Source: Dictyostelium discoideum (lineage: Eukaryota). Taken from it: DNA of 64,000 nt. A program made the position numbers and the translations under genes. Of this stretch, positions 1 through 64,000 are shown piece after piece. Each line of letters opens with the position of its first letter. The first letter of the stretch is position 1. The stretch lies in the NCBI GenBank assembly GCA_000004695.1, contig CM000150.2, positions 4,096,001-4,160,000 on the forward strand, in the 5' to 3' direction. Under the pieces are notes generated by a model. The model was not told the DNA's origin. It was given only the letters and a program-made list of their open reading frames with translations, and ran no database searches.

Positions 1-585
1 TAAAGAATTTACTTCTAAAATGTATGCTCTCAAAACTATGATAATGACTGCTTTTTATTATCACCTTTATCATTTCAGTTCATCCAATTTTGTATTACAC
101 AAATAATTATTTTCACAGTTTATAAAAAAAAAAGAAAAAAAGAAAAAAGAAAAAAAAAAAAAAAACAAAAATAATATGTATAAATATATAAATAAATATA
201 TTTATATCTACAAAAAAAAAAAAAAAATAACCACATAAAAAGAAAAACGTGATTAAAAAAAAAAAAAAAAAATTTTAAAAATATATATCTACAAAAATTA
301 ATTTTGACTAATAACCTAATTGTTATTGTCCGACTGTTTAAAAAATAAAAAGATAAAAAATAAAAGATTTCTATAACTATTTATTTCAAAAGAAAGATTA
401 ACAAGTTATTAAAATATATTAATTAGACCATCTATTTGTATAGATTAAAAAAATGAAATAATAATTGTTAAATTTATTTATTAATAATTTTTTTATTTTT
501 TTTATTTTTTTTTTTCTAAAAATTTTATTAATTTATAACCTTTAAAATAAATATTTTTTAAATAATTATATTTCATTAATTAAAA

Positions 586-767
586 ATGGATAAAAGTTTA
601 GCAGAAAAAATAAAAAATGTGGATATTACCCCAAAAGAAATTTCCCATTTTAAAACAAAGGGTTTTATTCAAATAGATGATGTTTTTGATGTTAATTTAG
701 TAGATCAAAAGTTGAAACACTTTTCGATGGAAAATTTCCAACTAATATATGGCCAGATGGTACTTAA

Positions 768-818
<51 letters not shown>

Positions 819-1420
819 TTTAATAATTATATTAGTAACCTTTCTTTATTAAATAAATTTTAGAATGGAATTATCGTAAAGGGTTATCAGTTGAAAATTC
901 AACAAGAGAAATTGTTAATATTTGGAAGTGTGATCCATTTTTTGCTAAAATTATATTTAATGAAAATATTGGAAAAATGATTTGCGATTTAATGGGATGG
1001 TCAGGATGTCGTTTAGCACAAGACGAGTTATTTTGGAAACCACATTTAGGTGGTAGTGTAGGGTATCATCAAGATGGACCATATTTAGATTTTTTACCAG
1101 CTGAAACTATTGCAATATGGGTACCATTAAATGATGTTTCAATTGAAAATGGTACACTAGAATATGCAACTGGAAGTCATAATTGGAAAACTCCAAGTGG
1201 TATAATAGATGATTTTCATAATCCATTAAAATTTAAACTAAAAATGGAGGATGCTGCCATGATTGAAGGAATTGAAAAACCAGATATTCATGTGGTAACT
1301 TTGAAAAGAGGTGGAGTATCATTTCATCATGGTAAATTATGGCATGGTTCTTCAAAGAATCCAAGTTCTACCAAAGAGATGTGCTTTTCATTTCATACCA
1401 GAAAATTGTGTATTCAATGA
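586..1420 (+). CDS. Phytanoyl-CoA dioxygenase family (PHYHD1-like) 2OG/Fe(II) oxygenase. Two exons, about 586..759 and about 864..1420, separated by an AT-rich intron. The C-terminus may continue in the +1 frame to 1571.
   Basis: Exon 2 translation ...REIVNIWKCDPFFAKIIFNENIGKMICDLMGWSGCRLAQDELFWKPHLGGSVGYHQDGPYLDF...WVPLNDVSIENGTLEYATGSHNW...GGVSFHHGKLWHGS... carries the H-x-D...H iron-binding facial triad and aligns with the human PHYHD1 core as I remember it. Exon 1 opens at an ATG after a poly-A tract. The intron 760..863 is nearly pure A/T. The splice phase at the junction does not resolve cleanly by eye. Confidence 0.7.
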
Positions 1421-1593
1421 TAATACTGGTTATTTTTATGGTCATTATAAATTCTTTGACAGTAATAGAGTTGAAGAATCATTCTTCCCAATTACTTATT
1501 CATCTTCAGGTAAAAGATCAAAGTGTTGTGATTATTTTTATTCTGATGATAGGATAATTAATAAATTTTAATTAAATATTGAAAGTATAAAAA

Positions 1594-1626
<33 letters not shown>

Positions 1627-2006
1627 AATAAAAATTAAATGTTTAGACTGCAAATCAATAACATTTATAAATTTAATTTCTTGTTAATTTAATTTTCAGG
1701 ATAAAAATATTATTTTAAATTTTTTTTTTCTGCCATATAAAAATCTCATTACGCAGCTCCCCTTAATTTTTTTAATCATAAAAAAAATTCTTTTTTTTAT
1801 TTTAAGATTTTTTTTTTATTTTTTTTTTTTAAAATATAGAAAAAGTTGGCACGTGGTTTAGATTTTTATATACTGATTCTTTGAAATGGTTTTTTTTTTT
1901 TTTTTTATTTTTTTTTTTTATTGTTTTTTTAAAACAAAAACCTTCTTTTTTCACTTTTACTTTTACTTTTTTTTTATTTTTTTATTTTATTTTATTTTTT
2001 TTAAAG

Positions 2007-2451
2007 ATGTCAAAAATATCAAATAAAATGAAAGCTTATGGGGGAATAGTATTCTTTTTTTTATTTATTTTTTTCAATAAAGTTAGTTGTCAATTGGTTA
2101 GAGATTCAATACCGAACCAATTGGATATAGAGAGTTTCTCACAACAACAAAGTTATTTATTTTATCAAGATACATCAAATTCAACAAAATGCTCTTATAC
2201 TTTAAGGTTTATTGTAAAAGATAACGATAGTGGTACATTAAGTTTAAAAAAACTTTTTTCAACAGATAGCCCAAATATTTTATACTCGACAAAAACTTCG
2301 ACATCAACGGTTTTAGTTGTTGAATTTAGTGGAATAATTCCTATTGGTTCCCACACTTCAAATTTAACGGCAATGTCATTATATCCACCAATTCGAATTG
2401 TCCAATCTGATTATAGTTTAACTTTAACTTGTTCATGTAATATTTTTTTGA

Positions 2452-2506
<55 letters not shown>

Positions 2507-5500
2507 ATAATAATAATAATTTATTTATAAAAAATAATAATAATAATAATTATATAAAATATTAATATTTTATTTTTCTTCTTATAAAAATAAATATAAA
2601 ATAAAAATAAATGATCAAAAAAAAATAAAAATTATAGTGGTTGATTCGTCAACATTAACAATAACAATTGATGATGTGATAAATTATGATACAAATATGG
2701 CATTTTATTCATCAATTAGAATTCATGGTATGGATTATCATAGATTTAATTCATTGGATTCTTTAGGTTCAGATATTTTTTTCCCATTCGCCAGAACTAA
2801 TATATTTGGATATAATTGGGATCCTTTAATATTTGAAAATCAAAGAAATTCAATTTTTACAATTTCAATTGTAGTTTCAGGTGTAATAATAAATTTAAAA
2901 ACAAAATCTTTTTATTTTAATGGTAAAAATCTATTTATCTTATTTATATTTAATATTATTGAAAAAAAAAAAAAAAAAAATTAATTAAATTATTATTATC
3001 ATAGTTCCATATCCAACAGCTCAAATTTATTATTTTTTTCCACAAAACATTATATCTACCCCTTTTAATGAATTCGGATTTCATTATTCCCCAGTGCTTT
3101 CTACCACTAGTAACACACAAACAGCAAAACCATATCAACTATTATTATCACCTAATAAATTATATACTTTTTCAAAACCAATTTCTGGTAAAAAAGGTAG
3201 AATGTCTTTTATTGCAGCTTTTCAGAATTCATATGGGTTAAATAACTTTTCACTTATCAGTCCACTTGAAGATCAGCCAAGAATATCATTACCTCTGAAT
3301 ATAAAAGGTACGTACTTTAATAATAATAATAATAATAATAAAAATAATAATAATGATTATTAATATTATTAACTGGGAAAAAAAAACTTTTAAAGAATTT
3401 TATAATGGTTCATATGGAAATCCTCAACTTATTTTGTCGTTATATGGTTTTGGTTCTATAAATATACCAACTTTGATACCATTATTTCAAGTGACATTTA
3501 CTGGTAGTTATTATAGATTTTTTGATAATCAATACAAGGTTGGAGTTGATAAACTTGATGCTGGTTGGCCATTTGGGTATATTAGTGGTAATCAAACAAC
3601 CTATGTTCACTCTGTTGACTTTTTAAGACCAATAAACTATTCAGCACTATCTATCATATATAGATTTGGAAGTACTTTACCAAATGAATTTTTTTATCAA
3701 TCTGTTGTAACCAACCTTGGTAAGTAAAATAACAATACTTTTTATTATTATTATTATTATTATTATTTAAACCTCTTGGTGATGAAATGCCATTATGATG
3801 ATTATTATTATTATTATTATTATTAATTAAAAACACATAATAAATTATTTACATTTAATTAAATTATTTTATAGTAACGGAAACAACCCAACCAATTTTG
3901 GTCAGTTATAGCTTCAAACGTTTAAAAGGAAAGAATTCAAATTATTTATTCACAGCAAATATAATTTCAAAGAATGGAGTAAAGAGAATTATATTTGATG
4001 ATATTGATTATGGTTTAAAAACATTAGTTTCAGGTTCAAATAAAAATGGTGTTTATGAAATTATATATACACCATCACAAAATTCATTCTCTGGGATAAT
4101 TTCTTTTTTATGTTATGACATTTATGAAAATAATTTCTACTATTTCCAAGACCAAATTGTTTCTTATGAACCATTTTTAGTTTTTAAAGTTCCTGATTGT
4201 CTTTCAAATTGTAGTTATTTTTATTTAAAATTTAAAAGTATATATAAATATATTAATTATTTGTTTTTTTTAATTTAGATATAAGCGTGGATAGTTTTGA
4301 TAACATCAGTTTCGCAAAGAATAATTTAAATTTATTAAATTCAGCAGGTTATAATACAATGTATTTAAATTCGAGTAAAATTGATCCTGATTCACAACTA
4401 GTACTAATTTTGATGGATCCAATTTCAAAATCATATCAAAGTGCTCAAGGTAATATTCTTTATGGTTCATTTCCAATTGTTTATGATTCAAATTTAAAAT
4501 TATTTACATGTGATTTCATTGTACCAAAAAATAATTTATTTGGTGAAGTTTCGTACTATATTAAATTTACAAATGGTGTTTTGACAAGTAATGAATTAGG
4601 ACCAAATACACCAAAATTATTAGTAAATGAAACATGTATGTATTTTTTTAATTTTTAAAAAATAAATAGTTTAAATTTTTATTTTTTTAACCTTTTTTTT
4701 TTTAATTAAATAAATTTAGATCTAGATAATCAAGGACCAATTTTTAGTTTATTAGTCCCGTTAAATAATGGAGTAATGGTTGATGATAATAGTAGGGAAT
4801 ATGGATATATTTTTAATATTACAGATGATCTTAATGGATTTAGTAGCGGTAGTATAACAGTAAAAGGTTCAATAGATAATTCAAAATATGTATTCAACTT
4901 TTCATTATCAGATGCAATGTATGGTAATAAATTTGAAAGTCAATATCAAATTTTAATTCCAGTTTCAAAACAATGTATATCACAAGTTTATATTATCACC
5001 AATGTAATTTTAAGAGATACAAATAATATTACATCAATTTATAATATTTATAGTAATAATCCAGACCCAACCATAACTCCATTTTTAAAATTTTATGATG
5101 ATGGTATTGGATCAACATATTTAAATATAATTTGTAATCCTCCTATACCAATTGATGAAGATTATCAACAATTAGTTTCTTTCAAACATTCAATTACAAA
5201 CTCAATTATTGATGTTGGTAAATTAAATAATTCAATTAGATTTGACTTTTCAATTGATACACCTAGAACAGGTATAAAAGATAATCAATTACCAATAGTT
5301 TATATAATTAGTGAAAAATTGGATAAAGTCGAATGCCTTTCAACTTTAGAACTAGTAGATAAAATATATGGAACTACAAATTACACATGTACAACTACAT
5401 TACCAATTGGTTTTGGTTATCCTGGTATTTTGATTTTTTCAATTTATGGTTTTATAAATAATGCAGGTTATTTTTTTGGTTATCCAACAGATACAATTGC

Positions 5501-6857
5501 TAAATTTTTTCCATCATCATATTATGTCAATATAAACTACCTTGTTGATGAAGAACCAATTATTACATCGACTGATAATATTTTTTCAACTGGTGGTAAT
5601 TTATTAATTTATGGTAAATCATTATCAAATACAAAACAAGTATCAATTTATTATTCTGAAACCAATGTACAAAGTACAATAGTTCAAGATGAAATATATG
5701 GATCAAGTGCAGTTTTAATCAATTCAATTTCGGAAACATCAAAACCATTTAAAATTCAAATAATTACAACTTCTGGTTTAAAATCAAATGAATATTGGGT
5801 AACTCCAATTTATTTTGAAACAACAACCCCAGTAATTCCAACTAATCCACCACAAAAATGTAGTGGTAATCCAGAATGTGGCGGTAAATCACAAGGTTAC
5901 TGTTCACCAAATGGTTGTATTTGTTTTTCACCTTGGATTGGTACAAGCTGTCAATCAAAAGTTATAGTTGTACCACCACCAATTGTAAATCCAAATGAAC
6001 CATCAACTAATATTATAACCAATTCAAGCAAAAGTGAAACATCATCGTTAGTTGGTGTAATTTCAATTGTTTCATTAAGAGAATTAGATCATAACAATAA
6101 AGTTATTAAAATTTTTAAATTTGAAAAATGGAATCAAACAAATTTAGAAAAGAATAAAAATATCTATTCAACAAGCATTAAATTTCAAGATAATAATAGT
6201 AATAACGATTGTTTTATAAATGTTGAAACTGAATGGTATGAAACATTAAGAAATATAACATTTGCAAATCAATTATTAGTAATGAATCCCTCAACATTAA
6301 AATATAATATAAACATTACAGCATATCCATTCCAATCGAAATTAAATACACTCCAATTAGTAATCAGAGCAAAACTAACTCAAAATGATTATAATGATGA
6401 TATATGCTCAAATCAAGAATTTGGTAAAACAGTTGCAGATAATTCAGATTTTATTCAATTATCAGTAAAAGATCATTCGTTATATGGTAGATTTGTTAAA
6501 AGAGGTATCGTAGATGGTAGAATTACATCAATTGGTAATGTTAAACTTAATGATTTAGATGATGAATCAAATTATTATACATCAGATTCATTCGTTGGTA
6601 TTGTAATTCCACAATACACAAATCTAATTCAACTAGATCCTGATTTTGGTTTATTGGTAGATAGTTCACCAACTGATTCAACATGTAAAAAAAGTGCATC
6701 ACTTTCAAAAGAAGCAAAGATTGGTATAATCGTAGGTTGTATTGGTTTTGTAATTGTTGTTGTAATAGTTGTAACTTTATGTGTAAAATATAAATATCAT
6801 ATTAGAAATTTAAAATCTGTTATTAAAATGAATCAAATCAAAGCGAATAAAAATTAA
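2007..6857 (+). CDS. Multi-exon gene of about 7 exons for a large secreted/type-I membrane protein. It has a signal peptide, beta-rich repeats (IPT/TIG-like, Tgr-like family guess), one EGF-like Cys-rich module, a single TM helix and a short basic cytoplasmic tail.
   Basis: Exon-sized ORFs lie in alternating frames at 2007-2430, 2633-2900, 3004-3310, about 3400-3719, about 3885-4200, 4287-4640 and 4718-6857. They are separated by A/T-only stretches with GT...AG ends. The N-terminus MKAYGGIVFFFLFIFF is signal-like. The last exon has CSGNPECGGKSQGYCSPNGCICFSPWIGTSCQSK (EGF-like), then IGIIVGCIGFVIVVVIVVTLCV (TM), then KYKYHIRNLK... It shares motifs (YTCT..LP.G.G...IL.SIYG; ...L.IYG...) with the genes at 47232-56208. 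Confidence 0.65.
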
Positions 6858-7220
6858 AATATTATTTCTATCTTTTTTTTTTTCAAATAAATAAATATTA
6901 TCTCCTTTTTTTTTTTTATTATTTTTATCTCTTTTTAGGTTTGAAAAAAAAAAAAAAAAAAATAATAATGTTATTTATCTTTTTTTTTTTCTTTTTTATC
7001 TCTTTTTTATCTCTTTTTTTATCTTATTTTTTTTAAAAAAAAAATAAATTTAACAATAAAAATAATTACTTTAAAAAACTTATTTTAACCAAAAAAAAAA
7101 AAAGAAAAAAATAAGAAAAAGATTTTTTGAGATAAAAATTTTTTTTTTTTTTTTTTGTGATGATTAATAATTTGAAGTTTTTTTTTTTATTTTTTTTTAT
7201 ATTTAATTCAAAAATTAATA

Positions 7221-8786
7221 ATGGATAGTAATAGTAATAATAATAATAATATTAATAATGATATTAAACCAAATGAAAAATTGTTTTTTTCAGTATGGAG
7301 AAATATTTTTTTAAAAAATAATATATTTGTTCAATTAAATTTATTAAAAAGTTATAAAAAAGTTTCTATACAAACTTTGGAAAATTTAAAAAATCAAAAA
7401 TATAAAAAATATATTGAAAAGATTGTTTATTATAGCGATGATAATATATTAGACGAAAATATTTTATTAGAATTCGATATTTTAAAAACTATTAAATTTA
7501 TGCATCAAGGGTTTGAATTGATTTCTCCATCAGTTTTACCAATTGGTTTAAAAAAGTTAATATTCCCAATAAAGAGTAACTCTTTAATTCATAATTTTAA
7601 AGATAATGAAACATGTAGTTTTTCATTGTTCCCAAGTTCAGTTACTGATGTTAGAAATGTTTATGCAAAGGATCCAATTATTTCAATTCCTTCAAATATT
7701 AAAAGAATTCATTTTAGGAGTATTTCTCAAAATGCATTGAATAAAAGTGATTTTAATAGTGGTGGTTTTGGTGGTGTTGGTGGAAATTCAATAACAGAAC
7801 TTGGATTTTATATTGATGAAAGTACAATTAAATTAAATTTTGGTATGATTCCATTTGGATTAATAAAAAGATTACATATGGAAACAATGTCATTAGATTT
7901 TAATAAATTACCAATATCATTAACACACTTGAAATTAGATATTAGAATGGAGATTGTAATAAATAATGTTTTGTATTTTTCATTTGGTAAACTTAAAAAA
8001 CTTGAATTAATTTCAAAAAATAAAATTGAAATTCATAATAATATGTTTCCTGAATCTCTCACTCATTTAAAAATGGGGTCACCATCTATAAGATTAGGTC
8101 AAAAATCACTACCATCAGGTTTATTATTTTTAATGGTTACAGATACTATCCAAGGTATGAATAATAATAATTGGTTACCCCTATCATTGAAAACATTAAT
8201 TGTAAAAGGCCATCCTAAAAGTGGTTGGTATGGTTACCAATTTAGTTCATTGATAATTCAACATGTTAATTTACCACCAAAACTTGTACATCTACAATTT
8301 GATGACAAAGGTTTTGGATATGGTGATAATCAAATACTTACACCTGGTTGCATCCCACGATCATTAACCTATTTAAATTTTGGTTCAAATTTTAATCAAG
8401 AAATTTACAAAGATGCACTTCCAAATTTAGTTGAAATCAATTTTGGTTCAAGATTTAATAGATATTTAGATCCAGGTGTACTTCCAATAAATTCATTGAA
8501 AAAATTAACTTTATCAACTGATTTCAATAAGAAACTTGAGATTGGTTCATTACCAGATTCAATAACTCATTTAACATTTGGTTATAATTATAATCAACCA
8601 ATAATATCATTACCATCCTCATTAACTTGCTTAGAATTAAATTGTCCAAATTATTCTCATAAAATTGATACTTCAAATTTATTCCCACCTTGTCTATCAA
8701 AATTAGTTTTATCAAAAAATTTTAAACAAAATGATTTAATTTCAAGAGATTGTTTTTATTCTATTGATAAAGTTTTAATTGAATAA
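7221..8786 (+). CDS. FNIP-repeat protein (Dictyostelium FNIP repeat family), single exon.
   Basis: There are repeated about 22-aa units with LP.SLTHL.FG..FNQ.I (LPISLTHLKLD, FPESLTHLKMG, IPRSLTYLNFGSNFNQEI, LPNLVEINFGSRFNRYL, LPDSITHLTFGYNYNQPI, LPSSLTCLELN). The N-terminus is Asn-rich. The ORF is uninterrupted at 521 aa. Confidence 0.85.
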   Translation: MDSNSNNNNNINNDIKPNEKLFFSVWRNIFLKNNIFVQLNLLKSYKKVSIQTLENLKNQKYKKYIEKIVYYSDDNILDENILLEFDILKTIKFMHQGFELISPSVLPIGLKKLIFPIKSNSLIHNFKDNETCSFSLFPSSVTDVRNVYAKDPIISIPSNIKRIHFRSISQNALNKSDFNSGGFGGVGGNSITELGFYIDESTIKLNFGMIPFGLIKRLHMETMSLDFNKLPISLTHLKLDIRMEIVINNVLYFSFGKLKKLELISKNKIEIHNNMFPESLTHLKMGSPSIRLGQKSLPSGLLFLMVTDTIQGMNNNNWLPLSLKTLIVKGHPKSGWYGYQFSSLIIQHVNLPPKLVHLQFDDKGFGYGDNQILTPGCIPRSLTYLNFGSNFNQEIYKDALPNLVEINFGSRFNRYLDPGVLPINSLKKLTLSTDFNKKLEIGSLPDSITHLTFGYNYNQPIISLPSSLTCLELNCPNYSHKIDTSNLFPPCLSKLVLSKNFKQNDLISRDCFYSIDKVLIE

Positions 8787-9354
8787 ATACAAATATAATA
8801 ATTTTAAATAATAAAAATCTTTTAATTTTGGGAATAAAAGGGGATGATTTTTTTTTTTAAAAAAATAAAAATAAATAAATATTCCCTCATTTTTCAAAAT
8901 AAAAAGACAATTACGAAATCTATAATAATTCATATTTAAAATAAATAGAATTAAATGAAAAAAATAAAAAAAAAGTTCTTTATTACAAGACAAAAAGTAA
9001 TAAAAAAAACTTTGTAAAGTTTTTTTTTTTTTTTTTGTTTTATCATACTTTTTTTTTTTTTTTTTTTTTTTAACCATTTTTCAATTTTTATTTATTTTAA
9101 TATTATAAAAAGTTGGTATTATTTTCTTTTTTTTTGAAACGATAAATATCTATATTTAAAAAGTCAACCGTTTGATATTTTGAAAAAAAAAAAAAAAAAT
9201 TAAAAAATTAAAAAATAAAAAAAAATTAAAAATAAAATATCTAAAAATACAAAGGAAAAAAAAAAAAAAAATAGATTAATTTCAAATAAAAAACATTAAA
9301 TTTCCAACTTTTTTCAATCACGCTCGATCATTTCCTTTTTTTTCTTCATCAAAT

Positions 9355-9420
9355 AATTTTAATTTTTTTAATTTTTTTAATTTTTTTAATTTTTTTAATT
9401 TTTTTAATTTTTTTTTTTTT
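9355..9420. repeat. Intergenic (AATTTTTTT)n minisatellite, about 7 units.
   Basis: ttaatttttttaatttttttaattttttt..., read directly from the sequence. Confidence 0.8.
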
Positions 9421-9624
9421 TTCAGACTTTATCCTTTCATTTTTGTGTGAGCCCTGCATATTTTTGTAACTGCTATCAAATTTTCAAATTATGCGTTGAA
9501 TTACCAAAAAAAATCTTTTTTTTTTTTTTTTTTTTTGACGTAAATATAAATAGTTTTTATTTTTAAACATTTCATTTTCCATAATTCATTAATAAAATAT
9601 ATTTATAAATAATTATAAAAACAA

Positions 9625-9654
<30 letters not shown>

Positions 9655-9658
<4 letters not shown>

Positions 9659-10522
9659 TTAAAGTCTTACCACTCATTTCTTTTATTTTAATCATATTAG
9701 CAGCTGTATGTACTATCATTGGTTTTTCAAGTATGTATTAATTTATTTGTCTTTATCTTTTTATTTTTAATTTTTTTTTTCTATTTTATTTTTTTTTTTT
9801 TTAATTTTTTTTTTTTTTTATTAATTTTTAAATCATTTTATTATTTAAGCTTATTGGTATCAAATAAAAATCGAGGGTGCTGATGGTGCAGTTATTGAAA
9901 CTTATTATAAATATAATAAAGTTAATGTTATTGTTTCAATTGATGGAGATGAAGTATCAGGAACAACTGGATATGATGAAGTAGATGGAGAATTCTCAGC
10001 TCAATTAAAATTCTATAAAGCTGCCTTAGCTATGGATATTTTAGCCTTTGTCAATTTATTCTTTTCAGCATGCTACTTGGGTTTTGCATTATTCAAAGGA
10101 ATTTCTCAAGCCAGTCAAACAAAATTTAAGAATTCATTAAATGGTGCAACTATATTTTTAATTATTGCTACATTTGTTGTATTAGGTTTACCAAAGGTAT
10201 TTTTTCAATAATTTTTTTATTTTTTTATTTTTTTTTTTATTCATTTCGTAAATTAACAATTCATTTCTATTTTTTTTAAAAGGCTCGTAGAGAGGATTGT
10301 GAAGATTATGCTAATGACAGTAGTTATAATTACTCTGGTAGCCAAGTTAAAGATATTTGTAGTATCGGAATTAATAAAAAATTCATTGGTAGTGAAACTG
10401 AAGTTGATGGTTCAAAATATTCATGGGGACCAACAACTGCTTGGATTGCCATTGTAATTGGTCTTGGTCTCACATTCTTTAACAATGTCTTTGTTTACAT
10501 TGCTCCAATTTTCAAAGACTAA
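9655..10522 (+). CDS. Small four-TM membrane protein in 3 exons (9655..9730, 9850..10196, 10283..10522), uncharacterised, with claudin/PMP22- or tetraspan-like topology.
   Basis: The ATG follows an A24 tract. Exon 1 encodes MVKVLPLISFILIILAAVCTIIGFS. The introns start GTATGT and GTATTT, end in AG, and are A/T-only. Phases are consistent (76+347+240 nt = 221 codons). The translation has four hydrophobic helices and two roughly 55-aa loops, the second loop carrying a Cys pair. The ORF track misses it because the exons lack internal ATG starts. Confidence 0.7.
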
Positions 10523-10602
10523 AGAATTTTTTTTAAAAAAAAAAAAAAAAAACAAAAAAAATAAATTAACAACTTGCAAAAATAAACAAATATGTTTATT
10601 AG

Positions 10603-10637
<35 letters not shown>

Positions 10638-10976
10638 ATTCTACATGTTTCTTTTGTTTATTTAATAATTTTTAATTTAAAATCTAACTAGGACTAATAA
10701 GTAGAACAAGAATCGATGATATATTATTTTACAATTTGCAAAATATATTTATTAGATTAAAATAATAAAAAATATATTTATTAGACAAAAAAAAAAAAAA
10801 TGAAAAAAAAAAAAATGAAAAAAAAAAAAATTTCTATATGTTTCTTATATTTATTTAATAATTTTATTATTTCAAATCCAACCAGAATCAATAAGTTGAA
10901 CCATAGTCGTGATAATTTATTTATTTTTTTTTTTTTTTTTTTTTTTTTTTATTTTTTATTTTTTTTTAAAAAATCC

Positions 10977-13690
10977 TTAATTAACCCAATCCAAATCATA
11001 TTTATATAATTTATTATTAGATAAAGATATTTTAAGGTGGTTTAATAAAATTGGATCGTTTTTAATGCTATTGATTTTGTTACTATTGTCATTATAAAAA
11101 TATTTTAGAATATGAATATTATTGTTTTTGATTGCATGAGTGATTGAGTAATTTGTAATTTTAAATTGATTTGGATAATAAGAGATAACCAAGTTACATA
11201 AATGAGTAATACCTAAAACAAATGCACTTATAAATATATTATTATTATCATTAATATACTGATTTTTTAGTTCTTCTTCATCGTCCTGTTGTTGTTGTTG
11301 AAGAGTATCTTCTTGAAAAATTATTTTAAATAAATTTTGATATTCACTTTGATTAAAAAGTTTTGATAATACATTAGACTGAACCTTTGATTTTTCAATA
11401 CTAATTAATTCATGTTCTTTAGTAGGATTATCAATTTCATCTATTTCAAATTGATGTAATAAATAATTATAAGTTTCTTTTAAAATTAATTTTTTAATAT
11501 CAGATGGTGTTGAAGGATTAATTAATTTTTTATAATTATCTTGATTTTTAATCTTTAAGAAATGCGATTGTAAGAATTCTAAAAATCTAACTTCAAATAG
11601 TTTTTTTGATTGATTAAAAACCATTGATTGAAATTTAAAAGGCTTTTTTACTCTTTCGAAATAATTCTCTAAAAAGAATTTTGATTCTAAATAACTATCA
11701 CAACTATTAACTAATTGAGGTGTTGAAGTAATAGTATTTAAAGATGAAATGGTGATTTCATAATTCTCTAAGATAAATTTAGAAATTTCAAAATTATTTT
11801 TAAATATTGATTCATCAAAAATTGCAGAATGAAATGCTGATTGGTAAAAATTAAATTCTATAAATCTTTGAATTTCATCTGTGTTCATTATTTTACAAGA
11901 TAAACTTATTACTTTTGGAGAGAAATCAAAAGAGTTTATTAAAACAACGGGTTTAATAAATAGATCTTCTTGTTGTTTGATTTTAGTTGTTGTTAAAGGT
12001 TGTTCAGTTGGAGGCATTAAAGGTAACTTTCTAATAGATTCATCTCTTAACTTACTTGCTGATAATAGTGAAAATGCTGGTACTTGATATAAATAAGTTT
12101 TCAAAGGGAATGTTGAACCTATTGGTACTTTTTCACGTAGACAATCAATGTGATCTTGAATGATTTCAAATTGATCAAAGAATAAATCTACTCTTTTAAT
12201 TAATAATAAATACTCTAATGTTAAATTCATAAATTCATGAAATTCATCAAGATAATGTGGGTATTCAATTATATTGATATAATTTAAAAATAATTGTGAA
12301 ATTAACATTTCAATAATTTTATCGAATGAATTGATATAATCACCACTACCACCATTATTATTTTTACCAAATATAAAATCAAATGTAAATTTATCAGATT
12401 CAAAATAATCAATAATGTCATAAACAGTTGGATCAATTTGATACTCGATTGAACAATTATAATATCTTTCTTTTGATTTTGAAAAAGGTTCAGTTATTCT
12501 TGGTATTGATAAAATGAATTTTATAAATTTGGTATCTCTAATTTGTAGGTAATAGAATGAATGATATAAAGTGTGTTTAATTGGTACTGAATTACTTTGA
12601 AATAGTGTATTAATTTCTATAATTTGTTCTTTTGTTACTTTCTTTGATTGAATTAATTTTTCAAAAATAAATTTAATTATAAGAATCAATGATTCAAATG
12701 ATTCGATTGGAATTGATTTTAATCGTTCAATTAATTTTATAATTATTGAATGTAATTCCTTTGCATTTGATTTTTCATCATGATAAATCGTTGTACTAAA
12801 AATATATCTTGGTGAATCATAAAATCTATCACCTTCACTATCACTAAAAGATATTACTTTATTTGAGTTGAATTGATTGGTAGTTTCCTCTTTTTTCTTA
12901 TCAAAAATTGTACTATTTATTATTAATTCAAAAATTGGTAAATCTAATGATAAAGTTGATTCTATTAATAGATTTTTTATAATATCAACTTCCATATTTT
13001 CAATATTTAATTTAATATCTGAATAAATTTTTGAATTTTTGATTTGATTAATAATTTCATTTTGAAATAATTTAAATGAACTTTTTGAAAAGTTTTTAAA
13101 ACCAATTTCATTAAAATATTCAATTAATTCTAATACTTTTGTTTCTGTTGTAGTTTTAGTTTCTGTTGTTGTTATTATTATTGTTTCTGTTGTTGCTGTA
13201 CTTGAAATTAATTTTTCACCATCTTCTTCAAATATTACTCCTAAAGAATTTAAATATTTCAAATTATCAATATTAAAATTGATTACTGAATTATACCAAA
13301 TGAAATTATATATGAGTTTCTTTAATTTCCCTGCACAACCACTACTACTGCCACTGCCATTGCTACTGCTGCCACTGCTACTGCTACTAGAATTTAATTT
13401 CGATTCACATAGATTTAAAAAGTATGATAATAATTCTACAGATTCAAATCTAAATGATAATATATTTTTTTTTTCAATTAAAAATGATTGAACAATCCAT
13501 TTATCATTATTTTCAGAAATCCAATCTAAAATTGATTTTTCTTTAATTATAATAATATCATTATCCTTTTTTTTTAAAATCTCAAATAAAATTGGATTCC
13601 ATTTACAATTCTCTAAATCTATTGGAAGTTGAGTTTTTAAACTACCATTCTCTTTTAATTCTAAAATTCTAAAAAATTCAATAAATTCAC

Positions 13691-13750
<60 letters not shown>

Positions 13751-14189
13751 CATTATTATCATTGTTGTGTAGTTCTTTGATTGTTTTTTTATATTTTAGT
13801 GTGTATTCTAAATAAAAGTCAATTATTTGTTTATAAATAATTTCATCAGTTTTATTTGATTTTTGAGAACCTTTTGAAGATAATGATTTTTTTATTATTG
13901 TTTTTATAAATAATTTTTGTAGTTTTTTAATTGACTTCTCATTGTTATTATTTTTATCATTATCGTAATTAAAAATTATTTTATCATTATCATTATCTAT
14001 ACAATAATTATTATATATTTTTAATACTAATAGAAGTTCACCGATTGTGCTATTTATTGAAAGGTCTGGTAGTTTTCCATTTTCTTTTAAAACTATATCT
14101 AAATCAATTAATTTATTCCTTAATTCTATATCTTTAAATAATAAAAACATTGAGTACCCAATTTTAGTTATATCAATTTCAATAATTTC

Positions 14190-14281
<92 letters not shown>

Positions 14282-14313
14282 TTGATTTAAATCTCTTTAA
14301 AGGCTGTTCCTCT

Positions 14314-14376
<63 letters not shown>

Positions 14377-15104
14377 TTAAAATCAAAAACTGAAAATAAG
14401 GAAATTAGTTGGTTTTCAGTAAATTCATTAATTTTAGATTTTAATGCCAAGTTGATTGAATTCTTTTTTATTCTTTGAATTTCCATATTATAGATAATAT
14501 TGTTTTTATCACTGTTGGTGTTGATGAGTTTTAATAAGATTTGAAGGATTTGTGGATCAGAATAAGTTGATATTGCATATTCTAAAGCTGATGGGTTAAC
14601 TTTTAAAGAGTATTCTTGATTTCCTAATATTTCCAATGCATCAACACAATTACATTTGGTAGCTACATGTATTAAATCTACGATTTCAAATTCTATTCTT
14701 TTATTTTTTAATAATAATATTAAAATCTCTTTTAATATACCATTGTTATTATTATTAGTTGTTGTTGATGCTGTTGTTGTGGTTATTGTTGTTGTTGATG
14801 TAGTATTAACGAATTCAATTCTTGATTTTGACAATGCTGAAAAAAATGTAGTGATTGAATTTTTACTAATTTTAATATAATCATTGGATTCCAATTTACA
14901 CTTTATTAATTGATAAAGGTTCTTTTTAATCATCCAATCTAAAGAATGAATATCTTTAAATTTTTTACGATTTTCTGGGTGAATGTTTTGTGGATCATCA
15001 TATTCAATCCATTCTAAACAATGAATTTGTTTAAAAATTAAACTAAGCAAATATTTATTATGAAATATTTGCCAAAATAATCCTTCAATATAATTATCAC
15101 CCAT
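10977..15104 (-). CDS. Large (1375 aa) uncharacterised protein, single exon, with poly-N/poly-S/poly-T tracts. Paralogue of the 16718..21547 gene.
   Basis: A 4.1-kb uninterrupted ORF in AT-rich DNA. The N-terminal about 90 aa, the central motif HTLYHSFYYLQIRDTKFIKFILS and the C-terminal YPNQFKITNYSITHAIKNNNIHILKYFY block are all shared with the neighbouring gene. I did not recognise a catalytic domain. Confidence 0.8.
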
Positions 15105-16142
15105 ATTGTGATCAAAAAAAAAAAAAAAAAAAAAAAAACCAAAAAAAAAAAAAAAAAAAAACCACTCAAAATTTTTCTTTTTTTTCCTTTTTTTTCTTTT
15201 TTTTTTTTTTTTTTGATATGATATTCATATAATATGTTATATTTAATAATTTAAATTACATTTTAAATTACATTTTAATAGATAAAATTTAATATTAAAT
15301 TACCATGATTTTTAAGTAATTCAGCAAAATTATATTTTAAGTATTATATCGAGCGATTAACCCTATTTTTTGAGCGTAATATGATATTTCAAGCGTTTAT
15401 CTATTATTTTATATGTTTATCATTGATTATAAAGCATATTTCACTTGCTAATGATATTTATTAATTTTGTTAAAATTAATATGGGAAAAAATCTTGGAAA
15501 AATTTTTTTTTTTTTTTTTGAATTAATTTTTAATTTTTTAATTTATTTTACTTATTTTTAATTATTTTTAATTTTTTTTTTTTTGAATTTAATTTAAAAA
15601 CACTCAATGGTTAACAGTTTTATACTAATATCAGCTATTTTTAAATAAATTAAAGGGGTTAGTTATTATTTTCTTTTAAACAAAATTAATATTTAAAATC
15701 AAAAAAAAAAGGAAAAATGGAAAAAAGTTTTTTTTTTTTTCAAGGACTTATTTACAATTTTTTCATCACCAAAAAAAAAATAATCAAAAAATAAAAAAAA
15801 AAAACAATTTTTGTGGCTTTCACCAAAAAAAAACAATAAACAAATAAAAAAAATCATTGATTATAATAAAATTATTATTAAAATATTTTATTATTTATTT
15901 TCATCTTTTATTGCTCCTTATAGGATATTACTCAACAATATAAATATGTTATATAATAAAAAAATAAATAAATTTTTTTGATTTTTTTTTTTTTTTAAAC
16001 ATAAGACGTTTTTTGAAAATGAAAAAAAAAAAAATTTTTTTTCAAATCTGTCAAAAAAAAAAAAAAACAAAATAAAATAAAATAAAAGAGGATAACCAGA
16101 ACAAAAAGAAGATGGACTAAAAATCAAAAGAAGATTCTGGTG

Positions 16143-16205
16143 ATGAAAGTGGTGGAGAAAAAAGTTGTAGTAAAGAAATCTAAAACACCAAACACATCAC
16201 CATCG

Positions 16206-16257
<52 letters not shown>

Positions 16258-16469
16258 CCAATGACAAATCATTTAATCTTTCAGATAAAAGAAAAATTTC
16301 ATATAGTAACTTTAAAGGTTTAGAACGTATTGATATCCGTGAATTTTTTGAAGATAAGTCTGGTGAATTAAAACCAAGTTCAAAAGGTATTTCATTAACA
16401 AGAGAACAACTTGTGGTTATATTAGAAAATGGTGATACAATTAAAGATTGGATAAAAGAAAGTAAATAA
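16143..16469 (+). CDS. Transcriptional coactivator PC4/Sub1 homologue (ssDNA-binding PC4 C-terminal domain) with an N-terminal Lys-rich segment and a poly-Ser tract.
   Basis: ISYSNFKGLERIDIREFFEDKSGELKPSSKGISLTREQLVVILENGDTIKDWI aligns with the PC4 core (FKGKVLIDIREYW...PG.KGISL..EQW..L). The poly-Ser is encoded by (TCA)n. The minus-strand ORF 16124..16507 is its antisense artefact (poly-Asp). Confidence 0.85.
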
Positions 16470-16717
16470 ACGATTTTCTTTAACAAATTACCACGATTTT
16501 GAAACAATTTATTAAATTTTAATCTTTTATGATAATAATTGGCAAAAAAAAGAATATAGATGATTTAGAACAAGTGGAAACATAATAATAATAAAAAAGA
16601 AAAGTTAATTAATATAAAATTTGCCTTATAAAAATTCTCGCGTTTAACAAAATGCCACAATTTGTTGTGTATTATTATAATTTTTTTTTTTTTTTTTTTA
16701 TGTTTATTACATTAATA

Positions 16718-19700
16718 TTAATTTAACCAATTTAAATCAAATTTATAATTATAATGATTGTTTAGTTCTTTTTTTAAATGATCCACTAAATCCTTGTTAC
16801 TTGAAATGAAGAAAGAGGAAGAATTTTCAAATCTATTATTATTATCAAGAATATGGTTTGGTAATATTGATATTATTTGACTCTTATTATAATTATTATT
16901 ATTATTATTATTATTAATATTATTATTAATATTATTATTTTTATAATAATATTTTAAAATATGAATATTATCTTTGTTGATAGCTTGAGTGATAGCATAA
17001 GTTGTTATTTTAAATTGATTTGGATAATATTTTAAAAATAGATTACACATTTGAATATTTCCTTTTATAAAGTATTTAATAAAAATATTATCATTTTGAT
17101 TTCTGTATTCTTTATCTGCATTTTCTTCATCATTATTAAATAACAATTGACCAAATAAAATTTTTAAACTATCTTGAATCTCTGATTGTTTATAAATTTG
17201 ATTTAATTTTCTATAATCTATATTTACAATTTCTTCTTGCTCTTCTTCATCATCATCTTCATCCACATCATCTTCTTCTACTTCATCTTCTTCATCTTCT
17301 TCATCATCTTCTTCTTCTTCTTCTTCATCTTCTTCTTCTTCATCTTCATCTTCTTCCTGTTCTTTCTGTTGTTTCTGTTCTTGTTGCTGTTCTTGCTGTT
17401 GCTGTTGTTGATGATTATGTTGTTGTTGTTTTTTTTGTTGATTTAATAAAATTAAAACCAATTCTTCTAATAATTGTTTTCTTTGAATTAAAGTTAAATT
17501 TTGATTTATAAATTCTCTATATTTATTTTCATTCTTTTGAAAATAATTATTTAATAATTCAAAGAATCTAAAAGTGAACAATTTCATTTCAAATTTATTT
17601 TTATCAAATTTGAATCTAATTGGATATTTAACTTTTTCAAAATAATTTTCAAGTAAAAACTTTGTTTCTAAATAATGGTCACGATTTAATTTTGGTGATT
17701 GGATTTGTTTACTTTGAATATCATCTTCATTATTATTATCATCATCATCATCGTCTGTAGCTGTTGTTGTCGTAGTAATTGGATCTAGTTGTGGTTGTGT
17801 AATTGATGATGATGTTGTTGTTGATGATGATGATGGTGGTACTGGTATTATTACCATTTTATTTAAATCATTCATTTCAATTTCATAATTATTTAAAATG
17901 AATTTTGAAATTTCAAAACAACCACTCAGAATTGAACAAAAGTAAACAATTTTTTGAAATGGAGTTTGATAGAAATTGAATTCAATTAACCTTTGAATAT
18001 TATCAACATCCATTAATCTACAAGCCAATTTAAGAACACTTGCAGAGAATTTGAATGAGTTTACCAAGAATTGTGGTTTAAAAGATTTCATTAAAGAGAT
18101 CATTGCATGATTAGTTGGTGGTGTTGTAGTTGCCTCTGTTGAAGAATTTAAATCTTGAGTTGTCATCCAATTTGAAGATAACATTGGTTTCGATAAAGGA
18201 ATCATTGGAAACTGTTTAGCATTACCACCACCAGCAGTGGTTTCATAGAGTTTACTAGTTAATAGAATGGTTGAAGCTGGTGATTTATGAATTGGTGTTG
18301 TGTGTGGAAATAATTCATTTTGATCGAAATGACCACTTTGATTCTCTTTATTTAAATAAACTTGAATGAATTGTAATTGTTTGAAAAATAAATCAATATT
18401 TTTAATCTCTAAACAATATTGTAAATAAACATTCATTAAAACTTGTAATACAATTCTATAAATACCACGTTTCTCTTCGAATAATATAATATAATTATGA
18501 ACTAATTGATATATAATTTTTTCAATTATATCATTTAATGAATTTGAAAATTCAAAATTATTATTATTATAATTATCTTTTAAAGTACGACCTAAAATAT
18601 AATTATAAGTGAATACATTTGTATCTAAATAATCCTTAATATCCGGTATACCATCGCCACCACCACCGCCACCAATATTACCAACACCAGAATTTGTGCC
18701 ATATTCAGTTGAACAATTATAATAATTTGAATAATCAGATTGAATAATAATTGAAATGAATGGATTTGTAAGTATACATTTTGATAATTTTGTTGACCTA
18801 ATTTGAAGATAATAGAATGAATGAAATAATGTATGATTTATTGAAATTGAAAGTTGATTTATTAATTTAAAATAAATCTTTTCAACCAAATCAATTGAGA
18901 TACCTTTAATTTGAATTAACTTTTCAAAGTAGTAATTGAAAATTTCATTATACGCTTGTTTAACTGATTTATTATTTGAAGCAACTAAATTGGATTGTCT
19001 ATATTTACAAACCAACTTTTCAATGATATCTATTATGGTATTACTATTGACTTTATTGATTTTATTTGTACAACCACCTATTCTATTCGCAATGAATTGA
19101 TCATAATGAAAGATGTTACGATCCTTATCGAAAATGTATCTACATTGTTTTAATCTACTGAATTCGAAATAATCATTTGCGAAAATCTGTTGTTCTACCA
19201 TATCATTATTTATCAATAATAAATGAATCATTACAATATCAGAGAACAACATTGACTCTATTAAAAAGAAGAATAAAGAATCTTTATTCATCAATGATAA
19301 ATCCAATCTTAATTCCAATACTTGATTAATTGGTATTGATTTCATTACAATCTCTTTAATAAATAATTCCAATGAATTATATGAAAAACATGAAAATCCA
19401 TATGAATTATAAAATTCAATAATTTTAATAATTGATTCTTCATTTAAAATTATATTACCACTATTCTCTTCACTACAACCACAGTTACCATCACTTGAAT
19501 TACTAATACCAATATTATTATTATTCTGATCTTGAATGAAATCATTTAAATGAAAAAATTGAATTTTTAAATTTATTGGTGATGAAATTAGTATCTTTAA
19601 ATTTTGAATATCACAATTCTTTATAGCCTCAACCCATGTATTTTTGTATATTTGTGCTCTAATTGAATTCAAACCAGCCATTTCAAATAGACTTGGTAAA

Positions 19701-20485
19701 ATTGTATCCTTTTCAGTATAAATCGCTAATTCCAATGACTGAATTTCAAATTTATTAAAACTATATACATTCTCACCAAGTATTATTTTCTTTAACCATG
19801 GCAATTTAATATTTGTAATCCAATCAATTGTCTCTCTATCTCTTATAATTATCTTCTCCTTAATAAATCCATTACCATCTACACCAATACTAATTAAATC
19901 AATTAAAATTGGATTCCAAATTAATTGATTCTCTTTAATTTCTTTAATAATTCTTTGGAATATATCTTTAAATGATAAATTATTACAATCACTACAACCA
20001 TTATTATTATTATTATTATTATTATAATCAACGATTTCACAATTTGTTTGAGTTGTTGTAAATTTAATAAATTGATGAAACACTTTTAAGTATCTAAAAA
20101 AATTAATAAATTCAATTTGATAATTATAATTAATTTGTTCTATAATTTGATTCTTATAAATTGATTCTAATTCAATCTCATTTATTAATTCTCTATATTT
20201 ATATATATATTCTTTATAGTATCTATTACTATTTGATTCAATTATTATTAATTTTTGTAATTCTTTTTCTTCATTTATTTCTTGTAATTTATTATTATCA
20301 CAATTATTATTATTATATTTTCTTATTATCACTAATAAATATTTCAATTCTTCAATTGATAATTTAATAAATGATTCTTCATCTTCTAAAAAATCAATAT
20401 TTGTTTTAATAACTAAATTTAATTCCATTAATTTACATTTAGTTTTTAAACATTTTAATGATTTAAATGTTTTAAAATCAATAAA

Positions 20486-20584
<99 letters not shown>

Positions 20585-20633
20585 ATTATTATTATTACTA
20601 TATCTAATTCTTTTTTGTGGTGGTTCTTCATTA

Positions 20634-20710
<77 letters not shown>

Positions 20711-21162
20711 GTTATTATTATTATTGTTATTATTACTATTATTATTATCTGGTAATATTAATACTTTATTATTATTATTATTATTTTTATTTTGAAAATT
20801 TAAACTATTAATTATATAATAAATCATTTCTTCTTTAAAATTATTATTTTTTAATGCAAATGAGAATGATTTAGTTTGTATAATTTCATCAATTATTAAA
20901 TTGAATTCTTTATATGTTTTATTAAAAGTTGATATTAAATATGAAACTATTGTTGGGTTTGAATTTAAAATTGCAAATTCAAAAGTTGATGGATAAACTA
21001 TAATAGAGTAAGGATCATTGGTAAGAATTTCCAATACACAAATACAATTACATTTCACTGCTAAAAATGTTAAATCTGTAATTTCAACTTCTGTTCTCTT
21101 CTTTTCTAATAACAAATGGATAATTTCTTTTAATATTTCTAAAGAAGAAGAGGATGAGGATG

Positions 21163-21260
<98 letters not shown>

Positions 21261-21547
21261 GAATTTATTGATAAATTTGAAATCGTTGTAAATAATATAT
21301 CTATTGAATCTTTATCAATTTGTATATAATCATTATTTGATTGTAATTTACATTTTATTAATGAAAATAACTTTTTATTTATCATCCAACTTAATGAGTG
21401 AATATCTTTAAACTTTAATCTATTATCTGCATGAATTTGTTTTGGGTCATCGTATTCTACCCATTCTGTATTTTGAATATGTTTTATAATACAACGTAAT
21501 AAAAATTTATTATGAAAAACTTTCCAAAAGAAATCTTCATTATTCAT
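16718..21547 (-). CDS. Large (1609 aa) uncharacterised protein, single exon. Paralogue of 10977..15104, with poly-S, very long poly-N, an acidic E/D run and a poly-Q/His segment.
   Basis: A 4.8-kb uninterrupted ORF. The conserved N-terminus FFWKVFHNKFLLRCIIKHIQNTEWVEYDDPKQIHADNRLKFKDIHSLSWMINKKLFSLIKCKL, the motif HTLFHSFYYLQIRSTKLSKCILT and the C-terminal YYPNQFKITTYAITQAINKDNIHILKYYY all match the paralogue. Confidence 0.8.
20470..20760. repeat. Near-pure (AAT/ATT)n microsatellite of about 290 bp, lying inside the CDS (poly-Asn). Similar coding tracts occur at 13690-13750, 14190-14370, 31935-32080, 35440-35700 and 36200-36420.
   Basis: Direct reading shows uninterrupted ATT repeats in one frame, with a few ATA/GTT interruptions. 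Confidence 0.9.
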
Positions 21548-21578
21548 GCTGATTACTATTAAAAATATAATAGATTTG

Positions 21579-21609
<31 letters not shown>

Positions 21610-22924
21610 TTTATTGGCTAATATGTTCTAATTTTTTTTATTATTTTTATTATTTTTTTTTTTTATTACTTAAACACTATTTTAATTTTATTATTTATTA
21701 TTATTTATTATAATTTTTTTTTTTTTTTTTTTTAATAATAATCATAAATTTTAAAAAATTGAATTAAAAAAAAAAAAAAAAAAGTAAAAAGTAATTATAA
21801 AAAAATTTTATAAGAAAAAAAAAAAAAAAGTATAAATACAAAAAAATTATAAAAATAAAAAAAAATAAAATTAAAAAAAAAATTTTTTATGACGTTGATC
21901 TCAGATTAATTATTTTTTTTTTTATTTTTATTTTTAATTTTATTTTTATTTTTATTTTTATTTTTTTTTTTTTTACACAGCTGCGTTACTGAGTGATATA
22001 TTTTTTCAAAAGATTTTTAATTATTCTTCAGACTTTTATTTCGCCATTTTAACCCAAATTAATTAGTGGCACTGGCATTTATGGAAATTAAGAAAAAATT
22101 ATGATCCAGGATGTGTTTAAACTGGGAATTTTTTTTTTTAATTATTTTTTTTTTTTTAAATTTCTTTCGGCAATTTAAAAAAAAAAAAAAATCTTTTAAA
22201 ATGTCAAAAAAATAAATTAATTAATTAAGAATTCTTATATTTCATCAAAAAAAAAAAACCATAATGAACAAATATAACCGTTAGGTGGCTTATGAGATTT
22301 ACATAATCATTAGGTCATTAATATTTTTTTTTTTTTTTTATTTTTTTTTTAAAACAAATATAAAAGAATTAATTATTTATTCTGAATTTTTTTATTCTTT
22401 CTTCTAGAATTTTAAAAAAAAAAAAAAAATATCCATTATTTATTATAAAATAATAAATTGTTTTTTTTTTTTTTTTTGTTTTGATAAATTAAATGTTTTA
22501 AAAGTTGATTTTTATGCCTCTATTAAATTTTAATGGTTTTTTTTTTTTTTTTTTTCAACTAAACTATTCATTCTAACAATGGACAATTAATTAAAAAAAA
22601 AAAAAAAATAATTAAAAATATTTTTTAATTTTTGTGTTTTTGCTATTCTATCTAGTAAATAATTGTTTTTTTTTTAGATGGAAATTTTTGAAAAATATAG
22701 GATTTTCACCAAAGGAAATATTTATATATTTTTTTAATTACCTCATCTCAATTTAGGATGTGAACTAGTTTTATTTAATTTATTTTATAAATGATTTTTT
22801 TGTATCTGAATTTATTAAAAAAATTTAAAATCCTTTTTTTTTTTTTTGAATTGGATAACGCAATTATTATTTGCTTCTCCTTGAGATGCTAGATCTCATT
22901 TTATTTTTTTTTTTTTTTTACAGG

Positions 22925-23164
22925 GTCTTTTTGATTAAAACATCTTTTTTGTCCAAACTTTTTTCTAAATCTTTTTTTATTTTATCGTCTGGTTCGTGAT
23001 TGATGTTTATGACGTATTTGAATTGTTTTTTTTTTTTTTTAATTGAGTTTTATCCACAATTTCGCTTATTTTTTGTAGGCATTTGTGTTGCTTAATATTT
23101 GTGGTGTTGTTTGTGATTTTCATTTTATTTTCTTTCTATCTTTTTTATTTTTCTGATTAACTTG

Positions 23165-23166
<2 letters not shown>
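22925..23166 (-). repeat. 3'-terminal module of TRE5-A. It duplicates the B-module/ORF1 5' region and follows ORF2 plus an internal poly(A) tract.
   Basis: 22925-23150 is near-identical to 27790-28017 (ttgattaaaacatcttttttgtccaaac...cttttttatttttct). It differs by a deletion of about 35 bp at the B-module end. It is preceded on the plus strand by T54 (23167-23220) and followed by oligo-T 22904-22919. Confidence 0.8.
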
Positions 23167-23219
<53 letters not shown>

Positions 23220-23223
<4 letters not shown>

Positions 23224-26200
23224 TTATAGAAAGTACTGAGTGAATTATTGTTTTTTTTGAGATGTTTAGGAAGTTCTATTGCGTGAAGAGGTGAGTTCCA
23301 TTGTCTGCTAAATTGTAATAGCTTTAGCGAGATTAGTGAGTCTAATTTATTTTGTTCTTCTGGCCGTTGCTTTGATTTGATTCTTAATGTTTTGTTTATA
23401 ACCGCTTGTGTCCTGTCCCATGCAGCTCTTTGTGTTTTAATTAGTTCACGTATGACTTGTTGTCTGTGAATTATTATTTCTTTTTCATCGTGAATGAGTT
23501 TATTTCTTTTGTGCCAGATTTTATCGAATATAATAGCTATTAAATTGGCTACTAGTGCAATTTGTAGATGGTTTAAAATCTTCACATTCCAGGTGTGAGT
23601 GGTGTGTCCACACTTAGTTAGGGTGTAGTTGAAGATTTCTTGTGTGTTTTTGATGTGGGCTTTGCAGTTGAAGAATATATGTTCTGAGGTCTCATCTTCC
23701 CCACACTGTTGGCATGGCATGTTGTATATTTTTGGTAGTGCTTTCAGTGTGTATCTCCATAATAGATCTCTACCTTTCATGTTTATTATTTTTTTGATTT
23801 CTTTAAATGGAAGGTGTTTGCTATTAATTTTGGTCATTATTTCTTTTTGGCCAGGAGTTGGTATGAATTTGTTGTGTTCAGGAGATTGAGTTGTCATCAT
23901 ATCTTCGTATATTTTTTTTAATTTTGGGAGGTGTTCGTAGTGTGTTTGTTTATTTTGTGGAGTTTTTAATTGGGTCCATGCTTGCTTGCATTGCCAGTGT
24001 AGTTGTAGTTGATTTTGTTTTGTTGTTGTTTTGTTGTTGTTGTTGTTTTTGAGTTCCTCTTCCCACAGTTTTATATATGAACTAGGAGTGTTACTTACTC
24101 TTTGGTGGAGGTATCTTTCGAATAACCATGCTTTCTGTGCTAGTTCTCTTGTCTTCAGGTTCCATAAGTTTAGGCCACCATTGATATAGTTGTTTTGTCT
24201 TCTTTGTAGTGAAAGAGAGTTTTTAGATTTTGTGTTGAAAACGAATTTTACGATGTTATTTTCAATACTATTGTGTTGTGGTGTGGTGTTGATGTAAGTG
24301 TGGAACGTTAACTGAGATAGTGCATATGTTTTTGCCATTATGAGTCTGCCCATATAGGTTGATGAAGTTGAGTTCCATGTTACTAGTTTAGCTCTGATGT
24401 TGTCTGAGATTGTATTGATTTTGGATTTGATACCCTTATTGTTGAAGTCAAAGCCGAGGTACCTTTCGTTTGATTTTATGACGGTGTATAGCGTTCTGGT
24501 GTTCCATTTGAAAGTGATACACGAGCATTTGGTTTGGTTTATTTTTGCGCTGGTTGCTTGGCAAAACTTCTTGATCCATTCATTCATGAGGAAATGGTCC
24601 ATAAAGTTGTATGCTATTGTTGCTGTATCATCGGCGAACTGTAGTATTTTAATGGTTTCTTTGGTTACACCATTGATGCAGCGGTCATTTATTATAGTAG
24701 TTGCCATGCATTCAACCACTAATGCGAAGATAGTGGGAGAGATAGGATCACCTTGTTTGGTTCCTCTTTTTGATGTAAAGCTTTTAGATAATGAGTTATT
24801 GATGTACACTGATGTTTCTGATTCATTGAGTAAGTTCATTATTGTGAGGACCATTTTGAGTGGTAGTTTTAGATGTGCAAGAGTACGTAGAATGGCGTTA
24901 TGTGAGATTGAATCGAATGCTTTTTCAAAATCATAAAATGTTATGATTGGTTCCATATCCTCTTTTGTGTTAATCTCTCGTTTTATTATTTCTATTGTTG
25001 AGTTTAAGGTGATGATGTTATCGTGCAGTAGTCTTCTTGGTACGAATCCAGTTTGGAATGGTGAGATTATTTTGTTTAAGAACTTCAGGATCCTATTGTT
25101 GATTATTTTCGAATAGATTTTGTAATCGACATTTAGAAGTGTTATTGGTCTATAATTATCCAGGTTGTTTGGGTCTCCTTTGTTTTTATATATAGTAATC
25201 AATATCCCTTGTTTGAAGTCCTTTGGGATTGTTGTGTTCCAGAAGTGATTGTATAGTTTTGATATTATTGGTAGAATTTCATTAATGTGGTTTTTGTAAA
25301 ATGTTGGAAGGAGTCCATCTTTACCAGGTGCTTTTCCTTCTTGTATTTTTTCAATGCCTAGTCTGATTTCATATCCTTCTATTGGTTGATTAATTTCGTC
25401 CAATATCTTTTGATCAATCCTTTTATTGAATGTTTTTAGGAGTTCGTGGTGAGTGTCTTCGTTGCATTCTCTCTTCTGGTACAGGTTCTCGTAATATCTT
25501 CTTGCTACTTCGAGGATATCCTCGTGTTTTGTTACCAAACAATTGTTGCTTGGATCTAGAATTTGAGGGATTTCATTTGTCTTTCTTTGGACTTTTAACC
25601 TTCTGGTTAAGTATTTTGATGGTGTTTCTTTGTTGTTGATGTGGGTGTTGGTTTGGTTTGCTTGTTTTATTCTTACTTGTTCCTTTAGAATATTGTTGAT
25701 CTCTTCTTTAAGGAAGATTGCTCTTGAATCTTTGGCTGTTTCGAGTTTTTCTGCGAGTTCTTTTAGTTTGTTTTTGGTTTTATTGCTTTCTCTAATTTCT
25801 ATATTAATTGACAGTTTCTTTATTTCATCTTTTAGTTTCAACCATTGTTCGCAAATGTTTAATTTGTACCATTTGCTGGTGTTCTCTTCGAATTTTTTAT
25901 TGTAGTATTTAATTGTTTTATTAATTTTGAGGCTGGTTGAATTCATTTTGAGAGTTTCTAGGTTTTGTCTCCATAGTCTTTCTCCTTTCTTTTGTTGCTC
26001 GTATTCTGGTATTTTTAATTCAATGATTACCATGTTGTGATCAGATTTTAATTTGATTTCCTTAGTAGTAACTATTGGGTTTAGATGGAGTATCTTCTTT
26101 GAGACAAAGACCCTATCGATGGTTGATTTGTTTCTTGGAAATGTGATTCCATTCTTAATTTCTGTAAATTCGAATTCGTCGAAGATTGTTTTAATATATT

Positions 26201-26441
26201 TGTTAAGGTTATTATCCACTGAACAGTCTACATTGAAGTCTCCAGTTATAATATCGCTGTGTAGTATTTCTTCTGTGAGATTTTCCTTATACCATTCATG
26301 TCTTTCGTTTGACTTTGCTGGGGCATAAATGGTTGTGCATTTGATCTGTGTTTTTGCAATCATCCATTCGGAAGATATAATTCTTTCGTTTATTGTTTTT
26401 GTTGTTGTTTTTATTTGGGTGTTGATGATGATTTGTGACAC
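23220..26441 (-). CDS. TRE5-A ORF2: apurinic-like endonuclease, reverse transcriptase and a C-terminal zinc knuckle.
   Basis: 1073-aa ORF containing ...ITGDFNVDCS... (EEP endonuclease), RT blocks ...PGKDGLLPTFYK..., LQFADDTATIAYN (YxDD-type) and CQQCGEDETSEHIFFNCKAH. Confidence 0.85.
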
Positions 26442-26653
26442 CCCTTGTCCTGTTTTATCAATTGGTGCGTGGTGTGTTATTTTGTTTTTATATTGTTGAT
26501 TTATTGAGTAAATTTTATTTGTTTTTATATTTGTTTCAGTTAGAAGTGCTGCGTCCAGCTTGTTGTTGTCTAAAACGGTGTTTATTATGCTGGCAGATTG
26601 GATGGTGTTGGATCCTTGGACGTTCCAAACACCTATTCTTATTGTGTTTTTCT

Positions 26654-27988
26654 TTATAGTTTTATTTGGGGTAGATTTTTATCTACCTTTTGAAGTTTCT
26701 GGTTTATTTTGTCTTCTAACTGATCTTTACTTTGTTCGTTGTGTTGTTGGTCTTGTGTGTTTGTGGGGTTTTTTGATTTATTGATTTGTTTTAGAATTTC
26801 CTTGTTGAAGTTGTCTATATCTTCATCCATTTTTGTTTTTATGCTTTTTTGTCCATATTCACCCAATTTTGGTTTGACTGGTGTTTTGTTGGTCTTGTTT
26901 GTTTTGTCTTGTTGTTTCTTTTTTGGTGTGTTTAACAATTTACTTGGTGAATCGATAATTTTCGATGGTGTACCATAGGTTGGGCTGAAACTCATGATAT
27001 GTTTTATTGGAGAGGAGAAGAACCATTGATTTGAAGGGATTGAAAGTGGGAATTCTATTTTTCTTATTGCATCAGTGTTTGGGCTGGTGAAGTCGAAGAT
27101 ATCATTTGCCTCTCTAAGTTTTTCTTCCGTTGTTAGTCCCTTTGTTTCGCCGTGTTGTTTTATTGGTGTATTGTATGGAGATGGTGGTTCGATAGGTTTT
27201 TCTGATTTTGTTTTAATTTCTTGATTGTTTATCGATTGTGTATTGATCTCATTCTCTATTCTTGTTAGTTCATCTACGTTTTCTAGTGATGCTTCTATTA
27301 CCTTTTGAGCTGTATCATCTAGGGCCATAAATGTTTTATCATTAGATGAGGATGTGATTGGTGGGATAATGATTGTTCTTTTTCCTTGTTTTGGTATTTG
27401 TTCTGATGTAAATTGTGGTTGTTGTTCATCTGATTGTTTTTTATTTTTGTTTTCTTCTTGATTTTCTGGTAATGAGGTTTGATCTCTCCATCCTTTGTTG
27501 GAGTGTCCAATTAATGTTAAATTGTCTAGTTCAATGATAGTGTCAAATTCTTCTACGACTCTTTTCACTGTTTTGATAATTAGAGTTTCGCCTTTAATTT
27601 CTGATTTAATTAGTTTACATCCTTCATTTTCTATTACCCATTCTATTTCTGTGAGTGATTTATACCAATCAAAATCTGTATACATATTTTTTGGTCTTAT
27701 AGTGGTTATAAATTGTCCTTTTAATTCTGCATCAAACATATTTACAAAATAGATTACTGTACTAATACTGTCTGTGAGAATTTTGAATGTATTATTACTT
27801 TTGATTAAAACATCTTTTTTGTCCAAACTTTTTTCTAAATCTTTTTTTATTTTATCGTCTGGTTCGTGATTGATGTTTATGACGTATTTGAATTGTTTTT
27901 TTTTTAATTGAGTTTTATCCACAATTTCGCTTATTTTTTGTAGGCATTTGTGTTGCTTAATATTTGTGGTGTTGTTTGTGATTTTCAT
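26654..27988 (-). CDS. TRE5-A ORF1 (444 aa).
   Basis: This ORF starts inside the B-module. Its N-terminal about 75 residues (MKITNNTTNIKQHKCLQKISEIVDKTQ...KSNNTFKILTDSIST) are identical to the partial second copy at 63771..64000. Confidence 0.8.
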   Translation of the reverse strand: MKITNNTTNIKQHKCLQKISEIVDKTQLKKKQFKYVININHEPDDKIKKDLEKSLDKKDVLIKSNNTFKILTDSISTVIYFVNMFDAELKGQFITTIRPKNMYTDFDWYKSLTEIEWVIENEGCKLIKSEIKGETLIIKTVKRVVEEFDTIIELDNLTLIGHSNKGWRDQTSLPENQEENKNKKQSDEQQPQFTSEQIPKQGKRTIIIPPITSSSNDKTFMALDDTAQKVIEASLENVDELTRIENEINTQSINNQEIKTKSEKPIEPPSPYNTPIKQHGETKGLTTEEKLREANDIFDFTSPNTDAIRKIEFPLSIPSNQWFFSSPIKHIMSFSPTYGTPSKIIDSPSKLLNTPKKKQQDKTNKTNKTPVKPKLGEYGQKSIKTKMDEDIDNFNKEILKQINKSKNPTNTQDQQHNEQSKDQLEDKINQKLQKVDKNLPQIKL

Positions 27989-28064
27989 TTTATTTTCTTT
28001 CTATCTTTTTTATTTTTCTTTAAAAAGTTAAAAATCTGGAAATTTTCTAATTAACTTGGGTTCC

Positions 28065-28107
<43 letters not shown>

Positions 28108-28110
<3 letters not shown>

Positions 28111-29175
28111 TCTTTTTTATATGAAAAATGAAATAATCAAAAAAAGAGATTGTTGTTGTTGTTTGTTTTTTTCGATCTGATTATTTTTTGCTTTTTTTTT
28201 GAAAATTTTGCTACGCAAAATTCTCAAAACGAAACAAATAATAAATTACAATAAAGTAAAAAGATGGCTTTTTAAAATAGTTTATTTATTTATTTATTTG
28301 TTTTTTAAGTCTTTTTTATATGAAAAATGAAATAATCAAAAAAAGAGATTGTTGTTGTTGTTTGTTTTTTTCGATCTGATTATTTTTTGCTTTTTTTTTG
28401 AAAATTTTGCTACGCAAAATTCTCAAAACGAAACAAATAATAAATTACAATAAAGTAAAAAGATGGCTTTTTAAAATAGTTTATTTATTTATTTATTTGT
28501 TTTTTAAGTCTTTTTTATATGAAAAATGAAATAATCAAAAAAAGAGATTGTTGTTGTTGTTTGTTTTTTTCGATCTGATTATTTTTTGCTTTTTTTTTGA
28601 AAATTTTGCTACGCAAAATTCTCAAAACGAAACAAATAATAAATTACAATAAAGTAAAAAGATGGCTTTTTAAAATAGTTTATTTATTTATTTATTTGTT
28701 TTTTAAGTCTTTTTTATATGAAAAATGAAATAATCAAAAAAAGAGATTGTTGTTGTTGTTTGTTTTTTTCGATCTGATTATTTTTTGCTTTTTTTTTGAA
28801 AATTTTGCTACGCAAAATTCTCAAAACGAAACAAATAATAAATTACAATAAAGTAAAAAGATGGCTTTTTAAAATAGTTTATTTATTTATTTATTTGTTT
28901 TTTAAGTCTTTTTTATATGAAAAATGAAATAATCAAAAAAAGAGATTGTTGTTGTTGTTTGTTTTTTTCGATCTGATTATTTTTTGCTTTTTTTTTGAAA
29001 ATTTTGCTACGCAAAATTCTCAAAACGAAACAAATAATAAATTACAATAAAGTAAAAAGATGGCTTTTTAAAATAGTTTATTTATTTATTTATTTGTTTT
29101 TTAAGTCTTTTTTATATGAAAAATGAAATAATCAAAAAAAGAGATTGTTGTTGTTGTTTGTTTTTTTCGATCTGA
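28108..29175 (-). repeat. Tandem array of the TRE5-A A-module: 5 complete 199-bp units plus a roughly 70-bp partial unit abutting the tRNA-proximal end.
   Basis: Unit starts on the plus strand (aagtcttttttatatg...) fall at 28108, 28307, 28506, 28705, 28904 and 29103, an exact 199-bp period. The same unit in reverse complement recurs at 62981-63658. Confidence 0.9.
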
Positions 29176-29225
29176 AAAAAATTTAAAATCCAAATTTGGT
29201 TAAAAAAATTTTTATTCTCATGTTA

Positions 29226-29298
29226 GCTCGATTAGCTCAGTCGGCAGAGCGTGGTGCTAATAACGCCACGGTCGCAGGTTCGATCCCTGCATCGAGCA
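29226..29298 (+). tRNA. tRNA-Ile, anticodon AAT.
   Basis: Manual cloverleaf: acceptor GCTCGAT/ATCGAGC, D-arm GCTC AGTCGGCA GAGC, anticodon stem TGGTG/CGCCA with loop CTAATAA, T-arm GCAGG TTCGATC CCTGC, discriminator A. Total 73 nt. Confidence 0.9.
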
Positions 29299-29332
29299 AA
29301 CAATTTTTTAAAAACGTAGAAATAAAATCACA

Positions 29333-29343
29333 GGTTCGATTCC
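29333..29343 (+). promoter_or_regulatory. Extra B-box (exB, GGTTCGATTCC) 35 bp downstream of tRNA-Ile.
   Basis: It matches the B-box consensus GGTTCGANTCC perfectly and lies outside the tRNA. D. discoideum tRNA genes are known to carry such a downstream external B-box. Confidence 0.7.
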
Positions 29344-29799
29344 CAACAAATAAAAATAACCAGCTAACACTATATTCCAAAATCAGCACCCCCGAATCTA
29401 GTTTCATTTGACCACCAACTAACACAAATATTACTCCTAAAAATTAACATTAAACAAAAGATTTATTATCTTATAAAAAAAAAAATTTCACCAACTAAAC
29501 AATGTGCTTGTGACAAAATATATAAACTTTTTTTTTTATTTTTTTTTTTTTTTTTTTATTTTTTTTTTTTTTTTATGCAAAGGAAATAAGATTAGATGTG
29601 TTATTCCTGGGAATTTTTTGTGACACGACAATAATTTTTTACTTTTTTTTTATTTTATTTTTTTTTCGGAAAAAAAAAATCCAAAACAATTCGAGAACCA
29701 TCATTGCTTTTTTTTTTTTTTTTTATAAGCAATATTAAAAAAAATAACATTAAAAAAAAAAAATCAATTCAAAAAAAAAAAAAAAACATAATAAAATAA

Positions 29800-31359
29800 A
29801 TGGTAGAAACAATTCTGAGTAGTTTTAAAAGACATACCAATTTGAAAATATTATATTTTTTCCAGAGTGCATCAATAGCATGTTTTCAACCATTTATTAG
29901 TATATATTTAAGAGATAAAGAATTGAAACCATCGATAATTGGTATAATAACATGTTTAATTCCGCTGATATCTTTTATTTCCTCACCAATATGGTCAAAT
30001 ATATCGGATCGTTTTGGGATACAGAAAAAAGTAGTAATTTTTAATTTATTGATATCAATGGTAGCATTATTATTATTAATTCCAAATGGTAATAATGTAG
30101 TTGGAATATTTTTTTTAATTATTTTATATAGTATTGTAACAGCACCACTTTGTCCAATTATTGATTCATTGGTAATAAAAGATTTGGGTGAAGATTCTAA
30201 ACTCTATGGTCAACAAAGATTATTTGGTGCAATTAGTTATGGTATTGTTGCATTCTTAACAGGTATTTTAATTAATCATTATAATATTAATTTTATACAT
30301 GTATTTTATGCATTTTGGGTAATGGTTTTTTTAGTTTTCTATATATTTAATCAAACTAATTATGGTTCAAAATTAAAAATTACCAAGAATTTAAAAAATC
30401 CATTTATAAAATTAAATGATAACGAAAAAACACCTGTTGGTGATGAAATTGAAATTGTTGGTAGTGTAACTCCAAATGGTGAAAATATAATATCAAATGA
30501 AAATTTAATTGTTACTGAAATAAATAATTTAGAAAATGATAATAATAATAATAATAACTCAAATTTAGGAGAAGCAATAATATCTTCTGATTATAAAAAT
30601 AATCAAAATGATAATGGAAATGATGTTTTATTAGAAAAAGAAAAAAATAATTTTATAAATAATCAAAATGATAATGAAAATACTATTGGTGGTGATGTTA
30701 AAGAAGAATCAAATGAAAATATTAAATTAACAAATAAACAAGTTTTTAAAAATATTTTAAAAAATCCTCAAATGATGATATTTTTATTAGCAATGGCTAT
30801 TTGTGGTATGACATATAATATTATTAATAGTTTTTTATTCATTTTCCTAAGGGATCATTTAAAAGCTTCAAACTTTTTATTGGGTTCAACAATGCCATTC
30901 ACAGTTGTGATGGAATTACCATTCTTTTTCTTTGGTAAACAATTATTGGAGAAAGTTGGTGTAACTAAAATGATTATGATTGGTCATACAGCTTTTATTC
31001 TTAGATTGTGCCTTTATAATATCTTTGTAATTGATTCAATTTCACCTTGGTTTATTTTACCAATTGAAACTTTACATGGTATTGCTTTTGCTACTATTTG
31101 GGGAGCAGGTGTTGAATTTTCTTCAAAAATGGCTCCAAGAGGTTACGAAACTTTTTATCAAGGTATTTTCACTGGTCTCTATTCTGGTTTAGGTTCTTGT
31201 ATTGGTTCAATACTTGGTGGTTTCATTTATGAACATAAGTCTGCATTTTATTTATTTAGATTTAATGCAATCATAACCACAACAAGTTTAATTATCTTTT
31301 CATTAACACAATTCTTTTATTCAAAGGAATTTCAAAAATTTAAAACTTTATTTAATTAA
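29800..31359 (+). CDS. Major facilitator superfamily transporter, MFSD6-like (MFS_1_like), with an Asn-rich central loop.
   Basis: The 519-aa single-exon ORF has about 12 hydrophobic helices arranged 6+6 around an N-rich loop. The N-terminal half starts ...LKILYFFQSASIACFQPFISIYLRD.... I assign the family by resemblance to MFSD6/MFS_1_like as I remember it. Confidence 0.75.
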   Translation: MVETILSSFKRHTNLKILYFFQSASIACFQPFISIYLRDKELKPSIIGIITCLIPLISFISSPIWSNISDRFGIQKKVVIFNLLISMVALLLLIPNGNNVVGIFFLIILYSIVTAPLCPIIDSLVIKDLGEDSKLYGQQRLFGAISYGIVAFLTGILINHYNINFIHVFYAFWVMVFLVFYIFNQTNYGSKLKITKNLKNPFIKLNDNEKTPVGDEIEIVGSVTPNGENIISNENLIVTEINNLENDNNNNNNSNLGEAIISSDYKNNQNDNGNDVLLEKEKNNFINNQNDNENTIGGDVKEESNENIKLTNKQVFKNILKNPQMMIFLLAMAICGMTYNIINSFLFIFLRDHLKASNFLLGSTMPFTVVMELPFFFFGKQLLEKVGVTKMIMIGHTAFILRLCLYNIFVIDSISPWFILPIETLHGIAFATIWGAGVEFSSKMAPRGYETFYQGIFTGLYSGLGSCIGSILGGFIYEHKSAFYLFRFNAIITTTSLIIFSLTQFFYSKEFQKFKTLFN

Positions 31360-31505
31360 TCACAAGAAATCTTTTTTTTCAAATTATTTAATTTATTATT
31401 ATTTAATTTGGAATAAATAAAAAATAAAATAAAATTAAATAATTTTAAAAAAAAATGTTTAAATTAATTTTGGTTTTTTTGTTTATATAAAATATATTTT
31501 ATTTT

Positions 31506-34061
<2,556 letters not shown>

Positions 34062-34683
34062 CCAATTTAAATAATTTCCAAAAAAATAATAATTGTACAA
34101 TAAAATAATAATAATTTGATATTACAAAAAATATGGTTTATTTATTTACAAATTTTAAACAAATGGTTTATATGTTTTTAGTATTTTTTATTTAATTTTT
34201 TATTTTTTTTTTAAATTCTAAAAAAAAAAAAAAAAATTCTTAAAAAGAGATTCTGAATTTTCAATACTTTGGAAATCTTAAAAAAGAAAAACCATTGGTA
34301 GTTATTGTGTATTTGTGGGTCTGTGAAAATTATTATTATTATTTTTATACTATTATCGTTTGTATTATTATTTTGAAATGTTGGGCAGCCAAAGCAATCC
34401 ATATGGGATACCTTTTTATTGTCATCTTTAAATATATATTTTTTTTTTCATTTGAACAAAAAAAAAAAAACCACACCATTTCTAAAAATAAAAATTAAAA
34501 ATGGAAATTAAAAATAAAAATACCCCAATGTTTTAAAACACACTCACACAGACACAACACTTTTTAAAAAACTATGGATTTTTAATTAAAAAAGGGGTGT
34601 GGTGTTATTTAACTTTAAGTTTTTTTTATAAAAAAAAATATATGTGTTGTTGTGCAAATTTTAACATGGTTTTTTTTTTTTTT

Positions 34684-39261
<4,578 letters not shown>

Positions 39262-40185
39262 ATCTAATAAGGTGTAATAAAATTATTTTTTTTATTTTTT
39301 TATTTTATTATTTATTTGTTAAAAATTTGAAAAAAAAAAAAAAAAAAAAACAAAAAAAAAAAAGTTTGTGTGATATATATGGAAAATTTAATTAATTAAA
39401 AAATTTAAAAAAAAATAAAAAAAAAATAAAAAAAAAAAAAAAAAAAAAAAATAAAAAAAATAAAAATAAAAAAAGTTTAAAAAAAGAAATCCATAATATG
39501 GTATCGAAAAAATAAAAAAATAAAAAAGAATAAAAAAAAAACTATGTTTTGTTTAAATGACCCTTTAATGAAAAGACAACATTTGTTTTATTTATTTTTT
39601 TTTTTATTTTTATTTTTATTTTTTTTTTATTTTTTTTTTTATATTTTATTTTTCATTTTTTTTTTTTATTTTTTTTTTATTTTGGAAATTTTTAAAGGGT
39701 TGGATGTAGTATTAAAAAGGAAGGGATGTTATCATTTAATTAATTAAATAAATTCAAAAAAACTATTTTTATTTTTAAAGACTTGAATTTCCATTAAAGT
39801 TAATTAGTCTTTTTAAAATAAATAAAAATAGTTTTTTTGAATAAAAAAAAATATCTTTATATTCAAGCCCCTATTTATTTTTAATTTTTTTTATTTTTAG
39901 CCACTTCGCAAAATTTGAAATTCTGAAAATCTTTTTTTTTAATTTTTTTTTTTTTTATTTTTTCTTTTTTTTTCTTTTAATTAAAAAGCCATAAAACCAA
40001 AATCAGCACAGTGTTTTAAAAATGAAAACAAAAGACGTTTTTTTTTGACAGATTATTATTATTTTCAAAGAACAAGATATTTTTATTGTTTTTTTTTTCC
40101 TTAATTTTCAATCAAACTTTTTTTTATAAAAAATCTTGTTTTTTTTTTTATTTTTTTTTTTTTATTTCATTCAATACAAATAAAA

Positions 40186-42233
40186 ATGACTCAAAGAAGT
40201 TTAAAGATAAATATTATTGAAGGTAAAGATTTAAAAGGATTAGATAGTGGTGGTGTTAGTGATTGTTATGTTAAATTTAAATGTGGCCCAATCTCAGCCA
40301 AAACAGAAGTAATTAAAAAATCAACAAGCCCAATTTGGAATTATATGATTAATATGTAATATTATTTTTTATTAATTATTAATATAATAATAATAATAAT
40401 ATTTATAAATAATTATATACTAATTATATATTATTTAGTGGAAATGTTGAAGAGAATACATTATTACAATTTGAATGTTTTGATTGGGAGAGAATAGGTA
40501 ATAATAGAACTATGGGAAAAACACAAGCATTTGTTAGTGATTTATCAAGTGGAGCAAAAAGAAATTTAATGGATCAATGGTTAAGATTAGATACTAAAGG
40601 ATTCATTAGAATTTCATATGAATTTACTCCACCATATCCATTAGAAACAGAATCAACCAATTCACCAAATTTATCAGTAGTTGGAAATGGTAGTAGTAGT
40701 AGTAGTAGTTTAATGTATAATCCAACACCAGTTTATTTTAAACCAATTTTCTTACCAACAATACCATCAGAAACAATAAATAATAATAAAAGTACAACAT
40801 GTCATTTTTTAATTCCAGGATCAGTTTATCAAACTAGACCATTTGTATGTGGTGAATTTGTAAATTGTTCATTAGTTTTAAATGTGTTTGAAGCAAGAAT
40901 TGTTGTTAGATCATTGAATTTATCATTTTCAGGTTCTATTACTTATAAAGGTAAAAAACAAAGAAAATTAGTTAATGATTATAGAGATTTACTATTAGGA
41001 TTTACTGGTGGTGTTCCAGTACCAAATAATAATGGTAATAATAATTTAACATCAAATAAAGTTGTATTGGAAAGAGGTAAACATGTATTTCCATTTCAAT
41101 TTTTCATTGATAAAACTTGTAAATCCACTGTGAATTTAACAGATTATAAAGTGAATTATTATCTCTCATTTCATGCTGATATTGTTAATCAACCAGATAT
41201 TTCTGCATCACAAGAGATTAAAGTTGTCAATTTAGAAGACACAGTTTATAAACAAACCATATCACCAATAAATGCACAAACATCGAAATCACCACTAACT
41301 GGTGGTAATATTTCAATTTCGTGTAAATCAGTAAAGAATAGTTTTTACCCTGGTGAAGAGATAGAGTTAGAGGTTGAGGTTAATAATAGTAGTAAAAAGA
41401 AGATAAAGAATGTTGATATTCAATTGAACAAGGTGGAATACGATGGCACTGACGTGACAGGCACCTCCTACCAATTGTTGACTATGACAAAGAAATTCTA
41501 CCCAAAGATTAAACAAAACACAGCATGCAAGCAAATGGTAGTCATTGAATTACCATCAACAACACAGTGTGTGGGTTTGATTCATTCAATAGCTGAGACT
41601 AAGATGATAAGAGTTGAGTATCATTTACTTGTGAATTTGGATATCCCAAGTTGTGTTGACCTTCGTTTGAAATTACCAATTACCATAGTTCAACCAGACC
41701 CAAAGTTTGAAACACTTCCAAATCCATTGACTGAAATTGGTAATTTACCACGTTACGTTAAAGATTGGTCAATTAAAAATTTCCATAGTTGGGTTCTATT
41801 TAAAAAACAATGTCCAGATGTGATGGCTTTGAATCCGGAATTCTATCAATATAATCTCTCTGGCTCTGATTTAATGCAACTTCCAACGGAAACCCTCTAT
41901 TCAATATTCAAAGGAGCCGGTCCAAGGACTCAAGAATTGGTTAATGATTTACAATCTCAAATCTTTGAAATTAAATTGGTTAGAAATTTCCTTAAAGAAC
42001 TTCAACTTTCAAATTTAATAGATTACTTTGAAAAACAAACTATCACTTGGGATATTCTATTACAATTAAATTATAATGAAATTTTTTCAATTACTGATAT
42101 CACTATTGGTGATGCAAAAAGAATATTTTTAAAGATTCAACAAATTCAATCTGAAAGACAAAAACAACAAGAACAACAAGAACAGCAAGTTGTTTCAAAC
42201 CTTGAAGCTGTTAGTTTACAAAAATCAGAATAA
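40186..42233 (+). CDS. Arrestin-domain-containing protein with an N-terminal C2 domain and a C-terminal SAM domain (AdcB/AdcC-like). Two exons: 40186..40355 and 40439..42233.
   Basis: Exon 1 encodes LKINIIEGKDLKGLDSGGVSDCYVKFKCGPISAKTEVIKKSTSPIWNY (C2-like). The intron runs GTAAT...TTATTTAG. The middle region is arrestin-like. The C-terminus WSIKNFHSWVLFKKQCPDVMALNPEFYQYNLSGSDLMQLPTETLYSIFKG is SAM-like and is followed by a poly-Q tail. This C2, arrestin, SAM order matches the Dictyostelium AdcB/AdcC architecture as I remember it. Confidence 0.7.
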
Positions 42234-42530
42234 AAAAAAAAAAAAAAAAATTTAATCAATAGTCAGATTAAAAAAAAAAAAACAGAATAAATATTTCCAT
42301 TGATCTATTTTTTTATTTAATATTTTATTAAATTTAATTATTTCCCACTTAAAACTTTCGGATTTGTTTTTTCACCAAATTTCTATCTACCTGAAATTCA
42401 AATTTGACTTGGGGAAAATTTTATCATTTTGTTTATTTTTTTGTACCCCATTTTTATATACTAAATCCATATTAAAAATTAATTAAATTACATCATTGTT
42501 AAAAAAATCATAAAAATAAAAAAAAAAAAA

Positions 42531-42565
<35 letters not shown>

Positions 42566-42631
42566 GGATTTGGTATTAATATTTATTTTATTTTATTTTA
42601 TTTTATTTTTTTTTTTTATTTTGTTTTATTT

Positions 42632-42662
<31 letters not shown>

Positions 42663-42890
42663 TTTTTTTGGTGATTTGTTTGGGATCAAAAAAAAAAAAA
42701 ATGTTAATAAAAATAATCTCTTTGTATTTCAAAACCAAATAAACACACTTTATTAAGTAATATCCAATTAAACATTAGTTATTAATCATGGATTAAAATG
42801 TTTTCCCACAGTAAAAAATTTATTATAAAAAGGTAATGAAAATTTATTTATTTTTATTATTAAACTTTTTAAATCAATCAACAATACACA

Positions 42891-45800
42891 ATGAAAAATT
42901 ATTTTATTGTTTTTTTATTTCTTTTAAAACTATTATTATTATTTAATTGTATGCTTTTTTTATTTATTTTTTTAATTTTTAAATAAACAACCCATTTTAT
43001 TAATATTTTATTTTTTAAAACTTTTTTTTTTTTTTTTTTTTAAAAATTAATTTAATATAGGTTGTAATTCACAAGTTTCAATTGGAGAATTATACAATGA
43101 TGACGAAATAGATTCAAAATATTCTGATGGACAAGGTAACTACCACTTTAAATTAAATTATTTTCCAACAAGCACAAATTCAAATTACAATGGTGAAGAA
43201 TTTTTAAGTTTAGAAAAAAGTGCCTCCATAAGAGCATATAGGTTAGCTCAAAGTTGTACATTAATTGGCGCATCAGTTAAAATAGAGGATTGTCAATTCA
43301 TTGGACCATCTCCAGCCTATAATGGTCTCCCCTATTCAATCGTTATATCATCAGATCTAACATTAACAATTGCAGGTTCAATAAAAAATATTCCAATTCT
43401 TATTGTCCAAGGTCGTCTAATATTGCATCCAAATTATAATGTAACACTTTCATTCTATAAGATGCAAATCTTATCACGTGGTACTTTTGAATCTGCACCA
43501 AATCAAGGAGTTAATCATACTATCATTGTAGAAAGATCACCTAATGATCTCCAAATTGATCCATGGGATAGAAAAGATATTCCATCAATACTATCACTTG
43601 GTGGTAATGTTACGATTAGAGGTTTCGATTCAAGTTCAACATGGACTGGTTATAATGTAGCAAATCGAACATCATTCATTAGATCTTTTCCATTCACAAA
43701 TAATTTACCAATTATCAAGCTCTATGGTCATAAAAGTTTGTATACCGGTTTAGACCAATATATTAGATTGGACACTTATTTCACTGAATATATGAAAGAC
43801 TACGGCGTTGGTAAATATGCATATTCACCAGAAGGTAGCATTAATTGGCAGTATCAGAAACACGCCGTTGGTAATATATTAGTACATCCATGGAATAAAA
43901 ATGTATGGATCAAAGGTATGGGTAGTTGTTCAATGGTTTTCACTGGTTCATCAACTGTAGATATTCAAAATTCAGTAATCCTCGATTTTGGTGATACAAC
44001 ATCATCACCACTCAATTCAAATAGTAATATTCCAAATAGATATCCCATCACATTATATCACAATAAAAAGTTTGTCAAAATTGAAAACAATTGTTTTCTC
44101 CCAGCACTTTTCACAAGAGTACCACAACAAAGCTCAACACCTAGATCATTCATTGGTGCGATTCGTTCATTTGGTAATATCATTGGTAATTCATTCATAT
44201 TGTCTGAAACAAACATTGGTGGTACTGTCTATAGTATGAGTGGTATATCATTATTATATGGCACTGAACAATTTAATATTAGCTTCAATTCATTCATGTC
44301 AATTTATCCAAATAGCTCATTAAACAATCCAATTTCATCAAGTAGACAATATCCAGATAATATCGATTATATCAATAGTGGTATTATTACAACTTCACCA
44401 TACTCATTTTATGAATCAAATGTATTTGAAGGTGGATTCAAAGGTAGTTCAATTCAAATTATTCCATTACAATCAAGATCAACAATTGCTGGTTTAAATA
44501 GTGATAGATTATTAGGTGTTTACAATGGATATGAACAATCAAATCTCAATGATAAAGTAACCAATAGTATTTGGAATAAAGTTATTTTCAAAGATAATGC
44601 ATTCTTTGGTGAATCAGAATTTCGTGTTACATATCCAATGTCATTACAACCACCAATTAAAATCAACTTTTTAAGAGGTTGGCATATTAATCAAAGACCA
44701 TCAGATGTTTTACCATTTAATGAAGCAAATGTCGATTACTCATATGATTCCTCTTTTGTTGCCAATGGTTTAACTAAATACGCTTGGTATAGTTTTTCAA
44801 ATATTTTTTCAGGTAAATGTAATAGTGTTTCATTTTCCAATTCAGATTTATCATTTTCCACTTCATTATTTTCATCTTCATTCAAATGTAATTATATTTC
44901 TATCGTTGATTCAAAATACAAAATAAATTTACATGAAGGAGATAATAGTTCAACCATTTTTAAAAGATTCACTGATCAAGTATACTTTTCAAATCTTAAT
45001 GGTTCTAAAGATGCTAAAAGTTTGGCACAGTTAAATGAATTTACACCTTTCCTCAACATATCACCAAATAATAGTCAAGCAATAACTCAAAATAATTTTA
45101 CTCTTTCATTCCTTCCAAGTTCTATAAGTTCATTTGAAAGTTTAAATCAATCAATTGAAGCCATCGTTGATGGTGTTTATCAAAATGTTACATTAATTAC
45201 TTTGCCATTTGATCCAATTCAATCAATGCCTATTCAATTACCACCATCTACTTCTAGTTTATATACAGTGGTTTTATCATCGAAATTGTCACTACCAGCT
45301 AGTCTTAACTTGAGCCTTCCAGAAGTAGGATCTTATTTTGCAAGTACTTATCTTTTAGATAACAATGCAAAAAATTTCTACCTTGGTATCGATTTAGCAC
45401 CATCCGATAGTAATACACCACGTAAACTTTCAGTAAATGGTAAAGATTGGACAAGATGTGATTGGATTCAATCATTAAATAAATGTACAACCTCTGGTAT
45501 GTTCTCATTGAGTTCTGTTGATATTCCATTTGGAACTGGTAGTGGTGGTCAAGATGAAATTTCAATGATTAAAACTTACCTTGGTAATGATGTAACCAAT
45601 GGTATTCCAAGTACACTCAATATATCATTAGCAGGTCCACATTCATACAAGTTTTATTTATATTCATTTAATTCAGATTGGACAGATTCAATCATTAATC
45701 CAACACCATTATTTTCAATTAAAATCAATGGTAAATATCAAGAACCAATAACAAGATCAGCACCAATATATCTTCAATCTAAAAGATATGGTCCATTCTA

Positions 45801-45933
45801 TTGGAATAATATTAATTCAAATGAACAAGTTTTATCAATTGATTGGGCAACTGATAATATTAAATATTCAATTCCATTATCTGGTATTGAAATTTATTCA
45901 AGTATTCAAACTCCATTCTCAATCCCATATTAA
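42891..45933 (+). CDS. Secreted protein, uncharacterised. Signal-peptide exon 42891..42948, then 43061..45933. Ser/Asn-rich, with possible beta-helix-like repeats.
   Basis: MKNYFIVFLFLLKLLLLFN is followed by a GT..AG intron of about 110 bp that keeps phase. An 836-aa ORF then runs with many N-glycosylation sequons (NVT, NRT, NIS) and no TM segment. Function is not recognised. Confidence 0.65.
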
Positions 45934-46039
45934 CAAATGGTAAATCTTTTTTTATATTTGTTCCATTCACAGTGACTCAACGAAAAAATAAAAAATAAAA
46001 AATAAAAAAAAATATAACTTTTTTTAAAAAAAGTTTTGG

Positions 46040-46049
46040 TTGCGATATC

Positions 46050-46080
<31 letters not shown>

Positions 46081-46583
46081 ATTTGGCGATTGGTTCAACG
46101 GACGCTATCGAAGATGACCAAAGGAAAACTGATTGTCGATCTCGGTTTGAATATTCAAAAAATATTGAAAAAAAAAAAAAAAAATATGGAAATAATTTTG
46201 TGTAACCCATTATTTTCACTCCTCACAATAAAACATTTCATATCCTCTTTATTAATTTTATTATTTATATTTTTTTTTTTTTTTCATTGGTGTTGTTTCA
46301 GAATAAGATTCAAAAAAAAAAAAATTTTTAATTAACTTTTTTTAACTGTAAATAGAGACTGGTACCTGATGTGTTGTGATTGAGAGAATGATAAAATAAA
46401 TATTCGCTGTATCCTAACAACTTTTTGTTTATATTTTATAATGAAAGATTATAAAATATTATTTTACGACAAAAAAAAAAAAAATACTTTTCGTTTATTT
46501 TTTACAAATCACAGTAAAAAAAAAAAAAAAAGAAAAAAAAAATAAATAAAAAACATACTTTTCGTTTATTTTTTACAAATCAT

Positions 46584-46622
<39 letters not shown>

Positions 46623-47230
46623 AAAAAACATTGCCAAAGAATTTTTTGGTGGCTGGTTGAAAATGAAAGGGCGGTATTGAAGATGAATAATGGAAACTGA
46701 TTGTGGATCTTGGTTAGAATATTCATAAAAAAAAAAAAAAATTAAAATTAAAAAAAAAAAAAAAAGTGGAAATATTTTCGTGCAACCCATTATTTTCCCA
46801 CCTCCAATTTTTTTTTTTAAAAACGTTAAACATAACAAACTTATTTTCACATTCTTTATATTAATTTTATTTTTTTTTCATTGGTTTTTTTTTTGCTGGA
46901 TCAAGATTCAAAAAAAAAAAAATAAAAAAATTTTTTAAAAAAAAAAATAATTTAATAATTTGTTGACTGTTAATAGAACAAGTGTTTGCCTCAGGTGTGT
47001 TGTGATTGAGAATGCCGAAATTAATATTCGCAGCATCTTATCAACAAAAGTGGAACCACTTTTCGTTTATTTTTTACAAATTATAGAAAATTATAATTAA
47101 AATAATATTATTTTACGATAAAAAAAAAAATATTTAAAAGAAAAAAACTAAATTATATTTTTTTTTTTTTTTTTTTGTTATAAAATAATAGTTAATATAG
47201 CTAAATTATAGTTATAATTTTTAAAAAAAA
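46040..47230. repeat. Two tandem copies of a conserved non-coding upstream module (about 46040-46560 and about 46600-47230). A third copy is at 51600-52270, and each copy precedes a secreted-protein gene.
   Basis: Shared blocks are ggcgattggtt..cgaagatga..ggaaaactgattgtcgatctcggtttgaatattcaaaaaatattgaaaaaaa, tggaaata.ttt.gtgtaacc.attattttc.c, cattggtgttgttt.agaat.aagattcaaaaaaa, ..tcaggtgtgttgtgatt.ga..aatg and ttttcgtttattttttacaaat. They are interspersed with variable A/T tracts. Confidence 0.7.
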
Positions 47231-47231
47231 T

Positions 47232-47295
47232 ATGAAATTAATTTCAATAATTTTTTCCTTATTTTTAATAATCAATTTGGTTTTTTCTACAGGTA

Positions 47296-47327
<32 letters not shown>

Positions 47328-50300
47328 CAGAAAAATAAAATATTATTCAGTTTTAAATTATTTTAATAGTAAAAAAATCAATCAATTAAATAAATAAATC
47401 ACCGGAGGTACTCTTGTGTTACAAATTTGGTTTCACAATTATCATATTTTAATTTATTTTAGAATTTTTTTTTTTTTTTTTTTTCTAATTTTTTTTTTTT
47501 TTAATAATTTAAAAATAATAATAATAATATTAATATAATAATAAAAATCATTTAAAAGATCCAACAATTGTTAGTTTTAGAAAGCCAGTTGAAAAAGTAT
47601 ATCCAAGTGAATATTGTTTGCCATCTTTCACTATATTGATTAATTATCCAGATCCAATCCAATATAATTATCAATTAGGTTTATATGATAGGAGTGGAGG
47701 GTATGGTGGCAGCATGCCATCTGCCGTAAATGGAACCTTATATCTTTTTACACTTACACATAAAGTTCCAATTGGTAAAAATCAACCAGTTTCTTTGTAT
47801 ATCCAAGATACCTCAAAAAATCCATGGTTTACTTTTGATTTCAATAACTATACTACCTATGATTGCGATCCACTTCCACCTGTTACTATGAAATCAAAAC
47901 AAAATACTTGGATTAAAACTAGTGGCCAATATTCCAATTTAATTTGGTACCATATGGTTGAAGTTTCAGGTTTAGATAAATCAGCTCCATACGATGCTTT
48001 TACATGTAATGTTCCAAAGCCATTTATTTGTATGTTCCAAGAGTTTCTTAATGGTCCAAAACCAATCAATTTTTATTTCCAAGTTGGAATTTATACGACA
48101 GATGTAAACTTCGCCCCATTCAATGTAACTGTTACAGATAAACTAGGTAAAGTTTTACTTAATAGTCTTTTTGATGGTTTAAGTGCACCAGCAAACCCAC
48201 CTGTTTCAATTAGATCCTTAGAAAATTATCCAATCAATGGTTCAACTGTTACTAAAAATGAAATGGTTAATGATGCAATGTATATTATGAATATCATAAA
48301 CAAAAATGCTCTTTGTGGTATTTCATCACCAAAAGATTTTTTGATTTCAAATATATTAATCCCAGTTTTAGGTACACCTGCAAATGCTTCTTACATTGGT
48401 TTCTCATCTTTTAACTATCAAAATAGTCCAATTAAATCCCATGTTCAGATCATTGATAGTCAAGGTACAAAAAGAATTGGTATTGATAATGTGCTTTTTG
48501 TTAATCGTAAGTATTTATATTTTTATTTAGATTTTTTTTTATTTTTTATATATACTAATTATAATTTTGTATTTATTATTTTAAAATAGCAAAATCTTAT
48601 GATAATGTCATTGAAAATGTTCAAAATGCAACCTATGTTAAAAGCTCTAATATTAATAAAACTTTAATTAATATTAAGGCTGATGTTTCATTTAATCCAA
48701 AAGCTACTTTAACAAGTAGCTTTTCAACTTCTTTATACCAAACAGTGTTAGCATATCCATATGGTTATTCAAATGGTACAGTTAAATACCATTCAGTTTC
48801 ATTGTCATCTGCATCTCCAGAGTATTCCACTTCTTCAAATTCATATATAATTTTAGGCTCTCCATCTGAAATCGGATCCGGTAATTCATCACTAATCACA
48901 GTTAATCCAAATTCAACAATAGGTAAGAATTTATCTTTTATAAAATTACTTTATAAACATCGGCTTATATTAATCATTTTATCATATATTTTTTAATAAT
49001 ATTGTTATTATGCTTTAGAAACAAAAATACCACAACTTTTGAAAGTTGAAACCGTTTTCCTTTCATATGAAAAAGTACTTACCAGAGTTTTTGCTAAAGA
49101 TGTTGATTCTGGTATTTCATTTTTGTATTTATCAAATTTAAATAAAGTTTCCTCTGCCGATTTAGTATATGGTGATAATTTCAATGGTGTTTATGAATCT
49201 GTTGAAACATTTACCACCATGTATGGCAATGAAAGACCAACCGTTTCAATCTATGATAATGCTGGTAATAATATTCAATACAATAATATGCAACCAACAT
49301 TCGATACATCATTCAATATGATCCCTGAATACCCTGCTTACAGTATGTATTTTTTAAATAATATTAATTTCTTTTTAAAAAAAAAAAAACAAACTACTAA
49401 ATTATTAATAAAATTACTTTATTATAGCAATGATTAAAAACCAAGCCAATTTAGACCCATACACTTTCACTGGTTTTGAATTTAAGTACAATGATGTTGA
49501 TGTTTCAAATGGTCCATTCAATAATACTTTATGTATGAACTTTGCAGGTTCCAATAAAACAATGACTCCACGTTTCTTACAATTTTCTTTAGCATTAAAT
49601 CCGGAAAAGGCATCATTAGATAACGCCACACCAGGCTCATGGGATGAAGTCAAAGGTATGTTTTGTATGGATTTCCAAATTCCAGCAAGAATTTTCACTG
49701 GTGAATATACATATGCTGTTCTCATTCCACCATTCGTTTATGACTCTTACTATTTTGCTATTTCAGTTGGTAGTAAAGCTCAATTAAGAGTTAACTCAGG
49801 TTTTGCTGATCAAATGCCACCTATCATTACTGAATTCTCTTCATATCCATCAAATGCTGTTAATGTCACTCAAGATACTGTTGTCGGTTGGAATATTAGA
49901 ATTGAAGATTCTCCAAATGGTTTAGCAAGTGGTGAATTTAATATCACAAGTGATTTCGATTTAGAACCATATAGAATTAAGATTACTCCAGCCAATGCTG
50001 TATCTGGTGATATTTTCAGTTCTACATATCAATTAAGAATTCCAATTAAAGCAAACACTTGTAGATCTCAATCATTTAGAATTTCATCAGCATCAATTAC
50101 TGATACAATGGGTCATACTTCAGTTTTACCATCTTCTGGAAATGTTAATCCATTATATAAATTCTTAGAATCACCACACTTGGTTTTAAATATTACTTGT
50201 CCACAAGCTATCATCGATAATACCCCACCATCTTTAATTAGTTTCTCAACTGTTAGTTCAATCGAAGTTGGTGCTTATAAAGATTTTAGAAATGTTACAT

Positions 50301-51175
50301 TTACCTTCAAAACATCAGATTCTGGTTCTGGTATTTCATCAAGACACAATCCAAAAATCTATTTATCATCAGGTGAATTTGATCAAATTTCAAAGATTAG
50401 TACATTGGTATCCAATGTAAATGGTGTCGCTACTTATACCTGCACTATTGAATTACCATATGGTTATGGTTCATATAATGGAATTCTTGTTTCAATATAT
50501 GGTATTGTTGATAATAAATTAAATATTAATGGTTATTCATCAGTTGATCTCCAACAACTCGGTTTCCAAAATACAATTAAAGTTTTATATTCTGATGTAC
50601 CAGTACTTGATTACACAAGTTCAATTAAATCAACTGAATCATCATTGACTATCTATGGTCATAAATTTGGTATCGATAGAAGTAAAGTTACATTACAAGT
50701 TGATTATATGAAGGGTCAAGGTTGGAAGAATACAACAATCTCATTCTTTTCTGGTATTATTTTAATGACTGATAATATTACACCAACATCAACACCATTC
50801 TACGTTCGTGTTATTGTAGATGGTAAAATTTCAAATCAACTTTTAGTAGTTCCAATCATTGTTGGTGATAGTCCATGTAGTTATGAAGTTATTCAATCAA
50901 TAGTTGCTACTTGGATCGATAGTGAAAAATATCCATATCTTCAAGCATCTATCACTATTAAAAATACAGGTACAAGACCAATTAAAGCATTTAGTTTCAT
51001 TATTGAAAAAATTGCTTATGGTCAAATTTGGGGTGTTGATGCAAATGGTAATAATAGATACACTTTACCATCATATAATTTAATCATTAATCCTCGTGAT
51101 CAATATAGTTTCGGTTATATCATTCAAGGTACAACTGTTGCTGATCTCAAACAAGTCACTTATACTTGTCTTTAA
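47232..51175 (+). CDS. Secreted beta-repeat protein, tandem copy A. 5 exons (47232..47292, 47559..48506, 48590..48922, 49019..49342, 49428..51175), 1137 aa.
   Basis: The signal peptide MKLISIIFSLFLIINLVFST runs into a GTAAGT donor. Every junction is GT..AG with a consistent phase, and the total is 3414 nt = 1138 codons. There is no TM or GPI-like tail (...DLKQVTYTCL*). The repeats resemble those of the 2007..6857 gene. Confidence 0.8.
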
Positions 51176-52135
51176 AAATTTCAATTTAGTTTTGGAATAA
51201 TAAAAAAAAAAAACCCTTTTGGAGTGTAAAAATAAAAATAAAACATTCAAATTTGCCGTCAGTAAAAAAAAAGATTTAATTTTATTTATTTTAAAAATAA
51301 ATTTAGTATATATGAATAGAGTACTCAAAAATGAACAAAATGAATTCTTTAAATAAAATTAATTGTGTTTAATTATTTTTTATATTTTTTTATTTTTATA
51401 TAAAATATAAATATTTGTCTTTCATACTCTAGAGAATATTTATTTATTTATTTTTTTTTTTTCGAATAACGGCTAAAATTGGCATGGACAAATACCATCG
51501 CGGTATGAAAAAAAAAAAATAAAAAAAATAACAAAAAAAATTAAAAAATAAAAAGATGAAAAAATTATACGACCTATTCATCCTAATTAACTTAAAAACT
51601 CGTCATTCGGTGATTGCGATATCAAAAAAAAAAAAAAAAAAAAAAGTTAATAAATTAAAAATATGGCCCAAGAATTTTTTGGTGATTGGTTGAAAATGAA
51701 AAGACGGTATCGAAGATAACTAATGGAAAACTGATTGTCGATCTTGGTTTGAATATTCAAAAAATATTGAAAAAAAAAAAAAGTGGAAATAGTTTCGTGT
51801 AACCTATTATTTTCCCACCTCGAAATTTTTTAAAAATATTAAATTAAACATAAAAAACTTATTTTCATATTTTTTTTTTAATTAATTTTTTTCATTGGTG
51901 TTGTTTTAGAATCAAGATTCAAAAAAAAAAAAATAATAAAAATAAAAATAAAAATAATAATTTTAAATAGTTTGTGCTGACTGTTAACATAACAAGGGAT
52001 TTGACTCAGGTGTGTTGTGATTTGAAGAATGCTGAAATCAATATTTGCTGCATCTTATCAACAAAAACGAAATCATTTTCGTTTATTTTTTTTACAAATT
52101 ATAGAAAATTATAATTAAAATAATATTTTTTTACG

Positions 52136-52180
<45 letters not shown>

Positions 52181-52272
52181 GTATTTAAAAAAAAAAAAAA
52201 TAGTTTTTTTTTTGTAAAATAATAGTTAACAATAACCAAATTATAGTTATAATTTTTTATTTTAAAAAAAAT

Positions 52273-52490
52273 ATGAAATCAATTTCAATAATTTTTTCCT
52301 TATTTTTAATAATCAATTTGGTTTTTTCTGCTGGTAAGTTTTTTTTTTTTTTATTTTTAAAATAAATAAAAAATTATTTAGTTTCAAATTATTTTAATAT
52401 TAATGATTAATGAATCAATTAAAAAAATATTAATGGAATTAACTATTGTGAAATTACAAATTTGGTTTCACAATTATCATATTTTCATTC

Positions 52491-52522
<32 letters not shown>

Positions 52523-55500
52523 TTATTTTTCATTTTTTAAATAATTTAAAAATAATAATATTAATGTAAATTTTTTATTATTATTTTAAAGATCCAACAA
52601 TTGTTAGTTTTAGAAAGCCAGTTGAAAGAGTATATCCAGGTGAATATTGTTTGCCTTCTTTCACTGTATTGGTCAATTATCCAGATCCAATCCAATATAA
52701 TTATCAATTAGGTTTATTTGATAAGAGTGGAGGATATGGTAGCAACATACCATCTGCTGTAAATGGAACCTTATATCTTTTTACACTTACCCATAAAGTT
52801 CCAATTGGTAAAAATCAACCAGTTTCTTTGTATATTCAAGATTACTCAAAAAACCCATGGTTTACTTTTGATTTCAATAACTATACTACCTATGATTGCG
52901 ATCCACTTCCACCTGTTACTATGAAATCAAAACAAAATACTTGGATTAGATCAAGTGGCCAATATACCAATTTAGTTTGGTACCATATGGTTGAAGTTTC
53001 AGGTTTAGATAAATCAGCTCCATACGATGCTTTTACATGTAATGTTCCAGAACCATTTTATTGTGCATTCCAAGAGTTTCTTAATGGTCCAAAACCAATC
53101 AACTATTATTTCCAAATTGCAATTCGTAAAAGTGATGTAAATTTCACCCCATTCAATGTAACTATTACAGATAAACAAGGTAAAGTTTTACTTAATAGTC
53201 TTTTTGATGGTTTAAGTGCACCAGCAAACCCACCTGTTTCAATTAGATCCTTAGAAAATTATCCAATCAATGGTTCAACTGTTACTAAAAATGAAATGGT
53301 TAATGATGCAATGTATATTATGAATATCATAAACAAAAATGCTCTTTGTGGTATTTCATCACCAAAAGATTATTTTATTGGAAATACATTAATCCCAGTT
53401 TTAGGTACACCTTCAAATGCTACTTACATTGGTTTCTCATCTTTTTTATATCAAAATGGTCCAATTGAATCTCATGTTCAAATCATTGATAGTCAAGGTA
53501 CAAAAAGAATTGGTATTGATAATGTGCTTTTAATTAATCGTAAGTTTAAAAAATTATAATAATTATTTTAATCTTTTTATATAATCACACTAATTATATT
53601 TTAATTATTTTTATTATTAAACAGCAAAATCTTATGATAATGTCATTGAAAATGTTCAAAATGCAACCTATGTTAAAAGCTCTAATATTAATAAAACTTT
53701 AATTAATATTAAGGCTGATGTTTCATTTAATCCAAAAACTTCTCACACAAGTAGCTTTTTATCTTCTCAAAGAGAAACCGTCTTAGATTATCCATATGGT
53801 TATTCAAATGGTACAATTAAATACCATTCAGTTTCATTCTCAAAAACATCTCCAGAGTATTCCACTTCTTCAAATTCATATATGAGTATAAACTCTCCAT
53901 CTGATATCGGAAATGGTAATTCATCACTAATTGAAATTGCTACAAATTCAACTATAGGTAAGAATTAATATTATTATTTAAAAAAGATAAATTATTAAAT
54001 ATATTAATCATTCGATCATATTTATTATTATTATTATTATTCTTAAGATTCCAAAATACCACAACTTTTGAAAGTTGAAACTGTATTCCTTTCATATGAA
54101 AAAGTACTTGTCAGAATTTTTGCTAAAGATGTTGATTCTGGTATTTCATATTTGCATTCTACAAATTTGCATAAAATTTCCCCAGCCGATTTAGTATATG
54201 GTGATAATTTCAATGGTGTTTATGAAACTGTTGAAACATTAGCAACTATGTATGGTAATGAAAGACCAACCGTTTCAATCTATGATAATGCTGGTAATAA
54301 TATTCAATACAATAGTATGCAACCAACATTCGATACATCATTCAATATGATCCCTGAATACCCAGTTTACAGTATGTATTTTTAATATTAAAAAAAAAAA
54401 AAAAAAAAAAAAAACAAACAAAACATTAAATAAATTATTAATAAAATTACTTTATTATAGCAATGATTAAAAACCAAGCCAATTTAGACCCATACACTTT
54501 CACTGGTTTTGAATTTAAGTACAATGATGTTGATGTTTCAAATGGTCCATTCAATAATACTTTATGTATGAACTTTGCAGGTTCTAATAAAACAATGACT
54601 CCACGTTTCTTACAACTTCCTTTAGCATTAAATCCAGAAAAGGCATCATTAGATAACGCCACACCAGGCTCATGGGATGAAGTCAAAGGTATGTTTTGTA
54701 TGGATTTCCAAATTCCAGCAAGAATTTTCACTGGTGAATATACATATGCTGTTCTCATTCCACCATTCGTTTATGACTCTTACTATTTTGCTATCTCAGT
54801 TGGTAGTAAAGCTCAATTAAGAGTTAACTCAGGTTTTGCTGATCAAATGCCACCTATCATTACTGAATTCTCTTCATATCCATCAAATGCTGTTAATGTC
54901 ACTCAAGATACTGTTGTCGGTTGGAATATTAGAATTGAAGATTCTCCAAATGGTTTAGCAAGTGGTGAATTTAATATCACAAGTGATTTCGATTTAGAAC
55001 CATATAGAATTAAGATTACTCCAGCCAATGCTGTATCTGGTGATATTTTCAGTTCTACATATCAATTAAGAATTCCAATTAAAGCAAACACTTGTAGATC
55101 TCAATCATTTAGAATTTCATCAGCATCAATTACTGATACAATGGGTCATACTTCAGTTTTACCATCTTCTGGAAATGTTAATCCATTATATAAATTCTTA
55201 GAATCACCACACTTGGTTTTAAATATTACTTGTCCACAAGCTATCATCGATAATACCCCACCATCTTTAATTAGTTTCTCAACTGTTAGTTCAATCGAAG
55301 TTGGTGCTTATAAAGATTTTAGAAATGTTACATTTACCTTCAAAACATCAGATTCTGGTTCTGGTATTTCATCAAGACACAATCCAAAAATCTATTTATC
55401 ATCAGGTGAATTTGATCAAATTTCAAAGATTAGTACATTGGTATCCAATGTAAATGGTGTCGCTACTTATACCTGCACTATTGAATTACCATATGGTTAT

Positions 55501-56208
55501 GGTTCATATAATGGAATTCTTGTTTCAATATATGGTATTGTTGATAATAAATTAAATATTAATGGTTATTCATCAGTTGATCTCCAACAACTCGGTTTCC
55601 AAAATACAATTAAAGTTTTATATTCTGATGTACCAGTACTTGATTACACAAGTTCAATCAAATCAACTGAATCATCATTGACTATCTATGGTCATAAATT
55701 TGGTATCGATAGAAGTAAAGTTACATTACAAGTTGATTATCAGAATGGTCAAGGTTGGAAGAATACAACAATCTCATTCTTTTCTGGTATTATTTTAATG
55801 ACTGATAATATTACACCAACATCAACACCATTCTATGTTCGTGTAATCGTAGACGGTAAAATTTCAAATCAACTTTTAGTAGTTCCAATCGTTGTTGGTG
55901 ATAGTCCATGTAGTTATGAAGTTATTCAATCAATAGTTGCTACTTGGATCGATAGTGAAAAATATCCATATCTTCAAGCATCTATCACTATTAAAAATAC
56001 AGGTACAAGACCAATTAAAGCATTTAGTTTCATTATTGAAAAAATTGCTTATGGTCAAATTTGGGGTGTTGATGCAAATGGTAATAATAGATACACTTTA
56101 CCATCATATAATTTAATCATTAATCCTCGTGATCAGTATAGTTTTGGTTATATCATTCAAGGTACAACTGTTGCTGATCTCAAACAAGTCACTTATACTT
56201 GTCTTTAA
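52273..56208 (+). CDS. Secreted beta-repeat protein, tandem copy B. 5 exons (52273..52333, 52592..53539, 53625..53957, 54048..54371, 54461..56208), 1137 aa.
   Basis: Same exon lengths and phases as copy A, offset by 5041 bp. The last exon is near-identical to copy A, while exons 2-3 are clearly diverged. Confidence 0.8.
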
Positions 56209-56837
56209 AAATTTCAATTTAGTTTTGGAATAATAAAAAAATAAAAAAAAAATGAAAAAAAAAAATAAAAATAAAATAAAAATAAAAATAAAAAAAATAT
56301 AAAAATAAAAATAACACCATAATTATTTTTTTATATATCATTTTGTGTAATTTCGAGAGCTCTATTTTTATATTAAAAAAAATATATAAACATTCTTTTT
56401 TTTTTCATTATGCAAAAACAACAAAGTGTTATTATTACAAAAAATTTATAAAATTTTTTTTTTATTAAATTTTATATTTATTTTTATTTTTTTTTTCATA
56501 ATTATCAAATGTAGATATTTTTTTTTTAAAGTTAATAGTAATAATGGATAATGAAAAAAATGGAAATATCTTTTTCACAAACATTATCTCACATTTTCAA
56601 AAGAAAATTACCAAATCTTTTCAAAAAAAAAAAAAAAAAAAAAAAAATTAATGACATCGCATGATTTTTTTATTTATTGAAAAAAAAGAAGATATTTTCA
56701 TCGGGAATAATCAAAAACTTTTTTTTAAAAAAAAAATTTATTTTTAGTTTTATTTTTTTTTTTCTACACACCATTTTTTTTTTTTTTTAATAATTTTTTT
56801 TTTTTTTTTTTTATTTAATAATTTTTTTTTATAAACA

Positions 56838-59800
56838 ATGAAATTAAAAAGTATTGGATTTGGTCAATTAAATTTATTTGATGATCATCTCTGTAATGGT
56901 AACAATGTGACAACAACAGAAATTAATAAATGTGATAACTCTGAACATTCTGGTCAATCATCACTCAAAGTAGTTGAAAATTTTTTTAATCACCATGATT
57001 TTTCAGCATTTCTTTCTTTCAATTCATTTCATCATCATCACCATCATGGAATGAAGTCAGACAATACATTTTGTACAAATTTAAGTAAATTGAAATCAGA
57101 ATTTATATCAAGTATTTTACCACCAAATGAAATTAATAAATCATCAAGTAATATATCAACAGCACCAGCAACAAATACAATTGTTGAAGCCACTGAAATT
57201 AAATTGAATGATGAAATTATTAAAAAGAATGAATCACTTTCAACTCTTTTAATTTATTTTTTATCAGATATATTAATTCATCAACCTTTTGATTCATTAT
57301 CACAAATAAATAAATCTTTAAAAAAATTCTTTAATATTTCTGATAAATTATTAAAAACTTTATTTAAAAAATCATTATCTTTAACCAAAGTAAGTAAAAT
57401 AATGGTTTTATTAAAAAAAAAAAAAAAAAAAAAAATTAATATGTATATATATTAATAATAATTTTACTTTAGTATTATTTATTAGAAATTAATAAATATA
57501 AAGAATATTATTCAAAATTACAAGATTTTGAAAGTGAAGAATTTAGAGGTGATAAGATTTTAATGGAAAAGATTAGAGTTTTTAATTTAAAAAGAATTGA
57601 AGAAATTGAAAAAAAGAATCAAAATATTAAATATTTAAACTTTTTAAACACAGTGATGGTAAAAGTTTATAGTGCAAAAGGATTAGAGATTAAAGATTTA
57701 ATTTCATCAGATCCTTATGTAAATTTATTTTTTACAGATTCACAAGATGAAAAACCACATCATAGGGAATCATTAAATACAATTTATTTAAATGATGAAA
57801 AACAAAAACATCATCATCATAGTAGTTTTAAAACCACAGTTAAAAAGGGTACATTAACACCAGTATGGAATGAACAATTTATAATGTCAACTGATAAACC
57901 AGATCAAAATATTTTAATTGCTTCCATTTATGATTTCGATCAAGTTAGTAAATCAGATTTTATGGGATTCTTACCAATTCATTTAGAACATGAACATGAG
58001 CATGAACATGATGAAAATAAATCAATTCATAATCATCATCATGATAATGATGATGAACATGGTAATGGTAATGAACATGGTCATCATGAATATATGAATC
58101 ATATTAATCCAATCGTTGAAAATATTCAAGAATATGAATTACTATCAAAACCAAAAGGACATTTAACAAAGTTTAAATCTTTATTAGGAATTACAAGTAG
58201 TCCAGATATAAAGAATGATAATGAAATTAGAAAGTATGGTTCAATTAAATTGGGTTTAATTCATTTAAAGAGAGAGATTTTAAAAGTTGAAGAAATTAAT
58301 GTAAACAATCAAAATTTACCTTCAAAACAAATTGATATCCAAATGAATCAAAATCATGAAAATTCAATTAAATCATTAATTGAATTTTCAATTAATAGTC
58401 AAGATGAAATTAATTTACCAAAAGAAATTGAAAAACTATTAGAATCATTTTCATCAAGAGTATTATTATCACCATTAATTATTCCATTGGTAAAGATTGA
58501 AAAATTGATTGAAAATTTTCAAATTTCAACATCAGCTATGGATGAAATTAATAGATTATTATTGGAATCAATTGAATTGGTAACAGTTAAAAAGATTCCA
58601 TTATCAAAACCAATTGAAGAAAGATTTTTAATAATGTTAAAATCTATAAAGAAATTATATAAAGGTATTTTAAAAAGATATCCATTATCTTTCCCAATTA
58701 CAATTAATCAAGAAACAAAATTAGCTGAAAATATTGGATCAAGTGGTACATTATTAACATTGGCAATTGAAACATTGGAGATAATTTATAATTATCAATC
58801 AAAACAATGTAAACTAAAGAAAATTGTAGAGAATTACATTGAATTTTGTTGGAGTTGTATAAAAGAAAAATCACTAATTTCAATTGAAGGTTCAAAAGAT
58901 TTTGAAAATATAGTTGGTTTATTAGATATCTATGATGCAATTGAATTACAATTATTATTGGATATTGAAATGTATTCACAATTTTTCCCAGCCCATTTCG
59001 ATTTGGCTACAATCTCTTCAAAAAGTTATTACAAACTATTGAAAGAAGAAACTGAAAGATTATTAGCAAAAGAGGATAAAGTTTGTATGGAAACATTTAA
59101 TCTTTTGAAAAAGATTCAAAAAATTGAAAAAACAATTATTAAACCATATGAAAAAGAAATTGAATCAATGATGAATTTAAATCAATTATTTAAAAGATTT
59201 ATTAAAATGTGGATTAAAGAAATTAAGAAGCAATTTAATCTTTGGATTGGTCGTAGTCTTGAAAAAGAAGAATGGAAATCAATTGATAGTAAGAATAATC
59301 AATTACATTCAAATTCATTGGTTGATTTATTTACAATCTTTGAAATTGGTAAAAATCATTTACTTGGTTTAGATTTAGAAATTGATCAATTCCTTTTTGA
59401 ATTGATTGATATTGTTAATCAATTATATAATCAATATTTAGATATAGTTTTAAATTCAATTTTATCAGATTTAAAAAGAGATAATTCAACAATACCATTA
59501 TTTATTGATGAAGTTAATGATAATTATATTTCAAGTTTATCAAAATTCATTTCAAAAATTAAATTATCAAACCTTGATCAACAATCTTCAACAACTACTA
59601 CCACTACAACAAATGGAAATACTATTTCAAATATTCAAATTACAAATTCAATAATTTGTATTAAATTAAATTGTTTAGAATTTTCAAGACAATTATTATT
59701 TGATTTTTCAAGTGATTTAGAATTAAAATTACCAAATTTAAAAGAAAAAATTCAAGATTCATTTGGTATTTCATTTTTAAATTCAAAAAAGAAATATGAT

Positions 59801-61306
59801 TATATAATTGATTTAGTAATTAATAATATTAGTAAATGGATTAAAGTTTTATTAGTTCAAATTTTAGATAATTCAAAGAATAATCATGATGATCAGATTT
59901 GTAAACTATCAAAAGATCAAATACCAAATCTAATAAATGAAAATAAAGTAAATGAATTATTAGATTCATTAACTATACTATTAAATAATGAATTGACAAT
60001 TCTTAGTGGTAATCTTTATTATCCAACTTTTAGTAGATTCATTAGAGGTGTTTGGCAATCAATTTGGAAAGAGTTTGATAGAATCTTATTCCCAGAATTT
60101 AAATTACAATCAGAGAAATTAGAAACTACTTTCTATAAATCTTTAGTTATATTATCAATTTATCCAACATTGGAAGAGTTTTTCAATGCAGATGGTAGTG
60201 GTATTTCAATTGAACAATTAAGAAATCATTCAGAGTATTTACTTTCAACTATTTCAGTTTATCTTTCAAATCCTTCAAATTTATTACAAGTTTATAATAG
60301 TATTAGCTCTTTTATTGGAGAGTCTAAACCATCATCATCGTCATCACCAATAGATTATTCTTTTATAAATTCAAAATTATTTTCAATTAATCAATTTGAA
60401 CAATTTAAATCATTTAACTTTAATAAAAATAATTATGTTAAAGAGTTACATGTTTTATGTTCAATTTCATCCTATTGTAATAGTGGTAGTTCAATTGTTA
60501 CCAATGGTTTAATTACACCAGAATTAGATTCTTCTTTTAAAAAGATAATTTCAACACTTGGCTCCTTTAAGAATCGTTTCGTTTTAGATAAATTTTCTTT
60601 GGATTCATCAGTATCAATTTATCAAAATGATTTCAAATGTAAAACTTTAAATGGTATTCCTTCAAATGCTTATATTTTAAATGATTGTTTATGTTGGTCA
60701 AGTTGGTTATGTTATAATGAAACTAAAGTTATCCTAAAATATTCATCATTTAAATCAATTACAAGACAACAACATGAGTCTAATGATGTTTTATTTATAA
60801 TTACAATGGATGATGATAAAACTTATGAAATTTGCTCTATAACTTCTCAAGATTCAATCTTTAAATCTTTAATTTTAAATTCTAAAAAATTAAATCAATC
60901 AGTATGTATTAATTTTTTTTTTTTTTTTTTTTATTATTAATTTACTTTTTCTAATTTTTTTTTTTTTTTTTTTTCCTTTTTTTTTTTTTTTTTTTTATTA
61001 TCAATTTACTTTTAGATTGAAATAATTGATCATATTAAATCAAAGGTTGAACTACATACAAGTGATAATAGTAATTTCATTGTAAAAGAAAGTACATCAA
61101 CTGTTGTTAATAAAGAGGGTAAAATCATTGACATTAAACCAGAACATGAATCTCATATCTCATATGATGATAGTATTGAGTATCATACATTATTCCATTT
61201 AGATAAAGACAATATAATCTATCAAGTTTATCCTTGTTTCACTGGTAAATTAATTACAACCAGAGATTACTTTTGCCACCATAATAATTTAACAAAAGCA
61301 AATGTA

Positions 61307-61376
<70 letters not shown>

Positions 61377-61625
61377 CTCAACACTAACTTTTTAATAAAA
61401 AAATAGAAACATTACCTTTGGTCTGAAATTGTTCAAGTTAAAAAAGAAAAAGTATTATTCTTTGATACTGGTTTGAAAGTTACTTTTAAAAATGGTGTAA
61501 ATGAATCATACTCTGGTATAAATGATAGAGACTTACTCTACAATGAATTGGTTGAATTAAAAGATTTAAATAAATCAAACTCCTCTCCATTACCAGCCAC
61601 AAAAAAGTTTGTAGAAGCCGATTAA
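56838..61625 (+). CDS. Large C2-domain protein with a long helical central region. 4 exons (56838..57389, 57473..60901, 61016..61303, 61407..61625). Possibly a Munc13/BAIAP3-like vesicle-priming protein (speculative).
   Basis: Exon 2 encodes MVKVYSAKGLEIKDLISSDPYVNLFF...GTLTPVWNEQFIM...ILIASIYDFD (a C2 fold) plus His-rich inserts and about 900 aa of K/E/L-rich helical sequence. Donors GTAAGT, GTATGT and GTAAGT and AG acceptors keep frame. The C-terminal exons are well conserved-looking and not low-complexity. Confidence 0.65.
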
Positions 61626-61843
61626 AAATTTAAATAAAATTTATCTCCACTCTCAAATAATATATTTGTATTTTCTTTTTTTTTTTTTTGGCATCCTTCA
61701 AAAATTCAAAAATAGATAAAGACATCTTCCTTTTTTTTTTTTTTACCTGTGATCAGACCTTCAAGGAATGTCCTTGTGTCTTTTCGGCGGTGTTTGTTAA
61801 ACAGTTTTATTTTTATTATTCAATTGTATTAAATTTTTTAAAC

Positions 61844-61852
<9 letters not shown>

Positions 61853-61914
<62 letters not shown>

Positions 61915-62830
61915 ACTACTTAAATTGGAAGAGGGTTCGGAGCTGCTGGGGTTTGCCAGGCTTTGTTGAATTTGTATTTGTGAAGATCTTGATAGGTGTT
62001 TTTTAGTATTGCTTCGTCGTGTTTGATTTTCTTTAGTGTGATGAATTTTTCAGTTTCGATGAGATTTAGTAATTCTGTTTCTATGACCTTTTGCTCGAAT
62101 TTTGGCTCTGGTTTGCTTTCATCAGTGTTGAACAATTTGTGACAGATTATCTTCCATAATTGGTGTGCTATTATTCCTATGAGGTTGGGGAAGATTCTCT
62201 CAGTTCTGTTGTATTTTGATATGTCTAAGGTATCCATTGACCATCTGTGGATTTTGATGAATGATAATTTGTTAACTGTTGATATGATGGTTTTTTCAAT
62301 ATCTAGGATATCTTGGCATAGAGTGAAGAGGTGAGAATAAGGGTCTCTGAATAGGTGGCCACAGATCTTGCATCTGGTATCTCTTTCGTGGTTGATACCT
62401 GGAAGTGATCTTGAGAAGAATCTGAAGAGGGTGTTTCTACCTTTTTGGTGAGAAATGCTGTTGATGTTTATGAATACTTTGGGTATTGCTGTGTTGTATC
62501 TCACCGCCCATAACTTCTGCCATTCTGTTCTTCTTGGTGTTGGGTGTCTGTCTTTGATCATGAGTTCGTAGATTTCTTTCAGTTTTAGTGGTTCGTCATT
62601 GTCGTTTCTTATACAGTCTGGAAGTTCATTTATCTTTGGATGGTTTTGGTAAAATTTGACTCTGAATACACCCCAGTGTCTGCACATATCGTTGAGGGTT
62701 GAAGTGTGGGCTTTTTTCTACTTAATTGCTCCATGTACCATTCTTGTAAAGTATTGTTGTTGTTGTTGTTGTTGTTATGGAGTAGCCTATAAAGACATCT
62801 TCCCATTTTTTTCAAATGTTTTCAAGGAAT
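61853..62830 (-). mobile_element. 5'-truncated, frameshifted non-LTR retrotransposon 3' fragment (TRE3-like; the ORF2 C-terminus with a Cys/His knuckle, a 3' UTR and a poly(A) tail), about 35 bp downstream of tRNA-Lys.
   Basis: The minus-strand ORF 61920..62687 ...RCKICGHLFRDPYSHLFTLCQD...IIAHQLWKIICHKLF... is laid out like, but diverged from, the TRE5-A ORF2 C-terminus. A frameshift lies near 62690. On the plus strand there is a T-run at 61853-61910 next to TACTACTAC. The fragment sits on the downstream side of a tRNA gene, which is the TRE3 side. Confidence 0.6.
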
Positions 62831-62836
62831 CGAACC
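62826..62836 (-). promoter_or_regulatory. Extra B-box (GGTTCGATTCC on the minus strand) 34 bp downstream of tRNA-Lys.
   Basis: Plus-strand ggaatcgaacc at 62826-62836 is the reverse complement of GGTTCGATTCC. The spacing is the same as the exB box after tRNA-Ile. Confidence 0.7.
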
Positions 62837-62869
62837 TGTGATTTAATTGTGGAAAAATTAAAAAAATTT

Positions 62870-62942
62870 CGCCCAAAGGGGGGCTCGAACCCCCGACCAC
62901 AAGGTTAAAAGCCTTGCGCTCTACCGACTGAGCTATCTGGGC
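62870..62942 (-). tRNA. tRNA-Lys, anticodon TTT.
   Basis: Minus-strand sequence GCCCAGA TA GCTC AGTCGGTA GAGC G CAAGG CTTTTAA CCTTG TGGTC GGGGG TTCGAGC CCCCC TTTGGGC G. This is a full 73-nt cloverleaf with the anticodon loop CTTTTAA. Confidence 0.9.
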
Positions 62943-62980
62943 ATTTGTATATTTTTTTTTGAAACTATAGCAGTACTTGA

Positions 62981-63657
62981 TCGTTATACAAAAAAACAAA
63001 CAACAACAACAATCTCTTTTTTTGATTATTTCATTTTTCATATAAAAAAGACTTAAAAAACAAATAAATAAATAAATAAACTATTTTAAAAAGCCATCTT
63101 TTTACTTTATTGTAATTTATTATTTGTTTCGTTTTGAGAATTTTGCGTAGCAAAATTTTCAAAAAAAAAGCAAAAAATAATCAGATCGAAAAAAACAAAC
63201 AACAACAACAATCTCTTTTTTTGATTATTTCATTTTTCATATAAAAAAGACTTAAAAAACAAATAAATAAATAAATAAACTATTTTAAAAAGCCATCTTT
63301 TTACTTTATTGTAATTTATTATTTGTTTCGTTTTGAGAATTTTGCGTAGCAAAATTTTCAAAAAAAAAGCAAAAAATAATCAGATCGAAAAAAACAAACA
63401 ACAACAACAATCTCTTTTTTTGATTATTTCATTTTTCATATAAAAAAGACTTAAAAAACAAATAAATAAATAAATAAACTATTTTAAAAAGCCATCTTTT
63501 TACTTTATTGTAATTTATTATTTGTTTCGTTTTGAGAATTTTGCGTAGCAAAATTTTCAAAAAAAAAGCAAAAAATAATCAGATCGAAAAAAACAAACAA
63601 CAACAACAATCTCTTTTTTTGATTATTTCATTTTTCATATAAAAAAGACTTAAAAAA

Positions 63658-63694
<37 letters not shown>

Positions 63695-64000
63695 GGAACC
63701 CAAGTTAATCAGAAAATTTCCAGATTTTTAACTTTTTAAAGAAAAATATAAAAGATAGAAAGAAAATAAAATGAAAATCACAAACAACACCACAAATATT
63801 AAGCAACACAAATGCCTACAAAAAATAAGCGAAATTGTGGATAAAACTCAATTAAAAAAAAAACAATTCAAATACGTCATAAACATCAATCACGAACCAG
63901 ACGATAAAATAAAAAAAGATTTAGAAAAAAGTTTGGACAAAAAAGATGTTTTAATCAAAAGTAATAATACATTCAAAATTCTCACAGATAGTATTAGTAC
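62981..64000 (+). mobile_element. Second TRE5-A copy, 5' part only (the window ends inside it). It has 3 full and 1 partial A-module (62981-63658), an A32 tract, a B-module and the ORF1 start at 63771. It lies head-to-head about 40 bp upstream of tRNA-Lys.
   Basis: This is the reverse complement of the 199-bp unit seen at 28108-29175, with the period again 199. It is followed by cctgggaacccaagttaatcagaaaatttccag... and then ATG AAA ATC ACA AAC..., which is identical to the ORF1 start of copy 1. Confidence 0.85.

What the first reader, a model, noticed from the sequence alone, without database searches (positions are those of the whole stretch)
2007..6857. Seven-exon surface glycoprotein gene with EGF module and TM anchor that shares repeat motifs with the secreted tandem genes 45 kb away
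The exon chain encodes a signal peptide, repeated beta-rich units (motifs YTCTTTLPIGFGYPGILIFSIYG and GGNLLIYGKSLS), one EGF-like module and a TM anchor. The same motifs occur in the tandem genes at 47232-56208 (YTCTIELPYGYGSYNGILVSIYG, SLTIYGHKFG), but those genes lack the TM and EGF parts. This suggests a lineage-specific surface/secreted family, perhaps IPT/TIG or Tgr-like, with membrane-bound and soluble members in one region. Families of this kind in D. discoideum include polymorphic adhesion and allorecognition genes.
Basis: partly seen in the sequence, partly recalled or inferred. Interest (0 to 1): 0.55.

Follow-up and report, generated by a model that had tools for sequence, protein, structure and literature searches.

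The report
ComC-family surface glycoprotein gene, Dictyostelium
The finding is a real, intact seven-exon gene for a membrane-anchored surface glycoprotein of a large social-amoeba-specific family named after ComC, and the two tandem genes 45 kb away are secreted relatives that end in a cellulose-binding module instead of a membrane anchor; this is an uncharacterised member of a catalogued family, not a new kind of system.

Summary
Window 2007-6857 (+) holds a seven-exon, GT-AG spliced gene of 1390 aa. It encodes a signal peptide, a roughly 420-aa head with no known domain, DUF7743, DUF7035, DUF7034, a divergent IPT/TIG-like domain, one EGF-like module (DUF7949), the ComC supersandwich domain, one TM helix and a 23-aa tail.

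The window is D. discoideum AX4 chromosome 1. The tandem genes are DDB_G0270058 and DDB_G0270060 (exact protein matches).

The shared motifs reflect real homology: BLASTP E = 2e-32, 26% identity over about 560 aa. The tandem genes replace EGF-supersandwich-TM with a cellulose-binding CBM49 module.

- The family is lineage-specific: 739 representatives, and all ten sampled are dictyostelid or unnamed.
- It has membrane-bound and secreted members.
- The GGNLLIYG motif lies in a remote IPT/TIG-like domain.

However, the family is ComC-type, not Tgr-type. I found no allorecognition-like hypervariability. dN/dS is 0.39 overall, 0.5-1.0 in the head exons and 0.18 near the membrane, and neighbouring genes range from 0.13 to 0.39.

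The most likely function is a surface adhesion or communication receptor with a variable head on a conserved stalk. This is inferred, not shown. The finding is ordinary and of modest interest.

The parts
2007..2436 (+). Gene A exon 1. It holds the start codon at 2007 (orthologues start at the second Met, 2028). The signal peptide is aa 1-28 (2007-2090). The variable head begins here.
   Evidence: ORF chain. Junctions agree with orthologues. The hydrophobic N-terminus GGIVFFFLFIFF is shown.
2638..2922 (+). Gene A exon 2, part of the variable N-terminal head. No Pfam domain.
   Evidence: no Pfam family at E <= 10 for aa 8-454.
3005..3307 (+). Gene A exon 3, part of the variable head.
   Evidence: dN/dS is 0.65 against ACTFIW.
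3396..3719 (+). Gene A exon 4, part of the variable head. It has an in-frame 5-aa deletion relative to the orthologues.
   Evidence: Protein identity to ACTFIW is 78%, the most diverged exon.
3875..4210 (+). Gene A exon 5. It carries DUF7743 (aa 449-543, 3877-4161), the first copy of the repeated beta-sandwich unit.
   Evidence: Pfam E = 5.3e-9. hhalign of DUF7743 against DUF7035 gives 98.4%.
4279..4635 (+). Gene A exon 6, the 'mid' domain (aa about 560-680). It is conserved across the family but has no Pfam model in this copy.
   Evidence: A family HMM matches 149 of 171 sequences.
4720..6857 (+). Gene A exon 7, ending at the stop codon. It carries DUF7035 (4725-5138), DUF7034 (5172-5534, holds YTCTTTLPIGFGYPGILIFSIYG), the IPT/TIG-like domain (5538-5822, holds GGNLLIYGKSLS), EGF-like DUF7949 (5859-5963), ComC supersandwich (5988-6656), the TM helix (6720-6785) and a 23-aa basic tail.
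   Evidence: Pfam hits. TIG-likeness. The AF2 model is all-beta and matches tandem Ig/FN3/IPT arrays. TM helix.
47232..51175 (+). T1 = DDB_G0270058 (Q55CG8), 1137 aa, secreted paralogue. Exons are 47232-47292, 47559-48506, 48590-48922, 49019-49342 and 49428-51175. The core shared with gene A is 49078-50857. CBM49 is 50885-51124.
   Evidence: Exact protein match. Pfam DUF7743, DUF7035, DUF7034 and CBM49. BLASTP to gene A gives E = 2e-32. No TM segment.
52273..56208 (+). T2 = DDB_G0270060 (Q55CG7), 1137 aa, tandem copy of T1 (92.7% protein identity). Exons are 52273-52333, 52592-53539, 53625-53957, 54048-54371 and 54461-56208. CBM49 is 55918-56157.
   Evidence: Exact protein match. T1-T2 identity profile. 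The Pfam scan (DUF7035, DUF7034, CBM49) was run on T1's last exon, which is 99% identical to T2's. qPCR primers from PMC7078664 map to 52610-52720.

Best explanation
Gene A encodes a type I membrane glycoprotein of the dictyostelid-specific ComC-like family.

Shown: After a signal peptide, the ectodomain runs from the distal end to the membrane as follows.
- A roughly 420-aa head that has no Pfam domain and is recognisable only in close orthologues.
- A conserved stalk of beta-sandwich domains. DUF7743, DUF7035 and DUF7034 are diverged copies of one unit, with a 'mid' domain between DUF7743 and DUF7035. A remote IPT/TIG-like domain follows.
- One EGF-like module and the ComC supersandwich domain.
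- A single TM helix and a 23-aa basic tail with no signalling domain.

Shown: T1 and T2 share the stalk from DUF7743 through the IPT-like domain. They have their own unrelated head. In place of EGF-supersandwich-TM they carry a C-terminal CBM49 module, so they are secreted.

Inferred: The membrane protein presents a fast-evolving, ligand-specific head on a rigid glycosylated stalk. It would act in cell-cell or cell-matrix adhesion or contact signalling, by analogy with ComC, a signal-peptide-plus-TM EGF protein needed for normal aggregation and intercellular communication. Because the tail is so short, any signalling would need a partner protein.

Inferred: T1 and T2 would be tethered to cellulose in the extracellular matrix through CBM49. 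The same family scaffold is therefore displayed on two different supports.
For: Gene model: It is intact, and its junctions are conserved in seven genomes.

Domains: Pfam gives DUF7743 (5.3e-9), DUF7035 (1.7e-33), DUF7034 (3.5e-26), DUF7949 (1.4e-14) and ComC_SSD (7.8e-15, 55.5 bits against a cut-off of 24). There is a single C-terminal TM segment.

Homology to T1/T2: BLASTP E = 2e-32. T1 has CBM49 at 80.7 bits against a cut-off of 23.4.

Family size and layout: A profile finds 739 representatives, 248 of them at E <= 1e-30. The dominant architecture among the 171 sequences examined (top representatives plus other fetched proteins) is the same as gene A's. Only 14 of 171 end in CBM49. All names in the sample of ten are dictyostelid.

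Variable head on a conserved stalk: 99.5% of pairs are BLAST-detectable in the core, against 5.7% in the heads.

Selection: Purifying selection is strongest near the membrane (dN/dS 0.18) and weakest in the head exons (0.5-1.0).

Structure: The AF2 model of D1-D3 is all-beta, and its best matches are tandem Ig/FN3/IPT arrays in receptors and adhesins.

ComC: It is described as 'has EGF domains, signal + TM, group 4 only' (PMC4931340), with an aberrant-aggregation mutant (PMC2873529) and a role in intercellular communication (PMC8865844).

CBM49: These proteins are abundant in the cellulose matrix of late development (PMC12821622).
Against: - No expression, localisation or binding data for gene A were available, so the function rests on architecture and on one characterised family member.
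- I could not retrieve the ComC sequence. The link to ComC rests on the Pfam model named after it, not on a direct alignment.
- The head could not be modelled (mean pLDDT 40.7), so its nature is unknown.
- The D1-D3 model is only moderate (pLDDT 66, pTM 0.39).
- Gene A's exact protein is absent from the protein collection. I therefore cannot say how, or whether, the reference annotation treats it.
- T1 and T2 rise in vegetative cells exposed to Klebsiella. That does not fit a purely late-developmental matrix role.
Confidence: 0.8

Rival explanations
1. Tgr-like polymorphic allorecognition or adhesion protein: an IPT/TIG-repeat surface protein whose variable ectodomain mediates kin discrimination.
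For: - One domain is a remote IPT/TIG relative.
- One family member weakly hits Ig_TgrO1 (E = 0.028).
- The head exons evolve fastest (dN/dS 0.5-1.0).
- Gene A has the highest dN (0.043) of the genes tested at this locus.
- Gene A is about 2.4 times more diverged in protein than T1/T2 between the same strains.
Against: - There is no array of TIG domains, and gene A itself gives no TIG hit at E <= 10.
- The domain set is ComC-type.
- dN/dS is below 1 in every segment.
- Neighbouring unrelated genes reach similar protein divergence (87.9-97.5% identity).
- The comparison strain is globally diverged (dS about 0.1), so the 9% difference is not polymorphism within a population.
- There is no paired receptor-ligand gene next to it.
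Confidence: 0.05
2. Gene A is a decaying or unexpressed family copy (a pseudogene), as happens in large lineage-specific families.
For: - Its exact protein, with either start codon, is not in the 15-billion-protein collection, while T1 and T2 are.
- In an AX4-like assembly and in a wild strain it appears only inside fused gene models.
- It has an AX4-specific 5-aa deletion in exon 4.
Against: - The reading frame is fully open over 1390 codons.
- All six GT-AG junctions are conserved in seven genomes.
- All indels are in frame.
- dN/dS is 0.39 overall and 0.18 in the membrane-proximal third. This indicates purifying selection.
Confidence: 0.05
3. Gene A is mainly a matrix or particle-binding receptor, for example for extracellular matrix glycans or bacterial surfaces during feeding, rather than a cell-cell communication molecule.
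For: - Its secreted paralogues carry a carbohydrate-binding module.
- Those paralogues are induced about 10-fold by Klebsiella in growing cells.
- Structural neighbours of the stalk include bacterial surface glycan-binding proteins built from IPT/Ig domains (6e57 and 5e7g).
Against: - Gene A itself has no recognisable carbohydrate-binding module.
- No expression data for gene A were found.
Confidence: 0.1

Closest known systems
ComC (D. discoideum 'communication mutant C') and the uncharacterised 'EGF-like domain-containing proteins' that carry Pfam ComC_SSD (PF22933)
   Same: Both have a signal peptide, an EGF-like module, the ComC supersandwich domain and a single TM helix. Distribution is dictyostelid-restricted. 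Gene A matches the Pfam model named after ComC at 55.5 bits (cut-off 24). Its overall layout is the commonest one in the family.
   Different: Gene A's 420-aa head is recognisable only in its close orthologues. No phenotype is known for gene A. I could not align it directly with the ComC sequence.
Dictyostelium CBM49 cellulose-binding matrix proteins (for example celB, st15, ecmC and ecmD, as listed in PMC12821622)
   Same: T1 and T2 have a signal peptide and a C-terminal CBM49 (81 bits). They are therefore expected to bind cellulose in the matrix.
   Different: Their bodies are the ComC-family stalk (DUF7743-DUF7035-DUF7034-IPT-like). This combination is rare even within the family (14 of 171 sequences, mostly their own orthologues). 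Gene A has no CBM49.
TgrB1/TgrC1 and other Dictyostelium IPT/TIG surface proteins
   Same: They are type I surface glycoproteins built of Ig-like beta-sandwich domains. One gene A domain is a remote IPT/TIG relative.
   Different: Tgr proteins are arrays of IPT/TIG domains detectable by Pfam, and they are extremely polymorphic. Gene A has at most one cryptic IPT-like domain, different repeat units, an EGF module and a supersandwich domain. It shows no exceptional divergence.
Metazoan and bacterial adhesins or receptors built of tandem Ig/FN3/IPT domains (NCAM, cytokine receptors, plexin IPT region, Bacteroides SGBP-B)
   Different: Sequence identity is only 6-14%, and there is no evidence of common descent beyond the fold. 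The model confidence is moderate.

Membership tests
ComC-like dictyostelid surface proteins (Pfam ComC_SSD architecture) | ComC supersandwich domain (PF22933) next to the membrane | tested here: met
   aa 1102-1324, E = 7.8e-15, 55.5 bits against a cut-off of 24.
ComC-like dictyostelid surface proteins (Pfam ComC_SSD architecture) | EGF-like module (DUF7949) preceding the supersandwich | tested here: met
   aa 1059-1093, E = 1.4e-14. The six-Cys pattern CSGNPECGGKSQGYCSPNGCICFSPWIGTSC is present. The equivalent module in a relative hits EGF_2.
ComC-like dictyostelid surface proteins (Pfam ComC_SSD architecture) | Stalk of DUF7743, DUF7035 and DUF7034 domains | tested here: met
   All three are above the Pfam cut-offs. 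The same order occurs in most of the 171 relatives.
ComC-like dictyostelid surface proteins (Pfam ComC_SSD architecture) | Signal peptide plus a single C-terminal TM helix (type I topology) | tested here: met
   Hydropathy shows only aa 1342-1371 above threshold, plus a short hydrophobic N-terminus. No dedicated signal-peptide predictor was available.
ComC-like dictyostelid surface proteins (Pfam ComC_SSD architecture) | Role in developmental cell-cell communication or aggregation | not testable with these tools
   Known only for comC mutants (PMC2873529, PMC8865844).
IPT/TIG domain (PF01833) | Sequence match to the TIG profile | tested here: inconclusive
   Gene A's domain gives no hit at E <= 10. 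T1's domain gives E = 0.017, 15.6 bits, below the cut-off of 20.9. Across the family, 16 of 70 copies hit TIG at E <= 0.1 (best 1.4e-4) and no other Pfam family recurs. A profile has IPT/TIG protein 5e7g as its best PDB match at E = 0.0036. This indicates remote homology, not formal membership.
Tgr (TgrB1/TgrC1-type) allorecognition proteins | Ectodomain made of several recognisable IPT/TIG repeats | tested here: not met
   No TIG hit in gene A. The domains are DUF7743/7035/7034, EGF-like and ComC_SSD.
Tgr (TgrB1/TgrC1-type) allorecognition proteins | Exceptional sequence polymorphism relative to the genome background | tested here: not met
   dN/dS is 0.39 and dS 0.11, against neighbours at dN/dS 0.13-0.39 and dS 0.05-0.13. 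Protein identity of 91% lies within the neighbours' range of 88-97.5%. Only divergent assemblies were compared, not a population sample.
CBM49 cellulose-binding proteins (applies to T1/T2 only) | C-terminal CBM49 module (PF09478) | tested here: met
   T1 aa 1042-1121, E = 1e-22, 80.7 bits against a cut-off of 23.4. The Pfam scan was run on T1 only; T2's last exon is 99% identical to T1's. The module is absent from gene A.

The most novel reading that the evidence does not exclude
The ComC-family scaffold may be a two-support display system. The same conserved stalk would be anchored either in the plasma membrane (gene A and most of the family) or on cellulose fibres through CBM49 (T1/T2). Matrix-bound and membrane-bound members would then interact through their stalks or heads to couple cells to the cellulose sheath or to the macrocyst wall. 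In that reading, the hypervariable heads would form a diversified recognition repertoire that no one has studied.
Probability: 0.1. Interest if true: 0.55.

Novelty: new member of a known kind. Interest (0 to 1): 0.25.

Why it matters
Dictyostelium has no cadherins or integrins of the animal type. Its multicellular stage relies on lineage-specific surface proteins, and only a few of them (Tgr, ComC, SadA, SibA, csA) have been studied. This locus shows that one large family of that kind has a fast-diverging head on a conserved stalk. It also shows that the anchor was swapped from a membrane helix to a cellulose-binding module. That gives a simple, testable idea about how cells and their cellulose matrix could be linked. 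It does not reveal a new kind of system. The domains already have Pfam models, the tandem genes are annotated in the reference genome, and the gene's function remains untested.

Tried and rejected
- **Alignment-based homologue search:** The profile search in the word-indexed database returned nothing. The two single-sequence searches returned only close orthologues or fragments. I therefore could not retrieve the ComC sequence itself or count AX4 paralogues by name.
- **Exact look-up of gene A:** It failed with either start codon. I guessed neighbouring DDB_G numbers to find its dictyBase identifier, without success, because identifiers are not sequential here.
- **AlphaFold model of the head:** The model of the head plus DUF7743 plus mid region, built on the orthologue P0001 with seven sequences, was too poor to use (mean pLDDT 40.7). 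No fold search was run on it.
- **AFDB fold search:** The library was not installed.
- **Hyper-polymorphism idea, rejected:** The 91% identity to a 'D. discoideum' protein first looked striking. It reflects a globally diverged assembly, with dS about 0.1 in neighbours too.
- **Other family copies in the window:** Only three exist.
Full report
**Source and gene model**

The window has about 22% G+C. Two of its predicted proteins are exact matches to D. discoideum AX4 chromosome 1 proteins DDB_G0270058 and DDB_G0270060. The window is therefore the AX4 reference or a near-identical strain. An AX4-like assembly is 99.7% identical over 18.8 kb.

In 2007-6857 the three forward frames hold a chain of open segments. 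These join through GT-AG introns into one 1390-codon frame. The exons are 2007-2436, 2638-2922, 3005-3307, 3396-3719, 3875-4210, 4279-4635 and 4720-6857.

A homologue search returned full-length annotated proteins of 1376-1389 aa from seven related Dictyostelium genomes, at 91-64% identity. A more distant D. purpureum protein of 1335 aa (30% identity) was also returned. The seven align collinearly across all six junctions, and every indel is in frame. They start at the second Met (2028). The seven-exon observation and its coordinates are correct.

**What the protein contains**

Pfam gives these matches:
- DUF7743, aa 449-543
- DUF7035, aa 681-818
- DUF7034, aa 830-950
- DUF7949, aa 1059-1093, a six-cysteine EGF-like module
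- ComC supersandwich domain, aa 1102-1324

Hydropathy shows one strongly hydrophobic stretch at aa 1342-1371, followed by a 23-aa basic tail. There is a short hydrophobic N-terminus typical of a signal peptide. There are 20 N-glycosylation sequons. The first 420 or so residues after the signal peptide match no Pfam family, even at E <= 10.

**Relation to the tandem genes**

The genes at 47232-51175 (T1) and 52273-56208 (T2) each model as five exons and 1137 aa.

BLASTP of gene A against T1 gives E = 2e-32, with 26% identity over gene A 483-1042 and T1 468-1032.

T1 carries DUF7743, DUF7035 and DUF7034, then a C-terminal CBM49 cellulose-binding module. T1 and T2 have no TM segment, and T1 has no EGF-like hit. 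The heads of gene A and T1 show no similarity. No other family member lies in the window.

**Repeats and the IPT/TIG question**

Profile-profile comparison of domain alignments built from 171 family sequences shows internal repeats. DUF7743 and DUF7035 are homologous (98.4%, E = 6e-15), as are DUF7035 and DUF7034 (95.9%, E = 5e-9). The stalk therefore contains three diverged copies of one beta-sandwich unit.

The segment after DUF7034 (aa 952-1046) holds GGNLLIYGKSLS and is a separate domain. The evidence on it is as follows:
- Gene A's copy gives no TIG hit, and T1's copy gives E = 0.017.
- Of 70 diverse family copies, 16 hit Pfam TIG at E <= 0.1 (best 1.4e-4), and no other Pfam family recurs.
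- A profile of the domain has an IPT/TIG protein as its best PDB sequence match (5e7g, E = 0.0036), followed by other IPT/TIG and E-set entries.

I read this domain as a remote IPT/TIG relative.

An AlphaFold model of DUF7035-DUF7034-IPT-like is all-beta but only moderate (six sequences, pLDDT 66). It matches tandem Ig/FN3/IPT arrays in receptors and adhesins. That supports an Ig-like stalk but does not resolve the subtype.

**The family**

A profile of the shared core, run against 1.84 billion representative proteins, finds 739 at E <= 1e-3 and 248 at E <= 1e-30. Ten sampled members are from D. discoideum, D. firmibasis, D. purpureum and Heterostelium, plus one unnamed environmental sequence.

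Among the 171 sequences examined (the top representatives plus other fetched proteins), the commonest layout is that of gene A. Only 14 end in CBM49, and most of those are T1/T2 orthologues.

In 70 members of gene-A-like size, 99.5% of pairs are BLAST-detectable in the core but only 5.7% in the head. The family is thus a conserved stalk carrying highly diversified heads.

ComC gives its name to the supersandwich model. It is described as a signal-plus-TM protein with EGF domains, restricted to group 4 dictyostelids (PMC4931340). Its mutants aggregate aberrantly (PMC2873529), and it has a role in intercellular communication (PMC8865844).

**Is it polymorphic like allorecognition genes?**

The best hit is labelled D. 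discoideum yet is only 91% identical. That assembly is diverged throughout the locus:
- Flanking DNA is 85-97% identical.
- Neighbouring proteins are 88-97.5% identical.
- Synonymous divergence is 0.05-0.13 in neighbours and 0.11 in gene A.

Gene A has dN/dS 0.39 overall, 0.5-1.0 in exons 1-5 and 0.18 in the EGF-supersandwich-TM part. Neighbours range from 0.13 to 0.39. Gene A does have the highest dN of the genes tested. It is also about 2.4 times more diverged than T1/T2 between the same strains. This fits a fast-evolving head under relaxed or mildly diversifying selection. It does not fit the extreme pattern expected of an allorecognition gene. A population sample was not available.

**Most likely mechanism**

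Shown: a type I topology, a glycosylated Ig-like stalk, a variable head, a short tail, and secreted paralogues whose anchor is a cellulose-binding module.

Inferred: gene A acts at the cell surface in adhesion or contact-dependent communication, using its head for ligand specificity. It would rely on a partner for signalling, because the tail has no domain. T1 and T2 would be held on cellulose in the matrix.

Proteins with CBM49 are numerous in the late-development secreted proteome (PMC12821622). However, T1 and T2 are also induced about ten-fold in growing cells exposed to Klebsiella. They are also listed under the GO term 'sexual reproduction' (PMC7078664 supplement). Their time of action is therefore open.

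**Verdict**

It is wrong in pointing to Tgr-type allorecognition proteins.

The gene is an uncharacterised member of a catalogued dictyostelid family in a reference genome. The one mildly new point is the explicit pairing of membrane-anchored and cellulose-anchored versions of the same stalk, together with the hypervariable heads.

Noticed in passing
window 46592-51213 and 51624-56247: T1 and T2 lie in a tandem duplication of about 5 kb that is 91% identical overall. The stretch 49547-51046 and its T2 counterpart (last exon: DUF7035 through the IPT-like domain, up to the start of CBM49) is 98-100% identical, including a 750-nt run without a difference. The 5' exons are only 77-95% identical. 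The three related strains examined (ACTFIW, ACTFIR, ACTFIY) each carry two copies, so the duplication is old. The 3' half looks homogenised by gene conversion.
   Followed up: partly
window 47232-56208 (DDB_G0270058, DDB_G0270060): In the supplement of PMC7078664, both genes rise by about log2 3.4-3.6 in growing cells exposed to Klebsiella pneumoniae. Both also appear in the gene list for GO 'sexual reproduction'. DDB_G0270060 was used there as qPCR marker K1, and its primers map to 52610-52720.
   Followed up: partly
window 2007-6857; L002 1115-9638: Gene A's protein is not in the 15-billion-protein collection with either start codon. In an AX4-like assembly it is part of a 2161-aa fused gene model. 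In a wild strain it is fused with the upstream PhyH gene (P0022, 1647 aa). How the AX4 reference annotates it could not be established.
   Followed up: partly
L001 (GCA_054859355.1) against window 1-17700: An assembly labelled Dictyostelium discoideum differs from AX4 by synonymous divergence of about 0.05-0.13 across every gene of this locus. That is far more than expected within one species and suggests a cryptic lineage.
   Followed up: no
window 23223-28000, minus strand: Two long ORFs (1152 and 448 aa) in a stretch of raised G+C (30-35%) and strong skew. The larger has a reverse transcriptase domain (RVT_1). This is probably a non-LTR retrotransposon insertion.
   Followed up: no
window 10980-15224 and 16721-21610, minus strand: Two very large ORFs (1415 and 1630 aa) have no Pfam domain. 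They are paralogues at both ends (38% and 37% identity) and flank a small PC4-like gene.
   Followed up: no
window 43051-45930, plus strand: A 960-aa open frame lies directly upstream of T1. It has no Pfam match and no similarity to gene A or T1/T2.
   Followed up: no
P0006 and P0007 (D. firmibasis RB653_006774 and RB653_006775): The gene A orthologue is tandemly duplicated in D. firmibasis, judging by consecutive locus tags on one contig, with both copies 64% identical to gene A.
   Followed up: no

Follow-up and report, generated by a model that had tools for sequence, protein, structure and literature searches.

What kind of protein is encoded by two giant minus-strand genes that lie on either side of a PC4 gene in Dictyostelium discoideum, and are these genes intact? 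Dictyostelium is a model for cell biology and social evolution, and uncharacterised lineage-specific helical-repeat families are common in its genome. We examined the two genes, here called A and B, in a 64,000-nucleotide stretch of contig CM000150.2 (the window).

Two intact giant paralogues flank a PC4 gene

Both intronless open reading frames were found in the ORF list exactly at the coordinates and lengths given by the initial annotation (Table 1). In an independent D. discoideum assembly (GCA_054883475.1) each is called as a single-exon gene, with products of 1375 and 1608 aa; gene A is identical in nucleotides between the window and that strain, and the length of a poly-N tract is the sole difference in gene B. 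Exact A and B proteins were absent from the clustered protein collection that was searched. At ~20% GC, the estimated chance of a 4.1-kb open frame is ~0.91^1375, or ~1e-56, so such a frame cannot be a chance product. Poly-N, poly-S, poly-Q/H and acidic tracts were seen in both proteins as described, and so were the motifs named earlier: HTLYHSFYYLQIR (A 844-856) and HTLFHSFYYLQIR (B 905-917) in the interior, and YPNQFKITNYSITHAI (A 1310-1325) and YPNQFKITTYAITQAI (B 1508-1523) near the C terminus.

Table 1. Features of the two giant genes and the PC4 gene between them, with positions in the window.
Feature	Position	Strand	Residues	Content or basis
Gene A	10977..15104	-	1375 aa	Intronless ORF; Dictyostelium 'LFWKVF-cap' family; ORF list and other-strain gene call
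Putative C-terminal ankyrin-like hairpins, A	11085..11249	-	1286-1340	Include YPNQFKITNYSITHAI..IHILKYFY
Putative ankyrin-like hairpins, A	11655..11918	-	1063-1150	DEIQRFIEF / FEISKFILENYEI / YLESKFFLENYFE
Conserved core, A	12105..12764	-	781-1000	HTLYHSFYYLQIR, FTF..I, L..L.I.R.DLF
Poly-N linker, A	14193..14375	-	244-304	Embeds PLKRFK motif
Putative ankyrin-like hairpins, A	14397..14738	-	123-236	AlphaFold2 helix pairs, hhalign of 40-240, paralogue Pfam
N-terminal signature, A	14874..15086	-	7-77	E-x-LFWKVF-x-NKYL ... NR-x-KFKDI-x-SL-x-WMI ... LLK-x-KL
PC4 (transcriptional coactivator p15) gene	16143..16469	+	108 aa	Between A and B; Pfam PF02229
Gene B	16718..21547	-	1609 aa	Intronless ORF; tandem paralogue of A; ORF list and other-strain gene call
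Conserved core, B	18305..19045	-	835-1081	Same core
Poly-N linker, B equivalent	20492-20791	-		With PQKRIR
N-terminal signature, B	21323..21538	-	4-75	Same family signature

Similarity between A and B had been described as restricted to islands. Instead, the two proteins are colinear over their whole length at about 37-41% identity. Across 1295 codons aligned without gaps, identity is 41%; BLAST segments after SEG filtering span 870-1000 residues at 35-37% identity. BLASTP E values are 7e-39 at the N terminus and 7e-19 at the C terminus. A and B are reciprocal best hits and each other's closest relative. The N-terminal signature is 59% identical between them (omega ~0.39). Nei-Gojobori omega values are ~0.2-0.4 for the N cap and the C-terminal blocks, against 0.75-1.1 for mid-protein; they are indicative only, with dS at ~1, saturated and distorted by extreme AT codon usage.

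The mid-protein omega near 1, the large low-complexity expansions in both proteins and the presence of family fragments elsewhere in the genome could be read as signs that A, B or both are decaying or non-functional duplicates. We regard this as extremely unlikely: frames of 4.1 and 4.8 kb have stayed open at ~20% GC, every family motif is retained in both copies, A is unchanged in a second strain and the conserved blocks have low omega. Intact frames, motifs and second-strain identity thus led us to reject pseudogene status, which the initial annotation had named as an outcome that would overturn its view.

The gene between them was correctly assigned to PC4. It matches PF02229 at E = 4.9e-18 (64.8 bits against a gathering cut-off of 25; profile positions 1-51 of 52), its ATG is read at 16143, and GCA_054883475.1 has a 108-aa gene call for it. 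It does not belong to the family of A and B; its 3' end lies opposite the 3' end of B, and its start lies opposite the start of A, ~1 kb apart. A 108-aa gene convergent to a D. purpureum family member (P0054) mimics the B/PC4 arrangement, and we rejected it as a case of synteny after it gave no PC4 alignment at E <= 100.

A Dictyostelium-only family that probably gains and loses copies

A and B are not an isolated pair. A family profile search of 1.84 billion proteins (1.84e9 representatives) returned 55 matches, 42 of them at E <= 1e-10; 52 of the 55, counted as representatives at 50% clustering, are of Dictyostelium type. Most of the matches carry both the N-terminal LFWKVFxNKYL...KFKDIxSLxWMI signature and a core bearing YYLxIRSxK and RxDLF. 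Every match traced to a species came from D. discoideum, D. cf. discoideum, D. dimigraforme or D. purpureum, and the family is therefore lineage-specific, as first proposed. We call it the 'LFWKVF-cap' family and define it by the N-terminal signature together with colinear core motifs, both of which A and B carry; against the full family HMM they score 723 and 728 bits. Members are 800-1600 residues long; D. discoideum strains contribute 11 or more distinct clusters, and D. purpureum 7 or more members. A giant-virus origin was considered and rejected, as viral contigs held no relative of the family.

Among the closest relatives are two D. discoideum hypothetical proteins, DDB_G0282641 (Q54S68) and DDB_G0282577 (Q54SA2), which are full-length colinear homologues of A (E = 7e-102 and 3e-14). 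They and ~50 further unnamed Dictyostelium proteins have the N-terminal signature, core motifs and C-terminal block in common with A and B. These homologues share 24-33% identity with A and map to other contigs or chromosomes; their shorter length, 1200-1314 aa, reflects the absence of the long poly-N, poly-S or poly-Q/E insertions. No protein of this set has a described function, and neither DDB_G identifier turned up in a full-text search of the literature.

The family most likely gains and loses copies fast. Other strains have paralogues with nearby locus tags, the region just upstream of DDB_G0282641 holds a C-terminal piece of a family member, and short fragments are numerous among the profile matches. 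Copies would be gained by local duplication and lost by decay. Rapid evolution, suggested by the initial annotation, is plausible from the sequences, since paralogues are 20-40% identical and those D. purpureum relatives that were examined are detected at E values of 2e-27 to 4e-5. One D. purpureum match (P0057) appeared to fuse a protein kinase, FNIP repeats and the family core. Its 4.6-kb gene model fails to translate to the P0057 protein, and the locus holds an independent 829-codon ORF starting MDDKLFFKVFRNKF; we therefore rejected the fusion as a merged gene model.

A capped protein, modelled as nearly all helical, whose core matches no known fold

We next describe the protein as four putative parts: an N-terminal signature; ankyrin-like hairpins near both ends and at 1063-1150; a helical core of ~220 residues with no recognisable relative; and disordered insertions (poly-N, poly-S, poly-T, poly-Q or acidic) that would occupy loops between modules. 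By motif pattern, the N-terminal signature is present in 35 of 65 sequences, even though this region is absent from the search profile, and an N-cap HMM scored 63.8 and 67.8 bits on A and B and nothing else in the window. The poly-N linker (A 244-304) falls in columns with family occupancy < 0.12, which marks it as a lineage-specific insertion.

Family occupancy and conservation peak in the core (A 781-1000). Across 40 members, the commonest residues recur at Y852 (39), L853 (37), S857 (36), R971 (35), D973 (35) and F975 (36), and A and B both carry the motifs YYLxIR(S)xKxxKYI, FTFxxI and LxxxLxIxRxDLF. The AlphaFold2 model of A 480-1375 is confident (pLDDT 83.6, pTM 0.79) and nearly all helical, with low-complexity tracts in low-confidence loops. 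The core itself is predicted to be helical save for a few short strands, mostly at pLDDT 90-98. It had no Pfam match, no match to a known fold in the fold search and no ankyrin signal in hhalign.

Putative ankyrin-like hairpins lie outside the core

The initial annotation proposed that the conserved islands are degenerate ankyrin-type repeats. Ankyrin repeats are stacked units of ~33 residues, each a helix-turn-helix with a beta-hairpin or loop. Three segments of A resemble them in having short antiparallel helix pairs every 27-33 residues: the N-terminal model pairs helices 144-150/154-160 and 171-179/184-197, and the A 480-1375 model pairs 584-593/596-605 and 612-622/626-635 (segment 1063-1150) as well as 811-818/821-830 and 839-847/851-859 (segment 1286-1340). 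The second helix follows an 'hh..LLE.g'-type pattern, as in FEISKFILENY and IHILKYFY.

Sequence and fold comparisons gave weak matches to ankyrin proteins in the same segments. With hhalign, the 40-240 sub-alignment matched a designed ankyrin consensus at P = 0.023 (controls 0.7-0.95) and the 1280-1375 sub-alignment matched a canonical ankyrin segment at P = 0.0022; values for the two segments ranged over P = 0.0022-0.06, rising to 0.37-0.77 with 5-sequence profiles. The family profile also retrieved three canonical ankyrin proteins (E = 9e-16, 1e-13 and 9e-5, each the sum of 10-11 individually non-significant stretches) at profile positions ~711-790, which map approximately to A 1063-1150. 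Among 40 members, Ank_2 was matched in 4 (best E = 0.0037; top listed score 17.4 bits against a cut-off of 27.3) and Ank_3 in 4 (best E = 0.06), and these sub-threshold paralogue matches fall in the N-terminal hairpin region. None of the 40 reached threshold for Ank, Ank_2, Ank_3, Ank_4 or Ank_5, and A and B had no Pfam ankyrin match at E <= 1 or <= 10. A Foldseek search with the N-terminal model, whose pLDDT is 67, returned only non-significant helical-repeat matches.

The proposal thus survives in part. Weak signals from several directions converge on about A 53-236, 1063-1150 and 1286-1340, none above a family threshold; the C-terminal block falls within one of these segments, whereas the core, with its HT..FYYLQIR motif, shows no ankyrin signal. 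From sequence and model we tentatively describe the three segments as ankyrin-like hairpins. The family differs from ankyrin proteins in having no TPLH motif, and most of the protein, including the core, 305-780 and 1150-1280, is unlike ankyrin, with several 20-30-residue helices. The likeness might be convergent or coincidental, the proteins forming a separate alpha-solenoid kind unrelated to ankyrin repeats. This is possible but doubtful, as four independent methods favour ankyrin over TPR, armadillo or PPR and short helix pairs spaced 27-33 residues apart suit ankyrin. Generic alpha-solenoid scaffolds (karyopherins, HEAT, armadillo and TPR proteins) are among the closest known systems.

Scaffolds or adaptors as the probable role

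Pfam and PDB sequence profiles gave no match to a catalytic domain in A or B, in line with the first reading of the sequence. The core could still be a new all-helical domain that acts as an enzyme or binds a ligand, with the remainder regulatory: nearly invariant polar and aromatic residues are grouped in YYLxIRSxK and RxDLF, the region has the top model confidence, and it has neither ankyrin signal nor fold match. We give this idea little weight. A itself has D at position 857, where 36 of 40 members have S; sequence and fold searches turned up no likeness to a catalytic family; and the conserved positions of the core are for the most part hydrophobic (L, I, F, Y), which would suit a structural core.

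A second alternative draws on the F-box, an N-terminal motif of ~40 residues with the pattern LPxE...L..L...V.K.W. A and B might be substrate receptors of cullin-type ubiquitin ligases; the LFWKVF-x-NKYL cap would then dock in the manner of a cryptic F-box or through an analogous motif, with the variable helical body selecting substrates. The architecture fits, with a conserved N-terminal cap, a variable repeat body and a lineage-expanded family, and PMC9485057 reports that Dictyostelium encodes numerous F-box proteins which are divergent and difficult to detect and which carry ankyrin or FNIP/LRR receptor domains. Yet the F-box is missing from the Pfam families matched by at least 2 of 40 members at E <= 1, and hhalign of the cap against an alignment of F-box sequences gave P = 0.54 over one aligned column. 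The cap also lacks the LPxE...L motif of the F-box lists in PMC9485057, whose supplement of Skp1 interactors and candidates contains neither DDB_G0282641 nor DDB_G0282577, nor FWKV/LFWK, and the N-terminal model had no Skp2-like Foldseek match. With Pfam, hhalign, motif reading and the supplement all against it, we rejected an F-box, and the receptor role as a whole seems improbable.

Our preferred reading, held with moderate confidence, is that A and B are intact tandem duplicates in a Dictyostelium-only multigene family and are most likely non-enzymatic, acting as scaffolds or adaptors for protein-protein interaction; protein binding is the presumed role of the family as it is of ankyrin proteins. 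The conserved N-terminal cap and core would supply a function or partner that all members have in common, and the specificity of each paralogue would come from its fast-changing helical surfaces and linkers. Nothing in the family suggests an unexpected mechanism. A bolder version of the scaffold or adaptor reading, which we consider unlikely, holds that the core with YYLxIRSxK and RxDLF is a new helical domain, that the cap is a genus-specific docking element and that the 40-plus rapidly diversifying members form a variable, Dictyostelium-specific adaptor set. Such a set would be functionally akin to F-box/BTB receptor families or to innate-immunity/self-recognition repertoires, with the tandem pair A/B as one of its recent births.

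The family comprises ~fifty large Dictyostelium proteins with no Pfam model or solved structural relative, and our search found no publication on it. Its signature motifs, module map and confident all-helical model offer an annotation handle for 'hypothetical proteins', and the members are a candidate set for work on lineage-specific, fast-turnover gene repertoires.

An FNIP neighbour of A

The window also holds, at 7221-8786, a member of the FNIP-repeat (LRR-like) proteins of Dictyostelium and Mimivirus, likewise a Dictyostelium-expanded repeat family. Its N terminus, KLFFSVWRNIFLKNNIF, resembles the LFWKVFxNKYL cap by eye. A cap common to A, B and this neighbour was rejected, the N-cap HMM giving E > 10 on the FNIP protein. 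The bodies are unrelated: FNIP proteins are beta-rich and LRR-like, whereas the A/B family is all-helical.

A and B are colinear single-exon paralogues

The initial annotation had placed two giant minus-strand genes, A and B, on either side of a conserved PC4 gene. All three hold: A and B match the ORF list exactly in position and length, and the gene between them carries the PC4 domain in Pfam. In a second D. discoideum strain (GCA_054883475.1), whose contig JBTAPE010000039.1 is 99.7% identical to window 1-18805, the gene calls give A and B one exon each and lengths of 1375 and 1608 aa. A has the same nucleotides there, and B differs solely in the length of a poly-N run (one N fewer). The window, D. 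discoideum nuclear DNA, has ~20% GC and long poly-N coding tracts; antisense ORFs over the low-complexity tracts of A, B and the PC4 gene encode little but poly-L, poly-D and poly-E, which marks them as repeat by-products rather than genes.

All the motifs and low-complexity tracts first quoted were found in A and B. Their similarity, by contrast, is not restricted to islands, as had been thought: BLASTP matches the two (E = 7e-39 and 7e-19), and a global alignment is colinear from first to last residue at 41% identity (1295 ungapped codons). The N-terminal cap (A 7-77, B 4-75) and blocks 1050-1150 and 1285-1375 (A numbering) reach 53-59% identity, against 29-37% for the middle blocks, 1150-1280 and the core (A 781-1000). 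In the proposed dN/dS comparison, Nei-Gojobori counts gave a dN of 0.54 and a dS of ~1 that is saturated and distorted by AT-biased codon usage; omega is 0.75-1.1 in the middle of the proteins and ~0.2-0.4 in the cap and the C-terminal blocks. Mosaic constraint is all that can be read from these values. A family member in D. purpureum adjoins a 108-aa gene that was considered as a marker of synteny; it is not PC4, so no synteny was established.

Features of the 64-kb window (positions in nucleotides)
Feature	Position	Strand	Detail
More distant relative of 581-aa pair	4776-6857		DUF7035, DUF7034, ComC_SSD
FNIP-repeat protein gene	7221-8786	+	2 kb from A
A	10977-15104	-	1375 aa
Antisense ORF	14047-14373	+	100-130 aa; over A/B poly-N and poly-S tracts
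Antisense ORF	16124-16507	-	100-130 aa; over PC4 poly-S tract
PC4 gene	16143-16469	+	108 aa; PF02229, E = 4.9e-18; between A and B
B	16718-21547	-	1609 aa
Antisense ORF	21018-21329	+	100-130 aa; over A/B poly-N and poly-S tracts
Non-LTR retrotransposon	23220-27988	-	Adjoins tRNA-Ile gene
Its RT ORF	23220-26441	-	RVT_1, E = 3e-33
Its 444-aa ORF	26654-27988	-	
Tandem repeats	28281-29061		Four copies, ~199 bp unit, after retrotransposon
tRNA-Ile	29226-29298	+	
MFS_1_like transporter	29800-31359		
1390-aa ORF	35089-39261	-	Mostly poly-Q, poly-N, (TP)n tracts
Arrestin-N/C + SAM-domain protein	40512-42233	+	
581-aa gene, tandem	49430-51175	+	DUF7035, DUF7034, CBM49
581-aa gene, tandem	54463-56208	+	Same domains, near-identical Pfam scores
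C2 + PATROL1-like TPR protein	57563-60940	+	
tRNA-Lys	62869-62943	-	Adjoins second partial retrotransposon copy
Second partial retrotransposon copy	63096-64000		199-bp repeats and start of 444-aa ORF region match at 97-99%

A and B belong to a Dictyostelium family

Even with its performance reduced by poly-N words, the first homology search brought up full-length relatives from other parts of the D. discoideum genome: DDB_G0282641 (1314 aa) and DDB_G0282577 (1205/1209 aa). A HMMER profile of 998 positions, built on the C-terminal portions of five members and run against 1.84 billion representative proteins, matched 55 at E ≤ 1e-3, 42 of them at E ≤ 1e-10. Traced family matches came without exception from D. 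discoideum strains, D. cf. discoideum, D. dimigraforme and D. purpureum; those not traced are likewise I/L/N/K-rich. Most near-full-length matches start with E-x-LFWKVF-x-NKYL ... NR-x-KFKDI-x-SL-x-WMI ... LLK-x-KL, although the N-terminus was absent from the profile. At a 50% identity cut, the family forms at least 11 separate clusters in D. discoideum strains, and it has at least 7 members in D. purpureum. A and B are reciprocal best matches, which fits local duplication; we found no further members in the window and no relatives in viral contigs. Word-index searches (masked alignment; N-terminal domain) missed even known paralogues, so their empty results mean little for proteins of such composition. 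The clustered protein collection does not contain A or B in exact form, though A and B-minus-one-N are called in the second strain.

Just upstream of DDB_G0282641, a 133-codon ORF (locus L001, 9046-9444, plus strand) matches only the last ~85 profile positions (E = 2e-21) and looks like what is left of a partial tandem duplication. Together with paralogues bearing nearby locus tags in other strains and many short fragments among the profile matches, it points to copy gain and loss. This ORF is overlapped by a 95-aa gene that the assembly calls at L001 8788-9512, and the untraced 95-aa match P0042 is near-identical in sequence.

Two apparent links to FNIP proteins were rejected. The N-terminus of the FNIP neighbour of A (KLFFSVWRNIFLKNNIF) resembles the family cap by eye, but the cap HMM does not match the protein. 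In D. purpureum, an annotated 937-aa protein (P0057; kinase, FNIP and family core over 4.6 kb, GL870953.1 locus L005, 3001-7627) is not translatable from the locus; its family part is an independent ORF at 5138-7624 with its own start codon and N-terminal cap, and the public model has probably fused two genes.

Both genes are public 'hypothetical proteins', and a literature search found no paper for either DDB_G0282641 or DDB_G0282577. Without a Pfam model or structural relative either, the family appears undescribed. Lineage-specific helical-repeat families of this kind are common in Dictyostelium; the useful product is the definition of this one and a confident model, and a surprising mechanism did not emerge.

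A conserved helical core lacks a recognisable catalytic domain

AlphaFold2 predicts A 480-1375, from a 51-sequence family alignment, to be almost wholly helical (mean pLDDT 83.6, pTM 0.79), with S-rich, T-rich and P-rich tracts as low-confidence loops; the N-terminal 236 residues, modelled from five sequences only, are all-helical and less confident (pLDDT 67). Conservation has two maxima, the cap and the ~220-residue core, and in the core the model is also at its most confident (pLDDT mostly 90-98). Core motifs are YYLxIRSxKxxKYI, FTFxxI and LxxxLxIxRxDLF, and of 40 members, 39 keep Y852, 37 keep L853, 36 keep S857, 36 keep F975, 35 keep R971 and 35 keep D973. Such conservation might be that of a new enzyme core, a reading we consider improbable: in agreement with the initial annotation, neither Pfam nor PDB-sequence profiles reveal a known catalytic domain. 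A matches nothing in Pfam-A at E ≤ 10, B gives only compositional matches on acidic and serine tracts, the isolated cores have no match, and family profiles found nothing among PDB sequences.

Three segments weakly resemble degenerate ankyrin hairpins

Degenerate ankyrin-type repeats had been suggested from the sequence, and for three segments weak independent lines agree. When 40 members were scanned, no Pfam family but Ank_2 and Ank_3 recurred in more than two (4 members each, best E = 0.0037), with the matches located in the N-terminal and C-terminal parts. The sole non-Dictyostelium proteins that the profile retrieved from the 1.84 billion were three canonical freshwater-mussel ankyrin-repeat proteins (E = 9e-16, 1e-13 and 9e-5), each placing 10-11 stretches, none individually significant (best i-E = 49), on one profile segment mapping approximately to A 1063-1150, in the expected register (FEISKFLLENYEI opposite QLEMTQYLVEKYPDMI). 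When 40-sequence sub-alignments were compared with consensus helical repeats, hhalign gave P = 0.023 for 40-240 against designed ankyrin and P = 0.0022 for 1280-1375 against a mussel ankyrin segment; P was low for ankyrin alone, with TPR, armadillo, PPR and reversed controls at 0.2-0.97. In these segments the models have helices of 7-14 residues in pairs that recur every 27-33 residues, and we read the three segments as probable ankyrin-like hairpins in a very degenerate form.

The suggestion does not extend to the whole protein. Neither A nor B has a Pfam ankyrin match, five-sequence profiles were not significant against the designed ankyrin consensus, a TPLH-type signature is absent, Foldseek returned no ankyrin match, and hhalign gave no ankyrin signal at all in the core, 305-780 or 1150-1280. 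By any curated threshold these are not ankyrin family members, and their defining core is something other than ankyrin. That the proteins are a non-ankyrin solenoid we consider less likely than not, given the TPR, armadillo and PPR controls.

A scaffold or adaptor role is tentatively favoured

Large and helical, with no recognisable catalytic domain, the proteins combine ankyrin-like hairpins, disordered linkers, a conserved cap and core, and local duplication and decay. On these grounds we lean slightly towards non-enzymatic protein-binding scaffolds or adaptors, in which cap and core would supply a function common to the paralogues and the diverging surfaces binding particular to each. An F-box-type receptor also comes to mind, since the N-terminal cap is conserved and the repeat body behind it variable. 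The families that match at least 2 of the 40 members include no F-box family, hhalign against an F-box alignment gave P = 0.54, and a cryptic E3 receptor seems quite unlikely. DDB_G0282641, DDB_G0282577 and the cap strings are absent from the supplement of a Dictyostelium Skp1-interactome study (PMC9485057).

Within a poly-N linker, between two poly-N runs, A keeps PLKRFK (residues 268-273, window 14289-14306) and B PQKRIR (residues 310-315, window 20603-20620). Both match the classical monopartite nuclear-localisation consensus, a hint only. DDB_G0282641, unlike A and B, lacks this P-x-K-R-x-K/R motif and has an acidic tract instead.

Other features of the window

The tandem 581-aa genes look like a recent local duplication. 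Pfam found nothing on the 1390-aa ORF as it stands; its C-terminal end (...LILMDLFMP) resembles the opening of a response-regulator receiver domain, and the frame then breaks down, probably where an intron lies. Window 23284-26416, most of the RT ORF, is missing from GCA_054883475.1, and the non-LTR retrotransposon is thus structurally polymorphic between strains.

Follow-up and report, generated by a model that had tools for sequence, protein, structure and literature searches.

A duplicated 5' intergenic region and a partial extra copy of it upstream of a tandem gene pair in Dictyostelium discoideum

Introduction

In the 64-kb stretch of Dictyostelium discoideum DNA considered here (hereafter the window), a non-coding sequence of approximately 450–650 bp is present in three co-linear copies on the same strand, referred to below as modules M1, M2 and M3. 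M2 and M3 lie directly 5' of two copies of one gene, here gene copy 2 and gene copy 3, while M1 is found immediately upstream of M2. An earlier note on this DNA had counted one module more than there are genes, and the count is correct, with three modules against two intact genes (47232–51175 and 52273–56208). The locus raises the question of whether the conserved blocks and variable A/T spacers that make up the modules reveal a sequence maintained by selection, as a promoter, an enhancer or a small RNA, and of how the supernumerary copy came about. The repeat is real but of an ordinary kind, in that a region containing a promoter has been duplicated and part of it is present in a further tandem copy, and the modules probably represent the intergenic DNA 5' of one gene, with its promoter, multiplied by a tandem segmental duplication. 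In annotation they are best described as the 5' intergenic or promoter region that two tandem genes owe to duplication, with a partial extra copy, and not as a candidate ncRNA or a novel element; beyond annotation the locus has little import.

The features referred to in the text are the following (the basis of each is given in brackets):

43423–45933: ORF, the neighbouring gene 5' of M1, with its stop codon approximately 100 nt before the start of M1
46040–46486, + strand: M1, an extra, truncated copy of the distal upstream region (alignments)
46473–46631, + strand: head-to-tail junction of M1 and M2, with 2.2 copies of a 71-nt unit (TRF)
46590–47131, + strand: distal part of M2, located 5' of gene copy 2 and with homology to both M1 and M3 (alignments)
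47132–47231, + strand: proximal part of M2, putative core promoter and 5'UTR (sequence, T-run, alignment)
47232–51175, + strand: gene copy 2, 1137 aa (five-exon model checked by translation; Pfam)
51614–52140, + strand: distal part of M3, upstream of gene copy 3, the copy nearest to the three-way consensus (site patterns)
52141–52272, + strand: proximal part of M3, with TATA-like box, T-run and 5'UTR up to the ATG (sequence, alignment)
52273–56208, + strand: gene copy 3, 5 exons, 1137 aa

The Gene Pair and Its Tandem Duplication

The gene models were drawn by eye from the splice sites and then checked by translation. Gene copy 2 consists of exons 47232–47292, 47559–48506, 48590–48922, 49019–49342 and 49428–51175, and both genes share an identical exon structure, with 3414 nt, 1137 codons and zero internal stops. 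The encoded protein carries a signal peptide and, according to Pfam, the domains DUF7743, DUF7035, DUF7034 and CBM49. A homologue search returned proteins of Polysphondylium violaceum and Heterostelium album only, while an exact-protein look-up gave no match and a metagenome search for relatives of the protein gave 0 confirmed loci.

Global alignment of positions 46400–51700 with positions 51400–56800 delimits a co-linear homology extending from approximately 46590/51614 to approximately 51200/56235, with a period of approximately 5033 bp; identity is 75–100% inside these limits and drops to 45–60%, i.e., to background, beyond them. The duplicated unit, of approximately 4.6 kb, comprises about 640 bp of upstream sequence, the five-exon gene and about 25 bp past the stop codon. 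Over codons 1–720 the gene pair shows pS=0.077 and pN=0.058, whereas the 3' 1.2 kb of the two copies are 100% identical, which points to recent and active gene conversion in the pair. Two same-strand units at a constant period of approximately 5033 bp, together with a conversion tract, are what is known from tandem segmental duplication of a gene with its promoter and subsequent gene conversion, and the divergence of upstream, intron and synonymous sites, all of approximately 8–12%, is a further likeness. The locus differs from this known system in two respects, that is, a unique spacer of approximately 410 bp (51200–51610), which has no counterpart before unit 2 or after unit 3, and the additional partial copy of the upstream region alone. 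The neighbouring ORF 43423–45933 is not a third copy, as no relationship between it and the duplicated genes was detected, and its upstream side is devoid of any copy of the module.

Extent and Similarity of the Three Modules

Taken as a whole, M2 spans positions 46590–47231 and M3 positions 51614–52272. The first module had been extended in the earlier note to 46560, but the homology of M1 stops at approximately 46486, and M1 misses the ATG-proximal 100 bp or so and has neither TATA-like box nor T-run, 5'UTR or ATG. The homology of the three stretches is confirmed by a three-way MAFFT alignment of M1, M2 and M3, in which mean column identity is 78%. Pairwise identity over aligned columns amounts to 78–84% with MAFFT and to 87–90% with a gap-permissive global aligner, M1 being 87% identical to M3 and 88% to M2 over aligned columns, with 128–139 gap columns. 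Expressed as aligned-column distances, the values are 10.3% (M2–M3), 12.2% (M1–M2) and 12.8% (M1–M3), and the three copies are thus nearly equidistant. Three-way site patterns comprise 308 invariant sites, 51 sites specific to M1, 34 specific to M2 and 15 specific to M3; in the third of the module that contains blocks B4 and B5, copy-specific sites number 20, 4 and 5, respectively. On the left, the flank TTGCGATATC(A)n is common to M1 and M3, while the left flank of M2 is the junction with M1; to the left of TTGCGATATC, a homology test of M1 against M3 yielded an A-rich low-complexity match only.

As to the blocks quoted in the earlier note, they are real and go far beyond chance, the expectation per block in the window being 0–0.2 matches, but their description as almost perfectly conserved in all three copies does not hold, since most of them are intact in one or two copies. 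The 29-mer GGTTTGAATATTCAAAAAATATTGAAAAA, which contains a palindrome, is exact in M1 and M3 and has more than three mismatches in M2, and the GT-rich 20-mer CATTGGTGTTGTTTCAGAAT behaves in a similar way (0 mismatches in M1, 1 in M3, more than three in M2); in M2 both the palindrome block and the GT-rich block have been degraded by the spread of A-runs and T-runs. Conversely, the 21-mer TCAGGTGTGTTGTGATTGAGA is exact in M2 alone, with 3 mismatches each in M1 and M3. The 18-mer GTGTAACCCATTATTTTC shows 0, 1 and 1 mismatches across the copies. Finally, the 22-mer TTTTCGTTTATTTTTTACAAAT is found exactly at 46488, 46559 and 47060, two of these occurrences being within the 71-nt tandem repeat, while it carries a 2-nt insertion in M3 and its positional homologue in M1 is degenerate.

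The ORFs 46036..46335(+) and 46566..46850(-) start with TTG or GTG, represent A/T runs read through into K/F-rich sequence and have not been preserved in M3; they had been called spurious, and we agree, given their non-ATG starts and the lack of preservation between copies. A short coding frame running through block B1 (…EFFGDWLKMKRRYRR, followed by a stop) was also considered and rejected, its ATG being present in M3 only.

Block-Wise Conservation and the Local Neutral Level

The reference against which the similarity of M2 and M3 can be read is provided by the genes that they precede, and the upstream and intron comparisons of the pair were made with one and the same aligner. M2 and M3 differ at 63 of 609 aligned sites (10.3%; identity 89.7%) and the four introns at 60 of 482 (12.4%; identity 87.6%), while the synonymous difference is 7.7%; the upstream value departs significantly from neither of the other two (Fisher p=0.29 against introns, p=0.17 against synonymous sites). 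The same is true of G/C-containing columns, in which mismatches between M2 and M3 reach 12.9% upstream vs. 16.0% in the introns (p=0.36). Since the similarity of M2 and M3 equals that of introns and synonymous sites, the alternation of blocks and spacers is no sign of constraint, and the view that block-wise conservation of this kind argues against neutral duplicated DNA is not sustained by these figures. No excess conservation of the blocks over the local neutral level was found for M2–M3 by comparison with introns, with synonymous sites or with permutations; the longest exact runs, of 52, 41 and 37 nt, fit a random placement of mismatches (permutation p=0.16–0.31), and clustering of mismatches is modestly raised in M1–M3 only (dispersion 1.79, p=0.006).

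The pattern would rather be a mutational artefact, in which A/T homopolymers slip in length fast and complex sequence changes by slow point substitution. A/T-only runs 10 nt or more in length contain an excess of gap columns, 3.1-fold in M2–M3 (p=2e-6) and 4.3-fold in M1–M3 (p=4e-12), and point mismatches affect 12.9–17% of the positions in G/C-containing blocks vs. 2.5–7% in A/T runs. Reading the pattern as an artefact of recent duplication agrees with the known mutation spectrum of D. discoideum, in which, as measured by mutation accumulation, indels arise at twice the rate of base substitutions and those in SSRs concern mainly homopolymeric A:T runs (PMC7466956). For AT-rich genomes this entails a caution, i.e., conserved blocks separated by variable A/T spacers are what is expected from slippage-prone runs combined with slow substitution, and paralogous non-coding patterns of this type should be tested against the introns and the synonymous sites of the same duplicates before constraint is claimed.

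Base composition adds two observations. On the M1 branch, changes have been about twice as frequent at G/C sites as at A/T sites (18/91 vs. 33/317), which is the opposite of what would be expected if GC-rich blocks were protected. The GC content is 21% in the modules and 29–37% in the blocks, as compared with 11% in intron 1 and 17% in the neighbouring spacer, and GC-to-AT and AT-to-GC changes in the modules are balanced; taken together, the balanced flux and the GC-richer blocks show the complex blocks to be free of visible decay, and this would accord with a degree of constraint, as expected of a promoter. Beyond the species, a metagenome scan with a 32-nt degenerate pattern of B1 gave 0 matches, and the loci of P. 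violaceum and H. album have nothing but random 10-mers in common with the modules, these species being too distant for non-coding comparison.

Origin of the Extra Copy

The way in which M1 is joined to M2 is informative as to its origin. At the junction, TRF reports a repeat of period 71 with 2.2 copies, 90% matches and a score of 258, whose unit combines the initial 30 nt of block B5 with an A-run and with ATAAATAAAAAACAT, the sequence that opens the module. Since it is exactly the two ends of the copied segment that make up this repeat, M1 and M2 constitute a partial tandem duplication in head-to-tail order, one breakpoint being located in the A-run with which the module begins and the other just within B5. 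Most likely, M1 originated as a by-product of unequal exchange. The distal 450 bp or so would have been placed, as a partial head-to-tail duplicate, immediately upstream of M2, by unequal exchange or replication slippage between short A-rich sequences located at the module start and inside B5, and the junction would then have been duplicated again to give the 71-nt repeat. The head-to-tail arrangement of M1 and M2, the extent of the copy, from the start A-run to B5, and a junction made of both ends are all features of partial tandem duplication between short repeats; the locus departs from this model in that M1 is not nearest to M2, as a recent local duplication predicts.

The equidistance of M1 is also one of the reasons to consider that it could be the surviving upstream region of a third gene, lost by deletion through crossing-over between B5 of unit 1 and the start A-run of unit 2, a history that we regard as rather unlikely and that the earlier note had put forward for the orphan module. 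M1 is about equally far from M2 and M3 (12–13% of aligned columns), instead of being nearest to its neighbour M2, its left flank TTGCGATATC is the same as that of M3, as expected of the start of a unit, and the breakpoints suit a deletion as well as a duplication. On the other hand, the lower M2–M3 distance can be explained by gene conversion spreading from the genes, and nothing but the 71-nt junction repeat is present between M1 and M2, with no coding, core-promoter or 3'-flank remnant. A three-gene array followed by a deletion also costs two events, one more than direct partial duplication. Direct partial duplication in one event is therefore preferred, as it accounts for the same breakpoints with one event fewer and the deletion would have left no remnant.

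The branch leading to M3 is short (15 specific sites against 34 and 51), and no clock-like tree fits the three copies. This might possibly be ascribed to gene conversion from the genes into M2 and M3, to the run spreads in M2, or to relaxed constraint on a redundant M1/M2 pair.

Promoter and Regulatory Content of the Modules

In the classical core promoter of Dictyostelium, a TATA-like box precedes an oligo-dT run, and both are situated a short distance 5' of the ATG. A TATA-like box and an oligo-T run are located 55–85 nt before the ATG in both M2 and M3, and neither is present in M1. In M2, AATTATAT and T(19) occupy positions 47149–47176 (T-run 47158–47176), approximately 55 nt before the ATG at 47232; in M3, TATTTAAAAA is at 52182–52191 and T(10) at 52204–52213, the ATG being at 52273. 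Judging from this classical arrangement, the proximal parts of M2 and M3 are a putative core promoter and 5'UTR. By position alone, as they are directly 5' of the two gene copies, M2 and M3 must contain the promoters of these genes, and the suggestion of a shared promoter finds support in the fact that they adjoin gene copies 2 and 3 on the upstream side; M2 and M3 would serve as the promoters of genes 2 and 3, respectively. M1, which has neither a gene nor a core promoter of its own, may be either inert or a source of redundant upstream sites for gene 2.

Further upstream, the G/T-rich boxes GGTGTGTTGTG and GGTGTTGTT and the palindrome TTTGAATATTCAAA could, to judge from their sequence, be bound by transcription factors, and islands that are GC-richer than their surroundings (29–37% vs. 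11–17%) and in balanced flux are reasonable candidates for factor-binding sites. Developmental promoter elements of Dictyostelium include G/T- or C/A-rich boxes and TTGA-type repeats bound by STAT-family factors. The three motifs GGTGTGTTGTG, GGTGTTGTT and TTTGAATATTCAAA may bear a likeness to these elements and lie 250–500 bp before the ATG of a gene for a secreted protein with a cellulose-binding domain. In the window, TTGAATATTCAA has 8 matches with at most 1 mismatch, vs. 3.4 expected, a mild over-representation.

A stronger reading of the same motifs is that blocks B1–B5 are transcription-factor sites under purifying selection and have undergone complementary degeneration, with gene 2 needing M1 plus M2 and gene 3 the complete M3; in M1 it is the palindrome TTTGAATATTCAAA and the GT-rich box CATTGGTGTTGTTT that would have been retained, and in M2 blocks B4 and B5. 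We consider this unlikely. The palindrome and B3 blocks are indeed exact or nearly so in M1 and M3 and have more than three mismatches in M2, and in the B4–B5 third the sites specific to M1 are 20 as compared with 4 specific to M2. However, the losses in M2 are spreads of A- and T-runs, typical of slippage, in which one event counts as many "substitutions." The shortest branch is that of M3, with 15 sites against 34 (M2) and 51 (M1), a point in favour, but mosaic gene conversion, which is active in the genes, would likewise give M3 a central appearance. The GC content of the blocks exceeds that of the non-coding DNA around them, with a balanced substitution flux, and the G/T-rich boxes seem reminiscent of known Dictyostelium developmental elements; nevertheless, the divergence of M2 and M3 is no lower than that of introns or synonymous sites, and with n=3 sequences the statistical power is almost nil.

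In its most specific form, M1 and M2 would be complementary, partly degenerated duplicates and gene 2 would be run by a split enhancer (duplication-degeneration-complementation), which seems doubtful to us. The pattern behind it is that, of the M1/M2 pair, the palindrome TTTGAATATTCAAA and the GT box are intact in M1 alone and B4/B5 in M2 alone, while M3 would have kept all of them. If complementary degeneration were true, the locus would be a compact, testable case of the partitioning of duplicated promoter elements.

Dispersed Repeat or Structured RNA

That the modules are a dispersed repeat or a transposable-element fragment which happens by chance to lie upstream of these genes is very unlikely, as compared with their being the duplicated 5' region of the gene pair. 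Mobile elements abound in this genome, the window has two occurrences of a TRE5-A-like element and the blocks are GC-richer than usual intergenic DNA. Nonetheless, when the whole modules were matched against the window by complexity-filtered k-mers, and the quoted blocks were searched for as well, neither the blocks nor any complex 12-mer from the modules recurred in the other 62 kb or so of the window, retroelement included; furthermore, the copies are strictly co-linear with the gene duplication and have neither terminal repeats nor element ORFs.

The possibility that the module encodes a small structured ncRNA, either a Class I RNA driven by ACCCATTA, which is similar to a DUSE, or a snoRNA of box C/D-like type for which B1 would supply AGATGA...CTGA, can be set aside almost entirely, although a few resemblances are worth describing. 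Block B1 of M1 reads ATCGA-AGATGA-...-CTGA-...-TCGAT, which resembles C/D boxes enclosed by a 5-bp terminal stem, but in M3 box C is AGATAA and in M2 the terminal stem is broken, the full set being present in M1 only. A weak match to the C/D-box RNA sR20 was obtained in M3, with 15.3 bits (gathering score 44) and E=3. By contrast, in 45900–47300 and 51400–52300 there is no credible Rfam match with E up to 10, Class I RNA (RF01414) included; the best match in the scanned stretches, with E=0.86, is in the spacer upstream of M3.

Class I RNAs have an 11-nt motif, CCTTACAGCAA, which in this form is absent from the modules. The near-DUSE ACCCATTA is found in block B2 of M1 and M2 and has one mismatch, while its counterpart in M3, ACCTATTA, is further mutated; the exact DUSE (WCCCAYAA) occurs 3 times in the window and 0 times in the modules. 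In Class I RNA genes the DUSE is located approximately 60 nt upstream of the RNA start (PMC7919456), whereas the distance from the near-DUSE to the next block is approximately 65 nt in M1 and approximately 90 nt in M2 and M3. The only likeness to Class I RNA genes (RF01414; PMC7919456) is thus a DUSE-like octamer in a GC-containing island of AT-rich intergenic DNA; the modules differ from them in having no covariance-model match, no exact DUSE, no conserved spacing of approximately 60 nt and no terminal stem.

Folding leads to the same result. The fold z-scores of B1 and B4–B5, on both strands and against shuffles, range from -1.31 to +0.64, and the Alifold consensus fold of B1 has an energy of -4.9 kcal/mol with 0 compensated pairs and that of B4–B5 an energy of -5.0 kcal/mol with 1, on three sequences and hence with low power. 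In the B4–B5 fold the compensated pair is 1 of 14, but the third copy does not maintain it, and covariation contributes an unfavourable term. RNA-fold covariation across the copies, which the earlier note had proposed as a check, therefore gives no support on three sequences, and its suggestion of a structured ncRNA is left without signal from folds, z-scores or Rfam.

The Surrounding Window

The GC content of the 64-kb window is approximately 22%, with 11–17% in its non-coding DNA; its introns are of the gtaagt...ag type, and poly-Q/N ORFs are present. Together with the type of retroelement described below, this composition points to a social-amoeba genome of Dictyostelium type. A scan for sigma-70 promoters and intrinsic terminators is inapplicable to a eukaryote, and bacterial-style ORF tools are partly applicable. 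At Rfam gathering thresholds, two tRNAs are the sole passing matches in the whole window. The TRE5-A-like retroelement and its 199-bp repeats have two occurrences, and a TRE5-A-like retroelement lies approximately 50 bp upstream of a tRNA gene.

Sequence divergence between the two gene copies

The two tandem genes that follow modules M2 and M3, the homologous non-coding stretches upstream of copies 2 and 3, differ unevenly along their length. In the 3' half they are 100% identical across ~1.2 kb (49412-50611 in gene 2 and 54445-55644 in gene 3), which argues for recent gene conversion between them. Over the N-terminal codons 1-720, dN is 0.061 and dS 0.082 (dN/dS ~0.75), and within codons 401-500 dN (0.16) is higher than dS (0.14), which suggests that selection on the N-terminal half of both genes is relaxed or diversifying.

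Palindromic elements in the upstream modules

In M2 (47046-47063) and M3 (52065-52084), an 8-bp inverted repeat lies directly 5' of, and overlaps, B5, the last of the G/C-containing blocks, and its sequence differs by copy: M2 has AAAAGTGG-aa-CCACTTTT, whereas M3 has AAACGAAA-tca-TTTTCGTTT. In the truncated extra copy, M1, the segment carrying it is deleted. Either a conserved hairpin or dimer site may be present here, or template-switch mutations may have produced the repeat. A further candidate for a dimeric factor site is the perfect 14-nt palindrome TTTGAATATTCAAA, after which comes a third TTGA. M1 (46146-46159) and M3 (51748-51761) keep it intact, and M2 has two altered positions in it (TTAGAATATTCATA). 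Allowing at most one mismatch, TTGAATATTCAA occurs 8 times in the window vs 3.4 expected.

The spacer between the duplication units

M2 with gene 2 and M3 with gene 3 form duplication units 2 and 3, which are separated by a sequence that recurs neither downstream of unit 3 nor upstream of unit 2:

51200-51610, unique spacer of ~410 bp

It holds a GC-richer island with a T-run and an A-run on its flanks (51443-51527), to which the Rfam matches are symmetric and at chance level only.

Mobile elements and neighbouring genes

Two elements of one family accompany tRNA genes in the window:

23220-29298 region, non-LTR retrotransposon (minus strand), tRNA-Ile(AAU) included
26654-27988, minus, its ORF1 (444 aa)
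23220-26441, minus, its ORF2 (1073 aa; RVT_1, E=3e-33)
62869-63677, orientation opposite to the first array, second array of the same 199-bp unit (3.5 copies, 99% identity), tRNA-Lys included

The 5' end of the retrotransposon is formed by 5.5 copies of the 199-bp unit with 99% identity (28082-29175), an array ending 51 bp upstream of tRNA-Ile(AAU) (29226-29298), a placement characteristic of tRNA-gene-targeted TRE5-A elements. The second array, which begins 47 bp upstream of tRNA-Lys(UUU) (62869-62943, minus strand), represents a separate insertion event of this element family, again at that distance from a tRNA gene, and the remainder of its element extends past the window edge. Two other genes were annotated:

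40512-42233, plus, gene for an arrestin-N/arrestin-C and SAM domain protein (Pfam, E=6e-22, 2e-11 and 9e-5)
35089-39261, minus, poly-Q/N/T-rich ORF (1390 aa)

Judged by eye, the C-terminus of the latter looks like a putative response-regulator receiver domain.

Follow-up and report, generated by a model that had tools for sequence, protein, structure and literature searches.

Two neighbouring genes of Dictyostelium discoideum AX4, DDB_G0270058 (gene A) and DDB_G0270060 (gene B), are strongly diverged in their first four exons and almost identical in the fifth. How can a single tandem duplication appear to have two ages? The first-pass annotation of the window (the whole 64,000-nt stretch of chromosome 1 analysed here) had suggested either gene conversion or partial re-duplication, with diversifying selection on a variable N-terminal region as a further option. 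The analysis below makes it very probable that this is a tandem pair of secreted CBM49 genes whose mosaic structure reflects recurrent conversion of the 3′ part combined with selection for divergence of the N-terminal heads.

The duplicated segment and its genes

Self-BLAST of the window gave one long direct repeat, approximately 46592–51213 against 51625–56246, with 91.0% identity over 4686 columns. The period is ~5033 nt and the in-register spacings found in a repeat search of the window are 5029–5041, in agreement with the tandem duplication of ~5.04 kb carrying a five-exon secreted-protein gene that had been annotated. Both copies were delimited by self-BLAST and a MAFFT profile. Copy A of the segment (46592..51213, forward strand) contains ~640 nt of upstream sequence, gene A and 38 nt of 3′ flank; copy B (51625..56246, forward strand) contains the upstream region, gene B and 38 nt of 3′ flank. 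The homology ends at 51213/56246, past which identity is 56.7%, and a homology search of the A 3′ flank against the B 3′ flank returned low-complexity matches only. The spacer between the copies (51214..51624, forward strand, ~410 nt) has no counterpart downstream of B. A third, diverged copy of the ~650-nt upstream (promoter-side) segment is located at 45983..46628 (forward strand; repeat search and self-BLAST) and shows 66–68% similarity to both 46503–47231 and 51520–52272.

Gene A (XP_646513; 47232..51175, forward strand) comprises exons 47232–47292, 47559–48506, 48590–48922, 49019–49342 and 49428–51175. The exons of gene B (XP_646514/Q55CG7; 52273..56208, forward strand) are 52273–52333, 52592–53539, 53625–53957, 54048–54371 and 54461–56208. 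Each gene is a complete 3414-nt ORF encoding 1137 aa, and the five exon lengths, 61/948/333/324/1748 nt, are identical in the two copies, as first noted. Canonical GT..AG dinucleotides are present at 8/8 splice junctions of A and B, and the model translations match the annotated XP_646513 and XP_646514 exactly; ten CDSs projected from the exon model also equal the annotated proteins. The size originally given for the last exon, 582 codons, is right with the stop included, and the exon itself is 1748 nt with one extra split-codon base.

Divergence along the pair

Divergence is not uniform along the unit. Ungapped A/B identity is 99.1% in exon 5 against 88.0–95.1% in exons 1–4 (exon 1 95.1%, exon 2 93.7%, exon 3 88.0%, exon 4 91.7%), and the introns are 67–81% identical (ungapped). 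Exon 3 is thus more diverged than exon 2, as had been read from the letters; the residue differences cited then are also confirmed, ICMFQEF/YCAFQEF at aa 177–183 and QVGIYTTDVNFAP/QIAIRKSDVNFTP at 195–207 in exon 2, and KATLTSS.../KTSHTSS... at 374–395 in exon 3. There are 83 amino-acid differences in total, 78 of them within aa 1–554. The diverged 5′ half comprising exons 2–4 (47559..49342, forward strand; aa 21–556) carries 76 of the 83 and exon 1 adds two. The “handful” of differences reported for exon 5 amounts to 16 nt and 5 aa.

In copy A the homogenised tract (49398..51213, forward strand) takes in all of exon 5, together with the final 30 nt of intron 4 before it and 38 nt of 3′ flank after it. 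Only 17 of its 1816 positions differ from copy B, where coordinate mapping places the tract at 54431..56246 (forward strand). Since the tract begins in intron 4 (49398) and ends with the duplicated segment (51213), it is not bounded by the exon. Inside it sits a block of perfect identity of 863 nt (49763..50625, partner 54796–55658, forward strand; ~aa 669–956), which spans DUF7035 and DUF7034. When an equal number of differences was placed at random, 0 of 10,000 placements gave a run of that length, and we read the block as the latest conversion on the line leading to AX4. A 194-nt island of identity in exon 2 (48145..48338, partner 53178–53371, forward strand) probably marks either a short conversion event or strong constraint. 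We note that strain FIY has an identical run overlapping this position, and that one cluster of within-strain sites of the AX4/FIY quartet lies in exon 2.

The per-region dN/dS comparison that had been proposed as a check shows both rates falling in exon 5: A/B dS in AX4 is 0.026 there versus 0.095–0.14 in exons 1–4, and dN drops as well. A duplication of uniform age could look mosaic without any conversion if purifying selection were simply stronger on exon 5. Exon 5 is indeed more conserved between species (D. citrinum and AX4_A are 90% identical in exon 5 and 65–80% in exons 2–4), and omega between orthologues is lower in exon 5 (0.13–0.26) than in exons 1–4 (0.22–0.41). However, such selection would have to explain why synonymous divergence collapses too, with 863 nt lacking any difference, and why A/B identity extends outside the exon, 30 nt into intron 4 on one side and 38 nt into the 3′ flank on the other.

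Comparison between strains

AX4 was compared with three further independent discoideum-complex assemblies carrying the pair (FIW, FIR and FIY). In these the pair lies on contigs of 2.1–4.8 Mb, in the same order and next to the same flanking C2-domain gene; A-specific and B-specific substitutions are common to the strains across assemblies, and both AX4 proteins recur unchanged in a second accession. The first-pass annotation had cautioned that the copies might be assembly duplicates; such an artefact could come from a collapsed or duplicated haplotype or from reads copied between units. Sanger and short-read assembly both struggle with near-identical 1.8-kb repeats, and short Logan contigs contain the exon-5 ORF only, but the shared order, flank and copy-specific substitutions of the three assemblies, together with the unchanged second AX4 accession and the fact that published B-specific qPCR primers worked, leave the likelihood of an artefact negligible. 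Growing D. discoideum cells are haploid, which also counts against a haplotype artefact.

Bootstrapped neighbour-joining trees differ between the two halves of the gene. With exons 1–4, orthologues stay together in an A clade (87%) and a B clade (100%), whereas with exon 5 the copies group strain-wise (AX4_A+B, FIY_A+B and FIW/FIR A+B, each 100%). Informative sites in the AX4/FIW quartet support orthology over within-strain grouping 83:5 in exons 1–4 and 1:31 in exon 5; for AX4/FIY the exon-5 ratio is 0:52. Over aa 691–930 AX4_A and AX4_B are 100% identical and FIY_A and FIY_B 99.6%, while the AX4 copies are 94–96% identical to those of all other strains. Exon-5 dS is 0.026–0.045 within strain (three strains measured) versus 0.08–0.15 between orthologues, and no fixed A/B difference was found in exon 5 across the strains. 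The collapse of synonymous divergence and the strain-wise grouping of exon 5 therefore point to gene conversion and not to constraint alone; with paralogues closer than orthologues at 100% bootstrap, a purely purifying-selection account is refuted, and we regard it as extremely improbable.

The longest A/B identical runs are ~864, 386, 555 and 816 nt in AX4, FIW, FIR and FIY, at CDS positions 2001–2865, 2716–3102, 1704–2259 and 2184–3000 respectively, and in each of the four strains 0 of 10,000 permutations reach the longest run. FIW and FIR, which are close relatives, already differ in tract pattern. These positions bear on whether homogenisation might have come from cycles of unequal crossing-over (two to three to two copies) or from one recent partial re-duplication. 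Copy number in the clade does vary from one to three, strain FIZ has probably lost B, and the extra copy of the upstream segment at 45983–46628 could be a trace of such events. Yet all four discoideum-complex pairs share the two-copy architecture, the spacer and the flanks while their tracts differ in position and begin and end within exon 5. Patches closed on both sides fit gene conversion or double crossover and not a single unequal crossover. One re-duplication cannot yield strain-specific tracts, so partial re-duplication is unnecessary; of the two processes initially suggested, conversion is the one supported, and we consider crossing-over cycles or re-duplication improbable.

Judged from the aligned copies, the exon-5 mosaic is thus shown to be the product of recurrent interlocus gene conversion, independent and recent in each strain lineage. 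Exon 5 evolves in concert, and on the same evidence neither constraint alone nor an assembly artefact is responsible. A GC-biased signature, which often accompanies gene conversion without defining it, was sought as a rise in GC3 and none was seen: exon-5 GC3 is 13–17% in the duplicated lineages, and 14.6% and 19.1% in the single-copy lineages FIZ and D. citrinum. GC-biased gene conversion was rejected in the absence of this signal.

Non-reciprocal exchange between the copies keeps the 3′ 1.8 kb alike, over a region that starts late in intron 4 and stops where the duplicated segment stops. The intron-free, constrained 1.75-kb exon 5 may offer long identical stretches for heteroduplex formation. 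In exons 1–4 conversion is rare and patchy, and the fixed A/B differences are almost all amino-acid replacements. The boundary near intron 4 may be held partly by selection against erasing the head differences and partly by a mechanical barrier, the diverged exons being split by indel-rich AT introns.

Probable selection on exons 1–4

In a comparison of the McDonald–Kreitman type, fixed A/B differences in exons 1–4 are 45N:7S against 131N:121S within clades (Fisher P = 2.1e-6); the fixed count at codon level is 30:5 (P = 1.1e-4). Around three quarters of the fixed head differences fall on the B lineage, with imperfect polarisation. The robustly polarised B-only changes, 26N:1S, differ from the 17N:16S of the FIZ branch (P = 1.1e-4) and nominally exceed the neutral expectation (P = 0.009 per site, 0.022 per codon), several codons being hit more than once. 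When neutral change was simulated with the observed mutation types, 35.7 ± 2.7 of 46 changes were expected to be non-synonymous, against 38–42 observed; P on all 46 changes is ~0.01–0.26, depending on how multi-hit codons are counted. Given the spectrum-conditioned simulation and the codon-level counts, omega > 1 on the B stem is not robust, and a count of 42N:4S for that stem was dropped, as it mixes branches (FIZ is not a clean outgroup). Small conversion patches that erase synonymous differences could also inflate N:S without any burst. Taking these counts together, selection for divergence of the A and B paralogues in the front half, alongside conversion, appears likely.

The N-terminal divergence might instead record a period of relaxed constraint on a redundant B copy, without adaptive or functional divergence. 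We hold this to be unlikely, though it deserves more weight than the other alternatives considered here. The simulation is compatible with omega ~1, and the strong skew of changes to one copy is as expected of a redundant duplicate; the second copy has moreover decayed in D. dimigraforme and was probably lost in FIZ, and D. citrinum is single-copy. Against relaxation, each of the four strains keeps an intact B, and purifying selection now acts on the B orthologues (omega 0.22–0.31 in exons 1–4). B also keeps 12/12 Cys and 19 sequons, is the more strongly induced copy, and carries the nominally non-neutral excess of replacements given above.

Selection for paralogue divergence is distinct from variability between strains. 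The diversifying N-terminus envisaged in the first-pass annotation is partly borne out, as fixed A/B differences (45N:7S) and not as hypervariability between strains, orthologue omega being 0.22–0.41. AX4 and FIW are 93.6% identical in gene A and 94.7% in gene B, and 94.4% and 95.7% in the flanking genes. Hyperpolymorphism, considered on account of a 4–6% between-strain amino-acid divergence, was rejected, as the flanking genes are equally diverged (94–96% DNA identity); the assemblies named “D. discoideum” and “cf. discoideum” are by this measure simply distant lineages. The pair resembles the D. discoideum allorecognition genes tgrB1/tgrC1 (PMC12745789) in being adjacent genes for extracellular proteins with Ig-like folds (predicted for A and B) and fast-evolving regions. 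The tgr genes are hyperpolymorphic between strains, whereas A and B show ~94% DNA identity, equal to their flanking genes, with omega of 0.2–0.4, and their proteins have no transmembrane segment. On these comparisons the A/B locus is not a polymorphic recognition locus.

Other species and the age of the duplication

The same 3′-biased homogenisation is present in the D. firmibasis pair (dS 0.35 in exon 3 versus 0.01 in mid exon 5) and in D. purpureum (about 1.0–1.3 versus 0.17–0.27), and in D. dimigraforme the decayed remnant matches the adjacent copy at 94% identity in its 3′ end, compared with 73–80% elsewhere. D. citrinum and strain FIZ carry a single copy, D. dimigraforme one plus the remnant, D. 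discoideum and D. firmibasis two, and D. purpureum three. By dS, FIZ is equidistant from A and B. Its site patterns comprise 10 A+FIZ synapomorphies, 0 B+FIZ and 7 A+B; they favour A+FIZ, and FIZ was therefore dropped as a pre-duplication outgroup. Because FIZ has A-type derived states it has probably lost B, and these patterns make it more likely that the FIZ gene is an A orthologue, with later exchange between A and B. Because the 10 and the 7 sites conflict, it is uncertain how old the duplication is and to which branch some changes belong. Conversion also resets divergence, so that placing the duplication “after the D. citrinum split” gives it a minimum age. Trees built from whole genes will misdate the A/B duplication.

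The locus is a new example of a known evolutionary pattern and not a new phenomenon. The human RHD/RHCE and red/green opsin genes, as modelled by Innan and Teshima, are reportedly cases of mosaic concerted evolution of tandem duplicates. Another comes from Leptodactylus frogs, where selection on part of the ATP1A1 paralogues works against interlocus conversion (bioRxiv 10.1101/2020.08.04.234435). These systems share with the A/B pair a homogenised part and a delimited region diverged mainly by amino-acid replacements, with paralogues clustering by lineage where conversion acts and by orthology where the sequence is protected. Their protected part is a few sites, whereas in A/B it is the whole 5′ half, four exons and ~540 codons. 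The A/B pair differs further in that its converted part reaches the very end of the duplicated segment and in its setting, an amoebozoan genome of 22% GC, where no signature of GC bias was seen.

The pair is a clean, well-bounded case in which conversion and selection act on different halves of one duplicated gene. As the 3′ bias recurs in three other Dictyostelium species, the locus is usable for estimating conversion rates and tract lengths, and it could gauge the threshold of sequence divergence that stops conversion in an extremely AT-rich genome. D. discoideum is haploid and genetically tractable: genes can be knocked out, domains swapped and populations evolved experimentally as a matter of routine.

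Protein architecture and expression

The N-terminal signal peptide is the only hydrophobic segment of the A and B proteins. They contain 12 conserved Cys and 19–20 N-glycosylation sequons, and from this count are heavily N-glycosylatable. The modules are DUF7743, DUF7035, DUF7034, DUF8390 and a C-terminal CBM49; DUF7743, DUF7035, DUF7034 and CBM49 all score far over the Pfam cut-offs. CBM49 (PF09478) covers aa 1042–1121 and profile positions 2–79 of 80, with 80.7 bits against a cut-off of 23.4. The protein is most likely secreted, extracellular and anchored to cellulose through the predicted binding of CBM49.

The full-length AF2 model has a mean pLDDT of 38; only CBM49 exceeds 75 and the rest is unusable. 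An exon-2 model is usable only for aa 22–229, where it is all-beta with block pLDDT mostly 70–89, and Foldseek against the PDB gave only generic tandem Ig-like matches (TM 0.2–0.3). The N-terminal region is accordingly modelled as predicted tandem Ig-like beta-sandwiches. A sequence search of the PDB gave no match, and a remote-homology search with the exon-2 peptide against 1.84 billion representatives gave only 3 matches, all from its own family; the head thus appears dictyostelid-specific and comes without a functional lead.

Dictyostelium CBM49 matrix and cellulose-binding proteins include the ecmC/D/F/G/L, celB, st15 and staB products, some of which are shown to bind cellulose (PMC12821622). 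They resemble A and B in having a signal peptide, a C-terminal CBM49 and predicted secretion, but the accessible text on them does not include the upstream architecture of A and B (Ig-like, DUF7743, DUF7035, DUF7034, DUF8390). They are known as late developmental products, whereas A and B are induced in growing cells by K. pneumoniae. The life-cycle proteome tables of the same paper list neither DDB_G0270058 nor DDB_G0270060. ComC-like proteins share the DUF7035–DUF7034 pair with A and B at 26–30% identity over aa 709–1032. Their paralogue in the window, an ORF at 4776–6857, and a further ComC-like protein contain the ComC supersandwich (PF22933) and DUF7949, both absent from A and B in Pfam searches; A and B end in CBM49, while ComC-like proteins lack both the N-terminal head and CBM49. 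A literature search found a single paper that names either gene, and one on DUF7035/ComC modules found no paper.

Expression of A and B is very low in axenic cells and is induced ~10- to 30-fold by Klebsiella pneumoniae. On Klebsiella exposure the log2FC of DDB_G0270060 is 4.97 (Kp21, where it is the first-listed up gene) and 3.57 (KpGe), and that of DDB_G0270058 is 3.43 (Kp21) (PMC7078664 Table S2). B is therefore the more strongly induced copy (4.97 vs 3.43). With 50-nt RNA-seq reads A and B are inseparable within exon 5, and since such short reads cannot be assigned between the two genes there, the published expression values are partly confounded.

With a predicted cellulose-binding tail and a place among the top Klebsiella-induced transcripts, the biology of these proteins is accessible. 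Selection has probably created, or probably preserves, two different N-terminal “heads” on a common, predicted cellulose-anchoring “tail”. A stronger version, in which selection actively maintains the conversion boundary so that a re-synchronised cellulose-anchoring scaffold carries two differently tuned Ig-like binding heads, is speculative and rather doubtful. If it were true, the heads would bind different ligands, for example bacterial surface or biofilm polysaccharides, an idea prompted by the strong and specific Klebsiella induction. Components of the cellulose-walled sexual macrocyst would be alternative ligands, suggested by the GO label “sexual reproduction”, and the arrays of D. firmibasis and D. 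purpureum would have retained the two-headed design or arrived at it anew.

The published DDB_G0270060 qPCR primers match gene B exactly at 52610–52630 and 52720–52739, and have 1 and 2 mismatches to copy A.

The tandem duplicate and its divergence profile

The window has a GC content of 22% with intergenic DNA rich in homopolymers, and the region's proteins match those of D. discoideum AX4 at 100% identity. Self-BLAST of the window revealed a single long direct repeat, in which 46592-51213 pairs with 51624-56247 across 4686 columns at 91.0% identity, with in-register repeat families spaced 5029-5041 nt apart. Assembly of exons from the sequence gave two full genes of 1137 aa each, copy A (47232-51175, forward strand) and copy B (52273-56208, forward strand), demonstrating a tandem duplicate. 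Their exons are equal in length (61/948/333/324/1748 nt) and phase and all eight introns are canonical GT..AG. The product of copy A is XP_646513 (DDB_G0270058) and that of copy B is XP_646514 (Q55CG7). Published primers for qPCR of DDB_G0270060 have no mismatch to copy B but 1 and 2 mismatches to copy A, which identifies copy B as DDB_G0270060.

Global alignment of the two units shows that identity is strongly uneven: 65-90% in the upstream region and introns, 76-100% in exons 2-4 when taken in windows of 100 columns, and 96-100% across 49410-51210. Past 51213 it is around 50%, which at this composition means no homology. Ungapped identities are 83.8% upstream, 95.1, 93.7, 88.0, 91.7 and 99.1% for exons 1 to 5, 81.0, 67.5, 79.8 and 77.6% for introns 1 to 4, and 97.4% for the first 38 nt past the stop codon. 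Within the near-identical tract (49398-51213 in copy A, 54431-56246 in copy B), 17 of 1816 nt differ, and one block of 863 nt (49763-50625) has no difference at all; 78 of the 83 amino acid differences lie N-terminal of residue 555. The first-pass annotation, which described a five-exon secreted-protein gene duplicated at about 5.04 kb with a gradient of divergence, was accurate. Nei-Gojobori estimates for A against B in AX4 (dS, dN) are 0.081 and 0.063 in exon 2, 0.110 and 0.139 in exon 3, 0.153 and 0.068 in exon 4, and 0.026 and 0.004 in exon 5, where dS falls along with dN. Codons from about 690 to 900 carry no A/B substitution, synonymous or not.

Gene conversion in exon 5

The pair is also present in three more assemblies that carry the name D. 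discoideum or D. cf. discoideum (locus-tag prefixes ACTFIW, ACTFIR and ACTFIY, here FIW, FIR and FIY). A single copy sits at the syntenic position in ACTFIZ (FIZ, D. cf. discoideum; locus L007, 10001-14008) and in D. citrinum (locus L001, 10001-13721); D. firmibasis has two copies, D. purpureum three and D. dimigraforme one plus a remnant. The A/B exon model was projected onto ten discoideum-complex and D. citrinum genes and reproduced all annotated proteins exactly.

In exons 1-4, protein identity is 87-96% among A-type copies from different strains and 75-91% for A against B. Over residues 691-930 the two AX4 copies are 100% identical to each other and only 94-96% identical to the copies of other strains, and the two FIY copies are 99.6% identical; residues 931-1137 are identical among FIW_A, FIW_B and FIR_B. 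Informative sites in the AX4/FIW quartet divide 83 for orthology, 5 for within-strain grouping and 3 other in exons 1-4, against 1, 31 and 0 in exon 5; the AX4/FIY quartet gives 0 for orthology and 52 within strain in exon 5. The switch occurs at CDS ~1540-1700, an interval that covers the final ~120 nt of exon 4 and the initial ~40 nt of exon 5. Neighbour-joining bootstrap trees concur, with exons 1-4 giving an A clade (87%, FIZ inside) and a B clade (100%) and placing D. citrinum outside both, and exon 5 giving AX4_A with AX4_B, FIY_A with FIY_B and the four FIW/FIR copies together, at 100% each. At no position of exon 5 do the A copies as a group carry a fixed difference from the B copies, and exon-5 dS within a strain (0.026-0.045) is well under that of orthologues between strains (0.08-0.15). 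The longest A/B identical run differs in place by strain (CDS 2001-2865, 2716-3102, 1704-2259 and 2184-3000), such runs being reached in 0 of 10,000 permutations, and tract positions already differ between the close relatives FIW and FIR.

These comparisons demonstrate that the 3′ 1.8 kb has been homogenised repeatedly and in a strain-specific manner. The first-pass annotation had offered gene conversion or partial re-duplication as the cause of the gradient; conversion is borne out by the grouping of exon 5 by strain and of exons 1-4 by orthology, together with the low exon-5 dS. The segment identities, quartets, trees, dS and tract positions all point to recurrent and ongoing interlocus conversion of exon 5. 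Constraint alone as the cause of the mosaic is excluded by the strain-wise grouping, dS and tract positions, and the same cross-assembly comparisons exclude an assembly artefact as the source of the pair. No signature of GC-biased conversion was detectable at A/B. Unequal crossing-over probably accounts for the changes in copy number (FIZ, D. citrinum, D. purpureum and an extra upstream segment at 45983-46628), but it fails to explain internal patches bounded at both ends.

That extra segment is a third copy of ~650 nt of upstream sequence, directly 5′ of copy A's own and 66-68% identical to 46503-47231 and 51520-52272. An 80-nt piece of it (46101-46180) shares 94% identity with the corresponding copy-B stretch (51703-51782) and just 61% with that of copy A. 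It could be a trace of earlier unequal exchange or of a lost array member.

Exon 5 is long, intron-free and constrained and offers hundreds of identical bases, so conversion tracts would be favoured there. Across exons 1-4, divergence of 6-12% and four indel-filled AT-rich introns should block extension of heteroduplex, and selection against losing the differences in the head (the diverged N-terminal half encoded by exons 1-4) may reinforce the boundary.

The same pattern in other species

The five-exon architecture is kept as far as D. purpureum. In the D. firmibasis pair dS drops from 0.35 in exon 3 to 0.01 in the middle of exon 5; among the three D. purpureum copies it drops from ~1.0-1.3 in exons 3-4 to 0.17-0.27 in that same middle part. 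The decayed second copy of D. dimigraforme (locus L003, 14721-16641), which is flanked by the intact gene and the C2-domain gene, is without residues ~608-1008. Its 5′ parts are 73-80% identical to the copies of every species, and at its CBM49 end it shares 94.3% identity with the intact neighbour and 83-86% with others; even this remnant seems to undergo conversion. Together the three species indicate that conversion favours the 3′ exon wherever the array exists. As divergence is reset by conversion, the trees, which place the A/B split after D. citrinum, give a minimum age for it; the array could be ancestral. In the public annotation the remnant and the neighbouring C2-domain gene are merged into one 2024-aa product.

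Fixed replacements in the head

Between strains the divergence of A and B equals that of the flanking genes and orthologue omega in exons 1-4 is 0.22-0.41, which rules out a hypervariable N-terminal region. Exons 1-4 nevertheless demonstrate an excess of replacements: of the fixed differences that separate every A copy from every B copy, 45 are non-synonymous and 7 synonymous, compared with 131:121 within clades (Fisher P = 2.1e-6); a codon-level count gives 30:5 (P = 1.1e-4). Sites were polarised taking the outgroup state as robust if D. citrinum agrees with D. dimigraforme or D. firmibasis. Derived states (non-synonymous:synonymous) number 26:1 in B only, 1:2 in A only, 9:1 common to A and FIZ, 5:2 common to A and B, 0:0 common to B and FIZ and 17:16 in FIZ only. 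The FIZ copy thus has 10 derived states in common with A-type and none with B-type, and it is probably an A orthologue that lost B rather than a survivor from before the duplication. A and B would also have swapped some sequence after FIZ diverged.

Around three quarters of the fixed replacements fall on B, with clusters at codons 174-201, 282-286, 377-387, 440-443 and 469-491. A binomial test of omega >1 on B yields P = 0.009 by site and 0.022 by codon. With the observed mutation types as its condition, simulation predicts that 35.7 ± 2.7 of 46 changes should be non-synonymous; 38-42 are observed. The main rival to selection, a phase of relaxed constraint on B with constraint later renewed, strikes us as rather unlikely. 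Two readings remain, and both involve selection. Either an adaptive burst on B produced the replacements, or the amino acid differences have been preserved over the long term while small conversion patches erase neutral ones. Under the latter, such patches would include a 194-nt A/B-identical island (48145-48338) and a run in FIY that overlaps it.

The A/B pair is an instance of a known phenomenon, mosaic concerted evolution of tandem duplicates, in which selection opposes conversion over part of the gene. Other cases include RHD/RHCE and the opsins. The frog ATP1A1 pair has been described as one as well (bioRxiv 10.1101/2020.08.04.234435). Our literature search found no paper reporting such evolution for DDB_G0270058/DDB_G0270060 or in Dictyostelium, and the pair is a new and unusually clean case. 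Its interest is moderate, and would be higher if the two heads bind different ligands.

The encoded proteins

Pfam identifies, all far over cut-off, DUF7743 (residues 447-563), DUF7035 (682-814), DUF7034 (823-944) and CBM49 (1042-1121); DUF8390 is a precomputed domain hit. The sole hydrophobic segment is N-terminal and signal-like, and the proteins have 19-20 N-glycosylation sequons and 12 conserved cysteines. Going by this domain content, the protein is most likely secreted and held on cellulose through its CBM49 tail. A search of 1.84 billion representatives found relatives of the exon-2 peptide in its own family only, and a PDB sequence search found no relative. The full-length AF2 model is unusable (pLDDT 38). 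That of exon 2 is confident for residues 22-229 only and is all-beta; Foldseek matched it to generic tandem Ig-like sandwiches only.

DUF7035 and DUF7034 are also found in ComC-like proteins, whose ComC supersandwich domain is absent from A and B. One is encoded by a 693-aa ORF in the window (4776-6857, forward strand; DUF7035, DUF7034, DUF7949 and the ComC supersandwich domain), a distant paralogue with 30% identity over residues 709-1032 and only the two middle modules in common. An ORF for an FNIP-repeat protein (7221-8786) lies next to it.

DDB_G0270060 is the first-listed up-regulated gene on strain Kp21 (log2FC 4.97), where DDB_G0270058 reaches 3.43; on non-pathogenic K. pneumoniae DDB_G0270060 has a log2FC of 3.57 at an average expression of just 0.24 log2 units, and qRT-PCR validated it as a Klebsiella-specific marker (PMC7078664). 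Both genes are listed there under the GO term ‘sexual reproduction’, a label for which no basis was found. Co-induced with DDB_G0270060 on K. pneumoniae are cxgS (cytochrome oxidase subunit VIIs), the flavohaemoglobins fhbA and fhbB, and sulfide:quinone reductase (PMC7078664, supplementary tables). Neither gene was found in the life-cycle proteome tables searched. We take the co-induced set to resemble a low-oxygen response, so the ‘Klebsiella-specific’ induction may reflect oxygen depletion by the bacteria.

Other features of the locus

The D. discoideum-labelled assemblies compared with the window (GCA_054859355.1, GCA_054859385.1, GCA_054859205.1 and GCA_054859235.1) differ from AX4 by ~4-6% of DNA in ordinary flanking genes (measured directly for ACTFIW). 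AX4 and the four strains are separated by a dS of 0.07-0.17, large within one species, and together these values suggest deep lineages or cryptic species. FIW carries, downstream of the C2-domain gene, an inverted paralogue (locus L002, 20946-23528) of the gene 5′ of copy A (window 43359-45957; 82-87% DNA identity), and FIR has a gene of near-equal length (1921 vs 1922 aa) on the same strand and at the same position (locus L008, 20736-23815). At this position AX4 has a tRNA-Lys and a retroelement end; the window ends before any such gene.

A minus-strand non-LTR retrotransposon occupies 22929-29175, with a reverse-transcriptase ORF (23220-26441) and an ORF1-like ORF (26654-27988). Its 5′ end consists of tandem 199-nt units (28082-29175) and terminates 50 nt upstream of tRNA-Ile(AAT) (29226-29298). 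An inverted second copy of this 5′ end (62990-64000, 99% identity) starts 46 nt upstream of tRNA-Lys(TTT) (62869-62943, minus strand). Position and anatomy fit the tRNA-gene-targeted TRE5-type elements of D. discoideum.
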